Origin: Octopus sinensis
Lineage: Eukaryota
Direction of reading: 5' to 3'
Length of the DNA stretch: 64,000 nt
Assembly: GCF_006345805.1 (NCBI RefSeq)
Contig: NC_043020.1
Location: 15,066,001-15,130,000, forward strand
The notes beneath the pieces were generated by a model, which was not told the DNA's origin, did no database searches, and saw only the letters and a program-made list of their open reading frames with translations. Positions 1-64,000 of the stretch are shown piece after piece. The position numbers and the translations under genes were made by a program. Numbering within the stretch: the first letter of the stretch is position 1; the number at the start of each line of letters is the position of its first letter.

Positions 1-3000
1 CTGTCTTTATGTTCTGAGTTCAAATTCTGCCAAGGCTGACTTTACCTTTCATCCTTTTGGGGTTGAAGTAATTGACTTAACCCCTCCTCCGAACTCGCTG
101 GCCTTGTTCTAAGAATTGAAACCAATATCGTTTGTGTGCTAACATACATGCAGTTTTTTTCAGTTAACCCTTTAGCATTCAAATTGATTTGTCAAATGTG
201 ATGCTTTTCATCCATTGTTTTGAATTCATCATACATTATCTTGTAGCTTTGAGATTTCAGTGATGTGATTGTATATTTTAAAAATGATATTGTGGAGTAG
301 GTATGAGAGACCAGAGTATAAAACGGAACATTTGGGTCAGATATGGCCAATTTAAATGCTAATGGGTTAGGAGACCCTTCCAATTATTGGTGTGATTAAA
401 ATCAGGATGATAAGTTGGGTTGTTCTGTACCTTAACTCCAAAATCACTGTTCCCCCCCATCTATTCATATATTGGTATCCTTCATACAGCAGATAGCAGT
501 AGCTGTAGATAGTTATTAACCCTTTAGCATTTAATCCAGCCATATCCAGCTGAAATATTTTACCTATTTTATATTAAAACTGATCATAACCTACCCTACA
601 ATGTCATTCTAAAAAATATTCAAACTCACCATTGAAATCTTGAAGCTACAAGGTTGTGTATGACTAATTCAAAGCAATGTGAATAAATAAGCAATACATT
701 TCACAGAAAAAACTTCATTAAATAAGACCTGCCACATCTTACAGTGATACACCTAAATATATTTTCAACTCTTTTTTTATTTATTTTTTTTTTTATTATT
801 ACTTGTCCTTAAATTTACTTTTTATTACTTGTAATATCAGTTAGAGCAGCAGGACTTAGTGAATGCTTGTGCAATACTAGATGTCTGTCATCTGTGTTAC
901 ATCAAACAGCTGTTACTTAATGATTTCTCTGTTCTTTCATCATACAACTGTCTATTGGCGGTGAGTCAGCTGCTATTGTACCCCAATATTTCGTTGAAAC
1001 TTCTTTGTGCACTTTTAAAACTTCCATGTTTTTGTCTTCCAGATGACTAATTTATTTCGGTCAACAAATATGATTATTACACTGAATTGGCCTCTTATAT
1101 ATTACTTACGTTCATGTTAAACTGAGACTTAGCTATTTGAATCGAACATGCCTGTTAGTGTGTGTATCTAAATTAGTATCGTATATGTCCCTTTCAGGTC
1201 ACCTTCACTTTCCTATAACATCAATAACTAATTTTAGCTGTTTGCATGCATGTTAGACTGCAACAGATCTTATCTAAATAGGTGAGATGGAAAAAGTAAA
1301 GAAATACTAGTTAAGTACTTCTGTACTAGTTTCGTTTGAAACTGCAATCTTAATGTTGGTTTCTTTCTATTAACATTCAGATTAGGTATTGTTTCTAACT
1401 ACATTTTTGATTTTCAGTGATAATAAATGAGGAAAGATTTTACTATCAATTCCCTTTTTTCTTCCAGTTTACATTTTGTAAAAATGTTTACATACTTAAG
1501 AAAAGCACACAAAAAAGAATTTTAAAAATCTGCTTGCAAATCTAATAATTTTCTAGATTTCATTTCACATCTCACAATGGAAATTCTAGTCTTTCCTAAT
1601 GCTCTTCCGGGATAGAGTAATAGCCAATTTGAAAGTTATAATCTAATATCTTTCTGATCTTTAAGGCAACATGGTTTTCCTTCTAGTGCATTAGTTTAGC
1701 TAACCTTGCATGTACATTTATTTTTTGGTGATTTTTAGACAAAGTTTTAGTAACTGAGCAGTATCAGCTTGATGCTTGAAAGACACTGTGCAGTAGTTTA
1801 TTTTGAACAGACACACTCTCGGTCACTTACAGAAATTTGATTCAAATTGGGAGTTATCCTTCAATTGAAACATCTTTATAAACCTAATTTTCTCATGTCC
1901 ACTGTGTAATTTGTAATAACACCAAAGTTTGAACAAAAATATCTTACCATGTGCCACTTCTCAATGACTAGTGTTGATTTATTCTTACATTTCTTTATTT
2001 TTTTAATTAATAGTTTGATGGATAAAATTATCCACTTGATAATACCTGTTAGAATATAGAGGATATTAAAACTCACAAGCATATATACGATATGTCGTGA
2101 GGTATTCAATGTTTGAGAACATGTCTTTCTAATTAAACACAGTCTTCAACAATAGATATTGAAGGATGTATTGTTTTTGAGTTGAATAGAAAAAAAATAA
2201 TTCTTTGTAATTTCCCTTGTCAACAATAAAGAAAAGGCTTTAAAAAAAATCAAGTGTCCTTCCCCACTACCCCTTTTAAAAGGACTAAAATTCCAAATAT
2301 ATCTCCAATGCATCAAATATCAATTCTGAAGTTTGGTGATGGACACTAGGAATATCCTTTGTGTGTGTGTGTGTGTATTATTGACCACACATACTTGTGT
2401 ATGTGCTTCGCTTGTTCGGCAGTAGGTTGCAGTTTAGCACATTGAGGATGACTCGCACAGAGTACCAGTTGTTAAAACACCAGCACTTTCAGTGAGTCAT
2501 ACTCGCCACTCTAAACAAGTCTACTGGTAAACAAGCAAAGCCCACACATGAGTTTGGTCAATGATGTCTACTACACTAGCACTGCTTCTAATTTATATTT
2601 GAATATAGAGAGATAGATATGAGAAATATTGTGAGATATTGATAATATACTTGAGAAAATATTGAAATAGTATTTCTAACATATGCGTGTTGGAAATCTG
2701 AAAGAAGTTACATTGGAATCAGTAAATTTAGTTTCACTAACCTAGAAGTTTCATTTTAAAGTATGAAGAGAAAGGAAATCCAGTTTTCGGAATCTACATA
2801 CAGGTTGGTGTATATAAGAGGTAAAAAAAGGAATGATTCTCTGACCCTATGTACAAGAAAGGAGTAAGATACAAAGGAACACAATGTGAAAGATTTTATA
2901 GAATGGTTGATCAAGTTTTTGAAAAGTATAAGAAAATGATGCAATGAAAATAAATTGCACCCAGTGAAATATATAAGCAATGAGATGTTGACTGATGAAC

Positions 3001-3134
3001 TAAAGCATTCAAAAGGCTTACTTGTTATCTAAATCATCATCATAGTTTGTTATTGAAAGGCCATCAGAAGACCGTTCTTAGAAATAGCTGTGAGACAGTT
3101 TGTGAGTGTTTAAGGTTATCTTTATCTCTGAGAA

Positions 3135-3620
3135 TTCTTTAAGTTAATTTTTTGGCGCAAAAAGCAAGGCCATGTAGGGAGACATGGAGTTATGTACAGG
3201 GAGGGTGTTCATGCAAAGAGTTCAGGCCATTTCTGGTCAAGAGAGACTTTGAATTGAGCGGTCATCGGCATCTTCACTATCTTGTCCGGCAGCTTATTCA
3301 ACAGATCCGCAACCCGGATGGAGAAAGCTCCTCTCCTTTGATTGAGATGAAATCGTCGCAGATAGAGCTTTTTGGAGTGACCCCGCAGCCGATGCAGGAG
3401 TGAAGACCAGCTCTTTCGAGAGGTTACACTTTCCGCTTATGATATTGTGAGCGAGAATGAGACCACCACGGCGGCGGCGTTTTTCTAGAGAATAAAGGTC
3501 AAGCGTCTTCAGCCTTTCTTCACAAGACAAATGCTTGAAACCAAGAACCATGCGGGTAGTCAGCTTCTGGACTCTTTCGAGATGATGTATGTCTTTGAGG
3601 AGATAAGAAGAGGCTTGAAT
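3135..3620 (-). mobile_element. CR1/L2-group LINE 3' fragment
   Basis: KDIHHLERVQKLTTRMVLGFKHLSCEERLKTLDLYSLEKRR is the post-RT motif of CR1-like LINEs. Confidence 0.8.
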
Positions 3621-4814
3621 CATGTATATGTCAGAAATAAAGTACCAACTCTTAAGGCGACATTCTGTAAAAAGAGTTAAATCTAGATCTATTAAAAATG
3701 GCCTAAAAGAATGTCGTTTTGATTCACCTTTGGATCACTTGTCACTAAAGAGTAGTAAAATGCAAATCCAGTCATTAATAGTGTGTGGGTGGGAGTTTGT
3801 GTGTGCACGCCTGTGTATAGATGTTTTAGAAGACCTACAAATGTTCTTGTTGTTTTTATTGATTTGAAACATCAGATTTCTTTGCAAACCCACATAAAAC
3901 TAACTGGGATGAGTGTGGAGTAGGGCTGCTCGAATTGATCTCAATGTTACTATTACTTATTTTATTGACCCTAGTGTTTAAAAAAAAAAAATGGACAACA
4001 CCTGTCTAACATGATCTCAACTGAGAAGTGAACAACCGTAGCTGGATACAACAAAATGTGTAAACTATTTTTAAAATATCGCAATTTCTACTGACATTTT
4101 TCTTTCGAAAACTAAAAGTTGTCCAAAGATTGTGTTTATAGAAGAAACCATCTAATGACTAAGAACATTTTAATTGTTGCTTAGCTTCAGGCTGGTATTG
4201 ATTTAATTGGTCTATGATCAAAATAATTTATGGTCATTCCATCTTCTATACTTTTAAAATGGTAGTGAGTAGTTTTTAGGGAAATTTGGCTGTCATTTCT
4301 AGCAGATCAAACAACTACATAAAGATTCTGTCTGATTCATTTAAAACATTTTAGTTTCATTTACATGCTGAATGTGAGGGGCTTAATTGGTTATAAGTTG
4401 TGAGCTTGTTAATTAAAAGATAATGAGTTTGAAGCCGTCCAGAAGCTGTCAATGTAGGTGGCATCTTTCATATTTCTGATATGAAATATAATTAATATTC
4501 TGTTGCAATCAGTTATTTTTAATATGAAATAAAATTGAAACTTTGCTGCAGTCAGTTCTTTGAATGAGTCACCAGATAAAGAATTAATAAAATAATAAAC
4601 CAGATGAAATCTAGAAGCAAGGAATACTGTGCCGACCGATCTAGGCTGGCAACAACTACAGAGGAAATGACTGGGACTCTGATGAACAATGCAACTCATA
4701 TTAGCAAGGAGAGATTTTGTAAAAGAGGGTGGATTTGAGATCAGTAACTCAGCTATGAAGTTACAGTGGTGATGGTGGTGGGGGCTTTTTGGTTTACACT
4801 AGAGTAGTTTCTTA

Positions 4815-5318
4815 TATAATAATGATGAAATTATTGTATACAGTGCTCAGGTGCACCACAACTTGTCAAAAGTGTGTATAGAGTATATGCAGTAATATAC
4901 AAATGTCTGGAAAGTGAACAGTGTATGAGTCAGATACATGCCTGCGTGTGTATGGAGGGGAGAAAATCAGGTGTAGTGTTGGCGAATCTCAGGAAGCATG
5001 GAAGTTTTCAAGGATGCAGTGCTCTGATAACTAACAACTGATGCCGGCAGTTTGTTCCATGCTTCAGCAACTCTCAGCGTGAAAAAAATGTTTCTGAAAG
5101 TCATGGGAGCTGTGTTGTTTTCTGACTTTGTAAATATGTCCACGGGTGTTAGACAGATGGAGTTTGAAAAGGTGCTCAGAGTTATTGTTAGTAGGATGGT
5201 TAATAATTTTATGGGTGTCTGCCAAGTCAGCTGCCAGACGTCGGAGTATCTTCAGACACATACAAAAGTTTAAGATGTTCCTGTCAGATATCAGTGAATT
5301 GAAGCATCTTGTTGAATA
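4815..5318 (-). mobile_element. CR1/L2-group LINE 3' end (same family as 17945-19255)
   Basis: HKIINH..NNSEHLFKLHLSNTRGHIYKVRKQHSSHDF.KHFF, with a tail at about 4815-4830. Confidence 0.8.
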
Positions 5319-5347
5319 ATCCATCAAACTTCTCTCTCTTTCTATCG

Positions 5348-5389
<42 letters not shown>

Positions 5390-5443
5390 AGAGAAATTGA
5401 AACTTTTGTTTTCATTATCATTTCTGTCTGTCTCTTGTTTCAG

Positions 5444-5642
5444 CTTGAGCAACTATTTTGTGGAAGTCGAAGTGAAGTCTGGGAAGTGAAGATGCTAATG
5501 GAATGTTGCCGTCCTGACCATGGTTATACTCATGATAGCAAAGCTGTCAAATATTTGTTTGAAATATTAAGTTCATACCTTGGAGAAGACCAACGCCGTT
5601 TCTTACAGTTTGTTACTGGCTCTCCAAGACTTCCAGTTGGTG
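5444..5642 (+). CDS. TRIP12: HECT E3 ubiquitin ligase, penultimate coding exon (TRIP12-like)
   Basis: Acceptor tttcag at 5438-5443, donor gtaaat at 5643. Translates [66 protein letters not shown], matching the recalled TRIP12 HECT C-lobe ([29 protein letters not shown]). Upstream exons were not found in the window. Confidence 0.93.
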
Positions 5643-6153
5643 GTAAATATCAGTGCTTATCTGTAGATTCTTAGTGCCCAGCACTCACTGCCACATACTA
5701 TTCTATTACATACTATACACACACACATCACTCTCTCACTTAGCACACTTTCAGTTAGTTCATATATATATATACATACATACACACACACCTAAGTGAA
5801 GGTGCGTGACTCAGTGGTTTGTGCATTGAGCTTATGATTGTGAGAAATGAGTTGTGCAACATGACTGGCTGGTGCCAAGCTCTATCAGCCTTTCCCTTGC
5901 ATAACATCAGTAGCGTGGAGAGGAGAGGCTGGTATGCATGGACAACAGCTGGTCTTACATTAAAAAAAACCCGAGGTTGTGCATTTGTTTGTGAGATGAC
6001 TTTCCACCTAGACTTGTACTGCAGAGGGGAACATCTTGGGTACATTCCTGGTCATTCGTGACTGACGGAGTCAAGAGTTTATATATATATATAATCTCAA
6101 AATATCATTGCTATTATGTTAAACTGTTATGTCCAAATTTGGCCAAATGTGAG

Positions 6154-6186
<33 letters not shown>

Positions 6187-6334
6187 AATAGCCAGTTCTT
6201 TTGGTCAAACTATCATCTCAGATGCCAAAATCAAAGATTGTCAAAGAATGCTTTTGCTATGGAACAGTGAAACTATTTTTTCGTTTTCTAAAAAAGCATC
6301 GTGTTGGACTTTCCAACACTTTTGCATAATAGTG

Positions 6335-6373
<39 letters not shown>

Positions 6374-7239
6374 TGCCATTAGACTGCAGCCATGCTGGGG
6401 CACCACCTTGGAGAATTTTTTTGATCAAATGAATCAACCCCAGTATTTATTTTCTTTGTAGGCTGGTACTTATTCTGTTGCCAAACCACTAAGCTACAGG
6501 GAAGTAAACTCACCAGCACTGGTTGTCAAGTGATGGTGGTGGTGGGGGATAGAAACACACACACACACATAATGGGCTTCTTTCAGTTTCCACCTACCAA
6601 ATACATTCACAAAGCTTTGGTCAGCCCAAGGCTATAGTAGAAGACACCTGCTGGAGGTGTTGTGCAACAGGACTGAACCCAGAGCCCATGTGGTTGGGTA
6701 GCAAGCTTCTTACCACACTGTCACAACTGTGCCTATATAAACATAAACACACACACTTCCAATTTCTTACCATACACGTATATACACCTCACTCTCTCTA
6801 CACACCTTCATTTTATACTACACATACTCTTAACATTAGTGCATATGTGAGCCCCACAATTCAGAACATTAATTTAATCAGTTTGAACATGGAGTCAGTT
6901 TTGTTTATGACAGAAACAAGAATAAAGGTTTATTGTATATTTGAAGAGAATGATGGATTTCAATAATTAAGTTTACTTCTGCTACAACTTATTTCACCGA
7001 TCCTCTAAGAAAAATTAGTAAAGTTATCCCCTATAGTATTTAAAGTGAAGGCATACAGAGATGTAACTATTAATATCTCTAATATAGGTCTATGACCAGA
7101 AGTTTGGGACAGTGGAACAGTCAATTATATAGACCCCAGTACTTGACTGGGATTTGATCTCAGTGTAAAAAGTTGGAACAAATACTGCAAGGTGTTTTTC
7201 CAATACTCTACTCATTTTGACAATTTACCACCTTAATAA

Positions 7240-7455
7240 TCATCATCGTTTAACGTCCGTTTTCCGTGCTAGCACAGGTTGGACGGTTTGACTGGGGTCT
7301 GGGGAAGCCAGGAGGCTGCACCAGGCTCCAGTCTGATCTGGCAGTGTTTCTACAGCTGGATGCCCTTCCTAACGCCAACCACTCCGTGAGTGTAGTGGGT
7401 GCTTTTTACATGCCACCGGCACAGGTGCCAGTGAAGGCTGGCAGCGGCCACGATT
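7240..7455 (-). mobile_element. RTE 3' UTR copy (TRIP12 intron)
   Basis: catcatcgtttaacgtccg...ctggatgcccttcctaacgccaacc consensus. Confidence 0.8.
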
Positions 7456-7467
7456 ATAATAATAATA

Positions 7468-7938
7468 ATGTACCAAAAACGGTATATGACAATGACCAGG
7501 TCACAATCATCTGGGATACGCCTGTTCAAATTGAGAAAGAAATCAAAGCTTAATCACTCAAACTTAATAATCAAGGATTGGGAAGAAATACTCCTGCTTA
7601 CTGATAGACATTGTGATCCCTTCCAACCAAAATATTGCCCAAAAAGAAGTGGGGAAATTATCACAGACCTTGAGATTGAAGTATTCAAGATATGGGGCAT
7701 GAAGGTGAAAACAATAGCAGTAATAACTGGAACATTGTTCGTGATAAAAAAAAGCATACGAGCAAAAATGGTAGAAGTTATACCTGAACCCTCAACACTA
7801 TACCCTATCCAAAAAATAGCCCTGTTAGGAACACCCCATGTCCTGTGCAAGACAATTAGTTCAATAATACAACCCAACCCAAACAAAACAATCCACCTAC
7901 ACAAGACACTCTATATTAGCAAATATCCAATAAAATAA
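7468..7938 (+). mobile_element. R4/Dong-clade non-LTR retrotransposon fragment (restriction-like endonuclease C-terminus)
   Basis: IIWDTPVQIEKEIKA / DLEIEVFKIWGMKVKTIAVITGTL..IKK / IQKIALLGTPHVL is typical of R4/Dong C-termini. Frameshifted; begins right after an (AAT)n tract at about 7457-7470. Confidence 0.75.
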
Positions 7939-8172
7939 ACATCCACCAGCAATCCGATACCCAGCAGAACAACACATCTTGCATTACACTCAATACAAAC
8001 ACCTGTACAACAAAAGATTTCAACCAAACACCATAACTCTGGCAGAATTTGATCTCAAAATGTAAAGATAAATGAAATTCAGCTAAGCATTCTGCCTGGC
8101 ATGCTAATGATTTTGCTAGCTTGCTGCTTTTTTTTTTTTCTTCTTCTCTAGTTTCAGCTCAGAGCTGCAGCC

Positions 8173-8205
<33 letters not shown>

Positions 8206-8235
8206 TAAAAATTACTTCCAGAATATTTTAAAATA

Positions 8236-8376
8236 TTAGGTTGTCCCAAAAGTTCGTAAACACTTGCGAAAATTGAATTTTTACTCGCCAAGTACTAACA
8301 AAAACAACAAAAATTATTCCTCAAAATAAAGACCATTATTTTCCAAGACTTTCTACAAACTTTTGGGACAACCTTA
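8236..8376. mobile_element. Tc1/mariner-type MITE
   Basis: TIRs ttaggttgtcccaaaagtt / aacttttgggacaacctta flanked by TA; about 90 bp upstream of the TRIP12 terminal exon. Confidence 0.75.
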
Positions 8377-8464
8377 TAGTAACATTTCATTATTGCTATG
8401 ATATTTGTTACACTGTTTTGTGTTGTTGTTGACTCACAAATGTTGTTCCACTTAATGCTTTCAG

Positions 8465-8661
8465 GTTTCCGCAGTTTAAATCCACCTCTGACTATTGTAC
8501 GAAAGACATTCTCTAATTCTGAAAACCCTGATAACTCCCTTCCATCTGTGATGACTTGTGTGAATTATTTAAAACTTCCGGACTATTCTTCAGTGGAAGT
8601 GATGCGAGACAAGCTGAACCTTGCTTCACAGGAAGGACAGCTTTCATTCCACCTATCTTAA
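8465..8661 (+). CDS. TRIP12: HECT E3 ubiquitin ligase, terminal coding exon (TRIP12-like)
   Basis: Acceptor ttcag at 8460-8464. The phase-1 join G+GT restores GG|[14 protein letters not shown]...[18 protein letters not shown]...EGQLSFHLS*, including the catalytic Cys motif (PSVMTC) and the SFHLS C-terminus. Stop TAA at 8659-8661. Confidence 0.95.
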
Positions 8662-9317
8662 AGTACAGTGCCACTCACGTCCCTATGATGGACGATCTAG
8701 ATGGTGATGACCCAACAGCAGTTTGCACTGACAAAGAAATAAGAAAAGAAAAAAAAAAAACCCCACAGAATTAAACAAAAAAAAAAACAAATCAAAAATC
8801 AAACAAAAACTGACAACAGGAAAAAAAGGAAATCAACTGCCACCATCTGACTGGCAGAAGATCATTCCAAGGACATGTACCAGGTTGAAAGAAACATTTT
8901 TTTTATCTTTTCAGTAATTCTGGTAAATGACTGGTGAGTGTAGATGGTGATCAAAAACCATTCCTAAACTTATTTTAACATTTATCTAGAAAATTTCGCC
9001 TTATATGCTTTGTGAGGGAGAGTGCAAATGTTCATGACAGATAAACTGGTACAAATATCTCCAAGTTTGCCAACAAAATGTATAGACATGATTTGACCAG
9101 TTGCCACGATGCATCTATACATTCATTCTTAGGACTCAACACACGGCTAATGTGTGAAGGATTGACATTTGTAAAATATTGACATGAGTGGCGTTTGTGG
9201 CCCCCCCCTATCTCCCCGGGACTAGATGTCTAAAAAAAAAAAAAATATAAAATAAAATAAAAATTGGCTAACAAGTTGTAGCCATGCTGTTTGTGCTTGA
9301 TATGTTTGTACTGAAAT

Positions 9318-9323
9318 AATAAA
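9318..9323 (+). terminator. Candidate polyadenylation signal of TRIP12
   Basis: AATAAA about 660 nt after the stop, followed by a GU/U-rich stretch (atgttgtttttt). Other AATAAA hexamers lie at about 9250-9260. Confidence 0.45.
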
Positions 9324-10412
9324 GTTATAAAGTTACATGTTGTTTTTTTAATACGGGTAGTTTTCATAAACCCTATTACAGGGGAAGGAAGCAATTTACA
9401 AAATTATTATTCAATGGTAAGATTGCTGTCAACCAAAACTCACGTCACCTTAATGATGTAATCCCTGGAAAGGGCTGTATCATATGTATATGTTTTCTCC
9501 ATTACGGAGCCCCTAATTGTTCATGTCATGTTAATATTGAAGATTTTTCGGCTAATTGGTATCTATTTTGAACATCCTTCATTTAATATCAACACATCTA
9601 AAGAAAAGGAAAAAAAGTGGAACAAATTAAATTTTTCTTTTTATTTAAACAAATATTTACCCATTTACCCTTTTCTGAAAATTTACTCTGATACCACTTT
9701 TGGTTGGATAAAACATTTCCTTTTAGTTGTCTCTTTTGTTTTTTCTTGAAAATTCATCCCTAAATTATTTCCGTTCCCCCTCCTCATTCTATTCTCCCTT
9801 AATGTCGAGAAAAATGTTAAAATAGAAACAGTAAAATGGAAATAGCAGCAACTGTATGTTTCGTTACACTTTGCTCATTATAAATAAAGGAAATACTTGC
9901 CTTCCATCTCCAGGGTTTTATCAACACAGGCAACTATATGTTCCATCATACCCTTCTCACTATTTGAATATTGTATGTGTGTGCATATATATATATATAT
10001 GTATATGTATGTATATATATATATATGTATGTATGTATGCATATGTCTGTGTAGATGGTAAAGACCGCCTTCAATCAGGAATGACCATCAGATTGCACCT
10101 AGAAGGTTCCCTTCCGAGGCACAAGTCTAGGCAAGGTTGTTTATGGAAGGTCAGCAGTTGCCTGAGCATGCCAGTCTCCCCCTTCCATGCCACTGGTATT
10201 ATCCAAGAGCAAGGCAAAGGCCGATACAGCTTGGCTCCAGTAGTGGCGTCGAAATTCATTTATATAGCTTGGTGAACAGGAGCAGTGGGAAATAGTGTTT
10301 TGCTCAAGAACACAATACATAGCCTGGTCCCAGAATCAACTCCACAACCTCATGATTGTAAGCTGGACACTCTAACCACTGAGCCCTGCACCTTCATATG
10401 TGTGTATATATC

Positions 10413-10742
10413 TCTCTCTAACCGCTCAGTCGAAGTCGACTCTCGGTCACTCGTTGGATCAGTGTCCTCCAGTCAGTTCTATCCTGGGCCGCTTCCTTCA
10501 GGCTGGCCATGTCCATTCCGGCATCACTCCTGATGGTGTCAAGCCAGTGGATTCTTGGTCGGCCTCTTTCTCTCTTGCCACTGACCATTCCGAGCATGAT
10601 GTCCTTCTCCAGGGATTCTCTCCTCATAATATGACCGAAATATGCCAATCTATGCTTGGTGATCCTAGCTTCTAGCGACATTTTCGGCCTTATCTGCTTA
10701 AGAACTTCTCCATTGTTGAGCCTCGCTGTCCATGGAATCCTG
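10413..10742 (-). mobile_element. RTE-BovB-like LINE, 5'-truncated 3' end (second copy)
   Basis: RIPWTARLNNGEVLKQ...RVTESRLRLSG*, closely similar to the 45435 copy, with a (GA)n tail. Confidence 0.9.
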
Positions 10743-11570
10743 TGCATATAAATATATGTATGTGTGCATACCACAGTATTCTTAGTAATCAGTAATGATC
10801 TTCCTCAGTCAATTGTGGACAGCCATCATCATCTCTTTCTCTCTCTCTCTCTCTCTCTACATATGTATATATATAATGTATGTATGTATGTGTATTTCTT
10901 ACTTGCCTGTTTGCTGACAAACCATCCACAAGGCTTTTATCACTCAGACAACTCATTCTTTTTTTTTTCAGTGTTCAACTGCAAAACCTATAACAACTAT
11001 TCTGTAATTGAAAATGTTTTAATTAGTTTCTATCGATTTGAACAAGGATTGCTTTCTTCCTATCTTTTCTTTATTCTTCCCCACTTTTTTTTAAATGTTC
11101 AATAAATATGATTGCATTTATTGCATTTACACGAGAGACATGTGTATTTGAAAACTTCTGTAGAAAGCTTCACCTAAAGCAGTCTATGAATTTTCTTTGT
11201 GGTTATCAACTATTGACTGGCTATGGATTAACATCAAGTAGAGACGAATCAATTGTGTTTGTTCTATTAACTCTTTAGCATTCAGATTTCCTTGTTGAAT
11301 GTATTGCTTATTTATTCAAAATATATTGAATTAATCACACATCTTGTAGTTTCAAGATTTCAATGCTGTTTATATATTTTTTTGAATGACTTTATAGGGT
11401 AAGTGTGAGGGGTTGGTTCTGATAAGTTTTAACATAAAACAGAATATTTGGGCCAGATATGGCCAGATCAAATGCTAAAGGGTTCAGCCTGCTATATCAG
11501 TCCCAAATATTCTACTGGTTTTATGTTTAAGCTGGCCAGATTTAGATTTAGCCTTTCACACCTACCCTAC

Positions 11571-11962
11571 TACTTACTTGTATTTGTGGCGACATTCACC
11601 CTGGGTGGGTTGAGTCGGCTTCTTCCACCACCCTCGAGGCATCTCGAACCATGGCTGTGGAAGAAGTTTAGTGGGAATATAAATTTCACAAGCGGTCCCC
11701 AACAAACAATCTCGCATGTAGAGACATCCTGTTTGCCACAGATTGTCCGCAGACGCAGATACAGAACGACTGAGGAGCCGCCGGTTGCCGAAACAGACAC
11801 TCCGAGGATTTTCACCGGGTTGTGGCCCTAATACTATTCGGTGTCAGACCAATCCGCCTTGGGTGGCCCTACCACGAACCGAAGTTCCCGACGACATTGC
11901 TCTGACACTACCCATTGCCAGCGTCCCCACCATGGTGAGGAGGGGATGGACTTCGGGGACGC
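11571..11962 (-). mobile_element. Short non-coding RTE-like retroelement with HDV-like ribozyme head
   Basis: GC-rich insert inside a piggyBac-type MITE, flanked by the duplication ctaccctac (11562-11570, 11962-11970). On - it ends in a CAAGTAAGTA tail and contains gtagggccacccaaggcgga, which resembles RTE/BovB 5' UTRs. Confidence 0.75.
11852..11962 (-). ncRNA. HDV-like self-cleaving ribozyme fold (possibly degenerate copy)
   Basis: P1 GCGTCCCC/GGGGACGC; P2 ATCC-CC/GGCGGAT; P3 TCC/GGT; L3 TCACCAT; P1.1 CA/TG; J1.1/4 GCAA; J4/2 CCCAA. All elements occur in HDV order. Confidence 0.65.
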
Positions 11963-12345
11963 TACCCTACAATACCATTCTAAGAACAATCATGTTGTTG
12001 AACTCTCAAAGCTACAAGAAAATGCATGATTAATTCAAAATAGTGTGAATAAATATGCATTACATTTGAGAGAATAATCTGAATGCTAAAGGGTTAAAAT
12101 ATTTTTTAAAAAACAGGTTAATTGTAGTAAATTAAAAAAGTATTACTAATTGGTATTAATGGATTACTGGGTTGAAAAATATTGAACCTTAATGAATCAA
12201 CATTTGCAAATTCATAGATCATCTTCAGATCTGTGGTGGTATATCGTTTATTCTACATATCTTGGTATTCTGTCATCAGAGGAAGCAAGTTGGTCTTTAA
12301 TCAGTGTTTAGTCAACATTTCTTGTTTGCTACTTGAGAAAATTTC

Positions 12346-12895
12346 TTCTGAATTGTAGCTGTGATACCAGTGCCGGTGGCACGTAAGAGAACCATCTGAA
12401 CGTGGCCATTGCCAGCGCTGCCCCGACTGGCCTCCATGCCGGTGGCACGTAAAAAGCACCATCCTATCATGGCCGTTGCCATCCTCGTCTGGCACGTATA
12501 AAGCACCCACTACACTCAGGGAGTGGTTGGCGTTAGGAAGGGCATCCAGCAGTCAGACTTGGCCTGGTGCAGCCTTCTGGCTTCCCAGACCCCAGTTGAA
12601 TCGTCCAACCCATGCTAGCATGGAAAGCGGTCACCAAACGATGATGATGAACTTGAAACACTATTTAACCAACAATAATAAATCAGATACTCTTTCTAAT
12701 GCCAACCACTTTAAAAAAAAAAAACACTCAGTACACGCTGTAAAGTGGATGGCATTAGGAAGGGCATCCAGTCATAGAAACCAAACCAAAAGACTCTGGA
12801 ACCTGGTGTGGTGTTCCCGTTCTTGCCAGTTCCTATTCAGCCATCTAGCCTATGCCAGCATGGAAATCAGATGTTACATATTGTTGATGATGATT
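12346..12895 (+). mobile_element. Two adjacent RTE 3' UTR copies (younger 12346-12650, more diverged 12722-12895)
   Basis: Same consensus, each ending in (GAT)n. Confidence 0.75.
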
Positions 12896-13186
12896 TGGAT
12901 GCTCATAGCAGCTCTGTTGCTCTTCTGGACAGGTTGTATAATCTGTTTGGTGCCCAAACGAAACACACCCTGAGCAGTTGAATTAATTCTGTATATTTGC
13001 TATTACCATAAAATACTTTATGCTCCTTACAACTTATGAGCATGGCAACAACTGAAGGTTTTTGGTTTTGACTTAATTTGGTTTTGTCTGCCTTTGTTAC
13101 TGCCAGAACTATTCCATATTGACTGAGACCGTTCATATATCACTCAATATTCACAATGAGTCATTGAATGTTAAAGAAAAAAAAAG

Positions 13187-13590
13187 GATGTAGGAGTGGC
13201 TGTGTGGTAAGTAGCTTGTTTACCAACCACATGGTTCCGGGTTCAGTCCCACAGCGTGGCACCTTGGGCAAGTGTCTTCTACTATAGCCTCGGGCCGACC
13301 AAAGCCTGGTTAGTGGATTTGGTAGGAGGAAACTGAAAGAAGCCCGTCGTATATATATGTGTGTGTGTGTGTATATATATATATGCGTGTTGTGTTTGTC
13401 CCCCTAGCATTGCTTGGCAACCGATGCTGGTGTGTTTATGTCCCCGTTACTTAGCGGTTCGGCAAAAGAGACCGATAGAGTAAGTACTGGGCTTACAAAA
13501 GAATAAGTCCCGAGGTCGAGTTGCTTGATTAAAGGCGGTGCTCCAGCACGGCCGCAGTCAAATGACTGAAACAAGTAAAAGAGTAAGTAA
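13187..13590 (+). mobile_element. tRNA-derived SINE family B (CORE-like ccttgggcaagt segment, internal (AT)/(GT) tract, (AAAGAGT)n tail)
   Basis: Head gtggctgtgtggtaagtagcttg..ggttcagtccc (A/B-box-like). Further copies at about 6385-6735(-), 15970-16315(-), 16372-16970(+), 21100-21505(+), 25250-25790(-), 36703-37258(+), 40810-41150, 47203-47590(+), 48305-48785(+), 51498-51958(-), 54661-55033(-), 56230-56378(-). Confidence 0.85.
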
Positions 13591-13750
13591 CTACAGCATA
13601 GCATTTATGAATAAAGTCTTTTGATCTGGCCTTTCATCTACCCTACAGTGTCATTCTGAAAATCTTCGCATCATGGAAATGTCAAAGCAACAAGATAATG
13701 CATGTTTAGTCCAAAACTACTCCTTCAAATATAAGGCTTATTTACATTGT

Positions 13751-14106
13751 GGAGGCGCAATGGCCCAGTGGTTAGGGCTGCGGACTTGCGGTTTCAATTC
13801 CCAGACCAGGCGTTGTGAGTGTTTATTGAGCGAAAACACCTAAAAGCTCCACAAGGCTCCGGCAGGGATGGTGGTGATCCCTGCTGTACTCTTTCACCAC
13901 AACTTTGTCTCACTCTTACTTCCTGTTTCTGTTGTACCTGTATTTCAAAGGGCCGGCCTTGTCACTCTCTGTGTCACGCTGAATATCCCCGAGAACTACG
14001 TTAAGGGTACGCGTGTCTGTGGAGTGCTCAGCAGCCACTTACACGTTAATTTCACGAGCAGGCTGTTCCGTTGATCGGATCAACCGGAACCGACGGAGTG
14101 CTTCCA
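13751..14106 (+). mobile_element. tRNA-derived SINE family A, tail type X
   Basis: Head ggaggcgcaatggcccagtggttagggc (A box); tail ...ccgacggagtgcttcca. An inverted copy lies at 26167-26549. Confidence 0.85.
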
Positions 14107-14414
14107 CTTATTTACATTGCAATCTGAATGCTACAGGGTTAAGTACTTCAATCTCATAAATGTAAAAAGGCTGTAAGTTATCTAACTTCTATTTATTTAT
14201 CATTTTTGAGATTGAAATAATTGATGGCCCCAATTTGCGACAGTGGCGTTCCATGTGAGATTCATGCGATTAATATTCAAACTAAATCTCATTTGCATAG
14301 AACATCCACTCAAAAATCAAAGTGGTAATTCCAGGTGGATAAAGTTTTGTGGCAGAAGGACAGTGAAATATTTTGTGCAAGTCTGGTGTGAGGTAATACA
14401 TTATGTAGAAGACA

Positions 14415-15590
14415 AATCTGGGATGGAGATCATCATTTAATGCTGTTTTCCCTGCTGGCATGGGTTGGAAGGTTTGATGAGGATTGGTAAGGCCTGGAGC
14501 TGCACCAGTCTCCATTGTTTCTACAGTTGGATGCCCTTTCTAATGCCAACCATTCCAGTATACTGGGTGCTTTTTATGACACCAGCACCCGTTCTTTCTA
14601 CATGATACCTATTTCTTTATGAGCTGGCAGAAACGTTAGCACACGAAATGCTTAGCGGTATTGTGTCTGTAGTTGCGTTCCGAGTTCAAATTCCGCCGAG
14701 GTCGACTTTGCCTTTCATCCTTTCGGGGTCGATAAATTAAGTACCAGTTACGCACTGGGGTCGATGTAATCGACTTAATCCCTTTGTCTGTCCTTGTTTG
14801 TCCCCTCTATGTGTAGCCCCTTGTGGGCAATAAAGAAACATACCTATTTCTTTACTACCCACAAGGGGCTAAACAGAAAAGCCAAACAAGGACAGACAAA
14901 CGGATTAAGTCGATTACATCGACCCAGTGCATAACTGGTACTTAATTTATCGACCCCGAAAGGATGAAAGGCAAAGTCGACCTTGGCGGAATTTGAACTC
15001 AGAATGTAACGGCAGACGAAATATGGCTACGCATTTCGCCCAGCGTGCTAACGTTTCTGCCAGTTCGTTGCCTTTATCTTTCTACATGATACCAGCACTG
15101 GTATCAGTTCTACTGTGGTGGACGGGTCTTATTGAGCACAGCATGGTACCAAACATCTCAATCCTTTGTCATCATCTTCGTAAGGTTCAGTTTCTTGAGA
15201 TTGGTCTTCAATACTTCATCCCATGGCTTCCTGCATCTCCTTCCACAAGTTCCATCCATAGAGATGATACACCATAATGGAGGTAAATGGAGAGTGATTA
15301 ACAGATTAATGGAACTTAGTAATAATCCAAATCATCATTTAACGTCCACTTTCCATGCTAGCATGGGTTGGACGATTTGACCGAGGTCTGGCGAACCAGA
15401 CTCCAATCTGATCTGGCAGAGTTTCTACAGCTGGATGCCCTTCCTAACGCCAACCACTCCGAGAGTGTAGTAGGTGCTTTTACGTGCCACCGGCACGAGG
15501 GCCAATTTGGTGGTACAGGCAACGGCCACACCCAAATGGTGCTTTTTACGAGCCACCTGCACAGGAGCCAGTCCAAGTCACACTGGCGAC
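14415..15590 (-). mobile_element. Cluster of RTE 3' end copies with nested SINEs
   Basis: An RTE 3' end is split at 14593-14609/15077-15093 (TSD tctttctacatgatacc); a further copy lies at 15330-15590. Confidence 0.7.
14620..14839 (+). mobile_element. tRNA-derived SINE family C (Meta/Sauria-like central domain)
   Basis: gagttcaaattcc B-box; gtcgactttgcctttcatcctttcggggtcgataaattaagtaccag resembles the recalled Sauria/MetaSINE domain. TSD atacctatttcttta at 14605-14619 and 14840-14854. Other copies at about 1-130, 14844-15068(-), 30481-30795, 34960-35160, 37895-38100, 47632-48045. Confidence 0.8.
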
Positions 15591-16371
15591 GAATAAATAT
15601 TTACCAGTAAGATTTGTTGAGGTGGTTTCTTCAGTTGACAAGTCTTTTCCTTTGACGAAATATTTTGTCTACACACCTGTAATATAGATACCACCACAAT
15701 ACTGTACTCAGCCTACCCTTAATATAACTACCAGATGTAATATAAAAACCTAGCTTTCTCTATTTTCTTGACCCCACCCCATTAAGACTGGATATCCTAA
15801 ATAATTCAAATTGAATGAAATCATTGACAAGCTGGGGGTGGTGTCGGTGATCTTTCCCCTTTCAGGTATCCCAGCTAAAGTGCTGTATTGAGGACAAACA
15901 AGCTATTTTGTTTGATCCCATATGGTTGGCAGCAAGAGATCTTAGCCAAATTGTTATCTAATTTACTCTTACTCTTTTACTCTTTTACTTGTTTCAGTCA
16001 TTTTGACTGCGGCCATGCTGGAGCACCACCTTTTAGTACTTATTCTAAGTGACAGGGACCTAAACACACTAGCATCGGTTGTCAAGCAATGCTAGGGGGA
16101 CAAACACAGACACACAAACACACACACATATACATATATATATATATATATATGACGGGCTTCTTTCAGTTTCCGTCTGCCAAATCCACTCACAAGGCAT
16201 TGGTCGGCCCGGGGCTATAGCAGAAGACACTTGCCCAAGATGCGACGCAGTGGGACTGAACCCGCAACCGTGTGGTTGGTTAGCAAGCTACTTACCACAC
16301 AGCCACTCCTGCGCCTGCGATGTCAAAATATCGTTAAAACTGGCTCCACCTTGTAACTCTCACTTCCTATA

Positions 16372-16970
16372 TAGGCGCAGGAGTGGCTGTGTGGTAAGTA
16401 GCTTGCTAACCAACCACATGGTTCCGGGTTCAGTCCCACTGCGTGGCACCTTGGGCAAGTGTCTTCTACTATAGCCTCAGGCCGACCAAAGCCTTGTGAG
16501 TAGATTTGGTAGACTGAAACTGAAAGAAGCCCATCGTATATAGTTATATGTATATGTATATATATATATATATAGGAGTGGCTGTGTGGTAAGTAGCTTG
16601 CTAACCAACCACATGGTTCCGGGTTCAGTCCCACTGCGTGACACTTTGGGCAAGTGTCTTCTACTATAGCCTTTGGCTGACTTTGTGAGTGGATTTGGTA
16701 GACGGAAACTGAAAGAAGCCCATTGTATATATGTATATATATTTATGTGTGTGTATATATGTTAATGTGTCTGTGTTTGTCCCCCCAACATTGTTTGACA
16801 ACCGATGCTGGTGTGTTTACGTCCCCGTAACTTAGCAGTTCAGCAAAAGAGACCGTTAGAATAAGCACTAGGCTTACAAAGAATAAGTCCTGGGGTCGGT
16901 CTGCTCGACTAAAGGCGGTGCTCCAGCATGGCCACAGTCAAATGACCGAAACAGGTAAAAGAGTAAAGAG
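16372..16970 (+). mobile_element. SINE family B with duplicated 5' half, head-to-head with the - copy at 15970-16315
   Basis: Head repeated at 16372 and about 16575. Confidence 0.85.
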
Positions 16971-17416
16971 TATACCATGTAGATAAGGATTGCACTCCCT
17001 AAAGGGGACAAGAAACAGCTGAACACTTAAAGGTGATAATGATATATGAAGCTAAATATTCACAATCCAATTAAGTCAACTTTCTAAATATTTATGACTA
17101 AAAAAAAGGCATACGAAACAGCAGTTTTGACATGGATCTGTGGCAGTGACGTAAGAGTCAGTAACAGCTGTAACAAGTTCTTTCATTGATCCACTCAGCT
17201 TGAGCTTAGTAGCAAGAGAGATTTTATGTAAGGGTTAGGGTTTATAAGGCAGTTAGTTAACTACAACCTCCATCATCAACATATTACTGGTATTACTCAG
17301 CGTGCTAGAAATAGCAGCCAAGTTACTTGTTACTATCTTAGGTATATGAGAGTAATATCATCTCTGATATTTAAAGTCTTCACCCTATGAGATGTCATCT
17401 GGTTTATTTGCTTCTA

Positions 17417-17935
17417 TTAACCCTTTCGTTGCTGTATTTATTTTGAGATGCTCTGTGTTTCTTTCAATTATTTTAAATATAACAAAGAATTTAATTAAAT
17501 AACTTAGTTACCTTTCAGCTAGTATTAGGAACATAAATTGTGACTAAGGTTTGGTGGAAGATTTTAATTCAAAACTTATGAAAACAAGACATTTGTACTA
17601 CAGAGGTGGTTTCAGGTGGGTTGGTATCAAAATGGTTAAGACAGGAAGAACTAGCAGTGGCCCAAGGTGTCTTGATATTTATGTATCATTCATTTTTACA
17701 TTTGTTTTAACACTTTTGTTACCATATTTCTGTTGAGAGACTCTGTGTTTCTTTCAATTAATTTTAAATGTAACAAAGAATTTAGTAAAATAACTTAGTT
17801 ACCTTTCAGCTAGTATTAGGAACATAAATTGTGACTAAGGTTTGGTAGAAGATTTTAATTCAAAACTTATGAAAACAAGACATTTGTACTCAGAGCCAAA
17901 GCCGGTTTCAGCCTGGTTGGTAATGAAAGGATTAA
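17417..17935 (+). mobile_element. Composite of two TTAA-bounded MITE units plus a spacer of about 70 bp
   Basis: Units 17417-17639 and 17707-17935, each bounded by TTAA. The whole arrangement recurs inverted at about 38370-38867. Confidence 0.75.
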
Positions 17936-17944
17936 TGACATAGA

Positions 17945-19255
17945 TGCCAACTTTAAAAATTCCACAGTGCTGAAATATGCAGATGACATCAAGCTGTACC
18001 TTGAGATAAAAAGGACAGATGCTGAACACTATAGATCTTTCCTCCAATCACACCTGGACACAATGGATCATGGACTGGCAACTCAAGCAGGCTGTGGGTA
18101 AGTGAACCACCATGTACTTTGGGAGGAAAAACCCGGTGTCCATATACTCTCTCCACAACACTAATATCAAGAAGTCTTGTATATGTGACCTGGGCATTGC
18201 TGTCAGCAGTAATTTGCGCCGAACAAAGCACATCTCTAAAATTGTCAAGAAGGCTGAGTGTGTCTTGGCATCACTCAGCAAGAACTTTGTCAGTCACTCT
18301 CCAGCAATCTATTTAAGGCTGTATATGGTTATGGGAGGCGCAATGGCCCAGTGGTTAGGGCAGCAGACTCGCGGTCGTAGGATCGCAGTTTCGGTTCCCA
18401 GACCAGGTGTTGTGAGTATTTATTGAGCGAAAACACCTAAAGCTCCACGAGGCTCCGGCAGAGGGTGGCGATCCCTGCTGTACTCTTTCGCCACAACTTT
18501 CTCTCACTCTTTCTTCTGTTGGCCTGCTCGCTTAGCCAGCGGGGTGGCATCATTTGAAGGCTAAAAAACAATGCGAAGCGCATTGTGACCAGCAATGTGT
18601 AGCAACAGCTGATAGCCTGGTTGGTCATGGTGATATGGCTGTGGCGCAGCCACAATTGGAATTTGCATCACCAGTCTGGAACCCCTATCTTGCTCAGGAC
18701 ATTGACCTCCTGGAAACTGTTCAGAGACATGCAACCAAGCAAATAGCCTCCATCAAGCATCTACCATACTCTGAATGCCTTGCTTCCCTGGGCATAGATA
18801 CATTGAAATTCCAATGTCTGGCAACTGACTTGGTAAACACACACAAAATTATTTACCATTGTGCCAACACCCACCTCGAGCACCTTTTTGAGCTCCATGT
18901 GTCTAACACATGTGGGCATTCCTACGAAGTCAGAAAGCAGCACAAGTACCATGACTTTTGGAAACATTTTTTCACACTGAGTTGCTGAAGCATGGAACAA
19001 CCTACCTGCATCAGTTGTTAGTTGCTGAGACATTGCATCCTTTAAAACCTCTATGCTTCCTGAAATTCGCCAACATTACACCTGATATCCCCACCTCCAT
19101 ACACATGCACACATATATATTCATGACTCATACACTGTTCACCTTCCTGACTTTTATACATAAGTCTATGTACTGTACATGCACCTTTGATGAGTTGTAG
19201 TGCACCTTTGATGAGTTGTAGTGCACCTGAGCACTATGCACAATTTTATTATTAT
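17945..19255 (+). mobile_element. CR1/L2-group LINE fragment with RT YADD motif, interrupted by a SINE at about 18335-18650
   Basis: LKYADDIKLY at about 17971. QLEFASPVWNPYLAQDIDLLETVQR after the SINE. (ATT)n tail at about 19245. Confidence 0.85.
18335..18640 (+). mobile_element. SINE family A head with tail type Y, inserted in a CR1-like LINE
   Basis: Same head; tail ggcctgctcgcttagccagcgggg...tgtgaccagc. Confidence 0.8.
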
Positions 19256-19849
19256 AGCTGCAGTGTTTTTGATCAGCTCTACTCAATATTGACCTAGGGC
19301 TAAACAATGGACATTATTAGAAACCTTTCGTTACCAACTGAGGTAATAACTCTCAGAACTTTCACCTCCTGTTCTTACTCTGGCCGCTATCCTTTCAGAA
19401 CATCCTCCTCCACTGTTAATTAGGTCAGCTAGATAGTCTATAATTCTTAAGGTGTAACCTTGTCACACTTTTTCTACCTAAGGATTGCATTAATGATAAA
19501 CATACCTGTTGAATATTCAGCCACTTAAATGCTAATTTAATGAGCAGGTAACTCCGTTGATCAACCAACTGAATACTTATTGTTGAAATTCAACAGTTTT
19601 ACAAATGAAATTGTACAAAGAAATCAATGAGAACAGCATCAATATAATTTATATCCATTTTAATGAAATTAAGGACAACTGTTGACGGTTGCAACAATAT
19701 AATTCTTTTTTGAACATAAAACAACTAACATGTAGCATTTCATGTAGAATATAACAACATCTTCATTGTTTGATGCCTGTTCTCCATGCTGGCACGGGTT
19801 GGACTATTGAACAAGAACTGATGGACCAATCTCTGCTTTAGATTGATGC

Positions 19850-20172
19850 TCATCATCATCATCATCATCATCGTTTAACGTCCGTTCTCCATGCTAGCAT
19901 GGGTTGGACGGTTCGACCGGGGATCTGGGAAGCCAGAAGGCTGCACCAGGCTCCAGTCTTATCTGGCAATGTTTCTACAGCTGGATGCCCTTCCTAACGC
20001 CAACCACTCCGTGAGTGTAGTGGGTGCTTTTTACGTGCCACCCGCACAGGTACCAGGCGAGGCTGGCAATGGCTACGGTCAGATTGGTGCAATTTACGTG
20101 CCGCTGGCACGGAAGCCAGTCGAGGCGGCGCTGGCATCGGCCACGATTCGGATAGTGCTTTTTACGTACCAC
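19850..20172 (-). mobile_element. RTE 3' UTR copy
   Basis: (CAT)n plus consensus on the + strand. Confidence 0.8.
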
Positions 20173-20603
20173 AATTACACAAATTGTAATTAATTACAAT
20201 TGTGCTAATTACACAACTTGAAATATTTCTTTATAAATAGTAATTACTCTTAATTGTTTCAGTCATTTGACTGTGGCCATGCTGGAGCACCGCCTTGAGT
20301 CAAGCAAATCAACCCCAGAGCTTATTCTTTATAAGCCTAGTACTTATTCTATTGGTCTCTTTTTGTGCATTTTGTTTGCAGAAATTAAAGAAATAACAGT
20401 AATAACGTTTAAGAAATGTTGCTTATGAATGATTCTTTTATGACTTCATTGCTTTCAGGCTTAGCTTAAGGTATTTTTGCACCTGATATCACAAAATGCA
20501 TCTGAATAAACATTGCCAGACAGCAAATAGAGACTCGGACATTGCTTAGAAGATATTTTTCATTTTTAACCTCGTATATAGTATGCACTAGGGATTTTGA
20601 TCT

Positions 20604-20830
20604 TTAACCCTTTAGTGTTCAGATTATTCTATCAAACATAATGCTTATTGATTCCCATTGATTTGAATTAATCATGCATTATCTCATATCTTCAAGATCT
20701 TGATGGTGTAATTACTTAATGTAGAATAACATTGTAGGGTAGGTGTGAGGGCCTGGATCTGGTCAGTTTGAACATAAAACAGATTCGCTATTTTGGCCGG
20801 ATATGGCCGGTTTAAATACTAAAGGGTTAA
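20604..20830. mobile_element. piggyBac-type MITE (TTAA-CCCTTTAG...CTAAAGGG-TTAA)
   Basis: TTAA at 20604-20607 and 20827-20830 flanking CCC/GGG TIRs. Related copies at about 164-370, 516-705, 11267-11486, 11487-12097, 20870-21041, 31313-31542, 39556-39775, 44019-44239, 50205-50628. Confidence 0.8.
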
Positions 20831-22894
20831 ATTTTGGGGAAAAAATGCAGATTATACTCGAGGATTTACGGTATATTCAAACTGGTCAGCTCCAGCCTCT
20901 CACATTCATGCTATGTCATTCTTAGAATATACAATCACATCATTGAAATCACAAAGCTACAAGACAATGCATAATTAATTCAAAACAATATGAATAAATA
21001 AGCTTTACATTTGACAGAGCAATCTGAATGCTAAAAGGTTATACGATGATGGTGATGACAATGATGTGTGTGTATGTATATAAACATGGTGTATGTATAT
21101 AGGCGTAGGAGTGACTGTGTGGTAAGTAGCTTGCTTACCAACCACATGGTTCCGGGTTCAGTCCCACTGCGTGGCACTTTGGGAAAGTGTCTTCTGCTAT
21201 AGCCTCGGGCCAACTAAAGCCTTGTGAGTGGATTTAGTAGATGGAAACTGAAAGAAGCCCGTCGTATATATGTATATATATATATATATTTGTGTGTGTG
21301 TTTGTGTGTCTGTGTTTGTCCCCCTCCCCAACATCGCTTGACAACCGATGCTGGTGTGTTTACGTCCCCGTCACTTAGCAGTTCGGCAAAAGAGACCGAT
21401 AGAACAAGTACAAGGCTTACAAAGAATAAGTCCTGGGGTCGATTTACTCGACTAAAGGCGGTGCTCCAGCATGGCCACAGTCAAATGACTGAAACAAGTA
21501 AAAGAGAGAGGGTAAAGAATATATATATTTATGCACATTTCACAAATGAAAAAAATAATCGGTAACAGTTAATATTTTTCAAAGAATTTTATTGTAGTTG
21601 GTTTTATGGAGATGTTTCTGGTGTGCACTCAACCGATGCCTGCATCCGTTGAACGAATATTAAAAACAATGATGTTGATAACGATGACAATTTTAAAGTC
21701 TTCAATTAAGTCTCCCTGAATTGCTTTGCGAGATTCAAATATCTGATTTAAACATGGCATTAACATGTTTTTACTGGCATTAGAAGATGGCTTGATAAAT
21801 TTGAAAGACATTTTGGATAGCAGATAACGGGGTTCAAAATAATACTTAAAAAGAACTAAACCATTTATTTAAAGCTGTAATGAAAGCCATCACTTCTCTT
21901 CTTGGACTCTCTATAACCATTGCATAGTTCCTGCTACACCGTGCTGGATTAAAGTGAAGAGAAACCTTAGGCTATTCCCATTTATAAGGAACCCCTCCTC
22001 CTAAAAAGCCTATGACAAGTGTCAAAAATATATACATCTTGGATTTTGGGGTCCCTTATCATCAGCCTGCCAACCATATAAGTAAATTTGGTGCATACGC
22101 TTCATGAAAAATTGGTAATTGGCTATCATCATTCCTTGTCCTACATGCACACACATTCTCTCTCTCTCTCTCTCTCTCTCATTTTCTCTTTATCTTTACT
22201 CCCTTAATTTTTGGTCATCTTTACATAGGTATATAAACAAGGAAGGATTCTTATGTTATCAGTTGTGAAAAAAAAATAGCTTCTTTAAATTCTCATGCAT
22301 CTCATTACTATTGGACTATTATCCTGTAAGTTTGGTTTGAAGGACACGAAATTATTTTTCCAAATTCATTTTGTGTTAAATCATCTCATGTGTTTCTGTA
22401 TATGTGACACTGGATCGTTTATATGACCATTCCTAAATGACACTGGATCAATTGGTGGAAATTGTGAAGTTCATATACAAGAGACACTTGTAGAATCCTT
22501 ACATAACATCTCTGTAGTTACTGGTCTATTTTGAAATCCCTTATTTTACAGCTGTAGAGATACTACACAGAAGTGATTTGTGAAATCATTACGCAATAGC
22601 TGAAGACTTACTGCATAAACACCGGTAGTTGTGAGTTCATAATTTAGGATTATTGTATGACTATATATATATATATATATATATACATACATACATATAT
22701 ATACATACATACATACATATACATACATATACATACATACATACATATACATACATACATATACATACATACATACATACATATACATACATACATACAT
22801 ACATACATACATTTACATACATACATACATACATATATATACATACATACATACATATACATACATACATACATATACATACATACATACATAC

Positions 22895-22925
<31 letters not shown>

Positions 22926-22926
22926 C

Positions 22927-22958
<32 letters not shown>

Positions 22959-22970
22959 TATATATAATTG

Positions 22971-23275
22971 TGGAGGTGCAATGGCCCAGTGGTTAGGGAA
23001 GCGGACTCGCAGTCGGAGGATCGCGGTTTCGATTCCCAGACTGGGCGTTGTGTGTGTTTACTGAACGAAAACACCTAAAAGCTCCATGAGGCTCCAGCAG
23101 GGGGATGGTGGTGACCTCTGTTGTACTCTTTCGCCACAACTTTCTCTCACACTCTCTTCCTGTTTCTTGAGTAATGCTGCGATGGATTAGCGTCCCGTCC
23201 AGCTGAGGGGAACACATACGCCACAGAAACCGGGAAACCGGGTCCATGAGCCTGGCTAGGCTTGAAAAGGGTGAC
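22971..23275 (+). mobile_element. SINE family A head with tail type Z
   Basis: Same head; tail cgtcccgtccagctg..aacacatacgcc..aaaccgggaaaccggg..catgagcctgg. Confidence 0.8.
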
Positions 23276-23517
23276 GTTTATCTTTTTATATATATATAAT
23301 TAATAGTTGTCAGGTCACTGTACAAGACTACATATATAAATACATATATACATGCACCATGCATAAATACACACACACACACACATCATAGTTGTGGGGT
23401 CACATCACAGCTATATTAGATACTCAGCATCAACCGTTCCTTCAACCTTCCTTACATACAAGTGTAATCTATTCTGCTTAAATTCTACATTTACTTAACT
23501 CACCAATTCCACAACTG

Positions 23518-23523
23518 TTTTAT
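23518..23523 (-). terminator. Candidate polyadenylation signal of the F-box/LRR gene
   Basis: tttatt on + (AATAAA on -) about 65 nt downstream of the stop codon. Confidence 0.35.
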
Positions 23524-23586
23524 TTTAATAACTGAAATGAAAATATATTAGATTTCCTAAAGAAATATTTTCTCTCCTCAAATAAA

Positions 23587-24660
23587 TTAGTTGAAAGCAT
23601 AAATCTGAGGAGGAAAACTGTGTGTCCATCTAACTGATTCATGCGGAAAAACTACATATTTTTGGCAACAAAGTTCAGTTAAATCTTGTTCTATTCCTTT
23701 CAGGAATAACCGTATACTTTCTGCACATTCACCAAGATTTAGAGCTAAGAGTTCTGGACAGTCAAGATACAGCTGCTGCAACTGATTGCAGCCAAACATG
23801 TTTAAATAGCGCAGCAAACACTGTTGGATTGCGACTTTTTCCAGATTGCGACATTTCTCCAAATTCAAATGTGCTATGTTTGAACAGCCAATCAACGCCA
23901 TCTGCAGGACATAATCTGTCATTTGGCAACGATAAAGGACAATAGTTCTTGCTAAGGGAGTGCAGATAGAAAGCAAGTTGAGTTTACAGTCAAAGAATCG
24001 TAAGAAACCAACGGCCGTGAGAGCTTGGATGACACAAGAATCTAACACCAGTTGATCATCACTACAGAGGTTGAGTTCTATGGAATCTACACTGACGCAC
24101 TGGATAGTCATTGTCTTTAATGAAGGTAGACCTATCAAAGCTACTTTACATAAATGGTTAGCTATGATATAGACATGACTCACTGTAATAATATCACTCT
24201 CCGATTCTGTGTGGAGTAGACGTAAGGTAGGGCTTCTTATGTGAAGTGTTTCACAAGCAAAATCAGCCAAAAGACACAGTTCTTGTACATTAGGAATGGT
24301 AAATTCATCTAAAGTCAAGCTGTCTTGTGAAATACAACCAAGTTTCAAGCAGATAATCGAAGGATTATTTTGAAGCGTTTCTTTGAAGCTATTCATTTCG
24401 ATTTCTTCACAGTAAGATAATTCCAGTATGGTGAGGCGTTGACTACGAATATTTAGTGTCCGTAACACATCACTGCCATTGACAGCCACCCGGCGAAGTT
24501 TGGATGAGAACAGCTCCAAATGTTCGATTGATTCTAGACCATAGTCGATTTCTGTCACACGTAAAGAGTCGGCTTCGACGCTGACAAACACGACATTCCA
24601 CAAATTGTAAAGATAGAGCTTTTGAAGGGAAGAACTTAGAAGACGGATACCGTGGAGATG
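23587..24660 (-). CDS. F-box/LRR-repeat protein, coding exon 3 (terminal, LRR-rich)
   Basis: Acceptor ctctattttcag ends at 24661, phase 0. Open 1074 nt with repeated Cys-containing LRRs (e.g. LTILELSYCEEI, IAHLNLEKCRNL, LRYLNMFGCNQL). Stop TAA at 23587-23589. Confidence 0.9.
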   Translation of the reverse strand, partial: HLHGIRLLSSSLQKLYLYNLWNVVFVSVEADSLRVTEIDYGLESIEHLELFSSKLRRVAVNGSDVLRTLNIRSQRLTILELSYCEEIEMNSFKETLQNNPSIICLKLGCISQDSLTLDEFTIPNVQELCLLADFACETLHIRSPTLRLLHTESESDIITVSHVYIIANHLCKVALIGLPSLKTMTIQCVSVDSIELNLCSDDQLVLDSCVIQALTAVGFLRFFDCKLNLLSICTPLARTIVLYRCQMTDYVLQMALIGCSNIAHLNLEKCRNLEKVAIQQCLLRYLNMFGCNQLQQLYLDCPELLALNLGECAESIRLFLKGIEQDLTELCCQKYVVFPHESVRWTHSFPPQIYAFN

Positions 24661-24884
24661 CTGAAAATAGAGAAAATATAATAAAAATTTAATAAATTTA
24701 AATTTAAACAAATAACAATTATAACATTAAAGAAAAAATAACAATGAATAATAAAACTAACAATATTAAAATGAAATCTTTTATCTTTTACTTGTTTATC
24801 ATTTGACTGTGGCCATACTGGGACACTACCTTGAAGAATTTTAGTCAAATTTATGGACCCCAATACTTATTATTAGTGCTATAA

Positions 24885-25240
24885 GGCACGTGGCTCAGTG
24901 GTTAGAGCATTGAGCTTACGATCGTGAGGTTGTGAGCTCGAATCCTGGACCAGGCTGCGTGTTGTGTTCTTGAGCAAGACACTTTATTTCACGTTGCTCC
25001 AGTTCACTCAGCTGTAGAAATGAGTTGCGACGTCACAGGTGCCAAGCTGTATCGGCCCTTGCCTTCCCCTTGGACAACATCGGTGACATGGAGAGGGGAG
25101 GCCGGTATGCATGGGCGACTGCTGGTCTTCCATGAAACAACCTTGCCCAGACTTGTGCCTCAGAGAGTAACTCTCTAGGTGCAAACCCATGGTCAGTGTC
25201 TGACCGAAGGGGGTCAGTGTCTGACCGAAGGGGGTCACTA
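24885..25240 (+). mobile_element. tRNA-derived SINE family G
   Basis: Head ggcacgtggctcagtggttagagc, body cttgagcaagacactttatttcac..cactcagctg. Related copies at about 5800-6075(+), 10055-10400(-), 43628-43960(+), 52020-52330(+), 58443-58690(+). Confidence 0.8.
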
Positions 25241-26166
25241 TCACTATAAAGCCTGGTACTTATTCTATCAGTTTCGTTTGCCAGACTGCTAAGTTATAGG
25301 GAGATAAACATACCAACATCAGTTGTCAAGCGGTGGTGGGGGACAAACACATACACAAAGATACACACAGACAAACTTATATATATATATTATACATGAT
25401 GGGCTTCTTTCAGTTTCCATCTACCAAATCCACTCACAAGGCTTTAGTCAAGCAAATCAACCCCCAAGACTTATTCTTTGTAAGCCTAGTACTTATTCTA
25501 TCAGTCACTTTTGCCGAACCGCTAAGTTACAGGGATGTAAACACACCAGCATCGGTTGTCAAATGATGTTGGGGGGACAAACACAGACACACAAACATAC
25601 ACATATATATACATATACATATATACGACAGGCTTCTTTCAGTTTCCATCTACAAATTCATTCACAAGGCTTTGGTCGGCCTGGGGCTATAGCAGAAGAC
25701 AGTTGTCCAAGGTGCCACACAGTGGTACCGAACCCGGAATCGTGTGGTTGGTACACAAGCTACTTACCACACAGCCACTCCTGCGCCTATAACCCCATAA
25801 TTGTTATGATAAAGTGAATCCAGTACTCCAAGTAAAGTTGATGAGCACATGACATTATAAGGTTGAGAGGATCCTTAGTCTTGTTGAGGACATTACAACC
25901 CTCTAGAGTTGATGCCACAAAGAGAAATACACCCTTGTACAAAGTGATTGGTGTGAAGAAGGGCATGGATCATAGGAACCAAGCTAAGATGGAAAGGAGT
26001 TCCTGGCTTTGGGTAAAAGAAAATACAGAACGATCAGTTAATTACGATTTTATTCAACATGTTCCCCTCTCAGATTCACACACTTATTACAGTGGTCCTT
26101 GAGCTTTTCTAAGCCCTGTAAAAGAACTTTGAAGAACAGGTCTCCAACTAGGACTTTTGTGATGTG

Positions 26167-26549
26167 GAAGCACTCCGTCGGTTATGACGACGAGGGTTCC
26201 GGTTGATCCGATCAACGGAACAGCCTGCTCGTGAAATTAACGTGTAAGTGGCTGAGCACTCCACAGACACGTGTACTCTTAACGCAGTTCTCGGGGATAT
26301 TCAGCGTGACACAGAGAGTGACAAGGCCGGCCCTTTGAAATACAGGTACAACAGAAACAGAAAGTAAGAGTGAGAGAAAGTTGTGGTGAAAGAGTACAGC
26401 AGGGATCACCACCATCCCAGCCGGAGCCTCGTGGATCTTTTAGGTGTTTTCGCTCAATAAACACTCACAACGCCCGGTCTGGGAATCGAAACCGCGATCC
26501 TACGACTGCGAGTCCACTGCCCTAACCACTGGGCCATTGCGCCTCCACA
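26167..26549 (-). mobile_element. SINE family A, tail type X
   Basis: Full head with B box ggtttcgattcc; same tail as the 13751 copy. Confidence 0.85.
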
Positions 26550-26689
26550 CTTTTGTGATACCCTTAACCCCAAACGAAAGAGGACTGAAACTGTGCCGAC
26601 CTGTCCAACATATAAAGATGATGATGAAGGTTGCTATAAAAGACATAATACTAAAGATGTTTTGTTATTCGAATCATAGGGCTGGTGTG

Positions 26690-27050
26690 TAGTGTTAATG
26701 TGAGACGGTGGTGCATTGCTGTACTCGAGTAGACCCACCCACCACAACAGAATTGAGATCCTAAAACCAGGGTGCCACTTGAAAAGCATTGGTGTTGATG
26801 GTGTGACATAAATAGCAGTGATGATGGTGCCACGCAAAAAAGCACCCAGTACATTCTGTGGAATGGTTGGCATTAGGAAGGGCACCCGGCCATAGAAACC
26901 AAGCCAAAACAGACTATGGAACCTGGTGTGGGCCCCTAGCCTTGCCAGTTCCTGTCAAACCATCTCCAACCCATGCCAGTATGGAAGATGGATGTTAAAT
27001 GTTGTTATTGATGATGATGATGATGATGATGATGAGGAGGAGGAGGAGGA
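26690..27050 (+). mobile_element. Diverged RTE 3' end copy
   Basis: ggtgcattgctgtactcgag...ggttggcattaggaagggcacc...(GAT)n(GAG)n. Confidence 0.7.
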
Positions 27051-27183
27051 GGGCACAAAATACCGTTTTCTATCCACATTTGATTTTCCCCTTTTCTTAC
27101 ATTGCTGCTATTATTAGATTAGTACAATAAATACATTTATCCCGCACAAAACTTCATGCGCACACACACATACACATACACAC

Positions 27184-27229
<46 letters not shown>

Positions 27230-27788
27230 ACACACACACACAAACACACACTCAGTTATACTTCCACCTAACATTCTCACAACCTTCACCACCACACCAC
27301 CACCACTACCACCACCATCAACACCACCACCATCAACACCACCACCATCACCACCATGAACATATCCCCTAAACCTACAACAACAATAACAACAACAACA
27401 TCAACACTATCACAACTATAAACTACTTTGTCAAGTAAGGGAACCGAACCAGTACGTGGTCACTGGGCCTACTAGAAATAATAGCCAACTTTCACCTATC
27501 TCTCAAATTACATCCTGCTGCCTTCACAAAAGGAAGGACACGTTGGACAGTGTAACTCGTGATAAACTTTGCCTGAAAGTTTCTTCAAATAAAAGATATT
27601 ATGCATATTATTAGTGGGAAGATTTTTGGTGATAGATCATCTCGATCAGGCCTGGCTTTGGCCAACACAACAACAAACAGTACAAGAAACAAACCGCCAG
27701 AGATCCTGCCACCTGTTCACAATCGATGCCAATGACGTCAGAAAGGTCCTTCCCACACACAACAAACACCAAATCACCTTTCTCTTTT

Positions 27789-27853
<65 letters not shown>

Positions 27854-28639
27854 TATATGTCCATCTCTCACCACCACTTCTCTTCCAACAACCTTTCCCC
27901 CCACCTTTCCTTACCTCACCACTACCCTTCCACCCCACTCCCACCTGGTTCCCCCCCCGCACACCTGGTTCACCCCACACACCCCCACTCTCGCCATTTC
28001 TTCTCCTCACCCTGTTACCTATGCCACGATACGTCATCACTCCCTCTGCATTATGTCACACTAAATGGCCTGCCATTACCACCGCCACTATCGCCACCGC
28101 CACCACCACCACCACCGCTGCTATAGCCACTGTCGCCGCCACAACCTCTACCACCACCAACACCTACATAGAACTTTGTAACAGGTTGTGGTGATGACAG
28201 CAGTATTGATGATGATGATGATGGCAATGATGATGATGGTAGTGGTGATAATGGTGGTGATGATGATGATGGTGGTGGTGGTATTTAGTGGTGGTCGAAG
28301 GTGGCTTGTGTACAGATGAAAAGGAAGTAAAAACCAGCCAATGAAAAGCTATTTTCAACATCACTCAAGGGACAACATAGATAAAAATAAATAAAAAAAT
28401 TAAATAAATATAAAAAAAAAATAGATTTTCGACATTGACACATAAGCAAAAGCTGTGGAGGTGGGTTGCAGCTGATTTCATCAACCCCCAACAATTACTG
28501 GTACTTATTTTATCAAAACATTTCTCATAATGCTCGTGTGGGCTGGACATAATTATTTTAGACAATGTTTTACAGTGGGATGCTCTCCCTGTTGCCAACC
28601 CTTACCGGTCTTACAAGTTTACTCTTTTACTTATATTCT

Positions 28640-29270
28640 TTTACTTCATCATCATCATCATCATCATCATCGTTTAGCGTCCGCTTTCCATGCTAGCATG
28701 GGTTGGACGTTTCAACTGGGGTCTGGGAAGCCCGAAGGCTGCACCAGGTCAGTCAGATCTGGCAGTGTTTCTACAACTGGATGCCCTTCCTAACGCCAAC
28801 CACTCCATGAGTGTAGTGGGTGCTTTTTATGTGCCACCGACACAGATACCAGACGAGGCTGGCAAACGGCCACGCTCAGATGGTGCTTTTTACGTGCCAC
28901 CATCGCGGAGGCCAGGCGAGGCTGGCAACAGCCACGATCGGATGGTGTTTGTTACATGCCACCAGCACGGAGGCCAGTTGATGTGGTGCTGGCTACGGCC
29001 ACCTTCGGATGGTTCTCTTATGTGCCACCGGCACTGGTACGACAACTACAAATTCCATTGATGTTGATTTGATTTTTTGATTTTCACTTGCCTCAACAGG
29101 TCTTCACAAGTAGAGTTATGTGTCCCAAGAAGGAAGGTATGCACAGGTGGACTGACTACGTCCCAGGTAGGGGCCACGGGTATTGGCCTCACTTGTCCTG
29201 CCGGGTCTTCTCACGCACAGCATACTTCTAAAAGGTCTCGGTCTCTGGTTGTTTCAGTCATTTGACTGCT
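28640..29270 (-). mobile_element. RTE LINE 3' UTR, longest copy (ORF2 end, ~62-bp tandem units, (GAT)n tail)
   Basis: On - it begins with an RDRDL.KYAVREKTRQDK*-like ORF end, then tandem GGCACGTAAAAAGCACC units, ggttggcgttaggaagggcatccag and (GAT)n. Confidence 0.75.
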
Positions 29271-29624
29271 TTTAGTCAAACAAATCAATCCCAGAACTTA
29301 TTCTTTGTAAGCTTAGTACTTATTCTATCAGTCTCTTTTGCCAAACCACTAAGTTAAAGTTTTTGTAGTTTTTTTCTTTTTTTTATTGCACTGAATGCAC
29401 ATGACACACACACACATACACGTCTTCTATATTTTGTCTTTTACTTGTTTCAGTCATTAGACAGCAGTCATGTATAAGCTGATGGTCGTGGGAATTTCCT
29501 TGTCTTTGTCATGCCCTCCTTGGTGCCCCAGACAACTGCCTGAGTTGTCGGTAGCTTGAGCTGACCTTGCCCTCAAAGCCAGGAACTTTTCAGAGACTCC
29601 TTGTACAAGACTGATGGGTGCTAA

Positions 29625-29706
29625 CAGCAACAACAGCAGCAGCAGCAGCAGCAGCAACAACAACAACAACAGCAACAGCAGCAGCAGCAGTAGTAGTAGC
29701 AGCAGC
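29625..29706. repeat. (CAG)/(CAA)/(TAG) trinucleotide tract
   Basis: Intronic in the F-box gene; a second tract lies at 29899-29947. Confidence 0.85.
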
Positions 29707-30884
29707 CGTTCAAGAATTTGGACCTGGAGATCTCCATTTCCAGTGACTTCGAGGGCCACCTCCCAGTGGTGTCGGGCGTCAACAAAGAGCCATCGACTAC
29801 AACAAGACGACCAAAGTTTTTTTTTTTTCCAAGGTCTGGGGTCTCCCGTCCCTAAGCCCTAGACCATCACCTAATCACCCTTACCCGTCTTGTTGCTTAA
29901 CAACAACAACAAGCAGCAGCAGCAGCAACAACAACAACAACAACAACACTGTGTGGTGGTGGGGGTATGATAGGCGTTCCCACCAATTTCAGTATTGCTG
30001 CCTAGTTGTTTGATCAACTGGATGACCAACTCATTAAAAAAGCATGTAAAGTGGCCGAGTATTCCAGAGACATGTGTACCCATAGCATAATTTTCAAGTA
30101 GATACACAACATGACAAAACCAGACATTTGAATTACAGGTACAGGCCATCATCTATAGCTAGGTTAGGGCAAGGCATTAAGGAGAAAGGAAGGTAAAATG
30201 TTTAGCGCTGGGAGGGATAATGTTCTGATGATACGCACCCCCCACACACACACACACGTACACATGTACACACACTTATATATCATATTTATCATTGCTT
30301 TAGTGACCTCTTTTCCATGCTTCCACGGGTCAGACAGAATTCATCGAGGCTAATTTTCAGCAACCAGATGCCCTTCCTGTTGCTAATTCTTACCTGTTTT
30401 CAAGTGAGGCAATATTTCCCCTTGGGCATAATATCAGAGACATTTGGCTGCTAATTTTAGCAACTCAGGCAACTGTATAGAGTCTTCCGAGGTCGACTTT
30501 GCCTTTCATCCTTTCGAGGTCGATAAATTAAGTACCAGTTATGCACTGGAGTCGATATAATTGACTTAATCCGTTTGTCTGTCCTTGTTTGTCCTCTCTG
30601 TGATTAGCCCCTTGTGGGTAGTAAAGAAATAGGTATTTCGTCTGCCGTTACATTCTGAGTTCAAATTCCGCCGAGGTCGACTTTGCCTTTCATCCTTTCG
30701 GGGTCGATTAAATAAGTACCAGTAACGCACTGGGGTTGATATAATCGACTTAATCTGTTTGTCTGTCCTTGTTTGTCCCCTCTGTGTTTAGCCCCTTGTG
30801 GGTAGTAAAGAAACATGTATAGAGTCTTCCTTCATTTGTTCAAGATATTTTAGAGGTTTTAGCTATTTGAGGAAATAGATGCAA

Positions 30885-31212
30885 GGGATGGCGTATCTGT
30901 CCTAGAACTGTGCCCCACATATGTTTAAGTTCTCTAAAATATTAACATCCTCCCAAAATGCCTGAGAGACTTGCATGGCGTGGATGTGGGTTTCTTTAAA
31001 ACTAAACTGGATCTCTTCTTGTCGGGGGTCCCAGATGAACCTACCTCACGACAGGAGACACAGATGCAGGCAGCGGCATCGAACTCCCTTGTTGACCAAG
31101 TGCCACGTATCAGAGGTGGATTCACATATTAGCGTAGCTCATTCAGCGGTGGTGCCCTAGCATGGCCGCGGCCTTCGAGCTAAAACATTTTTAAGGATTT
31201 AAGGATTTAAGT
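30885..31212 (+). mobile_element. CR1/L2-group LINE 3' end (different family) with (AAGGATTT)n tail
   Basis: NILPKCLRDLHGVDVGFFKTKLDLFLSGVPDEP...AAASNSLVDQ; 3' UTR ggtggtgccctagcatggccgc...gctaaaac. Confidence 0.7.
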
Positions 31213-31312
31213 GAACATATTTTTAGAACATTGTATGAACATGTATATCATATGTGTGCATGCATGCATGTGTGCGAGCATGCATGTATGTGTGTGTATG
31301 CAAATGTGACTT

Positions 31313-31542
31313 TTAACCCATTAGCATTTAAACTGGTCATATCCGGCCAAAAGTATTCTGCCTGTTTTATGTTCAAACTGGCCAGATCTGGTCTCTCACA
31401 CCTACCCTACAATATTGTTTTAAAAATTAACAGCTACCTCATCAAAATCTCATTGCTACAAGATTAATGAATGATTAATTCAAAACGATGTAGATGAAGA
31501 AGCATTAATTTTGGCAGAATAATGTGAACACTAAAGGGTTAA
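31313..31542. mobile_element. piggyBac-type MITE, about 55 bp from the F-box exon 2 donor
   Basis: ttaacccattagcatt...cactaaagggttaa. Confidence 0.8.
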
Positions 31543-31598
31543 AGATTCACTGCCTGGAAACAGAAAATAATAAAACAGAAAAACAATGTTTCTCTTAC

Positions 31599-31917
31599 CT
31601 CACAATTGCTGATACAAAGTTTCTTCAAGTTCTGAAATTTCTTCACCAAATCCCACAATTCTTCCATCTCAATTGGAACAAAATGTAGACACAAAACAGT
31701 GACAAGACTTGCAAATTCCGAATCAGCCACACTTTGAATAATTCTAGCTCCTTCGCTCATTGCTCTCTCACTACGTACATCATTCAGTAAAAGACCAGAG
31801 TTGATCTTGAACTTAACTGATTCCAACTCAGGCAATATCTCCAGGAACCTCATTACTCCATCCGCTGTTATTTGCCAACAGGCATTCAAGGAGATTTCTT
31901 TCAAGTATGGAAAATAA
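31599..31917 (-). CDS. F-box/LRR-repeat protein, coding exon 2
   Basis: Acceptor ...ttatttgaacag ends at 31918. First base T completes CG|T (Arg), giving [25 protein letters not shown] (AMN1-type LRR). Donor gtaaga at 31598, phase 0. Confidence 0.88.
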
Positions 31918-32139
31918 CTGTTCAAATAAAGAAATATAACATTTACATACAGTATATATATATATTACAGAGATGTACTTGCATAGCAAGCGACTTGATC
32001 TGAGATCATGTGCAGAAACAAAAACAATTGGAGCATTGAAGATGTTTGTAAGCCATTTAAGAACACACAAAAATGTTGAAGTGAATCTAACGACTTTTTG
32101 TGTGTTCTTAAATGGCTTACAAACATCTTCCATGCTGCA

Positions 32140-32385
32140 ATTGTATAAATATATATATATGCTTATATATATATATATACATATATATATACATATATAT
32201 ATACATATATATATACATATATACATACATATATACATACATATATACATATATATACATATATACATATATAATACATATATACATATATATATACATA
32301 TATACATATATATATACATATATACATATATATATACATATATATATACATATATATATATATTACATATATATATATAATATAC

Positions 32386-32421
<36 letters not shown>

Positions 32422-32462
32422 CATATATAATATATACATATATATATATATACATATATATA

Positions 32463-32493
<31 letters not shown>

Positions 32494-32528
32494 CTATATA
32501 TACATATATATATATATATATATACACA

Positions 32529-32582
<54 letters not shown>

Positions 32583-32770
32583 CTATATATATATATATAT
32601 ACATATATAATAATATACATATAGATATATATATATATACAATATATATCTATACATATATTATTATATATACATATCTATATATATATATAATATATAT
32701 ATATATTATACATATTATATATAGATATCATATATACATATATATATATATATATACATATATATAATAT

Positions 32771-32802
<32 letters not shown>

Positions 32803-32870
32803 CATATATACATATATATATATATATCTATACATATATATATATATATATATACTTCTATATAATATAA

Positions 32871-32920
<50 letters not shown>

Positions 32921-32965
32921 TATATTATATATACATATATATATAACACATTGACATATAATATA
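32140..32965. repeat. (AT)n/(ATAC)n microsatellite block
   Basis: About 820 bp of near-pure AT dinucleotide. Confidence 0.95.
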
Positions 32966-33320
32966 ATAATAATAAGAAGAAGAAGAAGAAAAGAATGATA
33001 ATAATAATAATAATTCGTTCGTTATTGGCACAGGGCTAACAAAAATCAATTAAAACATAAAGGGACAAAACACAGGACGAAAGTTACAAAGGGTTTTGTC
33101 CATTTGAAAAAAGTCTGTGTACAAAAGCAGGATAACAACGAAATATAAGTAACAATTAAAACTCCCAATTGGGGGAGGCGCTTCGAAAAGTTACTCATGG
33201 AAAAACTCATAAAAGCCAAGGGAGTCTGGTCAAAAGTGGGGTAGAGCCCCTTTCTCCATATTTCCCCCCTTCCAAGTGGATATTCATTAGCGACAGAGGA
33301 AGTATCAATACTGAGAGGTA

Positions 33321-33692
33321 ATATTTATCCCCGCTTAAACCTGGATGTTCTGTTAGAACAAACTATACTGCAGTAGATACCATGAGAGATACTCTCCTAT
33401 AGGCTTTTAGTGTAAATTGCACTTTTGTTATATAACTAGTGGGGAGATAAACCCTCTTCTGCACCAGATTCCTTATCCTCTTCTTGTACTCACTCCAAAC
33501 AACCATTTTCCCCTCTATAGCAATCATATTTCGTCTTCATATAGACTTTAGCTTCTCCACTTCAGCTAAACTTTATGGAATCCGATGTTCACTTTCAGAA
33601 GTCTCTTTCTATTATTACCATATATAAAACAAAGTAACTACTGCAGTGTAGTTCATTCTAACAGAACATCCACATTTGAGTGGGGATAAATA
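33321..33692. mobile_element. MITE with ~55-bp imperfect TIRs
   Basis: tatttatcccc...ggatgttctgttagaa..ctgcagtag / ctactgcag..ttctaacagaacatcc...ggggataaata. Confidence 0.65.
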
Positions 33693-33699
33693 TATGAGC

Positions 33700-34112
33700 A
33701 TGTAATAATAATAATAATAATAATAATGAAATTATTGTATACAGTGCTCAGGTGCACCACAACTTGTCAGAAAGTGCGTATAAAGCATATGCAGTAATGT
33801 ACAAATGTCTGGAAAGCGAACAGTGTATGAGTCAGATACATGCTTGTGTGTGTATGGAGGGGAGAAAATCAGGTTTAGTGTTGGCGAATCTCAGGAAGCA
33901 TGGAAGTTTTGAAGGATGCAATGCTTCGACAACCAACAACTGATGCTGGCAGTTTGTTCCATGCTTCAGCAACTCTCAGCGTGAAAAAATGTTTCCGAAA
34001 GTTATGGGAGCCGTACTGTTTTCTGACTTTGTAAACATGTCCACGGGTGTTAGACAGGTGGAGTTTGAAAAGGTGCTCAGAGTTATTGTTTGTAAGATGG
34101 TTAATAATTTTG
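33700..34112 (-). mobile_element. CR1/L2-group LINE 3' end (same family)
   Basis: Same HKIINH...KHFFTLRVAEAWNKLP translation; (ATT)n tail at 33700-33728. Confidence 0.85.
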
Positions 34113-34126
34113 TGTGAGAGTGTGTG

Positions 34127-34164
<38 letters not shown>

Positions 34165-34379
34165 ATGTGTATGTGATTACTAGTGATAAATGAAGTGGAG
34201 GCATTGATCCTGTGGCATATTTGGATTAGGAAACTCAAATTCTTGCTAGTTTAAAACTAATGAGATAGCTTAGTTAAGTACCTTATAATTATGTGTACAG
34301 GTAAGATAAACATTGATTTTCACAATGATAAAGCAATTTTAGTAATACGTTATGAGGTGTTATTAAAATAAGATTTTCG

Positions 34380-34426
<47 letters not shown>

Positions 34427-35482
34427 TACCTTAGAAGAATAAAAACTGAATTCAATGCATAAACCATAAAATGTGAATTAGTATGAAAATCTCTTATACA
34501 CACACACACATATATATAAATGTGAGTATATAAGAACAAAGATAAATATACATACACACATATACAGCCACAGCATGGCCACCTGTAGATATATGTATGT
34601 GCGTGTGTTGTGTGTGTATGTGTGTGTACATACACATAGACACACACACACATGTATATATGTTATTCTAAGGTGTATGCTAATGGAGGTGAGAGCTAAT
34701 TAGAATTACACTGTTGATTATAAGAAAGAATCACTGTCCATAATGGCTAATTCTGGTCAAAAATGTAAGGGAGACAAACTAAAAATATCATAAAATGTTC
34801 TATAAATTTTGGGGTGAGTCTTAACATTACATGCATGGGAGACAACTCTGTACATGTTCTTGTATTATTGGAAATCTTCAGTAATAACTAGACAAACACG
34901 ATTTGATATTTGTGTGTTCATTCATTTAAAGACTGTTTTTTTCATATTAGAATGGATTGGACAGCAGACGAAATACTGCTAAGCGTCTGCTGTTACATTC
35001 TGAGTTCAAATTCCATCAAGGTCGACTTTGCCTTTCATTCTTTCGGGGTCGATAAATTAAGTACCAGTTACGCACTGGGGTTGATGTAATCAACTTAATC
35101 CCTTTGTCTGTCCTTGTTATTCCCCTGTATGTTTAGCCCCCTGTGGGCAATAAAGAAATAACATACATATACATACATACATACATACATACATACATAC
35201 ATACGGGATCTTGGGGAGAGGATGCAATTCCTTAATTCATATGCTACAAATGATCATGGTACCTGGAACAATACAAAACTGCAAGTCTTTCCTTTTCTCT
35301 TTTTGATTCATAGTAAATGTTGACCGTCCACCTACTTGGTAACAAGGTTGTGAAGGAACGAGTCTTGTTTTAACCATCATCCTATAAATCGTATGGAGGT
35401 CTTGCAGATTTTTTTAGCCCCAGGTACTGTGTTCATTTGGAGCATATAAATTAAGGATTTGCATTCTCTCCCCAAGATCCCT

Positions 35483-35883
35483 ATGTATGTATGTATGTAT
35501 GTATGTATGTATGTATGTATGTATGTATGTATGTGTGTATGTATGTATGTTTATGTGTATGTATGTATGTCTATGTATGTATGTATGTATGTATGTATGT
35601 ATGTATGTATGTATTTATGTATGTGTGTATGTATGTATGTTTCTATGTATGTATGTGTGTGTGTGAATGTATGTATGTGTGTGTGTGTGTATGTTTATAT
35701 GTATGTATGTATGTATGTAAGTATGTATGTATGTATGTATGTATGTGTATGTGTGTATGTATGTATGTGTGTGTATGTATGTATGTATGTATGTCTATGT
35801 ATGTATGTATGTATGTATGTGTATGTATGTATGTATGTGTATGTATGTATGTATGTGTATGTGTGTATGTATGTATGTATGTT

Positions 35884-35914
<31 letters not shown>

Positions 35915-36099
35915 CTATGTATGTATGTATGTGTATGTATGTATGTATGTAAGTATATGTGTATGTGTGTATGTATGTGTGTATGCATGTATGTATGCAT
36001 GTATGTATGTATGTGTGTGTATGTATGTATGTCTATGTATGTATGTATGTGTATGTATGTATGTATGTGTATGTGTGTATGTATGTATGTATGTATGTT

Positions 36100-36130
<31 letters not shown>

Positions 36131-36266
36131 CTATGTATGTATGTATGTGTATGTATGTATGTATGTATGTATGTATGTATGTGTGTGTGTATGTATGCGT
36201 GTGTGTATGTATGTATGTATGTGTGTATGTATGTATGTATGTATGTGTGTGTGTATGTATGTATGC

Positions 36267-36299
<33 letters not shown>

Positions 36300-36364
36300 C
36301 GTATGTATGTATGTATGTATGTATGTGTGTGTGTATGCATGTATGTATGTATGTATGTATGTAT
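35483..36364. repeat. (ATGT)n tetranucleotide array
   Basis: About 880 bp; source of the MYVC ORFs. A reverse-orientation (ACAT)n array lies at 22660-22965. Confidence 0.95.
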
Positions 36365-37399
36365 TAAGCATTTGTGCAACATTGGGTGCCATAACTCATA
36401 GACATTCTGGTCATGTTGTGTTTTTGTTTAGCCTTGGGTCAACACTCCACAAGCCAATCTATGATCAAATTCATTGCAGCTGTGACCATCTTGTTTTTTT
36501 TTTTTTTTGCTTTTACTTCTGTTTGCTGGGGGTGGGGGGTACATAGTGTAAAAATAAATTTACTTTTATTTTATGCTCTTTGATATATAAATATAATTTG
36601 AATAATTTTGTCGTGAATTTACAGCAGTTTTAAAATGTATGAAATCTTCGATATTTTCTATCAGAAGAATACAAATGCAATCAGTATTGTTTATAGATTA
36701 ATAGGTGCAGGAGTGGCTGTGTGGTAAGTAGCTTGTTTACCAGCCACATGGTTCCGGGTTCAGTCCCACTGCGTGGCACCTTGGGCAAGTGTCTTCTACT
36801 ATAGTCTCGGGCTGACCAAAGCCTTGTGAATGGATTTGGTAGACAGAAACTGAAAGAAGCCCATCGTATATATGTATATATATATATATATATATGCGTG
36901 TGTGTATGTGTTTATGTGTCTGTGTTTGTCCCCCTAACATCGCTTGACAACCGATGCTGGTGTGTTTACAAAGCCTTGTGAGTGGATTTGGTAGACGGAA
37001 ACTGAAAGAAGTCCATCGTATATATGTATATATGTATATGTGTGTGTATGTGTTTGTTCCCCCCCACCACCAACATCACTTGACAACCGATGCTGGTGTG
37101 TTTACGTCCCCGTAACTTAGCAGTTCGGCAAAAAAGATCGATAGAATAAGTACTAGGCTTATAAAGAACAAGTCCCGAGGTCGATTTGCTCGACTAAAGG
37201 CGGTGCTCCAGCATGGCCACAGTCAAATGACTGAAACAAGTAAAAGAGTAAAAGAGTAATATGGAAATGGTTGGAAATACACTCAGAAGAACTTCAAAGT
37301 GCATATTTATAGATTTCCAATGGAAATCATCTGTTTAATCATACTTGGTAACAAATTAAATGTACTTTGTGACTTCATCCAGTTTATCCTCCTTTTTAT

Positions 37400-37790
37400 A
37401 AGATTGATGGAAGGAAGTCGTGGAAGAGGGAGACCCGGGAAGACATGGGACAAAGTACTGAAGGCCAATCTCAAAAAGCTGAACTTTGCAAAAGAGATGA
37501 CAGAGGACTGAGATATGTGGTGCATTGCTGTACTCAAGAAGACCTGCCCACTCACAACAGAACTGAGATCTTAAAACCAAGGTCCCATGTAAAAACGTTA
37601 GTATGGGTGTTGGTGCCACATAAAAAGTACCCAGTACACTCTGTAAAGTGGTTGTCATTAGTAAGGGCATCAGTTGTAGAGACGAACCAAATAGACTATG
37701 GAACCTAGTGTGGGCCCTGGCCTTGACAGTTACTGTCAATCCATTCAACCTATTCCAGCATGAGAAACAGATGTAAAATGTTGATGATGA
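37400..37790 (+). mobile_element. RTE LINE 3' end: ORF2 C-terminus plus 3' UTR with (GAT)n tail
   Basis: MEGSRGRGRPGKTWDKVLKANLKKL..DRDMW runs into the gtggttg..agggcatc.. tail shared with the repeat at 28640. Confidence 0.75.
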
Positions 37791-38369
37791 TTTATGCTCA
37801 AAGCAGTGTTCCAGCATGGCCACAGTCAAATGACTGAAACAAGCAAACATGAATAGTAATGATGATGATAATGATGATTGTGGTATTGATATAAGCGGTG
37901 AGCTGCAGAATTGTTAGCACTGGGCGAATGCTTAGCGTTATTTCGTCTGCTGCTACATTCTGAGTTCAAATTCCGCCAATGTCGACTTTGATCCTTTCGG
38001 GTCGATTAATAAGTACCATTACGCACTGGGGTCGATATAATCGACTTAATGTGTCTGTCCTTGTTGTCCCCTCTGTGTTTAGCCTTGTGGTAGTAAGAAA
38101 TGGTGTGATGGAGATCTGCTGCTGTTTCTAGCAGAGTTAAGTGATATTGATTAGAGGCACATGGCCTAGTGGTTAGAGCAGTGGACTCGCAGTTGAGGGA
38201 TCACAGGTTCGAATCTCAGACCGGATGATGTTTGTGTTTATGAGCGAAACACCTAAGCTCCCCGTGGCTCTGCCAGAAGGTAATGGCAAACTTCTGCTGA
38301 CTCTTTGGCCACAATTTTCTCTCACTCTTTCCTCCTGCATCTTGCAGCTCACTTGCGACAGACTGGGAA

Positions 38370-38867
38370 AACGGCTTTGGCTCTGTAGTACAAATGTCTT
38401 GTTTCCATAAGTTTTGAATTAAAATCTTCCACCAAACCTTAGTCACAATTTATGTCCCTAACACTAGCTGAATGATAACTAAGTTATTTTACTAAATTCT
38501 TTGTTACATTTAAAATTAATTGAAAGAAACACAGAGTCTCTCAACAGAAACATGGTAACAAAAGTGTTAAAACAGATGAAAAAAGTGAATGATACATAAG
38601 TATGAAGACACGTTGGGCCACTGCTAGTTCTTCCTGTCTTAACCATTTCGATACCAACCCAGCTGAAACCACTTCTGGCTCTGTAGAACAAATGTCTTGT
38701 TTTCAAAAGTTCTGAATTCAAATCTTCTACCAAACCTTAGTCACAATTTAGGTTCCTAACACTAGCTTAATGGTAACTAAGTTGTGTTACTAAATTCTTT
38801 GTTATATTTAAAGTAATTGAAAGAAACACAGAGCATCTCAAAATAAATACAGTATCGAAAGGGTTAA
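38370..38867 (-). mobile_element. Inverted second copy of the composite MITE-spacer-MITE
   Basis: Same spacer (gggccactgctagttcttcctgtcttaa) and unit-specific variants; ends gtatcgaaagggttaa. Confidence 0.75.
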
Positions 38868-39774
38868 ACCAAAATGCCATGTAAAAAGCACTGATGCTAG
38901 TGCCACATTAAAAGCACTCAGTACATTCTGTAAAGTGGTTGGCATTAGGAAGGGTATCCAGCCGTAGAAACCAAGCTAAAACAGACTATGGCACCTAGTG
39001 CAGCCCCTGGCCTGGCCAGTTCTTGTCACGCTGTCCAATCCATGTCGGCCTGGGAAACAAATGTTAAATGATGATGATGATGATGATGATGAGGAGGAGG
39101 AGGAGGAGGAGGAGAGGAAGAAGAGGAGGAAAACAGTTGATTTCACAATAAAGCGAGAACAATTTGATAGCAAAAGAAATAAAATTTAATTATCACTTAG
39201 ACTGTAACGAAGGTGGCAATTAATTTTTGCGACGTTAATTACCTGTCAAATAGTCACCTGAACAATTGTCATCCCATCCCACAATGAATATAATTTCTAG
39301 ACATAGAATAACAAACAAAAATTTATTCCTTTGTGTTACTGAGAAAGTTTAACGAAGAAAATATTTCAAAATTAACTGAAGCTAGAATAATTATATAAAT
39401 TATATTGCAAAATATTATCTATATGTTACATGTGCTGTTGTTTAGCCTAAGACCAACTCTGCTGGAATAGACATATGATCAAAGGAGAGTCCCCCCCCCC
39501 TTGTAACCACTTTGTTTTACTCGATATCAGGACCTACATTCTGAAATATCCTCATTTAACCCTTTAGTGTTTAAACCGGCCATATCCGGCCCAAATATTC
39601 TACATGTTTTATATTCAAACTGGCCATATCTAGCCTCTCACACCTAACCTACATTGACATTCTAAAAATAAGCAATCATATCATTGAAACCTCAAAGCTG
39701 TAAGATAATGCATGATTAATTCAAAACAATTTGAGTGAAAAAGTATTACATTTAATAGAGAAATTTGAACACAA

Positions 39775-40150
39775 ACTCCACCCATCTAACACCCGTTGAC
39801 ATACCTTTTCAAACTCCACCTGTCTAACACCAGTGGACATATTTACAAAGTCAGAAAACAGCACAGCTCCCATGACTTCAGGAAACATTTTTTCACGCTG
39901 AGAGTTGCTGAAGCATGGAACAAACTGCCGGCATCAGTTGTTAGTTGTCGGAGCACTGCATCCTTCAAAACTTCCATGCTTTCTGAGATTCGCCAACACT
40001 ACACCTGATTTTCTTCCCCTCCATACACACACAAGCATGTATCTGACTCATACATTGTTCGCTTTCCAGACATTTGTACATTACTGCATATACTCTGACA
40101 AGTTGTGGTGCACCTGAGCACTGTATACAATAATTTCATTATTATTATAA
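39775..40150 (+). mobile_element. CR1/L2-group LINE 3' end (same family)
   Basis: LFKLHLSNTSGHIYKVRKQ...EIRQHYT*, with an (ATT)n tail. Directly abuts a truncated piggyBac-type MITE. Confidence 0.85.
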
Positions 40151-40978
40151 GATGGTAGGGTGAGATTTTGAAGAAATTTTGACTGCTATTTCTAACTGGC
40201 TGTATAGTGGCCTATAGCTTCAATGCCTTTCATAATTCTGCTCAGTCAGACTAATTGGGAGAGGAATAGAGGAGAACTGAAAAAAACAATTACAGCAACT
40301 ATAAGGATAGAATTTCTTCTGACAAATATATTAAGTTGACTGGGTAGTGGTAAGGGGAGTAACTAACTTTAAAAGATAATTAAACCTTCAATATTCAGAT
40401 GTATGTAAACTGACCTTACTTCTACTAACATGAAATAAATTGTGAGAAATGATTAAAAAATTGAACAGTGACAATGACATTTTATGACACTGAACTCTCA
40501 TTGTAGGGCTAGAAATGTTGTATATCAAATCTTTGAGTAAAGTATTCAATAATCCCTACCCCTGAAGGTGTACAGAGGAACAATTGGTTATAACAGACCG
40601 GAACAGCTGGTCATGTCAAGTTTAGTGATTGTATGCAATGACAAAATTAATTTACATAATCAATCAGACAGGAGTCTGGTGCAACCTTCCAGCATGCCAG
40701 TCCAGTCAAACAGTCCAGCCCATGCCAGCATGGACAACAGACGTTAAATGATGATGATGATGATGAGATAGACAACTGCCATGAGTGGTGATGTGCCAGA
40801 TAGATCCAAAGTACATGTGGCTCTGTGGTAAGTCGCTTGCTTACCAACCACATAGTTCTGGGTTCAGTCCCACTGTGTGGCACCTTGGGCAAGTGTCTTC
40901 TACTATAGCCTCGGGCTGACCAAAGCCATGTGAGTGGATTTGGTAGACAGAAACTGAAAGAAGCCCGTCATGTATATG

Positions 40979-41026
<48 letters not shown>

Positions 41027-41393
41027 TCCCTCCAACATCGCTTGACAACCAATGCTGGTGCTTTTACATCCCCGTAACTTCGTGGGACTGAACCCAGAAC
41101 CATGTGGTTGGTAAGCAAGCTACTTACCACACAGCCACTCCTGCACCTATATTTATATATATATGAATAGTCAATAAAAAAAAACATTCAAATAACCAAA
41201 AAAAGAAAAAATGAAAAAAAAAGAAAAAAACAATGAACATGGGGACGTGCACAAGAATTATATTAGCTTGATGCTCAGTGAAAGGAGAGAGTTTAACATT
41301 TTGAGCATAGCTCTTCATCAGAAAAGAGAAAAGTGAAAGTCCAAAGAAGGAGGAGAAGAAGAAATTGTCAATGGGCCACATGTTGTTACACAT

Positions 41394-41425
<32 letters not shown>

Positions 41426-41681
41426 AGAACAGATAAGAGAAGTGAGGTCGAGAATAAACATTTATTCCATACATTTACAGCTGTTTCATAATTTTGTAAG
41501 TTATGTGCATATAAATTATACACATAAATACATATATAAATAAATATATATATGTGTGTGTGTGTGTACACCCATACATACAATGGTGCTGGGAAGTAAA
41601 CTAACAGATTAATCCTCAGAATGATATATGGTAGTTGAAAACAGCAAGTCTACTACAGAGGGTAAGCTGACCCTATAGACC

Positions 41682-41701
<20 letters not shown>

Positions 41702-41734
<33 letters not shown>

Positions 41735-41792
41735 ATATATGTATATAGATATATATATATATATATATTTGTATAATTATCTATATATATAT

Positions 41793-41833
<41 letters not shown>

Positions 41834-41844
41834 ATATATATTTG

Positions 41845-41875
<31 letters not shown>

Positions 41876-42108
41876 ATATTGTATATATATTTGTATATGT
41901 ATATGTATATATTATATATATATATGATATGTGTATATATATATATATATATGTATGTGTATATATATATATATATATGTATGTATATTATGTTTATATA
42001 TATATGTATATATATGTTTATATAATATGTAATTATGTTATATATATATGTAGATTATGTTTATATATATATATGTATATATATGTGTATATATATATGT
42101 ATATATAT

Positions 42109-42147
<39 letters not shown>

Positions 42148-42174
42148 ATATATAATATATATATATATATATAT

Positions 42175-42257
<83 letters not shown>

Positions 42258-42550
42258 TATATATATATATAGATATATTATATATATATATATATATATA
42301 GATATATATATATATGATATATATAGATATATATATCATATTATCATCATCATCATCATTATTATTATTATTAGATTATCATCATCATCAGATCATCATC
42401 ATCATCATATCATCATATTATTATTATTGTTATTTATTATTTTAATACTTTAATTTTTATTATTATTATTATTATTAATGTCGTCGTCGTCGTCGTCAGA
42501 TCATCATCATATATTATATTAGTATATTATATATATATTATTATTATATT

Positions 42551-42605
<55 letters not shown>

Positions 42606-42668
42606 TATATATATAGATATATATATAGATATATATATAGATATAGATATAGATATATATATATATAT

Positions 42669-42708
<40 letters not shown>

Positions 42709-42761
42709 TATATATATAGATATATATATATATCTATATATATATATATAGATATATATAT

Positions 42762-42806
<45 letters not shown>

Positions 42807-42825
42807 TATATATATATATATATAT

Positions 42826-42858
<33 letters not shown>

Positions 42859-42906
42859 TATATATATATAGATATATATATAGTATATATATATAGATAT
42901 ATATAT

Positions 42907-42983
<77 letters not shown>

Positions 42984-43010
42984 GATATATATATATATTA
43001 TTATATATAT

Positions 43011-43043
<33 letters not shown>

Positions 43044-43150
43044 TATATATATATATATATATAGATATATATATATATAGATATATATATATATATATAT
43101 ATCTATATATATATATATATATATAGATATATTATATATTATATATATAT
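41702..43150. repeat. (AT)n/(ATAG)n block with an internal (ATC)/(ATT) segment
   Basis: About 1.45 kb low-complexity tract. Confidence 0.95.
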
Positions 43151-44426
43151 ACAACACCACACACACACACACACACAAACATACATATATAATCCACCAT
43201 AATAGATGTATTCAGCATGTTACCATTTATGATTTGCTTGAAAAGAATAGTTACCATATATCATTCAAATTCAAAGAGAGAAGCTGTAGATTAATATAGT
43301 AAAGTCAGAAATAAAAGAAAAAAAATTAAAAATTAAAATAATCAGAAAAGTAAAAATGTAAATAACAAAATAGGTTTTCAAAGAAATTGGTTTCAAAGGA
43401 AGATATGGTTACTAAGTTAGAAGTATTTTCCAAAGAAAGATACGTTGACCATGATAATATTAATTTAGATCACTGGTTCTCAACAAGGGTCTATATGATC
43501 TGGGTGTCCATCTAAAATTTTTGAGGGTTCACAAATGTAAAATAGTAAATCGTGAATCCATGGTAGTGTTTTCAGGGGACCATGGACACATTTTACTTTA
43601 GATATTTTTTTTGTGAGGGTAAAGACTCATGGCTCAGTGGTTAGAGCATCAGGCTACAATCATGAGATAGTAAGTTCAATTCCTGGACTGGACTGTTTTT
43701 TTGTGTTCTTGGACAAGACACTTTATTTCACATTGCTCCAGTTCACTCAGCTGTAGAAATGAGTTGTGACATCACTTGTACCAAGCTGTATAGGCCTTTG
43801 TCTTTCCTTTGGATAATATCAGTGGTGTGTAAAGGGGACGCTGATATGCATGGACAACTGCTGGTCTTCCATGAACAACCTTGCCTGAACTTGTGCCTCG
43901 GAGGGTAGCTTTCTAGATGCAATCCCATGGTCATTCATGACTGAAAGAGGTCTTTACCCTTATTTTTTATATTTATTGCAAGAAACAGCTAGGTTTCTTT
44001 CTCTAATGCTTGTAGTTTAAACCCTTTAGTGTTCACTTATTCTCCAAATTAATCCTTTTATCCCATTGTTTTGCAACTAATCATCATTATCTTGTAGCTA
44101 TGAGATTTTGATGAGGTAGCTGTTAATTTTTAAAATGATATTGTAGGGTTGGTGTGAGAGACCAGATCTGGCCAGCTTGACATAAAACAAGCAGAATACT
44201 TTTGGCCGGATATGGCCGGTTTAAATGCTAAAGGGTTAACATGTTTCTGGCCACAGAAAAAAATGTTCTCTTAGAGAGTCTACACAAACCTACGCAAGTA
44301 AATGGGTGAAAAACAAAATAGGAATTTCAAAAGAATTATGTATAAAACTAGTTTTTAAACATTGAATGGCTATGGGGGTCCACAAGAATAAGATAGTAAT
44401 TAAAGTTGTCCATGAGAAAAAATATA

Positions 44427-44801
44427 TCTCTCTCTATATAAAACGGCAGTTTGTTCTGTCTGTGTTTCTGTGTGTCTGTCAGGTTGTACCCTCACCCTGA
44501 CCACGCTTCCAACCGATTTTGATGAAACTTGACACACACATAGCCCATGTCATATTCAAAACTAACGCAACGAAAATTTTGAAAAGTTCCCCCAGTTCTG
44601 AAAAAAATCGATAATTCGACAAGGGGTCGAGAACAGAAACACAAACCACAGACTGTCTAGGGGACGCAACTCGCCTTTTTAACTCTCAAAAAAAAATTAC
44701 CATCATTTTTGTTCCATTTTTTTGCTATTTTTGGCTATAACTCTCTAAAAATGCTTTATTTTTTTTCCCTTACAACCCGAGCACGCCGGGCGAGACGCTA
44801 G
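44427..44801 (+). mobile_element. Non-autonomous Helitron-like element, copy 1
   Basis: 5' TC(TC)TATATAAAA, subterminal GC-rich ccgagc..gccggg segment, 3' CTAG followed by T. Confidence 0.75.
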
Positions 44802-44904
44802 TAAGCATACATATGCCAGGTCAGCTGAAATTGAATTCAGATCGTGAAGTACTGAACAATTACGCAATACATTATATCCGACTCTGCAATAATTTCTCTA
44901 TATA

Positions 44905-45280
44905 TCTCTCTATATATAAACGGCAGTTTGGTCTGTGTACGTGTCTGTGTTGTCGTTAGGTTGTACCCTTACCCTGACCACGGCTTCAAACCGATTCTGA
45001 TGAAACTTGACCACACTACCCAATGTCATAATCAAAACTAACGCAGCGAAAATTTTGAAAAGTCCCCCCAGTTCTGAAAAAGATCGATAATCGACATGGG
45101 GTCGACAATCAGAAACACAAACACAGATGGTCTAGGGTACGCAACTCGACCTTTTTAACTCTAAAAAAAATTTACCATAATTTTTTTCCCATTTTTGCTA
45201 TTTTTTGGCTATAACCTCTCTAAGAATGCTTTATAGTTATTTCCCTTACAAATCCGAGCAACGCCGGGCGATACTGCTAG
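44905..45280 (+). mobile_element. Non-autonomous Helitron-like element, copy 2
   Basis: Near-identical to copy 1; ends acgccgggcgatactgCTAG|T. Confidence 0.8.
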
Positions 45281-45434
45281 TAAACCATAAGTTTAGATCA
45301 GCAGTTCTCAATCATGATCCATATGGCCCCTGAGATTTTAGGGATCCATGCAGCAAATTAGTAAATTGGGGATCCCCAATAGTATTTTAAGGACCCCTGT
45401 AAAAATTTTGCTTTAGATGTATGTATTGCAAGAA

Positions 45435-45873
45435 TGCAATTGTCTTCCCAATAGCAACATATGGATGCGAGACCTGGACACTAAAGAAAGCTGACCAGAA
45501 GAGAATTAATGCATTCGAGCTTTGGTGTTGGAGAAGACTTTTGCGGATTCCATGGACAGCGAGGCTCACCAATGGAGAAGTTCTTAAGCAGATAAGGCCG
45601 AAAATGTTGCTAGAAGCTAGGATCACCAAGCATAGATTGGTATATTTCGGTCATATTATGCAGAGAAAATCCCTGGAGAAGGACATCATGCTTGGAATGG
45701 TCGGTGGCAAGAGAGGAAGAGGCCGACCAAGAACCCGCTGGCTTGACACCATCAAGAGGGATGCTGGAATGGACATAGCCAATCTGAAAGAAGCGGCCCA
45801 GGATAGAACTGACTGGAGGACACTGATCCATCGAGTAACCGAGAGTCGACTTCGACTGAGCGGATAGAGAGAA
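45435..45873 (+). mobile_element. RTE-BovB-like LINE, 5'-truncated 3' end
   Basis: AIVFPIATYGCETWT...FELWCWRRLLRIPWTAR...YFGHIM...GRPRTRWLD...RVTESRLRLSG*. TSD attgcaagaa at 45425-45434 and 45874-45883. Inserted in a hAT-type MITE. Confidence 0.9.
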
Positions 45874-46299
45874 ATTGCAAGAAAACAGCTAGGTTTCTTC
45901 ACCAACATTTTACAGAATTCAACCTATACGAGTTAATATGTGAAAAACGAAATAGGAATTTTGAAAGAAGTTTCTATAAAACTAGTGTTTGAACATTGAA
46001 TGACTATAGGGGCCCACTCGAGTAAAACAGTAATCAAAGGGGTCCATAGATAAAAAAATAGTTGAAAACCGTTAGTTTAGATGAATAATAGAATAAATAA
46101 ATAAATAGATAAATAAATGAATAATGAATAATGAATAAGGCATATAGTCAATAGAAAGAGAGAGAGATAAAAGGAGAACAAAATAAGGCTTAGAATCAAA
46201 TGAGAGTTCAGAAACAGAAAGGAGGGCTTTAGTTGGTTTTGAGGAATGGCAGTGCTTTCTCAAGAACCTTGGTATAGGATCCCTACATGAATATTCTCA

Positions 46300-46610
46300 T
46301 CATCATCGTCATCATCATCGTTTAACGTCCGTTTTCCATGCTAGCATGGGTTGGACGGTTCAACTGGGGTCTGGGAAGCCAGAAGGCTGCACCAGGCTCC
46401 AGTCTGATCTGGCAGTGTTTCTACAGCTGGATACCCTTCCTAACGCCAACCACTCCGTGAGTGTAGTGGGTGCTTTTTACGTGCCACCAGCACAGGTGCC
46501 AGATGGGGCTGGCAAACAGCCACGATCGGATGATGCTTTTTACGTGCCACCGGCACGGGGGCCAGGCGAGGCTGGCAAATGGCCATGGTCGGATGATGCT
46601 TTTTACGTGC
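46300..46610 (-). mobile_element. RTE 3' UTR copy
   Basis: Consensus with three tandem units. Confidence 0.8.
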
Positions 46611-46699
46611 GTGAATAATCACAAACACGTCAGCACACATATTCATACATTCATATGTGAGTATTAACAAGTACAATCATATACTTTTCTCCATACCTA

Positions 46700-46729
46700 T
46701 GTTCACAGACACCACGCACACACACACGT

Positions 46730-46760
<31 letters not shown>

Positions 46761-46789
46761 CGCACACACACACACACACACACACACGT

Positions 46790-46820
<31 letters not shown>

Positions 46821-46878
46821 CACACGCACACACACCACACCAACACACACACCAACGCACACCACCACACACACACGT

Positions 46879-46909
<31 letters not shown>

Positions 46910-46950
46910 CGCACACACACATGCATGTGTGCGCACACTCTCACACACGT
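46700..46950. repeat. (AC)n array
   Basis: Degenerate CA repeat. Similar tracts at 27160-27250 and 34381-34425. Confidence 0.9.
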
Positions 46951-47631
46951 ACAATATATCACAGAGCACTAATTTCAATGTAGTGATATAATACTTGGAG
47001 ATTAATAGTTAATTAATTAACCAAAACGGATTAAAATATTATTTAATTGTCTCAATGCCAAGGACTTACTACATACAAAAAGTATATGGGGAGACAATAT
47101 TCATGCATTTATACTGATACAAGCTAAGATAGGCTACTTTGTTAACGATTATATGAGTTAAGATATTTTCACTATTTTTACTGTTACATAAGTTATAATT
47201 AGGTACAGGTGTGGCTATGTGGTAAAAAGCTTGCTTACCAAACACATGGTTCTGAGTTCAGTCCCACTGCATGGCACCTTGGGCAAGTGTCTTCTACTAT
47301 AGCCTTGGACTGACCAAAGCCTTGTGAGTGGATTTGGTATATGGAAACTGTAAGAAGCCCATCATATATATGTGTATGTGTCTTTGATGTCTGTATCTGT
47401 CCCCATCCCTCCCAACTACTTGACAATCAGAATTGGTGTGTTTACATCCCTGTAACTTAGCAGTTCAGCAAAAGAAACCAATAGAATAAGCACCAGGCAT
47501 TAAAAAAATTAAGTACTGGAGTCAATTCACTTGACTAAAAATTCTTCAAGGTAGTGCCCCAGCATAGCCACAGTCTTATGACTGAAACAAGTGATAGATA
47601 AAAGATAAATGTATATAACGAGATAAAAGGC

Positions 47632-48045
47632 GGCAAGCTGGCAGAATCGTTAGAATGCCGGGCGAAATGCTCAGCGGTATTTCGTCTGTCATTACGTTCT
47701 GAGTTCAAATTCCGCCGAGGTTGACTTTGCCTTTCATCCTTTCGGGGTCAATAAATTAAGTACCAGTTACGCACTGGGGTCGATGTAATTGACTTAATAC
47801 CTATGTCTGTCCTTGTTTGTCCCCTCTGTGTTTAGCTTCTTGTGGGTAATAAAGAAATAGGTATTTTGTCTGTCGTTATGTTCTGAGTTCAAATTCCGCC
47901 GAGGTCGACTTTGCCTTTCATCCTTTCGGGGTCGATAAATTAAGTACCAGTTACGTACTGGGGTCGATGTAATTGACTTAATCCGTTTGTCTGTCCTTGT
48001 TTGTCTCCTCTACGTTTAGCCCCTTGTGGGTAATAAGGAAATAGG
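47632..48045 (+). mobile_element. SINE family C tandem dimer
   Basis: The body repeats after taaagaaataggtatt; the same dimer organisation occurs at 30481-30795. Confidence 0.8.
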
Positions 48046-49162
48046 ATATAACGAGATAAAAGTATATGGATAAATAAACAAATAATTTGTAATTGAATAA
48101 ATAAGATAAGGTAAAATCAGGTGAAACAAAGTGCAGGAAATAAAACCTAAGATCAATCTAAAGAGCCACATTTGGAATAAACTATTTGTATTGTTCAAGC
48201 ACTAGATTATATGTGAGTGGGTAAATAACAGTAAAGGTAAAGAAAGATTAATGGTACAAAATGGACATTGTATAACCGTTGTACCTGAAATATTTGTAGT
48301 TATAGGTGTAGTCGTGGCTGTGTGATAAGTAGCTTGCTTACCAGCCACATGGTTTCGGGTTCAGTCCCACTGTGTGGCACCTTGGGCAAGTGTCTTCTAC
48401 TACAGCCTCGGGCCAACCAAAGCCTTGTGAGTAGATTTGGTAGATGGAAACTGAAAGAAGCCCATTGTATATCATCATCATCATCATCATCATCGTTTAA
48501 CGTCCGCTTTCCATGCTAGCATGGGTTGGACTATATGTATATATGTATATATATATATATACATATGTTTGTGTGTCTGTTTGTCCCTCCAACATCGCTT
48601 GAAAACCGATGCTGGTGTGTTTACATCCCCGTAACTTAGCAGTTCAGCAAAAGAGACCTATAGAATAAGTACTAGGCTTACAAAGAATAAGTCCTGGGGT
48701 CGATTTGCTTGAGTAAAGGTGGTGCTTTAGCATGGCCACAGTCAAATGACTGAAACAAGTAAAAGAGTAAAAGAGTAAAGAGTTAACCAGATGATATTTT
48801 AAAGATCAAAGTTAATCAACAAATCAAAATCCATACATATCAGTATTCCTTAGGGGTAGTGCTGAGCTGGTGATCAAATTAGTTCATTTGAACTGAGATT
48901 AGATAAACTAATTAGGGTAAATTAAGGGAGAAAGAGAAGAAATCTGGAAAAGATGAAGACTGAGGTTATAATGTCTTATAGGAGATATGCATATAAGGTT
49001 TCCAGTTGAAGTATTGTTAATCAAGTATTTAAATAAAGCTGTTATGTTAATATTTTGTATTGTGTTGGAATGACATGCTGTACAAATGCGGGCAATTTAT
49101 TATTATTATTTCATTTGATTTATTATTATTATGTCACCTCTTTGGTTGATAATATTCAGTTT

Positions 49163-49760
49163 TCACTTAAATATTTCATAAGCTTCTGTTATGCCCAAAA
49201 TCCAAACACCGTTACTACCTTTGTATGGCTGTGTCTTACATATAATGGACCACACTATTTTGTGCTTGGATTCCTTTATCAGTAAACATCCAGAGAAAAC
49301 CATCAAAAGATGTAATGTTAATTTTTCTCTCCCTAAAGCTGCAAGTATGGTTATAATATCTACATTTAAATTGAGATAGCCCCAATATAAACATATACAT
49401 TTCCTAGTGCATGTACAGAAACATTTATATACTATGTTGCCACTAACGCAATAACTGTTTAGAGGACACATGGATATATTCCTACAATTACAGAAATAAT
49501 TTACTTGATTAGATAAGATAGGATCACCACTTCCTGTTGTGTTAACATGCATATTATTACTCTGAATCTTAAATCCTGGTGGGCTGATGCTATTATTTAA
49601 TTTAAGTGTCCTAGAAGAAGGGAATTGGGTGTATAGTTTTATGTTGTTGAATCTAAGCTTTGTACAGGGCAACATTTGGTGAAGTAGAATAGACAAGTTT
49701 CACCAAGAATCTTTCTGTATGGTCTAAACGGCAGGAAATGTTTACCCAAGGCTTTAAAAA
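49163..49760 (-). mobile_element. Penelope-like element fragment, GIY-YIG endonuclease region (degenerate)
   Basis: Translation FCNCRNISMCPLNSYCVSGNIVYKC...IVWSIICKTQPYKGSNGVW..ITEAYEI resembles the CNCR..CPL.G.C...N.VY / I.WSI....PY / C.LC..EK pattern of Penelope-like ORFs. Confidence 0.7.
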
Positions 49761-49809
49761 TTCTGCACATTTAATCCAAATGGTGGTGGTGGTGGTGGTG
49801 GTGGTGGTG

Positions 49810-49840
<31 letters not shown>

Positions 49841-49957
49841 TGTGTGTGTATGTGTGTGAATTAAGGCTACCATTGGTTTCATGATAAGAAAAATAGGAAA
49901 ATAATTATTTTAACAATTTTTCAAGTTGATGATGCACAACTTTTCTTCACTTCAGAC

Positions 49958-50202
49958 CAGTGTTTCTCAACTGGGGTCCATATGGCCCTTGGGGGTTCAT
50001 ATAAGATTTTTTGTTAAAGTTTATGTGCAATAAGTTGGTTATACTTTTACAATACACCAAATGTTTCAACTGATTTTTAATAAAATTCCTAATAATATTT
50101 AATTCTAAAAATATCAGAGGATTTTTTTAGACATTGAATGGTCCATCCAAGGAAAATAGGAATCAAAGGGGTCCATAGATAAAAAATGGTTGAGAACCAC
50201 TG
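49958..50202. mobile_element. hAT (Charlie-like) MITE
   Basis: TIRs cagtgtttctcaac / gttgagaaccactg. Fragments of the same family at about 43470-43600, 44250-44420, 45300-46070. Confidence 0.7.
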
Positions 50203-50285
50203 CTTTAATCCTTTAGCATTTAAACCAATCATATCTGGTGAAAATACTCTACTTCTTTAATGCTCAAACTGGCCAAATCTGGTCT

Positions 50286-50487
50286 ATTATAGTTCTATAT
50301 TTAAGAGATGAGGAATTATGTACATTATTTACAGTTGACGGATATTTCTCCTCATCTTGTTTGTTGTTAACACAACGTTTCGGCTGATATACCCTCCAGC
50401 CTTGATGAAGGCTGGAGGGTATATCAGCCGAAACATGTTAACAAACAGGATGAGGACAAATATCCGTCAATTGTAAATAATGTACAT
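50286..50487 (+). mobile_element. Palindromic insertion of a Penelope-like terminal-repeat fragment with degenerate hammerhead core
   Basis: 10-bp TSD aatctggtct (50276-50285, 50488-50497). Inverted arms 50315-50403 and 50408-50490. Contains TTGATGA-A-GGCTG-loop-CAGCC-GAAAC. Confidence 0.6.
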
Positions 50488-50769
50488 AATCTGGTCTCTT
50501 ACACCTACCCTACAATGTCATATTAAAAGTAAACAATCACATCATTGAAACAAAGCATGGTTAATTCAAATCAATGTGAATAAATAAACATTACATTTGA
50601 CAGAATAATCTGAATGCTAAAGGGTCAAACAAAGTCACACTGTGCATGTCATCAGTCATCTTTAAGGATGACTAGAAGTATTTTCAAAATAAGAGAAGGC
50701 TATGGAAAGCTTTAGAAAATAGGGGAATCATTGATAAAAAGCTTCAAACTAAATTAAGTTTCAAAATTA

Positions 50770-51121
50770 TAACGTAAGAGAACCATCCGAACGTGGCTGT
50801 AGCCAGCGCCGCATCAACTGGCCTCCGTGCCCGTGGCACATAAATAACACCATCCGACCATGGCCGTTGCCAGCCTTGCCTGGCCTCTGTGCCAGTGGCA
50901 CATAAAAATCACCATCTGAGCGTGGCCATTCGCCAGCCTCGTCTGGCACCTGCGTCGGTGGCACGTAAAAAGCACCCACTACACTCATGGAGTGGTTGGT
51001 GTTAGGAAGGGCATCCAGCTGTAGAAACACTGCGAGATCTGACTGGGCCTGGTGCAGCCTTCTGGCTTCCCAGACCCCAGTTGAACCGTCCAACCCATGC
51101 CAGCATGGAAAGCGGACGTTA

Positions 51122-51157
<36 letters not shown>
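50770..51157 (+). mobile_element. RTE 3' UTR copy
   Basis: Consensus with tandem units and a long (GAT)n tail. Confidence 0.8.
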
Positions 51158-51158
<1 letters not shown>

Positions 51159-51497
51159 CACAGAATTCCTCATTGCATAAAAGTTTAGCAGCACAAAGCT
51201 TTGTAATGAATGGTGACAAAGAATCTTATAGACAGGAACGGGGAAGCAAGTCTGAGAGTTTTGTAGGATTATTAAAATTCTTGGTAAAGTTTGATTGTCT
51301 CAGAAATGTGAAAATGAACCATCAATGAGTATCCTAGCTTTCTCTCTTAGTATTGAATATATTCAACTTACAGCTTCTCCTGCTCACCACAAATTACTAC
51401 ATACTATCCATTTATATCTGGCCCTCCTGTTTGACTGTATCAGGAGCAAGTAGCATGTTCATTATATTGATATTAATTTTAAGGAGAAAATAATTAC

Positions 51498-51958
51498 TCA
51501 TTACTCTTTTACTTGTTTCGGTCATTTGACTGTGGCCATGCTGGAGCACTGCCTTTAGTCGAGCAAATTGACTCCAGGACTTATTCTTTGTAAGCCGAGT
51601 ACTTATTCTATCGGTCTCTTTTGCTGAATCTCTAAGTTACGGGTACGTAAACATACCAGTATCGGTTGTCAAGCGATGTTGGGGGGACAAACAGTGACAC
51701 ACAAACATATACACACACATGCATATATATATATATATATATATATATAGATATATATATATATATATATATAATATATATATATACATATATACGACGG
51801 GCTTCTTTCAGTTTCCATCTACCAAATCCACTAACAAGGCTTTGGTCGGCCCGAGGCTACAGTAGAAGACACTTGTCCAAGGTGCCACGCTGTGGGACTG
51901 AACTCGGAACCATGTGGTTGGTAAGCAAGCTACTTACCACACAGCCACTACTACACCT
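51498..51958 (-). mobile_element. SINE family B, full-length
   Basis: Consensus on - from head (51958) to (AAAGAGT) tail (51498). Confidence 0.85.
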
Positions 51959-52899
51959 ATTGTTTTTTTTTTGTTTTTCATAAGAGTCTATTCTTGTGAA
52001 GTTATCCAATTAAAAAAAGACATGTGACTGAGTGATTAAGATATTTGGCTCATGATCATTAAGTTGTGAGTTTGATTCTCAGTGGTGTTGTGTCCTTGAG
52101 CAAGACACTTTATTTTGTGTTTCTCCAGTCCACTCCTCAGGCAAAAGTGAGCAGTACTTATAATTCAAAGGACCAGTCTTGTCACATTCTGTGTTATGCT
52201 GAATCTCATTGAGAACTACATTAAGATTACACATACCTGTAGAGTACTCAATGACTTACACATTAATTTCACAAGCAGGCTGTTCTGTTGTTCAGAACCC
52301 TCATTGTCATAACTGATGGAGAGCCAGTTATCCAAATAAAATGAAAAGATGTTATAAACTTGATGGAATAATTTTAGATCAACTTGTGAAAGACAAAATA
52401 TCATCATCATCATCATCATCATCATCATTATCGCTTAACATCCGTTCTCCATGCTAGCATGGGTTGGACGGTTCAACAGGGGATCTGGGAAGCCAGAAGG
52501 CTGCACCAGGCTCCAGTCTGATCTGGCAATGTTTCTACAGCTGGATGCCCTTCCTAACACCAACCACATAAAAATGTCAATCTCAATGCTATGACGAAGC
52601 TGCTAGTATGGCAGGGATAATGAAAAGACTCCAAAGTTATTTCTGTAAACTACAATAATATTTTTCTGAGTTTGTCTGGAATATGTAACATTTATTTTGA
52701 TCTACTGATAGTGTTTTTTTTTTCGGTTAATTCATTTTTTACTTTGTTCAACATACTGCTAGCAAAAGCTGAAATATTCCATCTTGATAGTTGTACTATC
52801 TGCATCTGAAGCCCAGTAGAGTTACAGAATGTAAACTGTAAAACCTGTCCATGGGAACTTTAAAAATATTGTGGAACTGTTGCAAAGTATGGCTCAGTA

Positions 52900-54330
52900 C
52901 TGGAACCAAACTCTTGGCACCAGAATTTTCCTGGGCATCCTTCTTCTGTAGGTTCCATCCACTTTAAGTGATCAGTATGTCTTTATACAACTCTTTCGGT
53001 AATATGCCTCACATATCTGTAACAGGATGAGAGGTCCCTGCACTGGATGAATGCAGCTCGCATCCTTTACATTAAATATTAATCGAAGAAAGAGTCAAGG
53101 ATTCTGATTAACTTCAAAGTATTAATATTTATTTCTTGATTCGCAATATATACATTCTTCTTTCTGGGTGAATTGGCAGCCTAGGAGCTTGTTGCAGTAG
53201 TCAAGGGGAGTGAGCCAAATCCTGTCCGTTCAAGCATAGCGGAGATACGCCACAAGGTAGCAACTTGAGAGAGCTGATAAAACATGTCTGTCTTGTTCAG
53301 CTGCCGGCATTCGAGAGAACGATACAAGGGAATTTTGCTGCTGCTAGTTTTCTGTGCATGCGCATGAGGGAACTTCTGGCAGGCCTCCCAGAAGACTCCA
53401 ACTCTGCACATGTGTGCTGGAGATTTCCAAGATGGCATCACTGCATATCCAAACCATCATAGTCTTCTCTCTTGTATACTACATCTGATGCCTTTTATGC
53501 TCAATTTTTGTCTCTACACATTTGCACTTTGTCATACATGCGTACTGACATTGTACATCCACTGGAGCATATTAGCTTCATTCCTCTCCAGTCTTCACGA
53601 GTCTTCTTCATTCAAGGCCCACTCTCATTATAATGGAGCCTAACCATTATACATGAGCATCATACAATATGTCTTTCACTCAGAGAGAGGCCTTATGTTG
53701 CCAACAGAAGTAATAACTCTGAGAACCATCCTGTTCCTATTCTAACAATTATTCTTTCAAAACATCCACCTCCTTTACTAATTTGGTTACCTAAGTAACA
53801 GAAACTATCTACAATTTCTAGGAACCCTCTGAGGCATTTGAGAAAATCGATTTCCTGTGTACCTGTAGACTTTAGGACTCCTGTGTATCTTCCACACACA
53901 ACCACTGTTTTCTCCATAAACATTCTTGTGATTCCACTACATCCCTTGAGTGCCCATAGCTTGCACTAGGTACACATTGATCTTTGCTAAGTTAACTTTA
54001 AGACACTTTGATTCCAGGTTTTGCTTCCACACCTGGAATTGCTTTTCTAGTCCTGTTACCAATTCTGTTATAACAGCAGGGTCATCAACATATAGTTGCT
54101 CTCATGGGAAACCAGTTCTAAATTCCTCTGTTATAACCTGGTGGACGATAATGAATACGAGAGGGCTGAGAATCAATTCTGCTGAATACCTACCTATACA
54201 CTAAATTTGTTACTGTACTCATAGTTGACTATTACCATACTGACAGCACCCTTGTACATGGCATATACAGCTTTCACAAGCCATTCTTCAATCCTTAGCT
54301 TCTCAGAGCTCACCATATCACAGAGTAAAG
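52900..54330 (-). mobile_element. Degenerate RTE-clade LINE ORF2 fragment
   Basis: KLRIEEWLVKAVYAMYKGAVS, EIVDSFCYLGNQISKGGGC and a terminal KVDGT.RR..PRK-like motif; many stops and frameshifts. Confidence 0.75.
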
Positions 54331-54334
54331 TACA

Positions 54335-54660
54335 AACAGTAATGCTATATGGTAATGAGACATGGGCCCTAAATGCAGAGGACACATGAAGACTGTAGAG
54401 TAACGAAGCTAGTATGCTTCAATGGAAGTGCAATGTCAGTATGCATGTACAATAGAGTGCTGGTGTATTGAGAGAAAAATTAAGCATAAGAGGAATTCGA
54501 TGTAGCGTGCAAGAGAGAAGACTATGCTGCTTTGGCCATGTGATGCATACGAATGAGGACAGTTTTCATAAAAAAAAGGCCAATCGCTTGAATGGAACTT
54601 GTGGAAGAAGGAGACCCAGAAAGAAATGGGATGAAATACTGAAGGGCAATCTCAACATAC
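54335..54660 (+). mobile_element. Degenerate RTE-clade LINE C-terminal fragment, opposite orientation
   Basis: LYGNETWALNAED / REKLSIRGIRCSVQERRLCCFGHVM / GRRRPRKKWDEILKGNL. Confidence 0.75.
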
Positions 54661-55584
54661 TCTTTACTCTCTCTCTCTTTTACTTGTTTCAGTCATTTGA
54701 CTGCGGCCATGCTGGAGCACCACCTTTTTAGTCGAGCAAATCGACCCCAGGACTTATTCTTTGTAAGCCTAGTACTTATTCTATAGGTCTCTTGTCAAGT
54801 GATGTTGGGGGGACAAACACAGACACACAAACATATACACATACATATATATATATATACATATATACGACGGGCTTCTTTTTCAGTTTCCGTCTACCAA
54901 ATCCACTCACAAGGCTTTGGTCAGCCCGAGACTATAGTAGAAGACACTTGCCCAAGGTGCCACGCAGTGGGGCTGAACCCGGAACCATGTGGTTCGTAAG
55001 CAAGCTACTTACCACACAGCCACTCCTACGCCTATGTGTTGAGTTTTTCAGAGGAGATGACAAAGGACTGAGATGACTTGCTTTTTGCAGTGTTTGAGAA
55101 GACTGACATCCTAAAACCACCTTGGTAGTGCTTGTATGCAGGGCTCTGACCCACTTTCATTTTCTTTGTCCCTTCAAGTATTTGTTCCACATCTCATCCT
55201 CTAACATCCATCACTTCTCAATCTATGGTACTACTGGGCTGCTGTAATCACCTGAGAGCAGAATAGGCAAATGCTACACTCCCTCCCTTTTGGTAACTTC
55301 CTCTTCTCCAATGGAACCACTTCCATTTCTCATTATCTTCCCTGCCCTCTATTTCCACCAATCACCTCCTTTCTGTTCCTTCAGCTATTGCTTCCTCTCC
55401 TCTCTGCCATACTCCATCTTTCACACCTCCCCTATCTGATGTCACTCTCTATGCCCTTGCATATTTACCATAGCCACCCCCTGAGCCACTCCTGTATCTC
55501 TCACCATCACTTGCTACAGTCACCTCTACCCTTTCTCTAACCATCCCTCCTCACACTTTATGAGCTTAATATATCCTCTAATTA

Positions 55585-55637
55585 ACATATATATATACAT
55601 ATACATATATATATATTATATATATATATATATATAG

Positions 55638-55673
<36 letters not shown>

Positions 55674-55697
55674 ATATATATATATATATATTATATG

Positions 55698-55751
<54 letters not shown>

Positions 55752-55822
55752 GTATATATATTATATGTATATATAATATATATATATTATATGTATATAT
55801 ATATATATATTATATATATATG

Positions 55823-55853
<31 letters not shown>

Positions 55854-55935
55854 TATATGTATATATATTATATATATATATATTTATGTATATATATATA
55901 TTATATGTATATATATATTAATTATATATAATATA

Positions 55936-55979
<44 letters not shown>

Positions 55980-56042
55980 TATATATATTATTGTATATAT
56001 ATAATATATATATATTATATATTATATGTATATAATATTATA

Positions 56043-56090
<48 letters not shown>

Positions 56091-56174
56091 TTATATGTAT
56101 ATATATATTATATGTAATATATATTATATGTATATATAATATATTATATATTATATGTATATATATATATATGT

Positions 56175-56218
<44 letters not shown>

Positions 56219-56220
56219 TT
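55585..56220. repeat. (AT)n block
   Basis: About 640 bp. Confidence 0.95.
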
Positions 56221-56502
56221 TTTATTTGACAGGTTTCTTTCAGTTTCCAGCAACCAAATCCAATCTCAAGGCTTTGGTTAGTCCAAGGCTATAGTAGAAG
56301 ACACTTCCCCAAAGTGCTATGCAGTGACTGAACCTGGAACCATTGGTTGGGAAGCAAGCTTCTTACCACACAGCCATGTCTGCAGTCTCTATCTGTCTGT
56401 CTATCTGTCTCTCTCTCCCTCTCTCTCTCTCTATATATATATATATGTATATGTATATATGCACACACTCACACACACACACATACACACACACACACAT
56501 AT

Positions 56503-56912
56503 ATAAAAGAAGAAGCAAGAAATGAAGATTGGGAGTCAATAATTGTTTATTAACAACAAATCAATCATCATCCCTTACAGCTATTTCAATTAATACTTAG
56601 TGAATTAATTAGATATTAAATTCATATGCTCTGAGCATATCTTCAGATGGAAAAAATAAACCCTTGGCTGTTTTATATATGTGTTTATGGATTCATTATA
56701 GTGTTCTATAATGAATCCATAAAAACATATTTGAAACATCCAAAGGTATATTCTTTTCCCTCTGAAGATATTATGCTCAGGGCATATGAGTTTAATAACT
56801 AATTAATGCACTTAGTATTAATTGAAACAGCTGTAAGGGATGATGATTAACTTGTAGTTAATAATAAACAATTATTAACTTCCCAATCTCCATTTTTTGC
56901 TTCTTCTTTTAT
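56503..56912. mobile_element. Foldback element (imperfect ~400-bp palindrome)
   Basis: aaaagaagaagc...gcttcttctttt ends; centre attatagtgttctataat at about 56696-56713; TA flanks. Confidence 0.75.
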
Positions 56913-56919
56913 ATGAATA

Positions 56920-57425
56920 CTAGCAGTATCGCCCGGCGTTGCTCGGGTTTGTAAGGGAAATAACTATATAAGCATTTTTAGAGAGTTACTTCCCTTATAA
57001 ATTCGGGCTTTCTTAGCCATTTTTGTTTTGGTGTCTTCAAGCCATGAAGTCGTTGTTCTAAAAGAACGCTGGTTTCCTTCACAATGCATTATGACGTTGA
57101 TTTCTTTACACTCCCTTCCCCACAGCTTCACGAGGGAGGGAAGGGGGAGAAGCAAACAGGTGCAGCTGTGAGCGTGGACGCCAACTCCGCTGCCATCGAC
57201 ACACGATGCATTTTATGCATTAAAATGGAATAAAAAATGATGTTAAATTATTTTTAAAATCGTAGACTCATCGTTGTCGTGCGCTAATAGTCAGACGGGC
57301 TCGATATGAATCACGACTATAAGATACCCGAATTTGGTTAAACTGCACCGCAAAATGTGGGAGGAGTTAGGAATCTAAATTGAAGGGGACAGACACTCAC
57401 ACAACTAGAGTTTTATATATATAGA
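56920..57425 (-). mobile_element. Non-autonomous Helitron-like element with the same 3' end but a different interior
   Basis: a|ctagcagtatcgcccggcgttgctcggg on +; 5' TCTATATATATAAAA on -. Confidence 0.75.
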
Positions 57426-57594
57426 TAAACTACATGGTTTTATATATTTACCTCTTATCTTAAGGAAATTAATTCCCCCAAAATATTAGATATTGAACCA
57501 GTATTTTCTCAGATGACACCACCTCTTCACAAGGCTAATACAACCTTTAATCGAATTTTATATATATATATATATATATATAGACAGATAAATA

Positions 57595-57841
57595 AAATCA
57601 AAATAATCAACAAGGATATCCAGAGGTAATGTAGTACGATCATTTCAAGTAACTCCTTAAATGCAGAGCAATCCTCAGCTGCATAAAGACATAGAATCTA
57701 ATTAAATTAAAACAGATGGACACATTAGGATTGCTCTGCATTTAAATTGATGTAATGATCGCATTGTTCAATTAAATGGAGTTGCTTGAAAAGATCATAC
57801 TGCATTACCTCTGGATATCCTTGTTGATTATTTTGATTTCA
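57595..57841. mobile_element. Foldback MITE with long TIRs
   Basis: aaatcaaaataatcaacaaggatatccagaggtaatg / cattacctctggatatccttgttgattattttgattt. Confidence 0.75.
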
Positions 57842-57861
57842 ATCACCTTATTTTGAAATTG

Positions 57862-58172
57862 TATGGATTATTGTTTGTTCCTTCTCGAGCCATCCCTGGT
57901 TCATTAGGGCCGTTTTCCCAGTTTCCTTGGTATATAGGTTCCCCACTTGGACAAGATGCTGGTCTGTCACAGGTGAGCTGTATGACGCAGGAGGAAAAAG
58001 TGAGAGAAAGTTGCGGCGAAAGAGTCAGCAGAAGTTCGCCATTACCTTCTGCCGGAGCCGCGTGGAACTTAGGTGTTTCACTCATAAACACACACATCGC
58101 CCAGTCTGAGATTCGAACCCATGATCCCTTGACCATGAGTCCACTGCTCTAACCACTAGGCCATGAGCCTCC
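57862..58172 (-). mobile_element. SINE family A-related element, tail type W
   Basis: Head ggaggctcatggcctagtggttagagcagtggactc; a related 5' part lies at 38155-38360(+). Confidence 0.75.
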
Positions 58173-58291
58173 ACTGTATGGATTATACCATACTAAATTC
58201 TGGTGCCTCAACTTAAGTACCATATTCATCTGAATCTAAATTTTTGCTATATATACAGATAGATATATATCACCAGTCAAATTTCCAATAT

Positions 58292-58327
<36 letters not shown>

Positions 58328-59075
58328 CAATTTCACTCATATCAAGTGTATGCTAAGTTTTCAAAAAGATTAATCATTGGTTATAGGATGCCAAATAAAG
58401 AAAAAAAAAGAAACATAAAATGTCTAGCAATTTGCATTTTGTGGAGGTGCGTGGCTTAGTGGTTAGGGTGTCAGCATCATGATTGTAAGATTGTGGTTTT
58501 GATTCCTGGACCGGGCGACACGTTGTGTTCTTGAGGAAAACACTTCATTTCACATTGCTCCAATCCACTCAGCTGGCAAAAATGAGTAACGCTGCAATGG
58601 ACTGGCGACCCGTCCAGCTGGGGAACACATACGCCATTGAAACCGGGAAACCGGGCCCATGAGCCTGGATAGGCTTTAAAAAGGGCGCATTTATTTATTT
58701 TTTAAAATTTGCATTTTAGTTATGTTAAGGGCCTCCAAGAGAAATCTGGAAAGATGGAACAAAATGACTCTCAAGATCTGATATAGGGAAGGGGTTACTT
58801 CCAAAGTTAGGGTTCTGAACTTTTCTCCTGTCTGATTTCTTTTGCTTTTGCTAAGGATGGGTGGTAGAAGGGTGTCCTTGCTTTTCCAGGCCCTGACTGG
58901 CTGACACTCACTCTCATAGGCCCTGGCCATGCTGATAGTAAATAAGAAGGAAAATAATATTTTGCTATTGTTGACAAAATCTTGGAGATGCTGGAATTGA
59001 AGTAGGATAACTGTGGTAATCGGAAGGGTGAGAGGGCTTGCTCTGTTTGGTGATGGGACAAAACCATCCAAATTC

Positions 59076-59109
<34 letters not shown>

Positions 59110-59407
59110 CAACGAGGAAACTTCTACAGGGTCACCCACCCTGCTAGAAATATCAACCTAATCTCCGTTATGTCATACCCTACTGTTTTAAAACGATGAG
59201 GATGTGTTTGATTATGTAGTCTTAGACATGCTATGCTTGGACATAAAATGTACGGGATGGTCACATCTGCAACGTATTTGATTACAAGAATGCCTGATCA
59301 AGACTGACCTGGGGTTAAACATCAATTACTACTGCTACTTTCGTCAGTTATATTTTACCACTTATGAAGAAGAAAAATAGGAAGAAAAAGTCATGTTTGT
59401 CACTCAC

Positions 59408-59925
59408 CGTGCTATCTGTAAAAGATCGTCATCCGTAAGAGAGAAACCTCCATTGATTTGGACCTGTTCCATATTACTGAGAGGTGCCAGGCTCTCAACT
59501 ACGGCTCTTGTCCACAAAACTGGTAGACGAAGATAGCGCAGATTCCTCAAGCGGGGAATGAGAGAGAATACGCTTTCGTAGACTGGTGACTGTTCTCTCC
59601 ATATAAGTTTCTGTATGTGATGTCCGTAAACACGAAATATAGAACAGACGAGACTAAAGTGCCAGTAACTATACCGTGTCGGATTAATATGTAATGATCG
59701 CCACAGTGTAGCTGTATGTTTTAGTACGTCTCGCCATTTACGACAAACAAAAGCCAAAAGTGACAACTGGTCCTCTACAGGATGAAAGTACTGAAAGATC
59801 CTCGCTATAAGTTCACCCGGCAACTCGTTGATGTAGCATCTCTCAGTTCTTCTCGTCTGACCCTCAAACTGGACAATTTCTCCCCAACTTTCATCGTCGA
59901 CAGCGACATTCATAAGTTCACTCAT
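59408..59925 (-). CDS. F-box/LRR-repeat protein, coding exon 1 (F-box domain)
   Basis: ATG at 59925. F-box motif INELPGELIARIFQYFHP..LSLLAFVCRKWRDV, then LRR-like segments. Donor gtgagt at 59407, phase 2 (CG|). Confidence 0.9.
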
Positions 59926-60269
59926 TACTAAAGTGGTGTGTCTCTTTTTCTTTCTCTTTATTTTTCTCTTTCCTTGACCAGTCCAGTTTGTTTCACCTTC
60001 TGCAGCATCAAGCCATTACTATACGTGTCTGGCGTAGTAAGGAAGAGTTTCATTCATAAAACTGGGCAAACGCCTACACAAGGGCTGTTTGAATGGAAAG
60101 TTCGAAGCTCAGTTCATTTTAGCTTTGACGTCAACACCAGCTGTTTACATCTGATAAAACTATTCAACAATTTGAACTACTTTCACGTTGTTTCTATCGA
60201 TTTAACCAGGACCGGACGCGTGGACTTGCCACGAACCAAGTTTCTACGGTTTTCAGTGGCTGGTCACCC

Positions 60270-60705
60270 TCTTCCTTTTCTTCTTCTTCTGTCTTCTTCT
60301 TCTTCTTCTTTTTCCTTTTCTTCTTCTTTTTCCTTTTCTTCTTCTTTTTCTTTTTCTTCTTCTTCTTCTTCTTCTTCTTCTTCTACTTCTTCCTTTTCTT
60401 CTTCTTCTTCTTCTTCTTCTTCTTCTTCTTCTTCTTCTTCTTCCTTTTCTTCTTCTTCTTCTTCTTCTTCTTCTTTTCTTCTTCTTCCTTTTTTCTTCTC
60501 TTCTTCTCTTTTCTTCTCCTTTTCTTCTTCTGTCTTCTTCTTCTTTCTTCATTTTCTTCTTCTCCTTTTATTCTTCTTCTTCTTCTTCTTTCTTCTGTGT
60601 CTTCTTCTTCTTCTTCCTTTTCTTCTTCTTCTTCTTCTTCTTCTTCCTTTTTTTCTTCTTCTTCTTCTTCTCCTCCTCCTCCTCCTCCTCCCACCACCAC
60701 CACCC
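60270..60705. repeat. (TTC)n/(TCC)n polypyrimidine tract upstream of the F-box ATG
   Basis: About 430 bp almost free of purines on +; followed by (AG)n at about 60820-60870. Confidence 0.95.
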
Positions 60706-60814
60706 TCACGTTTCAGTCAATTTATATATGAGCGTTCATAACTGTGTATCATGCGTGTGCGAAAGAGTGGGTGGGTGTTCTGTCAATGAACATATAACAT
60801 CGAGAAAGGTAAAG

Positions 60815-60869
<55 letters not shown>

Positions 60870-60952
60870 ATTACAAATTTATTCCCCTTCTCTGTCTATC
60901 TGTCTGTCTGTTACATAGATTCCCTTCCATATTTTGTGCAGTTCATGTATGC

Positions 60953-60995
<43 letters not shown>

Positions 60996-60998
<3 letters not shown>

Positions 60999-61351
60999 TC
61001 ATCATCATCATCGTTAAACGTCCGTTCTCCATGCTAGCATGGGTTGCACGGTTCGACCGGGGATCTGGGAAGCCAGAAGGCTGCACCAGGCTCCAGTCTT
61101 ATCTGGCAATGTTTCTACAGCTGGATGCCCTTCCTAACGCCAACCACTCCGTGAGTGTAGTGGGTGCTTTTTACGTGCCACCTGCATAGGTGCCAGGCGG
61201 GGCTGGCAACGGCCATGGGCAGAACGGTGCATTTTACGTGCCACCGGCACTGAAGCTAGTCAAGGCGGGGCTGGCATCAGCCACGATTCGGATAGTGCTT
61301 TTTACGTACCACCAGTCCAGAGGTCTTGGCATCTGCCGGGTGCCAGTCATA

Positions 61352-61352
<1 letters not shown>
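60996..61352 (-). mobile_element. RTE 3' UTR copy flanked by (AT)n on both sides
   Basis: Consensus; (AT)n at 60955-60995 and 61355-61390. Confidence 0.8.
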
Positions 61353-61394
<42 letters not shown>

Positions 61395-61737
61395 TGCATA
61401 TGAGGGAGTGCTGGAAAGCTTCAGGCTTTGGCTAAAACAAAATACAGGCGGATCAGTTAAGTTAATTATGATTATATTCAACATATTCTCCTTTCAGATC
61501 CACACACTTATTATGGCAGTCCTTCAGTTTTTCTAAGCCCTCTAAAAGAACTCAGAAGATTGAGCCTCCAGCCAGGCCTTTTGTGATACCCTTAAAGCAA
61601 GGATCTTTTCAGCACCCCCCTTGTATATAATATTCCACTGAGGCATTATGAGACTAATAACTTTGTGCTGAACTCAATGTTCATATGCTTCAGAACGAAG
61701 TGTTACACATCTATACACACACTCTCTTCCACACATA

Positions 61738-62120
61738 TATCATCATCATCGTTTAGCGTCCGTTTTCCATGCTAGCATGTGTTGGACGGTTCAACTGGGG
61801 TCTGGGAAGCCAGAAGGCTGCACCAGGCCCAGTTTGATCTGGCAGTGTTTCTACGGCTGGATGCCCTTCCTAATGCCAACCACTCCGAGAGTGTAGTGGG
61901 TGCTTTTTACGTGCCACCTGCACAGGTGCCAGACGAGTTTGGCAAACGGCCAGAATCGGATGGTGATTTTTATGTGCCACCGGCATGGGGGCCAGGCGAG
62001 GCTGGCAACGGTCATGAACGGATGGTGCTTTTTACGTGCCACTGGCATGGGGGCCAGGCGAGGCTGGCAACGGCCACGAACGGATGGTGCTTTTTATGTG
62101 CCACCGACACGATTGTAACT
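61738..62120 (-). mobile_element. RTE 3' UTR copy with four ~62-bp units
   Basis: Unit spacing 61967 to 62029 = 62 bp. Confidence 0.8.
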
Positions 62121-62783
62121 GAAATTAGTTATATGATAATATATAAAACAAAAAAGGCAAAAGATTCTTCCTGAGTCATATGACTCACAGGACCAGTTTT
62201 GCAGTTTCCATGACATATATTTCTCCAGCCCCTGAAATGAGGTGCTGTGCCATAGCAGGAATACTCACTTTTGCCAGCCAAGTAGATTGCAACATGAAAT
62301 ATAAAGTGAGATGTTTTGCTCAAGAACACAACATTACACAGTTCACCATATTCCCTTCCATATCAGCTAACTCTGATGAGCGTAAAGTTATATAATCAGT
62401 TTGTTACCTAACACTCCTTTGAAGTCTTAATGCGAAACCGATTGGTAAAACCAGCTGTGATGAATATTTAATACTATACATTTCAGGTAATATATAAATG
62501 TGTATGTGTGTGTGTATGTTTAGAAGGCTTTTTTGTTATGGCTGATCAGAGAATGACCATCAGTCCTGCATCTATGAAGTGCTTAGCTATGTAGATGATT
62601 CATCAGACCCACCTCCAGTTGTAGAGAAGTTATGTGCCTCCAGCTGTTTGAGTCTGGTGAGTCACTTATACAGCTAAGCTCCTTATTTGTGAGAAATCAA
62701 TGGTCACTCTCTGACTAGCCATAATAAACAACCTTCTACATATTAGAGAGTGCTTCTTTTCAAATTTTTCAACTGCTGACTGG

Positions 62784-62820
<37 letters not shown>

Positions 62821-63388
62821 GAGAGAGAGAGAGAGAGAGATAGATATATATATAAAATATTAGAAAAAAAACACCTTTTATCAATTCAAAATGAATAATT
62901 AAATTAAACCATCTAGAAAATACATATAATAGAAAAGTTAAAATTAAGATAACAATTAAAAGTAAAGATTAAATAAAAAAAAAAAAAAATAATATAGTGT
63001 ATATAATAGGTTTTTCTGCCTATTATATACATTATATTATTTTTGTAATTTACTTAATCTTTACGTTTTATTGTTATTTGAATTTTATTCCCTCAAATAA
63101 TAATTATATAAATATATATATAAATGGAGAGAAAAAATATAACATGATGAAGTGATAGGAAGACAGAAGCTAGAAGCTGAGTGGAGGGGAGATAATAACA
63201 ATTACCCGGCTCAACTGGGGTTCACAAGCATATGTGTGTATGTAAGAATGATGTGTGAGAATGTGTACGTAATATACATACATATATACACACACACATA
63301 CATACATACATATATACAAACATACATATATATATATATATATAGATATATATATATATATATCATATATATATATATATATATATAT

Positions 63389-63539
63389 TAGGAAGGGCGT
63401 TAGGAAGGCATCCAGCCGTAGAAACACTGCCAGATTTGAATGGCCTGATGAGCTCTTCTGGCTTTCACACCCAGTAGAACCGTCCAACCCTGCTAGATGG
63501 AAAGCGGACGTAAACGATGATGATGATGATGATGATGAT
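63389..63539 (+). mobile_element. Short RTE 3' tail copy inside (AT)n
   Basis: ggaaggcatccagccgtagaaac...(GAT)n. Confidence 0.75.
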
Positions 63540-63540
63540 A

Positions 63541-63742
63541 TATACAACTTATAAATAAAGGGAAACGAAAAAATTCTAATGCCAAATATGCCGAAATTGG
63601 ACATATTATCCATAACCATATAATTTTTATACCATATAAAATTTTATACCATAAATTATATGGTTATGGACAATATGTCCAATTTCAGCATATTTGGCAT
63701 TAGAAATTTTTTCGTTTGCCCTTATTTATAAGTTGTTTATAA
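63541..63742. mobile_element. Foldback palindrome
   Basis: aattctaatgccaaatatg..aaattggacatatt / aatatgtccaattt..catatttggcattagaaatt. Confidence 0.7.
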
Positions 63743-63827
63743 ATTTAACCTTTAGAGGTATTTTTTTAATATGCTGGCCATTTGATAAAATATTTTTTCG
63801 AAAATATTATATTATACCTATATATAT

Positions 63828-63887
<60 letters not shown>

Positions 63888-64000
63888 TATGTAGTATGTA
63901 TGTATGTGTGTGTGTGTGTATGTATGTGTGTGTGTGTGTGTGTGTAAGGTGCAGGTATTGCAGTGTGGTAAAAGGTTTGCCTTCCAAGCGTATGGTTCTA

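What the first reader, a model, noticed from the sequence alone, without database searches (positions are those of the whole stretch)
11571..11962. Short RTE-tailed retroelement headed by an HDV-like ribozyme whose cleavage site marks the insertion boundary
Seen: a ~390-bp GC-rich insert with TSD (c)taccctac inside a MITE. On the - strand its first 111 nt give an HDV double-pseudoknot layout. P1 is GCGTCCCC (11962-11955) with GGGGACGC (11928-11921). P2 is ATCC-CC (11947-11942) with GGCGGAT (11858-11852). P3 is TCC/GGT, L3 is TCACCAT, P1.1 is CA/TG, followed by GCAA (11918-11915) and J4/2 CCCAA with candidate catalytic C at 11862. The predicted G1 (11962) sits at the TSD edge, within 1 nt. The element ends in a hairpin (cttcttccac/gtggaagaag) and a CAAGTAAGTA tail and has no recognisable ORF2 remnant. 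Known: HDV-like ribozymes process the 5' ends of RTE and R2 retrotransposons. Inference: a non-autonomous, ribozyme-processed (not tRNA/Pol III) SINE-like family mobilised by an RTE LINE. This copy has a P3 mismatch, an L3 G-to-A change, a P2 bulge, an 8-bp rather than 7-bp P1 and a weak P4, so it may be inactivated.
Basis: partly seen in the sequence, partly recalled or inferred. Interest (0 to 1): 0.8.

Follow-up and report, generated by a model that had tools for sequence, protein, structure and literature searches.

The report
Short retroelement with HDV-like 5' fold
A 392-base non-coding retroelement has inserted into an older transposon, and its first ~111 bases can fold like a hepatitis-delta-type self-cleaving ribozyme starting exactly at the insertion boundary; this is a known way for such elements to trim their RNA, but here it rests on one imperfect copy and is unproven.

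Summary
A 391/392-bp GC-rich insert (11571-11962, sense on the minus strand) sits in a palindromic MITE (11267-12097). It is flanked by a perfect 9-bp target-site duplication, and five uninterrupted MITE copies align across the rebuilt empty site. A layout this good occurs at about 2-3 x 10^-5 of positions in composition-matched random sequence, and nowhere else in the window. Rfam's HDV-F-prausnitzii model aligns with its first position on 11962 and the same P1, P3 and L3, but scores only 11.5 bits against a threshold of 44.

My best reading (about 0.6) is a two-part non-autonomous LINE derivative whose 5' end descends from an HDV-like ribozyme. This copy is probably weak or dead: the conserved L3 G is an A, P3 has two pairs, and a competing nested fold is at least 9 kcal/mol more stable. 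I found no second copy anywhere, so covariation, family status, uniform 5' ends and the RTE partner are all untested. The RTE label rests only on a two-unit tail. The concept is already published (R2 SIDEs, NARTc/RIME, Bov-A). At best this is a new member of a known kind.

The parts
11267..12097 (.). Host repeat: palindromic MITE, about 430 bp without the insert, with 20-nt terminal inverted repeats TTAACYCTTTAGCATTCAGA
   Evidence: There are 13 termini in the window against 0.02 expected, and five uninterrupted copies align across the rebuilt empty site.
11562..11570 (.). Target-site duplication, 3'-side copy (CTACCCTAC on the + strand)
   Evidence: This sequence occurs once in uninterrupted MITE copies.
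11962..11970 (.). Target-site duplication, 5'-side copy.
11571..11962 (-). Inserted non-coding retroelement, 391/392 nt, 54% G+C, CpG observed/expected 0.80 against 0.48 for the window
   Evidence: No terminal inverted repeats, no tRNA, no protein homologs in any frame.
11955..11962 (-). P1 5' strand GCGUCCCC. The predicted cleavage site is 5' of G11962.
   Evidence: Position 1 of Rfam RF02682 aligns here. The full-length MFE fold predicts this hairpin.
11921..11928 (-). P1 3' strand GGGGACGC (8 Watson-Crick pairs; G1 pairs with C, not U)
   Evidence: The P1 hairpin evaluates to -15.5 kcal/mol.
11942..11949 (-). P2 5' strand (AUCCCC, extendable by CC)
   Evidence: The P2 duplex evaluates to -7.1 kcal/mol.
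11929..11941 (-). P3 (UCC/GGU: 2 pairs plus a U.U mismatch) enclosing L3 UCACCAU (11938-11932). The conserved L3 G position is A11933.
   Evidence: The Rfam RF02682 alignment gives the same P3 and L3 and flags the mismatch.
11915..11920 (-). UG (P1.1 partners of L3 C11937 and A11936) followed by GCAA (J1.1/4)
   Evidence: UGGCAA aligns to AGGCAA in the RF02682 consensus.
11864..11914 (-). P4 region: no clean stem. It contains the GAAC-UUCG-GUUC tetraloop hairpin (11887-11876) and the GUGGU/GCCAC hairpin.
11859..11863 (-). J4/2 CCCAA. The candidate catalytic C is 11862, followed by C-A-A.
   Evidence: This is the only C-N-R-A motif in the first 200 nt that is followed by a P2 partner of 4 bp or more.
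11849..11858 (-). P2 3' strand GG(C)GGAU(U)GG
11841..11908 (-). Competing nested domain: helix GUGUCAGA (11908-11901) with UCUGACAC (11848-11841), plus inner pairs that sequester J4/2 and the P2 3' strand
   Evidence: MFE folds. For 125 nt: -50.4 kcal/mol against about -41 for HDV-compatible pairing.
11619..11666 (-). 3' stem-loop: 10-bp perfect stem CUUCUUCCAC/GUGGAAGAAG with an inner CUCGAG-type hairpin. Candidate recognition site for the reverse transcriptase.
11571..11580 (-). 3' tail CAAGTAAGTA (two AGTA units, no poly-A). It shares GTA with the target site.
   Evidence: The 9-mer is expected 1.16 times per window by chance.

Best explanation
The insert is a short, non-coding, non-autonomous non-LTR retroelement of the two-part kind. 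It keeps only the 5' and 3' ends of a parent LINE.

Its first ~111 nt descend from an HDV-like self-cleaving ribozyme.

**Inferred mechanism**
1. The element has no promoter of its own that I can recognise, and is transcribed as part of a longer transcript.
2. The nascent RNA folds into the P1/P2/P3/P1.1 double pseudoknot.
3. The cytosine at 11862 catalyses cleavage just 5' of G11962, giving the RNA a defined 5' end.
4. The parent LINE's reverse transcriptase recognises the 3' stem-loop and short repeat tail.
5. That enzyme copies the RNA into a nicked target, here GTAGGGTAG, where the tail's GTA can anneal. This produces the 9-bp duplication.

**Shown:** the precise insertion, the TSD, the unique HDV-like layout at the exact 5' end, the 3' hairpin, and the lack of coding capacity.

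**Inferred:** descent from a ribozyme, cleavage, the read-through transcription, and the identity of the helper LINE (RTE is only one candidate).

This particular copy is probably a weak or dead ribozyme.
For: - **Clean insertion:** a 9-bp TSD lies inside a MITE that is continuous across the rebuilt empty site.
- **Better than chance:** a descriptor at the candidate's quality hits only 11962(-) in 128 kb. It hits 2.2e-5 of positions in composition-matched random sequence. Given a 5' hairpin, the remaining features occur in 36 of 71,343 cases. An additive score gives 3.2e-5.
- **Independent register:** Rfam RF02682 (HDV-like ribozyme of F. prausnitzii) puts model position 1 on 11962 and picks the same P1, J1/2 GAA, P3, L3 and GGCAA. 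Its consensus also closes P1 with G-C.
- **3' end:** a 10-bp hairpin next to a short repeat tail.
- **No other origin found:** no tRNA, no other Rfam family, and no protein homolog in any frame.
- **Literature:** LINE clades with 5' HDV-like ribozymes (RTE, Ingi, R2) are the ones known to spawn two-part non-autonomous derivatives that keep the exact 5' end (PMC5786205; PMC3414825; PMC6765202).
Against: - The Rfam score is 11.5 bits against a gathering score of 44, with E = 5.6 even in a 141-nt search. Nothing appears in larger searches.
- The L3 G, one of the few conserved nucleotides, is an A. That change abolished cleavage in a Nasonia R2 ribozyme.
- P3 has only 2 pairs plus a U.U mismatch, P2 needs a bulge, and P4 is not a stem.
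- The first 115 nt fold no better than shuffles (z = +1.1).
- A nested alternative that sequesters J4/2 and the P2 3' strand is at least 9 kcal/mol more stable once nt 122 is made.
- High CpG retention (0.80 against 0.48) and a perfect TSD suggest a young copy. The defects may therefore already have been in the source element.
- There is one copy only, so no covariation and no evidence of a family or of uniform 5' ends.
- Orientation and LINE clade rest on a two-unit tail that is not itself significant.
Confidence: 0.6

Rival explanations
1. This is an ordinary 5'-truncated (dead-on-arrival) copy of the 3' untranslated region of a LINE (CR1, RTE, Dong/R4 or another clade). The 5' end is wherever reverse transcription stopped, and the HDV-like layout there is a coincidence in a GC-rich, hairpin-rich sequence.
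For: - 5'-truncated copies are the commonest kind of LINE insertion (general knowledge).
- The element contains at least three perfect helices of 8-10 bp, so it is hairpin-rich throughout.
- The ribozyme core has three defects, and Rfam is far below threshold.
- No family with a shared 5' end could be shown.
- A loose HDV descriptor hits 0.55% of positions.
Against: - A layout as good as this at one given position has a probability of about 2-3e-5.
- An independent model picks exactly the boundary base as position 1.
- There is no trace of a coding region in 392 nt.
Confidence: 0.25
2. This is a genuine full-length non-autonomous element whose 5'-terminal hairpin serves another purpose, such as RNA stability, a packaging or translation signal, or a by-product of second-strand priming. 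It is not a ribozyme, and the remaining HDV-like features are fortuitous.
For: - The 8-bp P1 hairpin is the only strongly predicted part of the layout (-15.5 kcal/mol).
- P2, P3 and P1.1 are weak.
- The thermodynamically favoured fold of nt 43-122 is a separate nested domain.
Against: - Given such a hairpin, the other features (P3 adjacent to P1', L3 starting with UC, a 2-bp P1.1, and CNAA followed directly by a 6-bp P2 that abuts P3) co-occur in only about 5e-4 of random cases.
- L3 and the GGCAA junction resemble a known HDV-like consensus.
Confidence: 0.12
3. This is a classical Pol III SINE (tRNA-, 5S- or 7SL-derived head) or a DNA transposon.
For: - A-box-like TGGCAATGG (11920-11912) and B-box-like GGTTCG (11880-11875) lie about 40 nt apart.
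- A 9-bp TSD would also fit some DNA transposons.
Against: - ARAGORN finds no tRNA, and Rfam finds no tRNA, 5S, 7SL or snRNA even at E = 10.
- The box-like motifs start 43 nt into the element, and the putative T-arm does not pair.
- The two ends share no inverted repeat.
Confidence: 0.03

Closest known systems
HDV-like self-cleaving ribozymes at the 5' ends of non-LTR retrotransposons (R2, RTE, Baggins/LOA, L1Tc/Ingi, R4, R1)
   Same: - Position at the very 5' end of the element.
- Double-pseudoknot order P1-P2-P3-L3-P3'-P1'-P1.1-P4-J4/2(C)-P2'.
- A variable, poorly structured P4, as reported for R2.
- Presumed role in releasing the element's RNA from a longer transcript.
   Different: - No coding region follows.
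- The L3 G is replaced by A.
- P3 has a mismatch, P1 has 8 bp, and G1 pairs with C.
- No family or activity data.
- Below every Rfam threshold.
Two-part (internally deleted) non-autonomous LINEs: R2 SIDEs, NARTc/RIME, Bov-A, Vingi derivatives
   Same: - Only a 5' end and a 3' end remain, with no ORF.
- The exact 5' end is retained.
- These arise in clades whose LINEs carry a 5' ribozyme (PMC5786205; PMC3414825).
   Different: - The parent LINE was not found, so the deletion origin is inferred.
- R2 SIDEs are rDNA-specific and NARTc/RIME are trypanosomatid, whereas this one is dispersed in an animal genome with octopus-like repeats.
Rfam RF02682, HDV ribozyme of Faecalibacterium prausnitzii (drz-Fpra-1)
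   Same: - Best-aligning known family.
- G-C closing pair of P1, J1/2 GAA, a P3 of xCC/GGu, L3 U-C-x-x-C-x-U, and xGGCAA after P1'.
- The second P1.1 pair is U-A in the consensus and A-U here.
   Different: - Bacterial, with a short P4.
- The score of 11.5 bits is not evidence of homology.
- The J4/2-P2 part did not align because P4 is about 50 nt here.
Classical SINEs, including cephalopod Ceph-SINEs (tRNA head + CORE + RTE-derived part)
   Same: - Short and non-coding.
- LINE-dependent, with a LINE-type 3' end.
- Ceph-SINE bodies contain an RTE 5' part.
   Different: No Pol III head. If anything heads it, it is a ribozyme.

Membership tests
HDV-like self-cleaving ribozyme | Nested double-pseudoknot topology with P1, P2, P3, P1.1 and P4 in the canonical order | tested here: met
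   The layout is unique. Caveats: P3 has 2 pairs plus a U.U mismatch, P2 has a bulge, and P4 is not a clean stem.
HDV-like self-cleaving ribozyme | Catalytic C at the start of J4/2, followed by N-A-A and then the P2 3' strand | tested here: met
   C11862-C-A-A is followed by GG(C)GGAU. It is the only such motif with a P2 partner in 200 nt.
HDV-like self-cleaving ribozyme | Conserved L3 nucleotides: 5' U, C(s) that form P1.1, and the G that forms the reverse wobble with the U | tested here: not met
   L3 is UCACCAU. The U and C are present and the G position is A11933. G-to-A abolished cleavage in the Nasonia R2 ribozyme (PMC3774820).
HDV-like self-cleaving ribozyme | P1 of 6-7 bp starting at the cleavage-site G (G.U or G-C closing pair) | tested here: met
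   There are 8 Watson-Crick pairs with G1-C42. Rfam RF02682 treats the 8th pair as an insertion, and its own consensus closes P1 with G-C.
HDV-like self-cleaving ribozyme | Score at or above the gathering threshold of a curated covariance model | tested here: not met
   The best match is RF02682 at 11.5 bits against 44. No HDV, CPEB3 or drz family is listed in wider searches.
HDV-like self-cleaving ribozyme | Compensatory base changes across homologs | not testable with these tools
   No second copy was found. The host genome is not in any searchable DNA collection.
HDV-like self-cleaving ribozyme | Mg2+-dependent self-cleavage giving a 5'-OH at G1 | not testable with these tools
   This needs an experiment.
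Non-LTR retroelement insertion | Precise insertion with a target-site duplication, no terminal inverted or long terminal repeats, and a 3' tail | tested here: met
   The TSD is 9 bp and the empty site is rebuilt. No inverted termini. The tail is only (AGTA)2.
Two-part non-autonomous LINE / RTE-mobilised element | 5' and 3' ends shared with an autonomous LINE of the RTE clade | tested here: inconclusive
   The only RTE in the window (45421-46140, (ATAA)n tail) shares no sequence. The host genome could not be searched. The helper could equally be another clade.
Two-part non-autonomous LINE / RTE-mobilised element | Multi-copy family with a uniform 5' end | not testable with these tools
   There is a single copy in 64 kb and no translated copies in 5.8 billion proteins.
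Classical SINE (Pol III head) | tRNA-, 5S- or 7SL-derived 5' head with A and B boxes at the 5' end | tested here: not met
   ARAGORN finds none. Rfam finds none at E <= 10.

The most novel reading that the evidence does not exclude
The A-for-G L3, the 8-bp P1 with a G-C closing pair and the long branched P4 may not be decay. They may be the working form of a cephalopod lineage of HDV-like ribozymes. If so, a sizeable share of the hundreds of 'unclassified SINE' families reported in octopus genomes (893 recently active unclassified families in O. vulgaris, PMC13282606) would be ribozyme-headed rather than Pol III-headed elements.
Probability: 0.08. Interest if true: 0.55.

Novelty: new member of a known kind. 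Interest (0 to 1): 0.35.

Why it matters
If it is real, this would extend ribozyme-processed, promoter-less non-autonomous retroelements to this host. The host looks like a cephalopod, but I could not verify that. I found no report of HDV-like ribozymes in mollusc retroelements in the held literature. It would also suggest a way to classify some of the many unclassified short retroelements of octopus genomes. It would not change how such elements are understood, because 5' HDV-like ribozymes in LINEs and their internally deleted derivatives have been described since 2010-2012. As it stands, it is one imperfect copy with good positional statistics and no comparative or biochemical support.

Tried and rejected
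**Searches for other copies (all failed)**
- BLASTN of the element against the window at word size 7 found no other copy.
- Exact-pattern scans of viral contigs with two patterns gave 0 hits.
- The one metagenome scan gave 9 hits. All were 20-30-nt chance matches in 52-68% G+C contigs.
- A scan of prokaryotic genomes gave 0 hits.
- A protein search with the 73-aa antisense frame found nothing.
- A protein search with all stop-free six-frame segments joined by X also found nothing. The same database does hold ORFs from short Logan contigs for the window's RTE.
- An exhaustive phmmer search with the 89-aa sense frame returned only a bacterial FN3-repeat protein, matched through 11 weak repeats. 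This is spurious.

**Host identity and parent LINE**
- An RTE protein search gave no long host contigs. The best hit is a 1-kb Logan contig from run ERR11630394, which is not mentioned in any held paper.
- The host species was therefore not established.

**Alternative readings rejected**
- An alternative HDV layout uses the strong 11908-11901/11848-11841 helix as P4 and the following CGAA as J4/2. I rejected it because no P2 partner of 4 bp or more follows.
- A tRNA-like reading of the A-box-like and B-box-like motifs fails on ARAGORN, Rfam and manual pairing.
- A DNA-transposon reading fails because there are no terminal inverted repeats.
- The Rfam 'mir-3913' hits at 11426-11532 are the MITE palindrome, at 26 bits against a threshold of 100.

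**Papers not held**
- The primary HDV-like descriptor papers (Webb & Luptak 2011, Ruminski 2011) are not held.
- My descriptor therefore rests on secondary sources and general knowledge.

Full report
**What is at 11571-11962**

Read on the minus strand, the interval is a 54% G+C block in AT-rich surroundings. It is bounded by GTAGGGTAG on both sides (11970-11962 and 11570-11562). I joined the two flanks with a single copy of that 9-mer and compared the result with the window. The rebuilt sequence aligns straight across the junction with five uninterrupted copies of the same repeat, for example ...CTCTCACACCTACCCTACAATAT... at about 31.4 kb.

That repeat is a roughly 430-bp palindromic MITE with perfect 20-nt inverted termini at 11267-11286 and 12078-12097. 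Thirteen such termini occur in the window against 0.02 expected.

So the insert is a clean 391- or 392-bp insertion with a 9-bp target-site duplication. The insert has:
- no terminal inverted repeats
- no tRNA
- no Rfam family at threshold
- no other copy in the window

Its CpG observed/expected ratio is 0.80 against 0.48 for the window. Together with the perfect duplication, this suggests a fairly recent insertion.

**The HDV-like layout**

- P1: 8 Watson-Crick pairs (11962-11955 with 11928-11921).
- P2: AUCCCC with GG(C)GGAU, extendable to 8 pairs with two bulges.
- P3: two pairs plus a U.U mismatch.
- L3: UCACCAU.
- P1.1: a two-pair helix to the UG that follows P1'.
- GCAA, then a roughly 50-nt P4 region.
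- J4/2: CCCAA with C11862, directly followed by the P2 3' strand.

I enumerated every C-N-R-A motif in the first 200 nt. This is the only one followed by a P2 partner of 4 bp or more, so the layout is unique.

**Is it more than chance?**

- A descriptor set at the candidate's own quality finds only 11962(-) in both strands of the window. Its terms were P1 of at least 7 bp, P3 of at least 2 of 3 pairs adjacent to P1', L3 starting with UC, a 2-bp P1.1, CNAA, and P2 of at least 6 bp with at most one bulge abutting P3.
- In 1.5 Mb of first-order Markov sequence with the element's composition, that descriptor hits 33 start sites, or 2.2e-5 per position. Given a 5' hairpin, the remaining features co-occur in 36 of 71,343 cases.
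- That descriptor was tuned after the fact, so I also used an additive score. Eight of 249,740 random positions reach the candidate's score, which is 3.2e-5.
- A very loose descriptor hits 0.55% of positions and is uninformative.

The chance of a layout this good at the one or two bases allowed by the TSD is therefore of order 1e-4 per retroelement end.

Independently, a 141-nt Rfam search lists RF02682 (HDV ribozyme of F. prausnitzii) at 11895-11962(-). Model position 1 falls on 11962, and the alignment gives the same P1, J1/2 GAA, P3, L3 and GGCAA junction. The score is only 11.5 bits (gathering score 44, E = 5.6 over 4227 families). It confirms the register and the resemblance but does not establish membership.

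**Evidence against a working ribozyme in this copy**

- The L3 G, one of the handful of conserved nucleotides, is an A. The same change abolished cleavage in a Nasonia R2 ribozyme, and its absence went with inactivity in sow bug R2 (PMC3774820).
- P3 has a mismatch and P4 is not a stem.
- The first 115 nt fold no better than shuffles (z = +1.1).
- Once nt 122 is transcribed, a nested domain forms. It consists of GUGUCAGA 11908-11901 with UCUGACAC 11848-11841, plus inner pairs using GGCGGAUUG. It sequesters J4/2 and the P2 3' strand. The energy is -50.4 kcal/mol, against about -41 for HDV-compatible pairing including the -7.1 kcal/mol P2 duplex. At 114 nt the two are about equal (-37.2 against about -35).
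- The copy looks young, so these defects may already have been in its source.

**The 3' end and the helper**

The element ends with a 10-bp perfect stem (11666-11657 with 11628-11619) that encloses a smaller hairpin. About 38 nt follow, then CAAGTAAGTA. This looks like the 3' end of a LINE whose reverse transcriptase recognises its own 3' structure. The tail's GTA overlaps the target's GTA.

The tail is only two AGTA units. The 9-mer is expected 1.16 times per window by chance. The window's one RTE, a 5'-truncated BovB-like ORF2 end at 45421-45867 with an (ATAA)n tail to about 46140, shares nothing with the element.

'RTE-tailed' is therefore a guess. RTE is a reasonable candidate because that clade combines 5' HDV-like ribozymes, short repeat tails and two-part derivatives (PMC5786205). 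Other ribozyme-bearing clades are not excluded; R4/Dong, for example, is very active in octopus (PMC13282606).

**Search for relatives**

All of the following failed:
- BLASTN in the window.
- Pattern scans of viral contigs.
- The metagenome scan, which returned only chance 20-mers in GC-rich contigs.
- A scan of prokaryotic genomes.
- Protein searches with the antisense 73-aa frame and with all stop-free six-frame segments.
- An exhaustive phmmer search with the 89-aa sense frame, whose only hit is a bacterial FN3-repeat protein matched through 11 weak repeats.

These results confirm that there is no recognisable coding remnant. They also mean that covariation, copy number, uniformity of 5' ends and the parent LINE could not be examined.

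The host genome is not in any DNA collection available here, and I could not verify that it is a cephalopod. The nearest RTE ORF (81% identity) lies on a 1-kb Logan contig of run ERR11630394.

**Verdict**

The best explanation (about 0.6) is a two-part non-autonomous LINE derivative whose 5' end descends from an HDV-like ribozyme that defines the RNA's 5' end. This copy is likely a poor or dead ribozyme.

The main rival (about 0.25) is a 5'-truncated LINE 3'-UTR fragment with a coincidental fold. A 5' hairpin with another role (about 0.12) and a Pol III SINE or DNA transposon (about 0.03) follow.

The idea itself is established:
- R2 SIDEs (PMC3414825)
- NARTc/RIME and Bov-A-type two-part elements, and their link to 5' ribozymes (PMC5786205)
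- reviews noting LINEs and non-autonomous SINEs with HDV-like ribozymes (PMC6765202)

At best this is a new member of a known kind, in a host group for which I found no such report. Interest is 0.35.

Noticed in passing
window 11267-12097, and 12 other termini (e.g. 164-183, 20604-21042, 31313-31542, 44220-44239, 50205-50628): An abundant palindromic MITE family of about 430 bp with TTAACYCTTTAGCATTCAGA termini, possibly with TTAA targets. Its foldback produces sub-threshold Rfam microRNA-like hits (mir-3913, 26 bits against 100).
   Followed up: partly
window 45421-46140 (+): A 5'-truncated BovB-like RTE: the ORF2 C-terminal 148 aa, a 3'UTR and an (ATAA/AATGA)n tail. The nearest protein is 81% identical, on a 1-kb Logan contig of run ERR11630394. 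It is unrelated in sequence to the 392-bp element.
   Followed up: partly
window 18554-18988 (+): An ORF fragment with the C-terminal motif pattern of CR1-like LINE reverse transcriptases (...LETVQRHATKQI...). A 21-nt tandem repeat lies downstream at 19180-19228.
   Followed up: no
window 5309-5674 (+); 59404-59925, 31539-31925 and 23587-24711 (-): Host gene exons: a HECT-domain E3 ligase exon on the + strand, and an F-box/leucine-rich-repeat gene on the minus strand. The 392-bp element lies between them, about 11.6 kb downstream of the F-box gene on the same strand, so read-through co-transcription is conceivable.
   Followed up: no
window 28690-29061, 46300-46610, 50767-51219, 61163-62174, 63170-63619: Many copies of a GC-rich SINE-like repeat. 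Its translation repeats '...LAVFLQLDALPNANHS...VGAFYVPP...', with internal 62-nt tandem units at 28819-29034.
   Followed up: no
window 16379-16760: A tandem pair of 195-bp units with a tRNA-like B box (GGTTCCGGGTTCAGTCCC), probably a Pol III SINE dimer.
   Followed up: no
window 32144-32945, 41703-43151, 35482-36364, 22662-22966: Very long microsatellites: (TA)n of 0.8 and 1.4 kb, (TATG)n of 0.9 kb, and a (TATA/TACA)n array.
   Followed up: no
window 11571-11843: The element's 3' two-thirds is free of stop codons in two sense and two antisense frames (80-89 codons each). None has any protein homolog. This is most likely a composition effect, with few TA dinucleotides.
   Followed up: yes
window 11637-11649 (-): A GGTTCGAGATGCC motif in the loop of the 3' hairpin resembles a Pol III B box (GGTTCGANNCC). 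It is probably coincidental.
   Followed up: no
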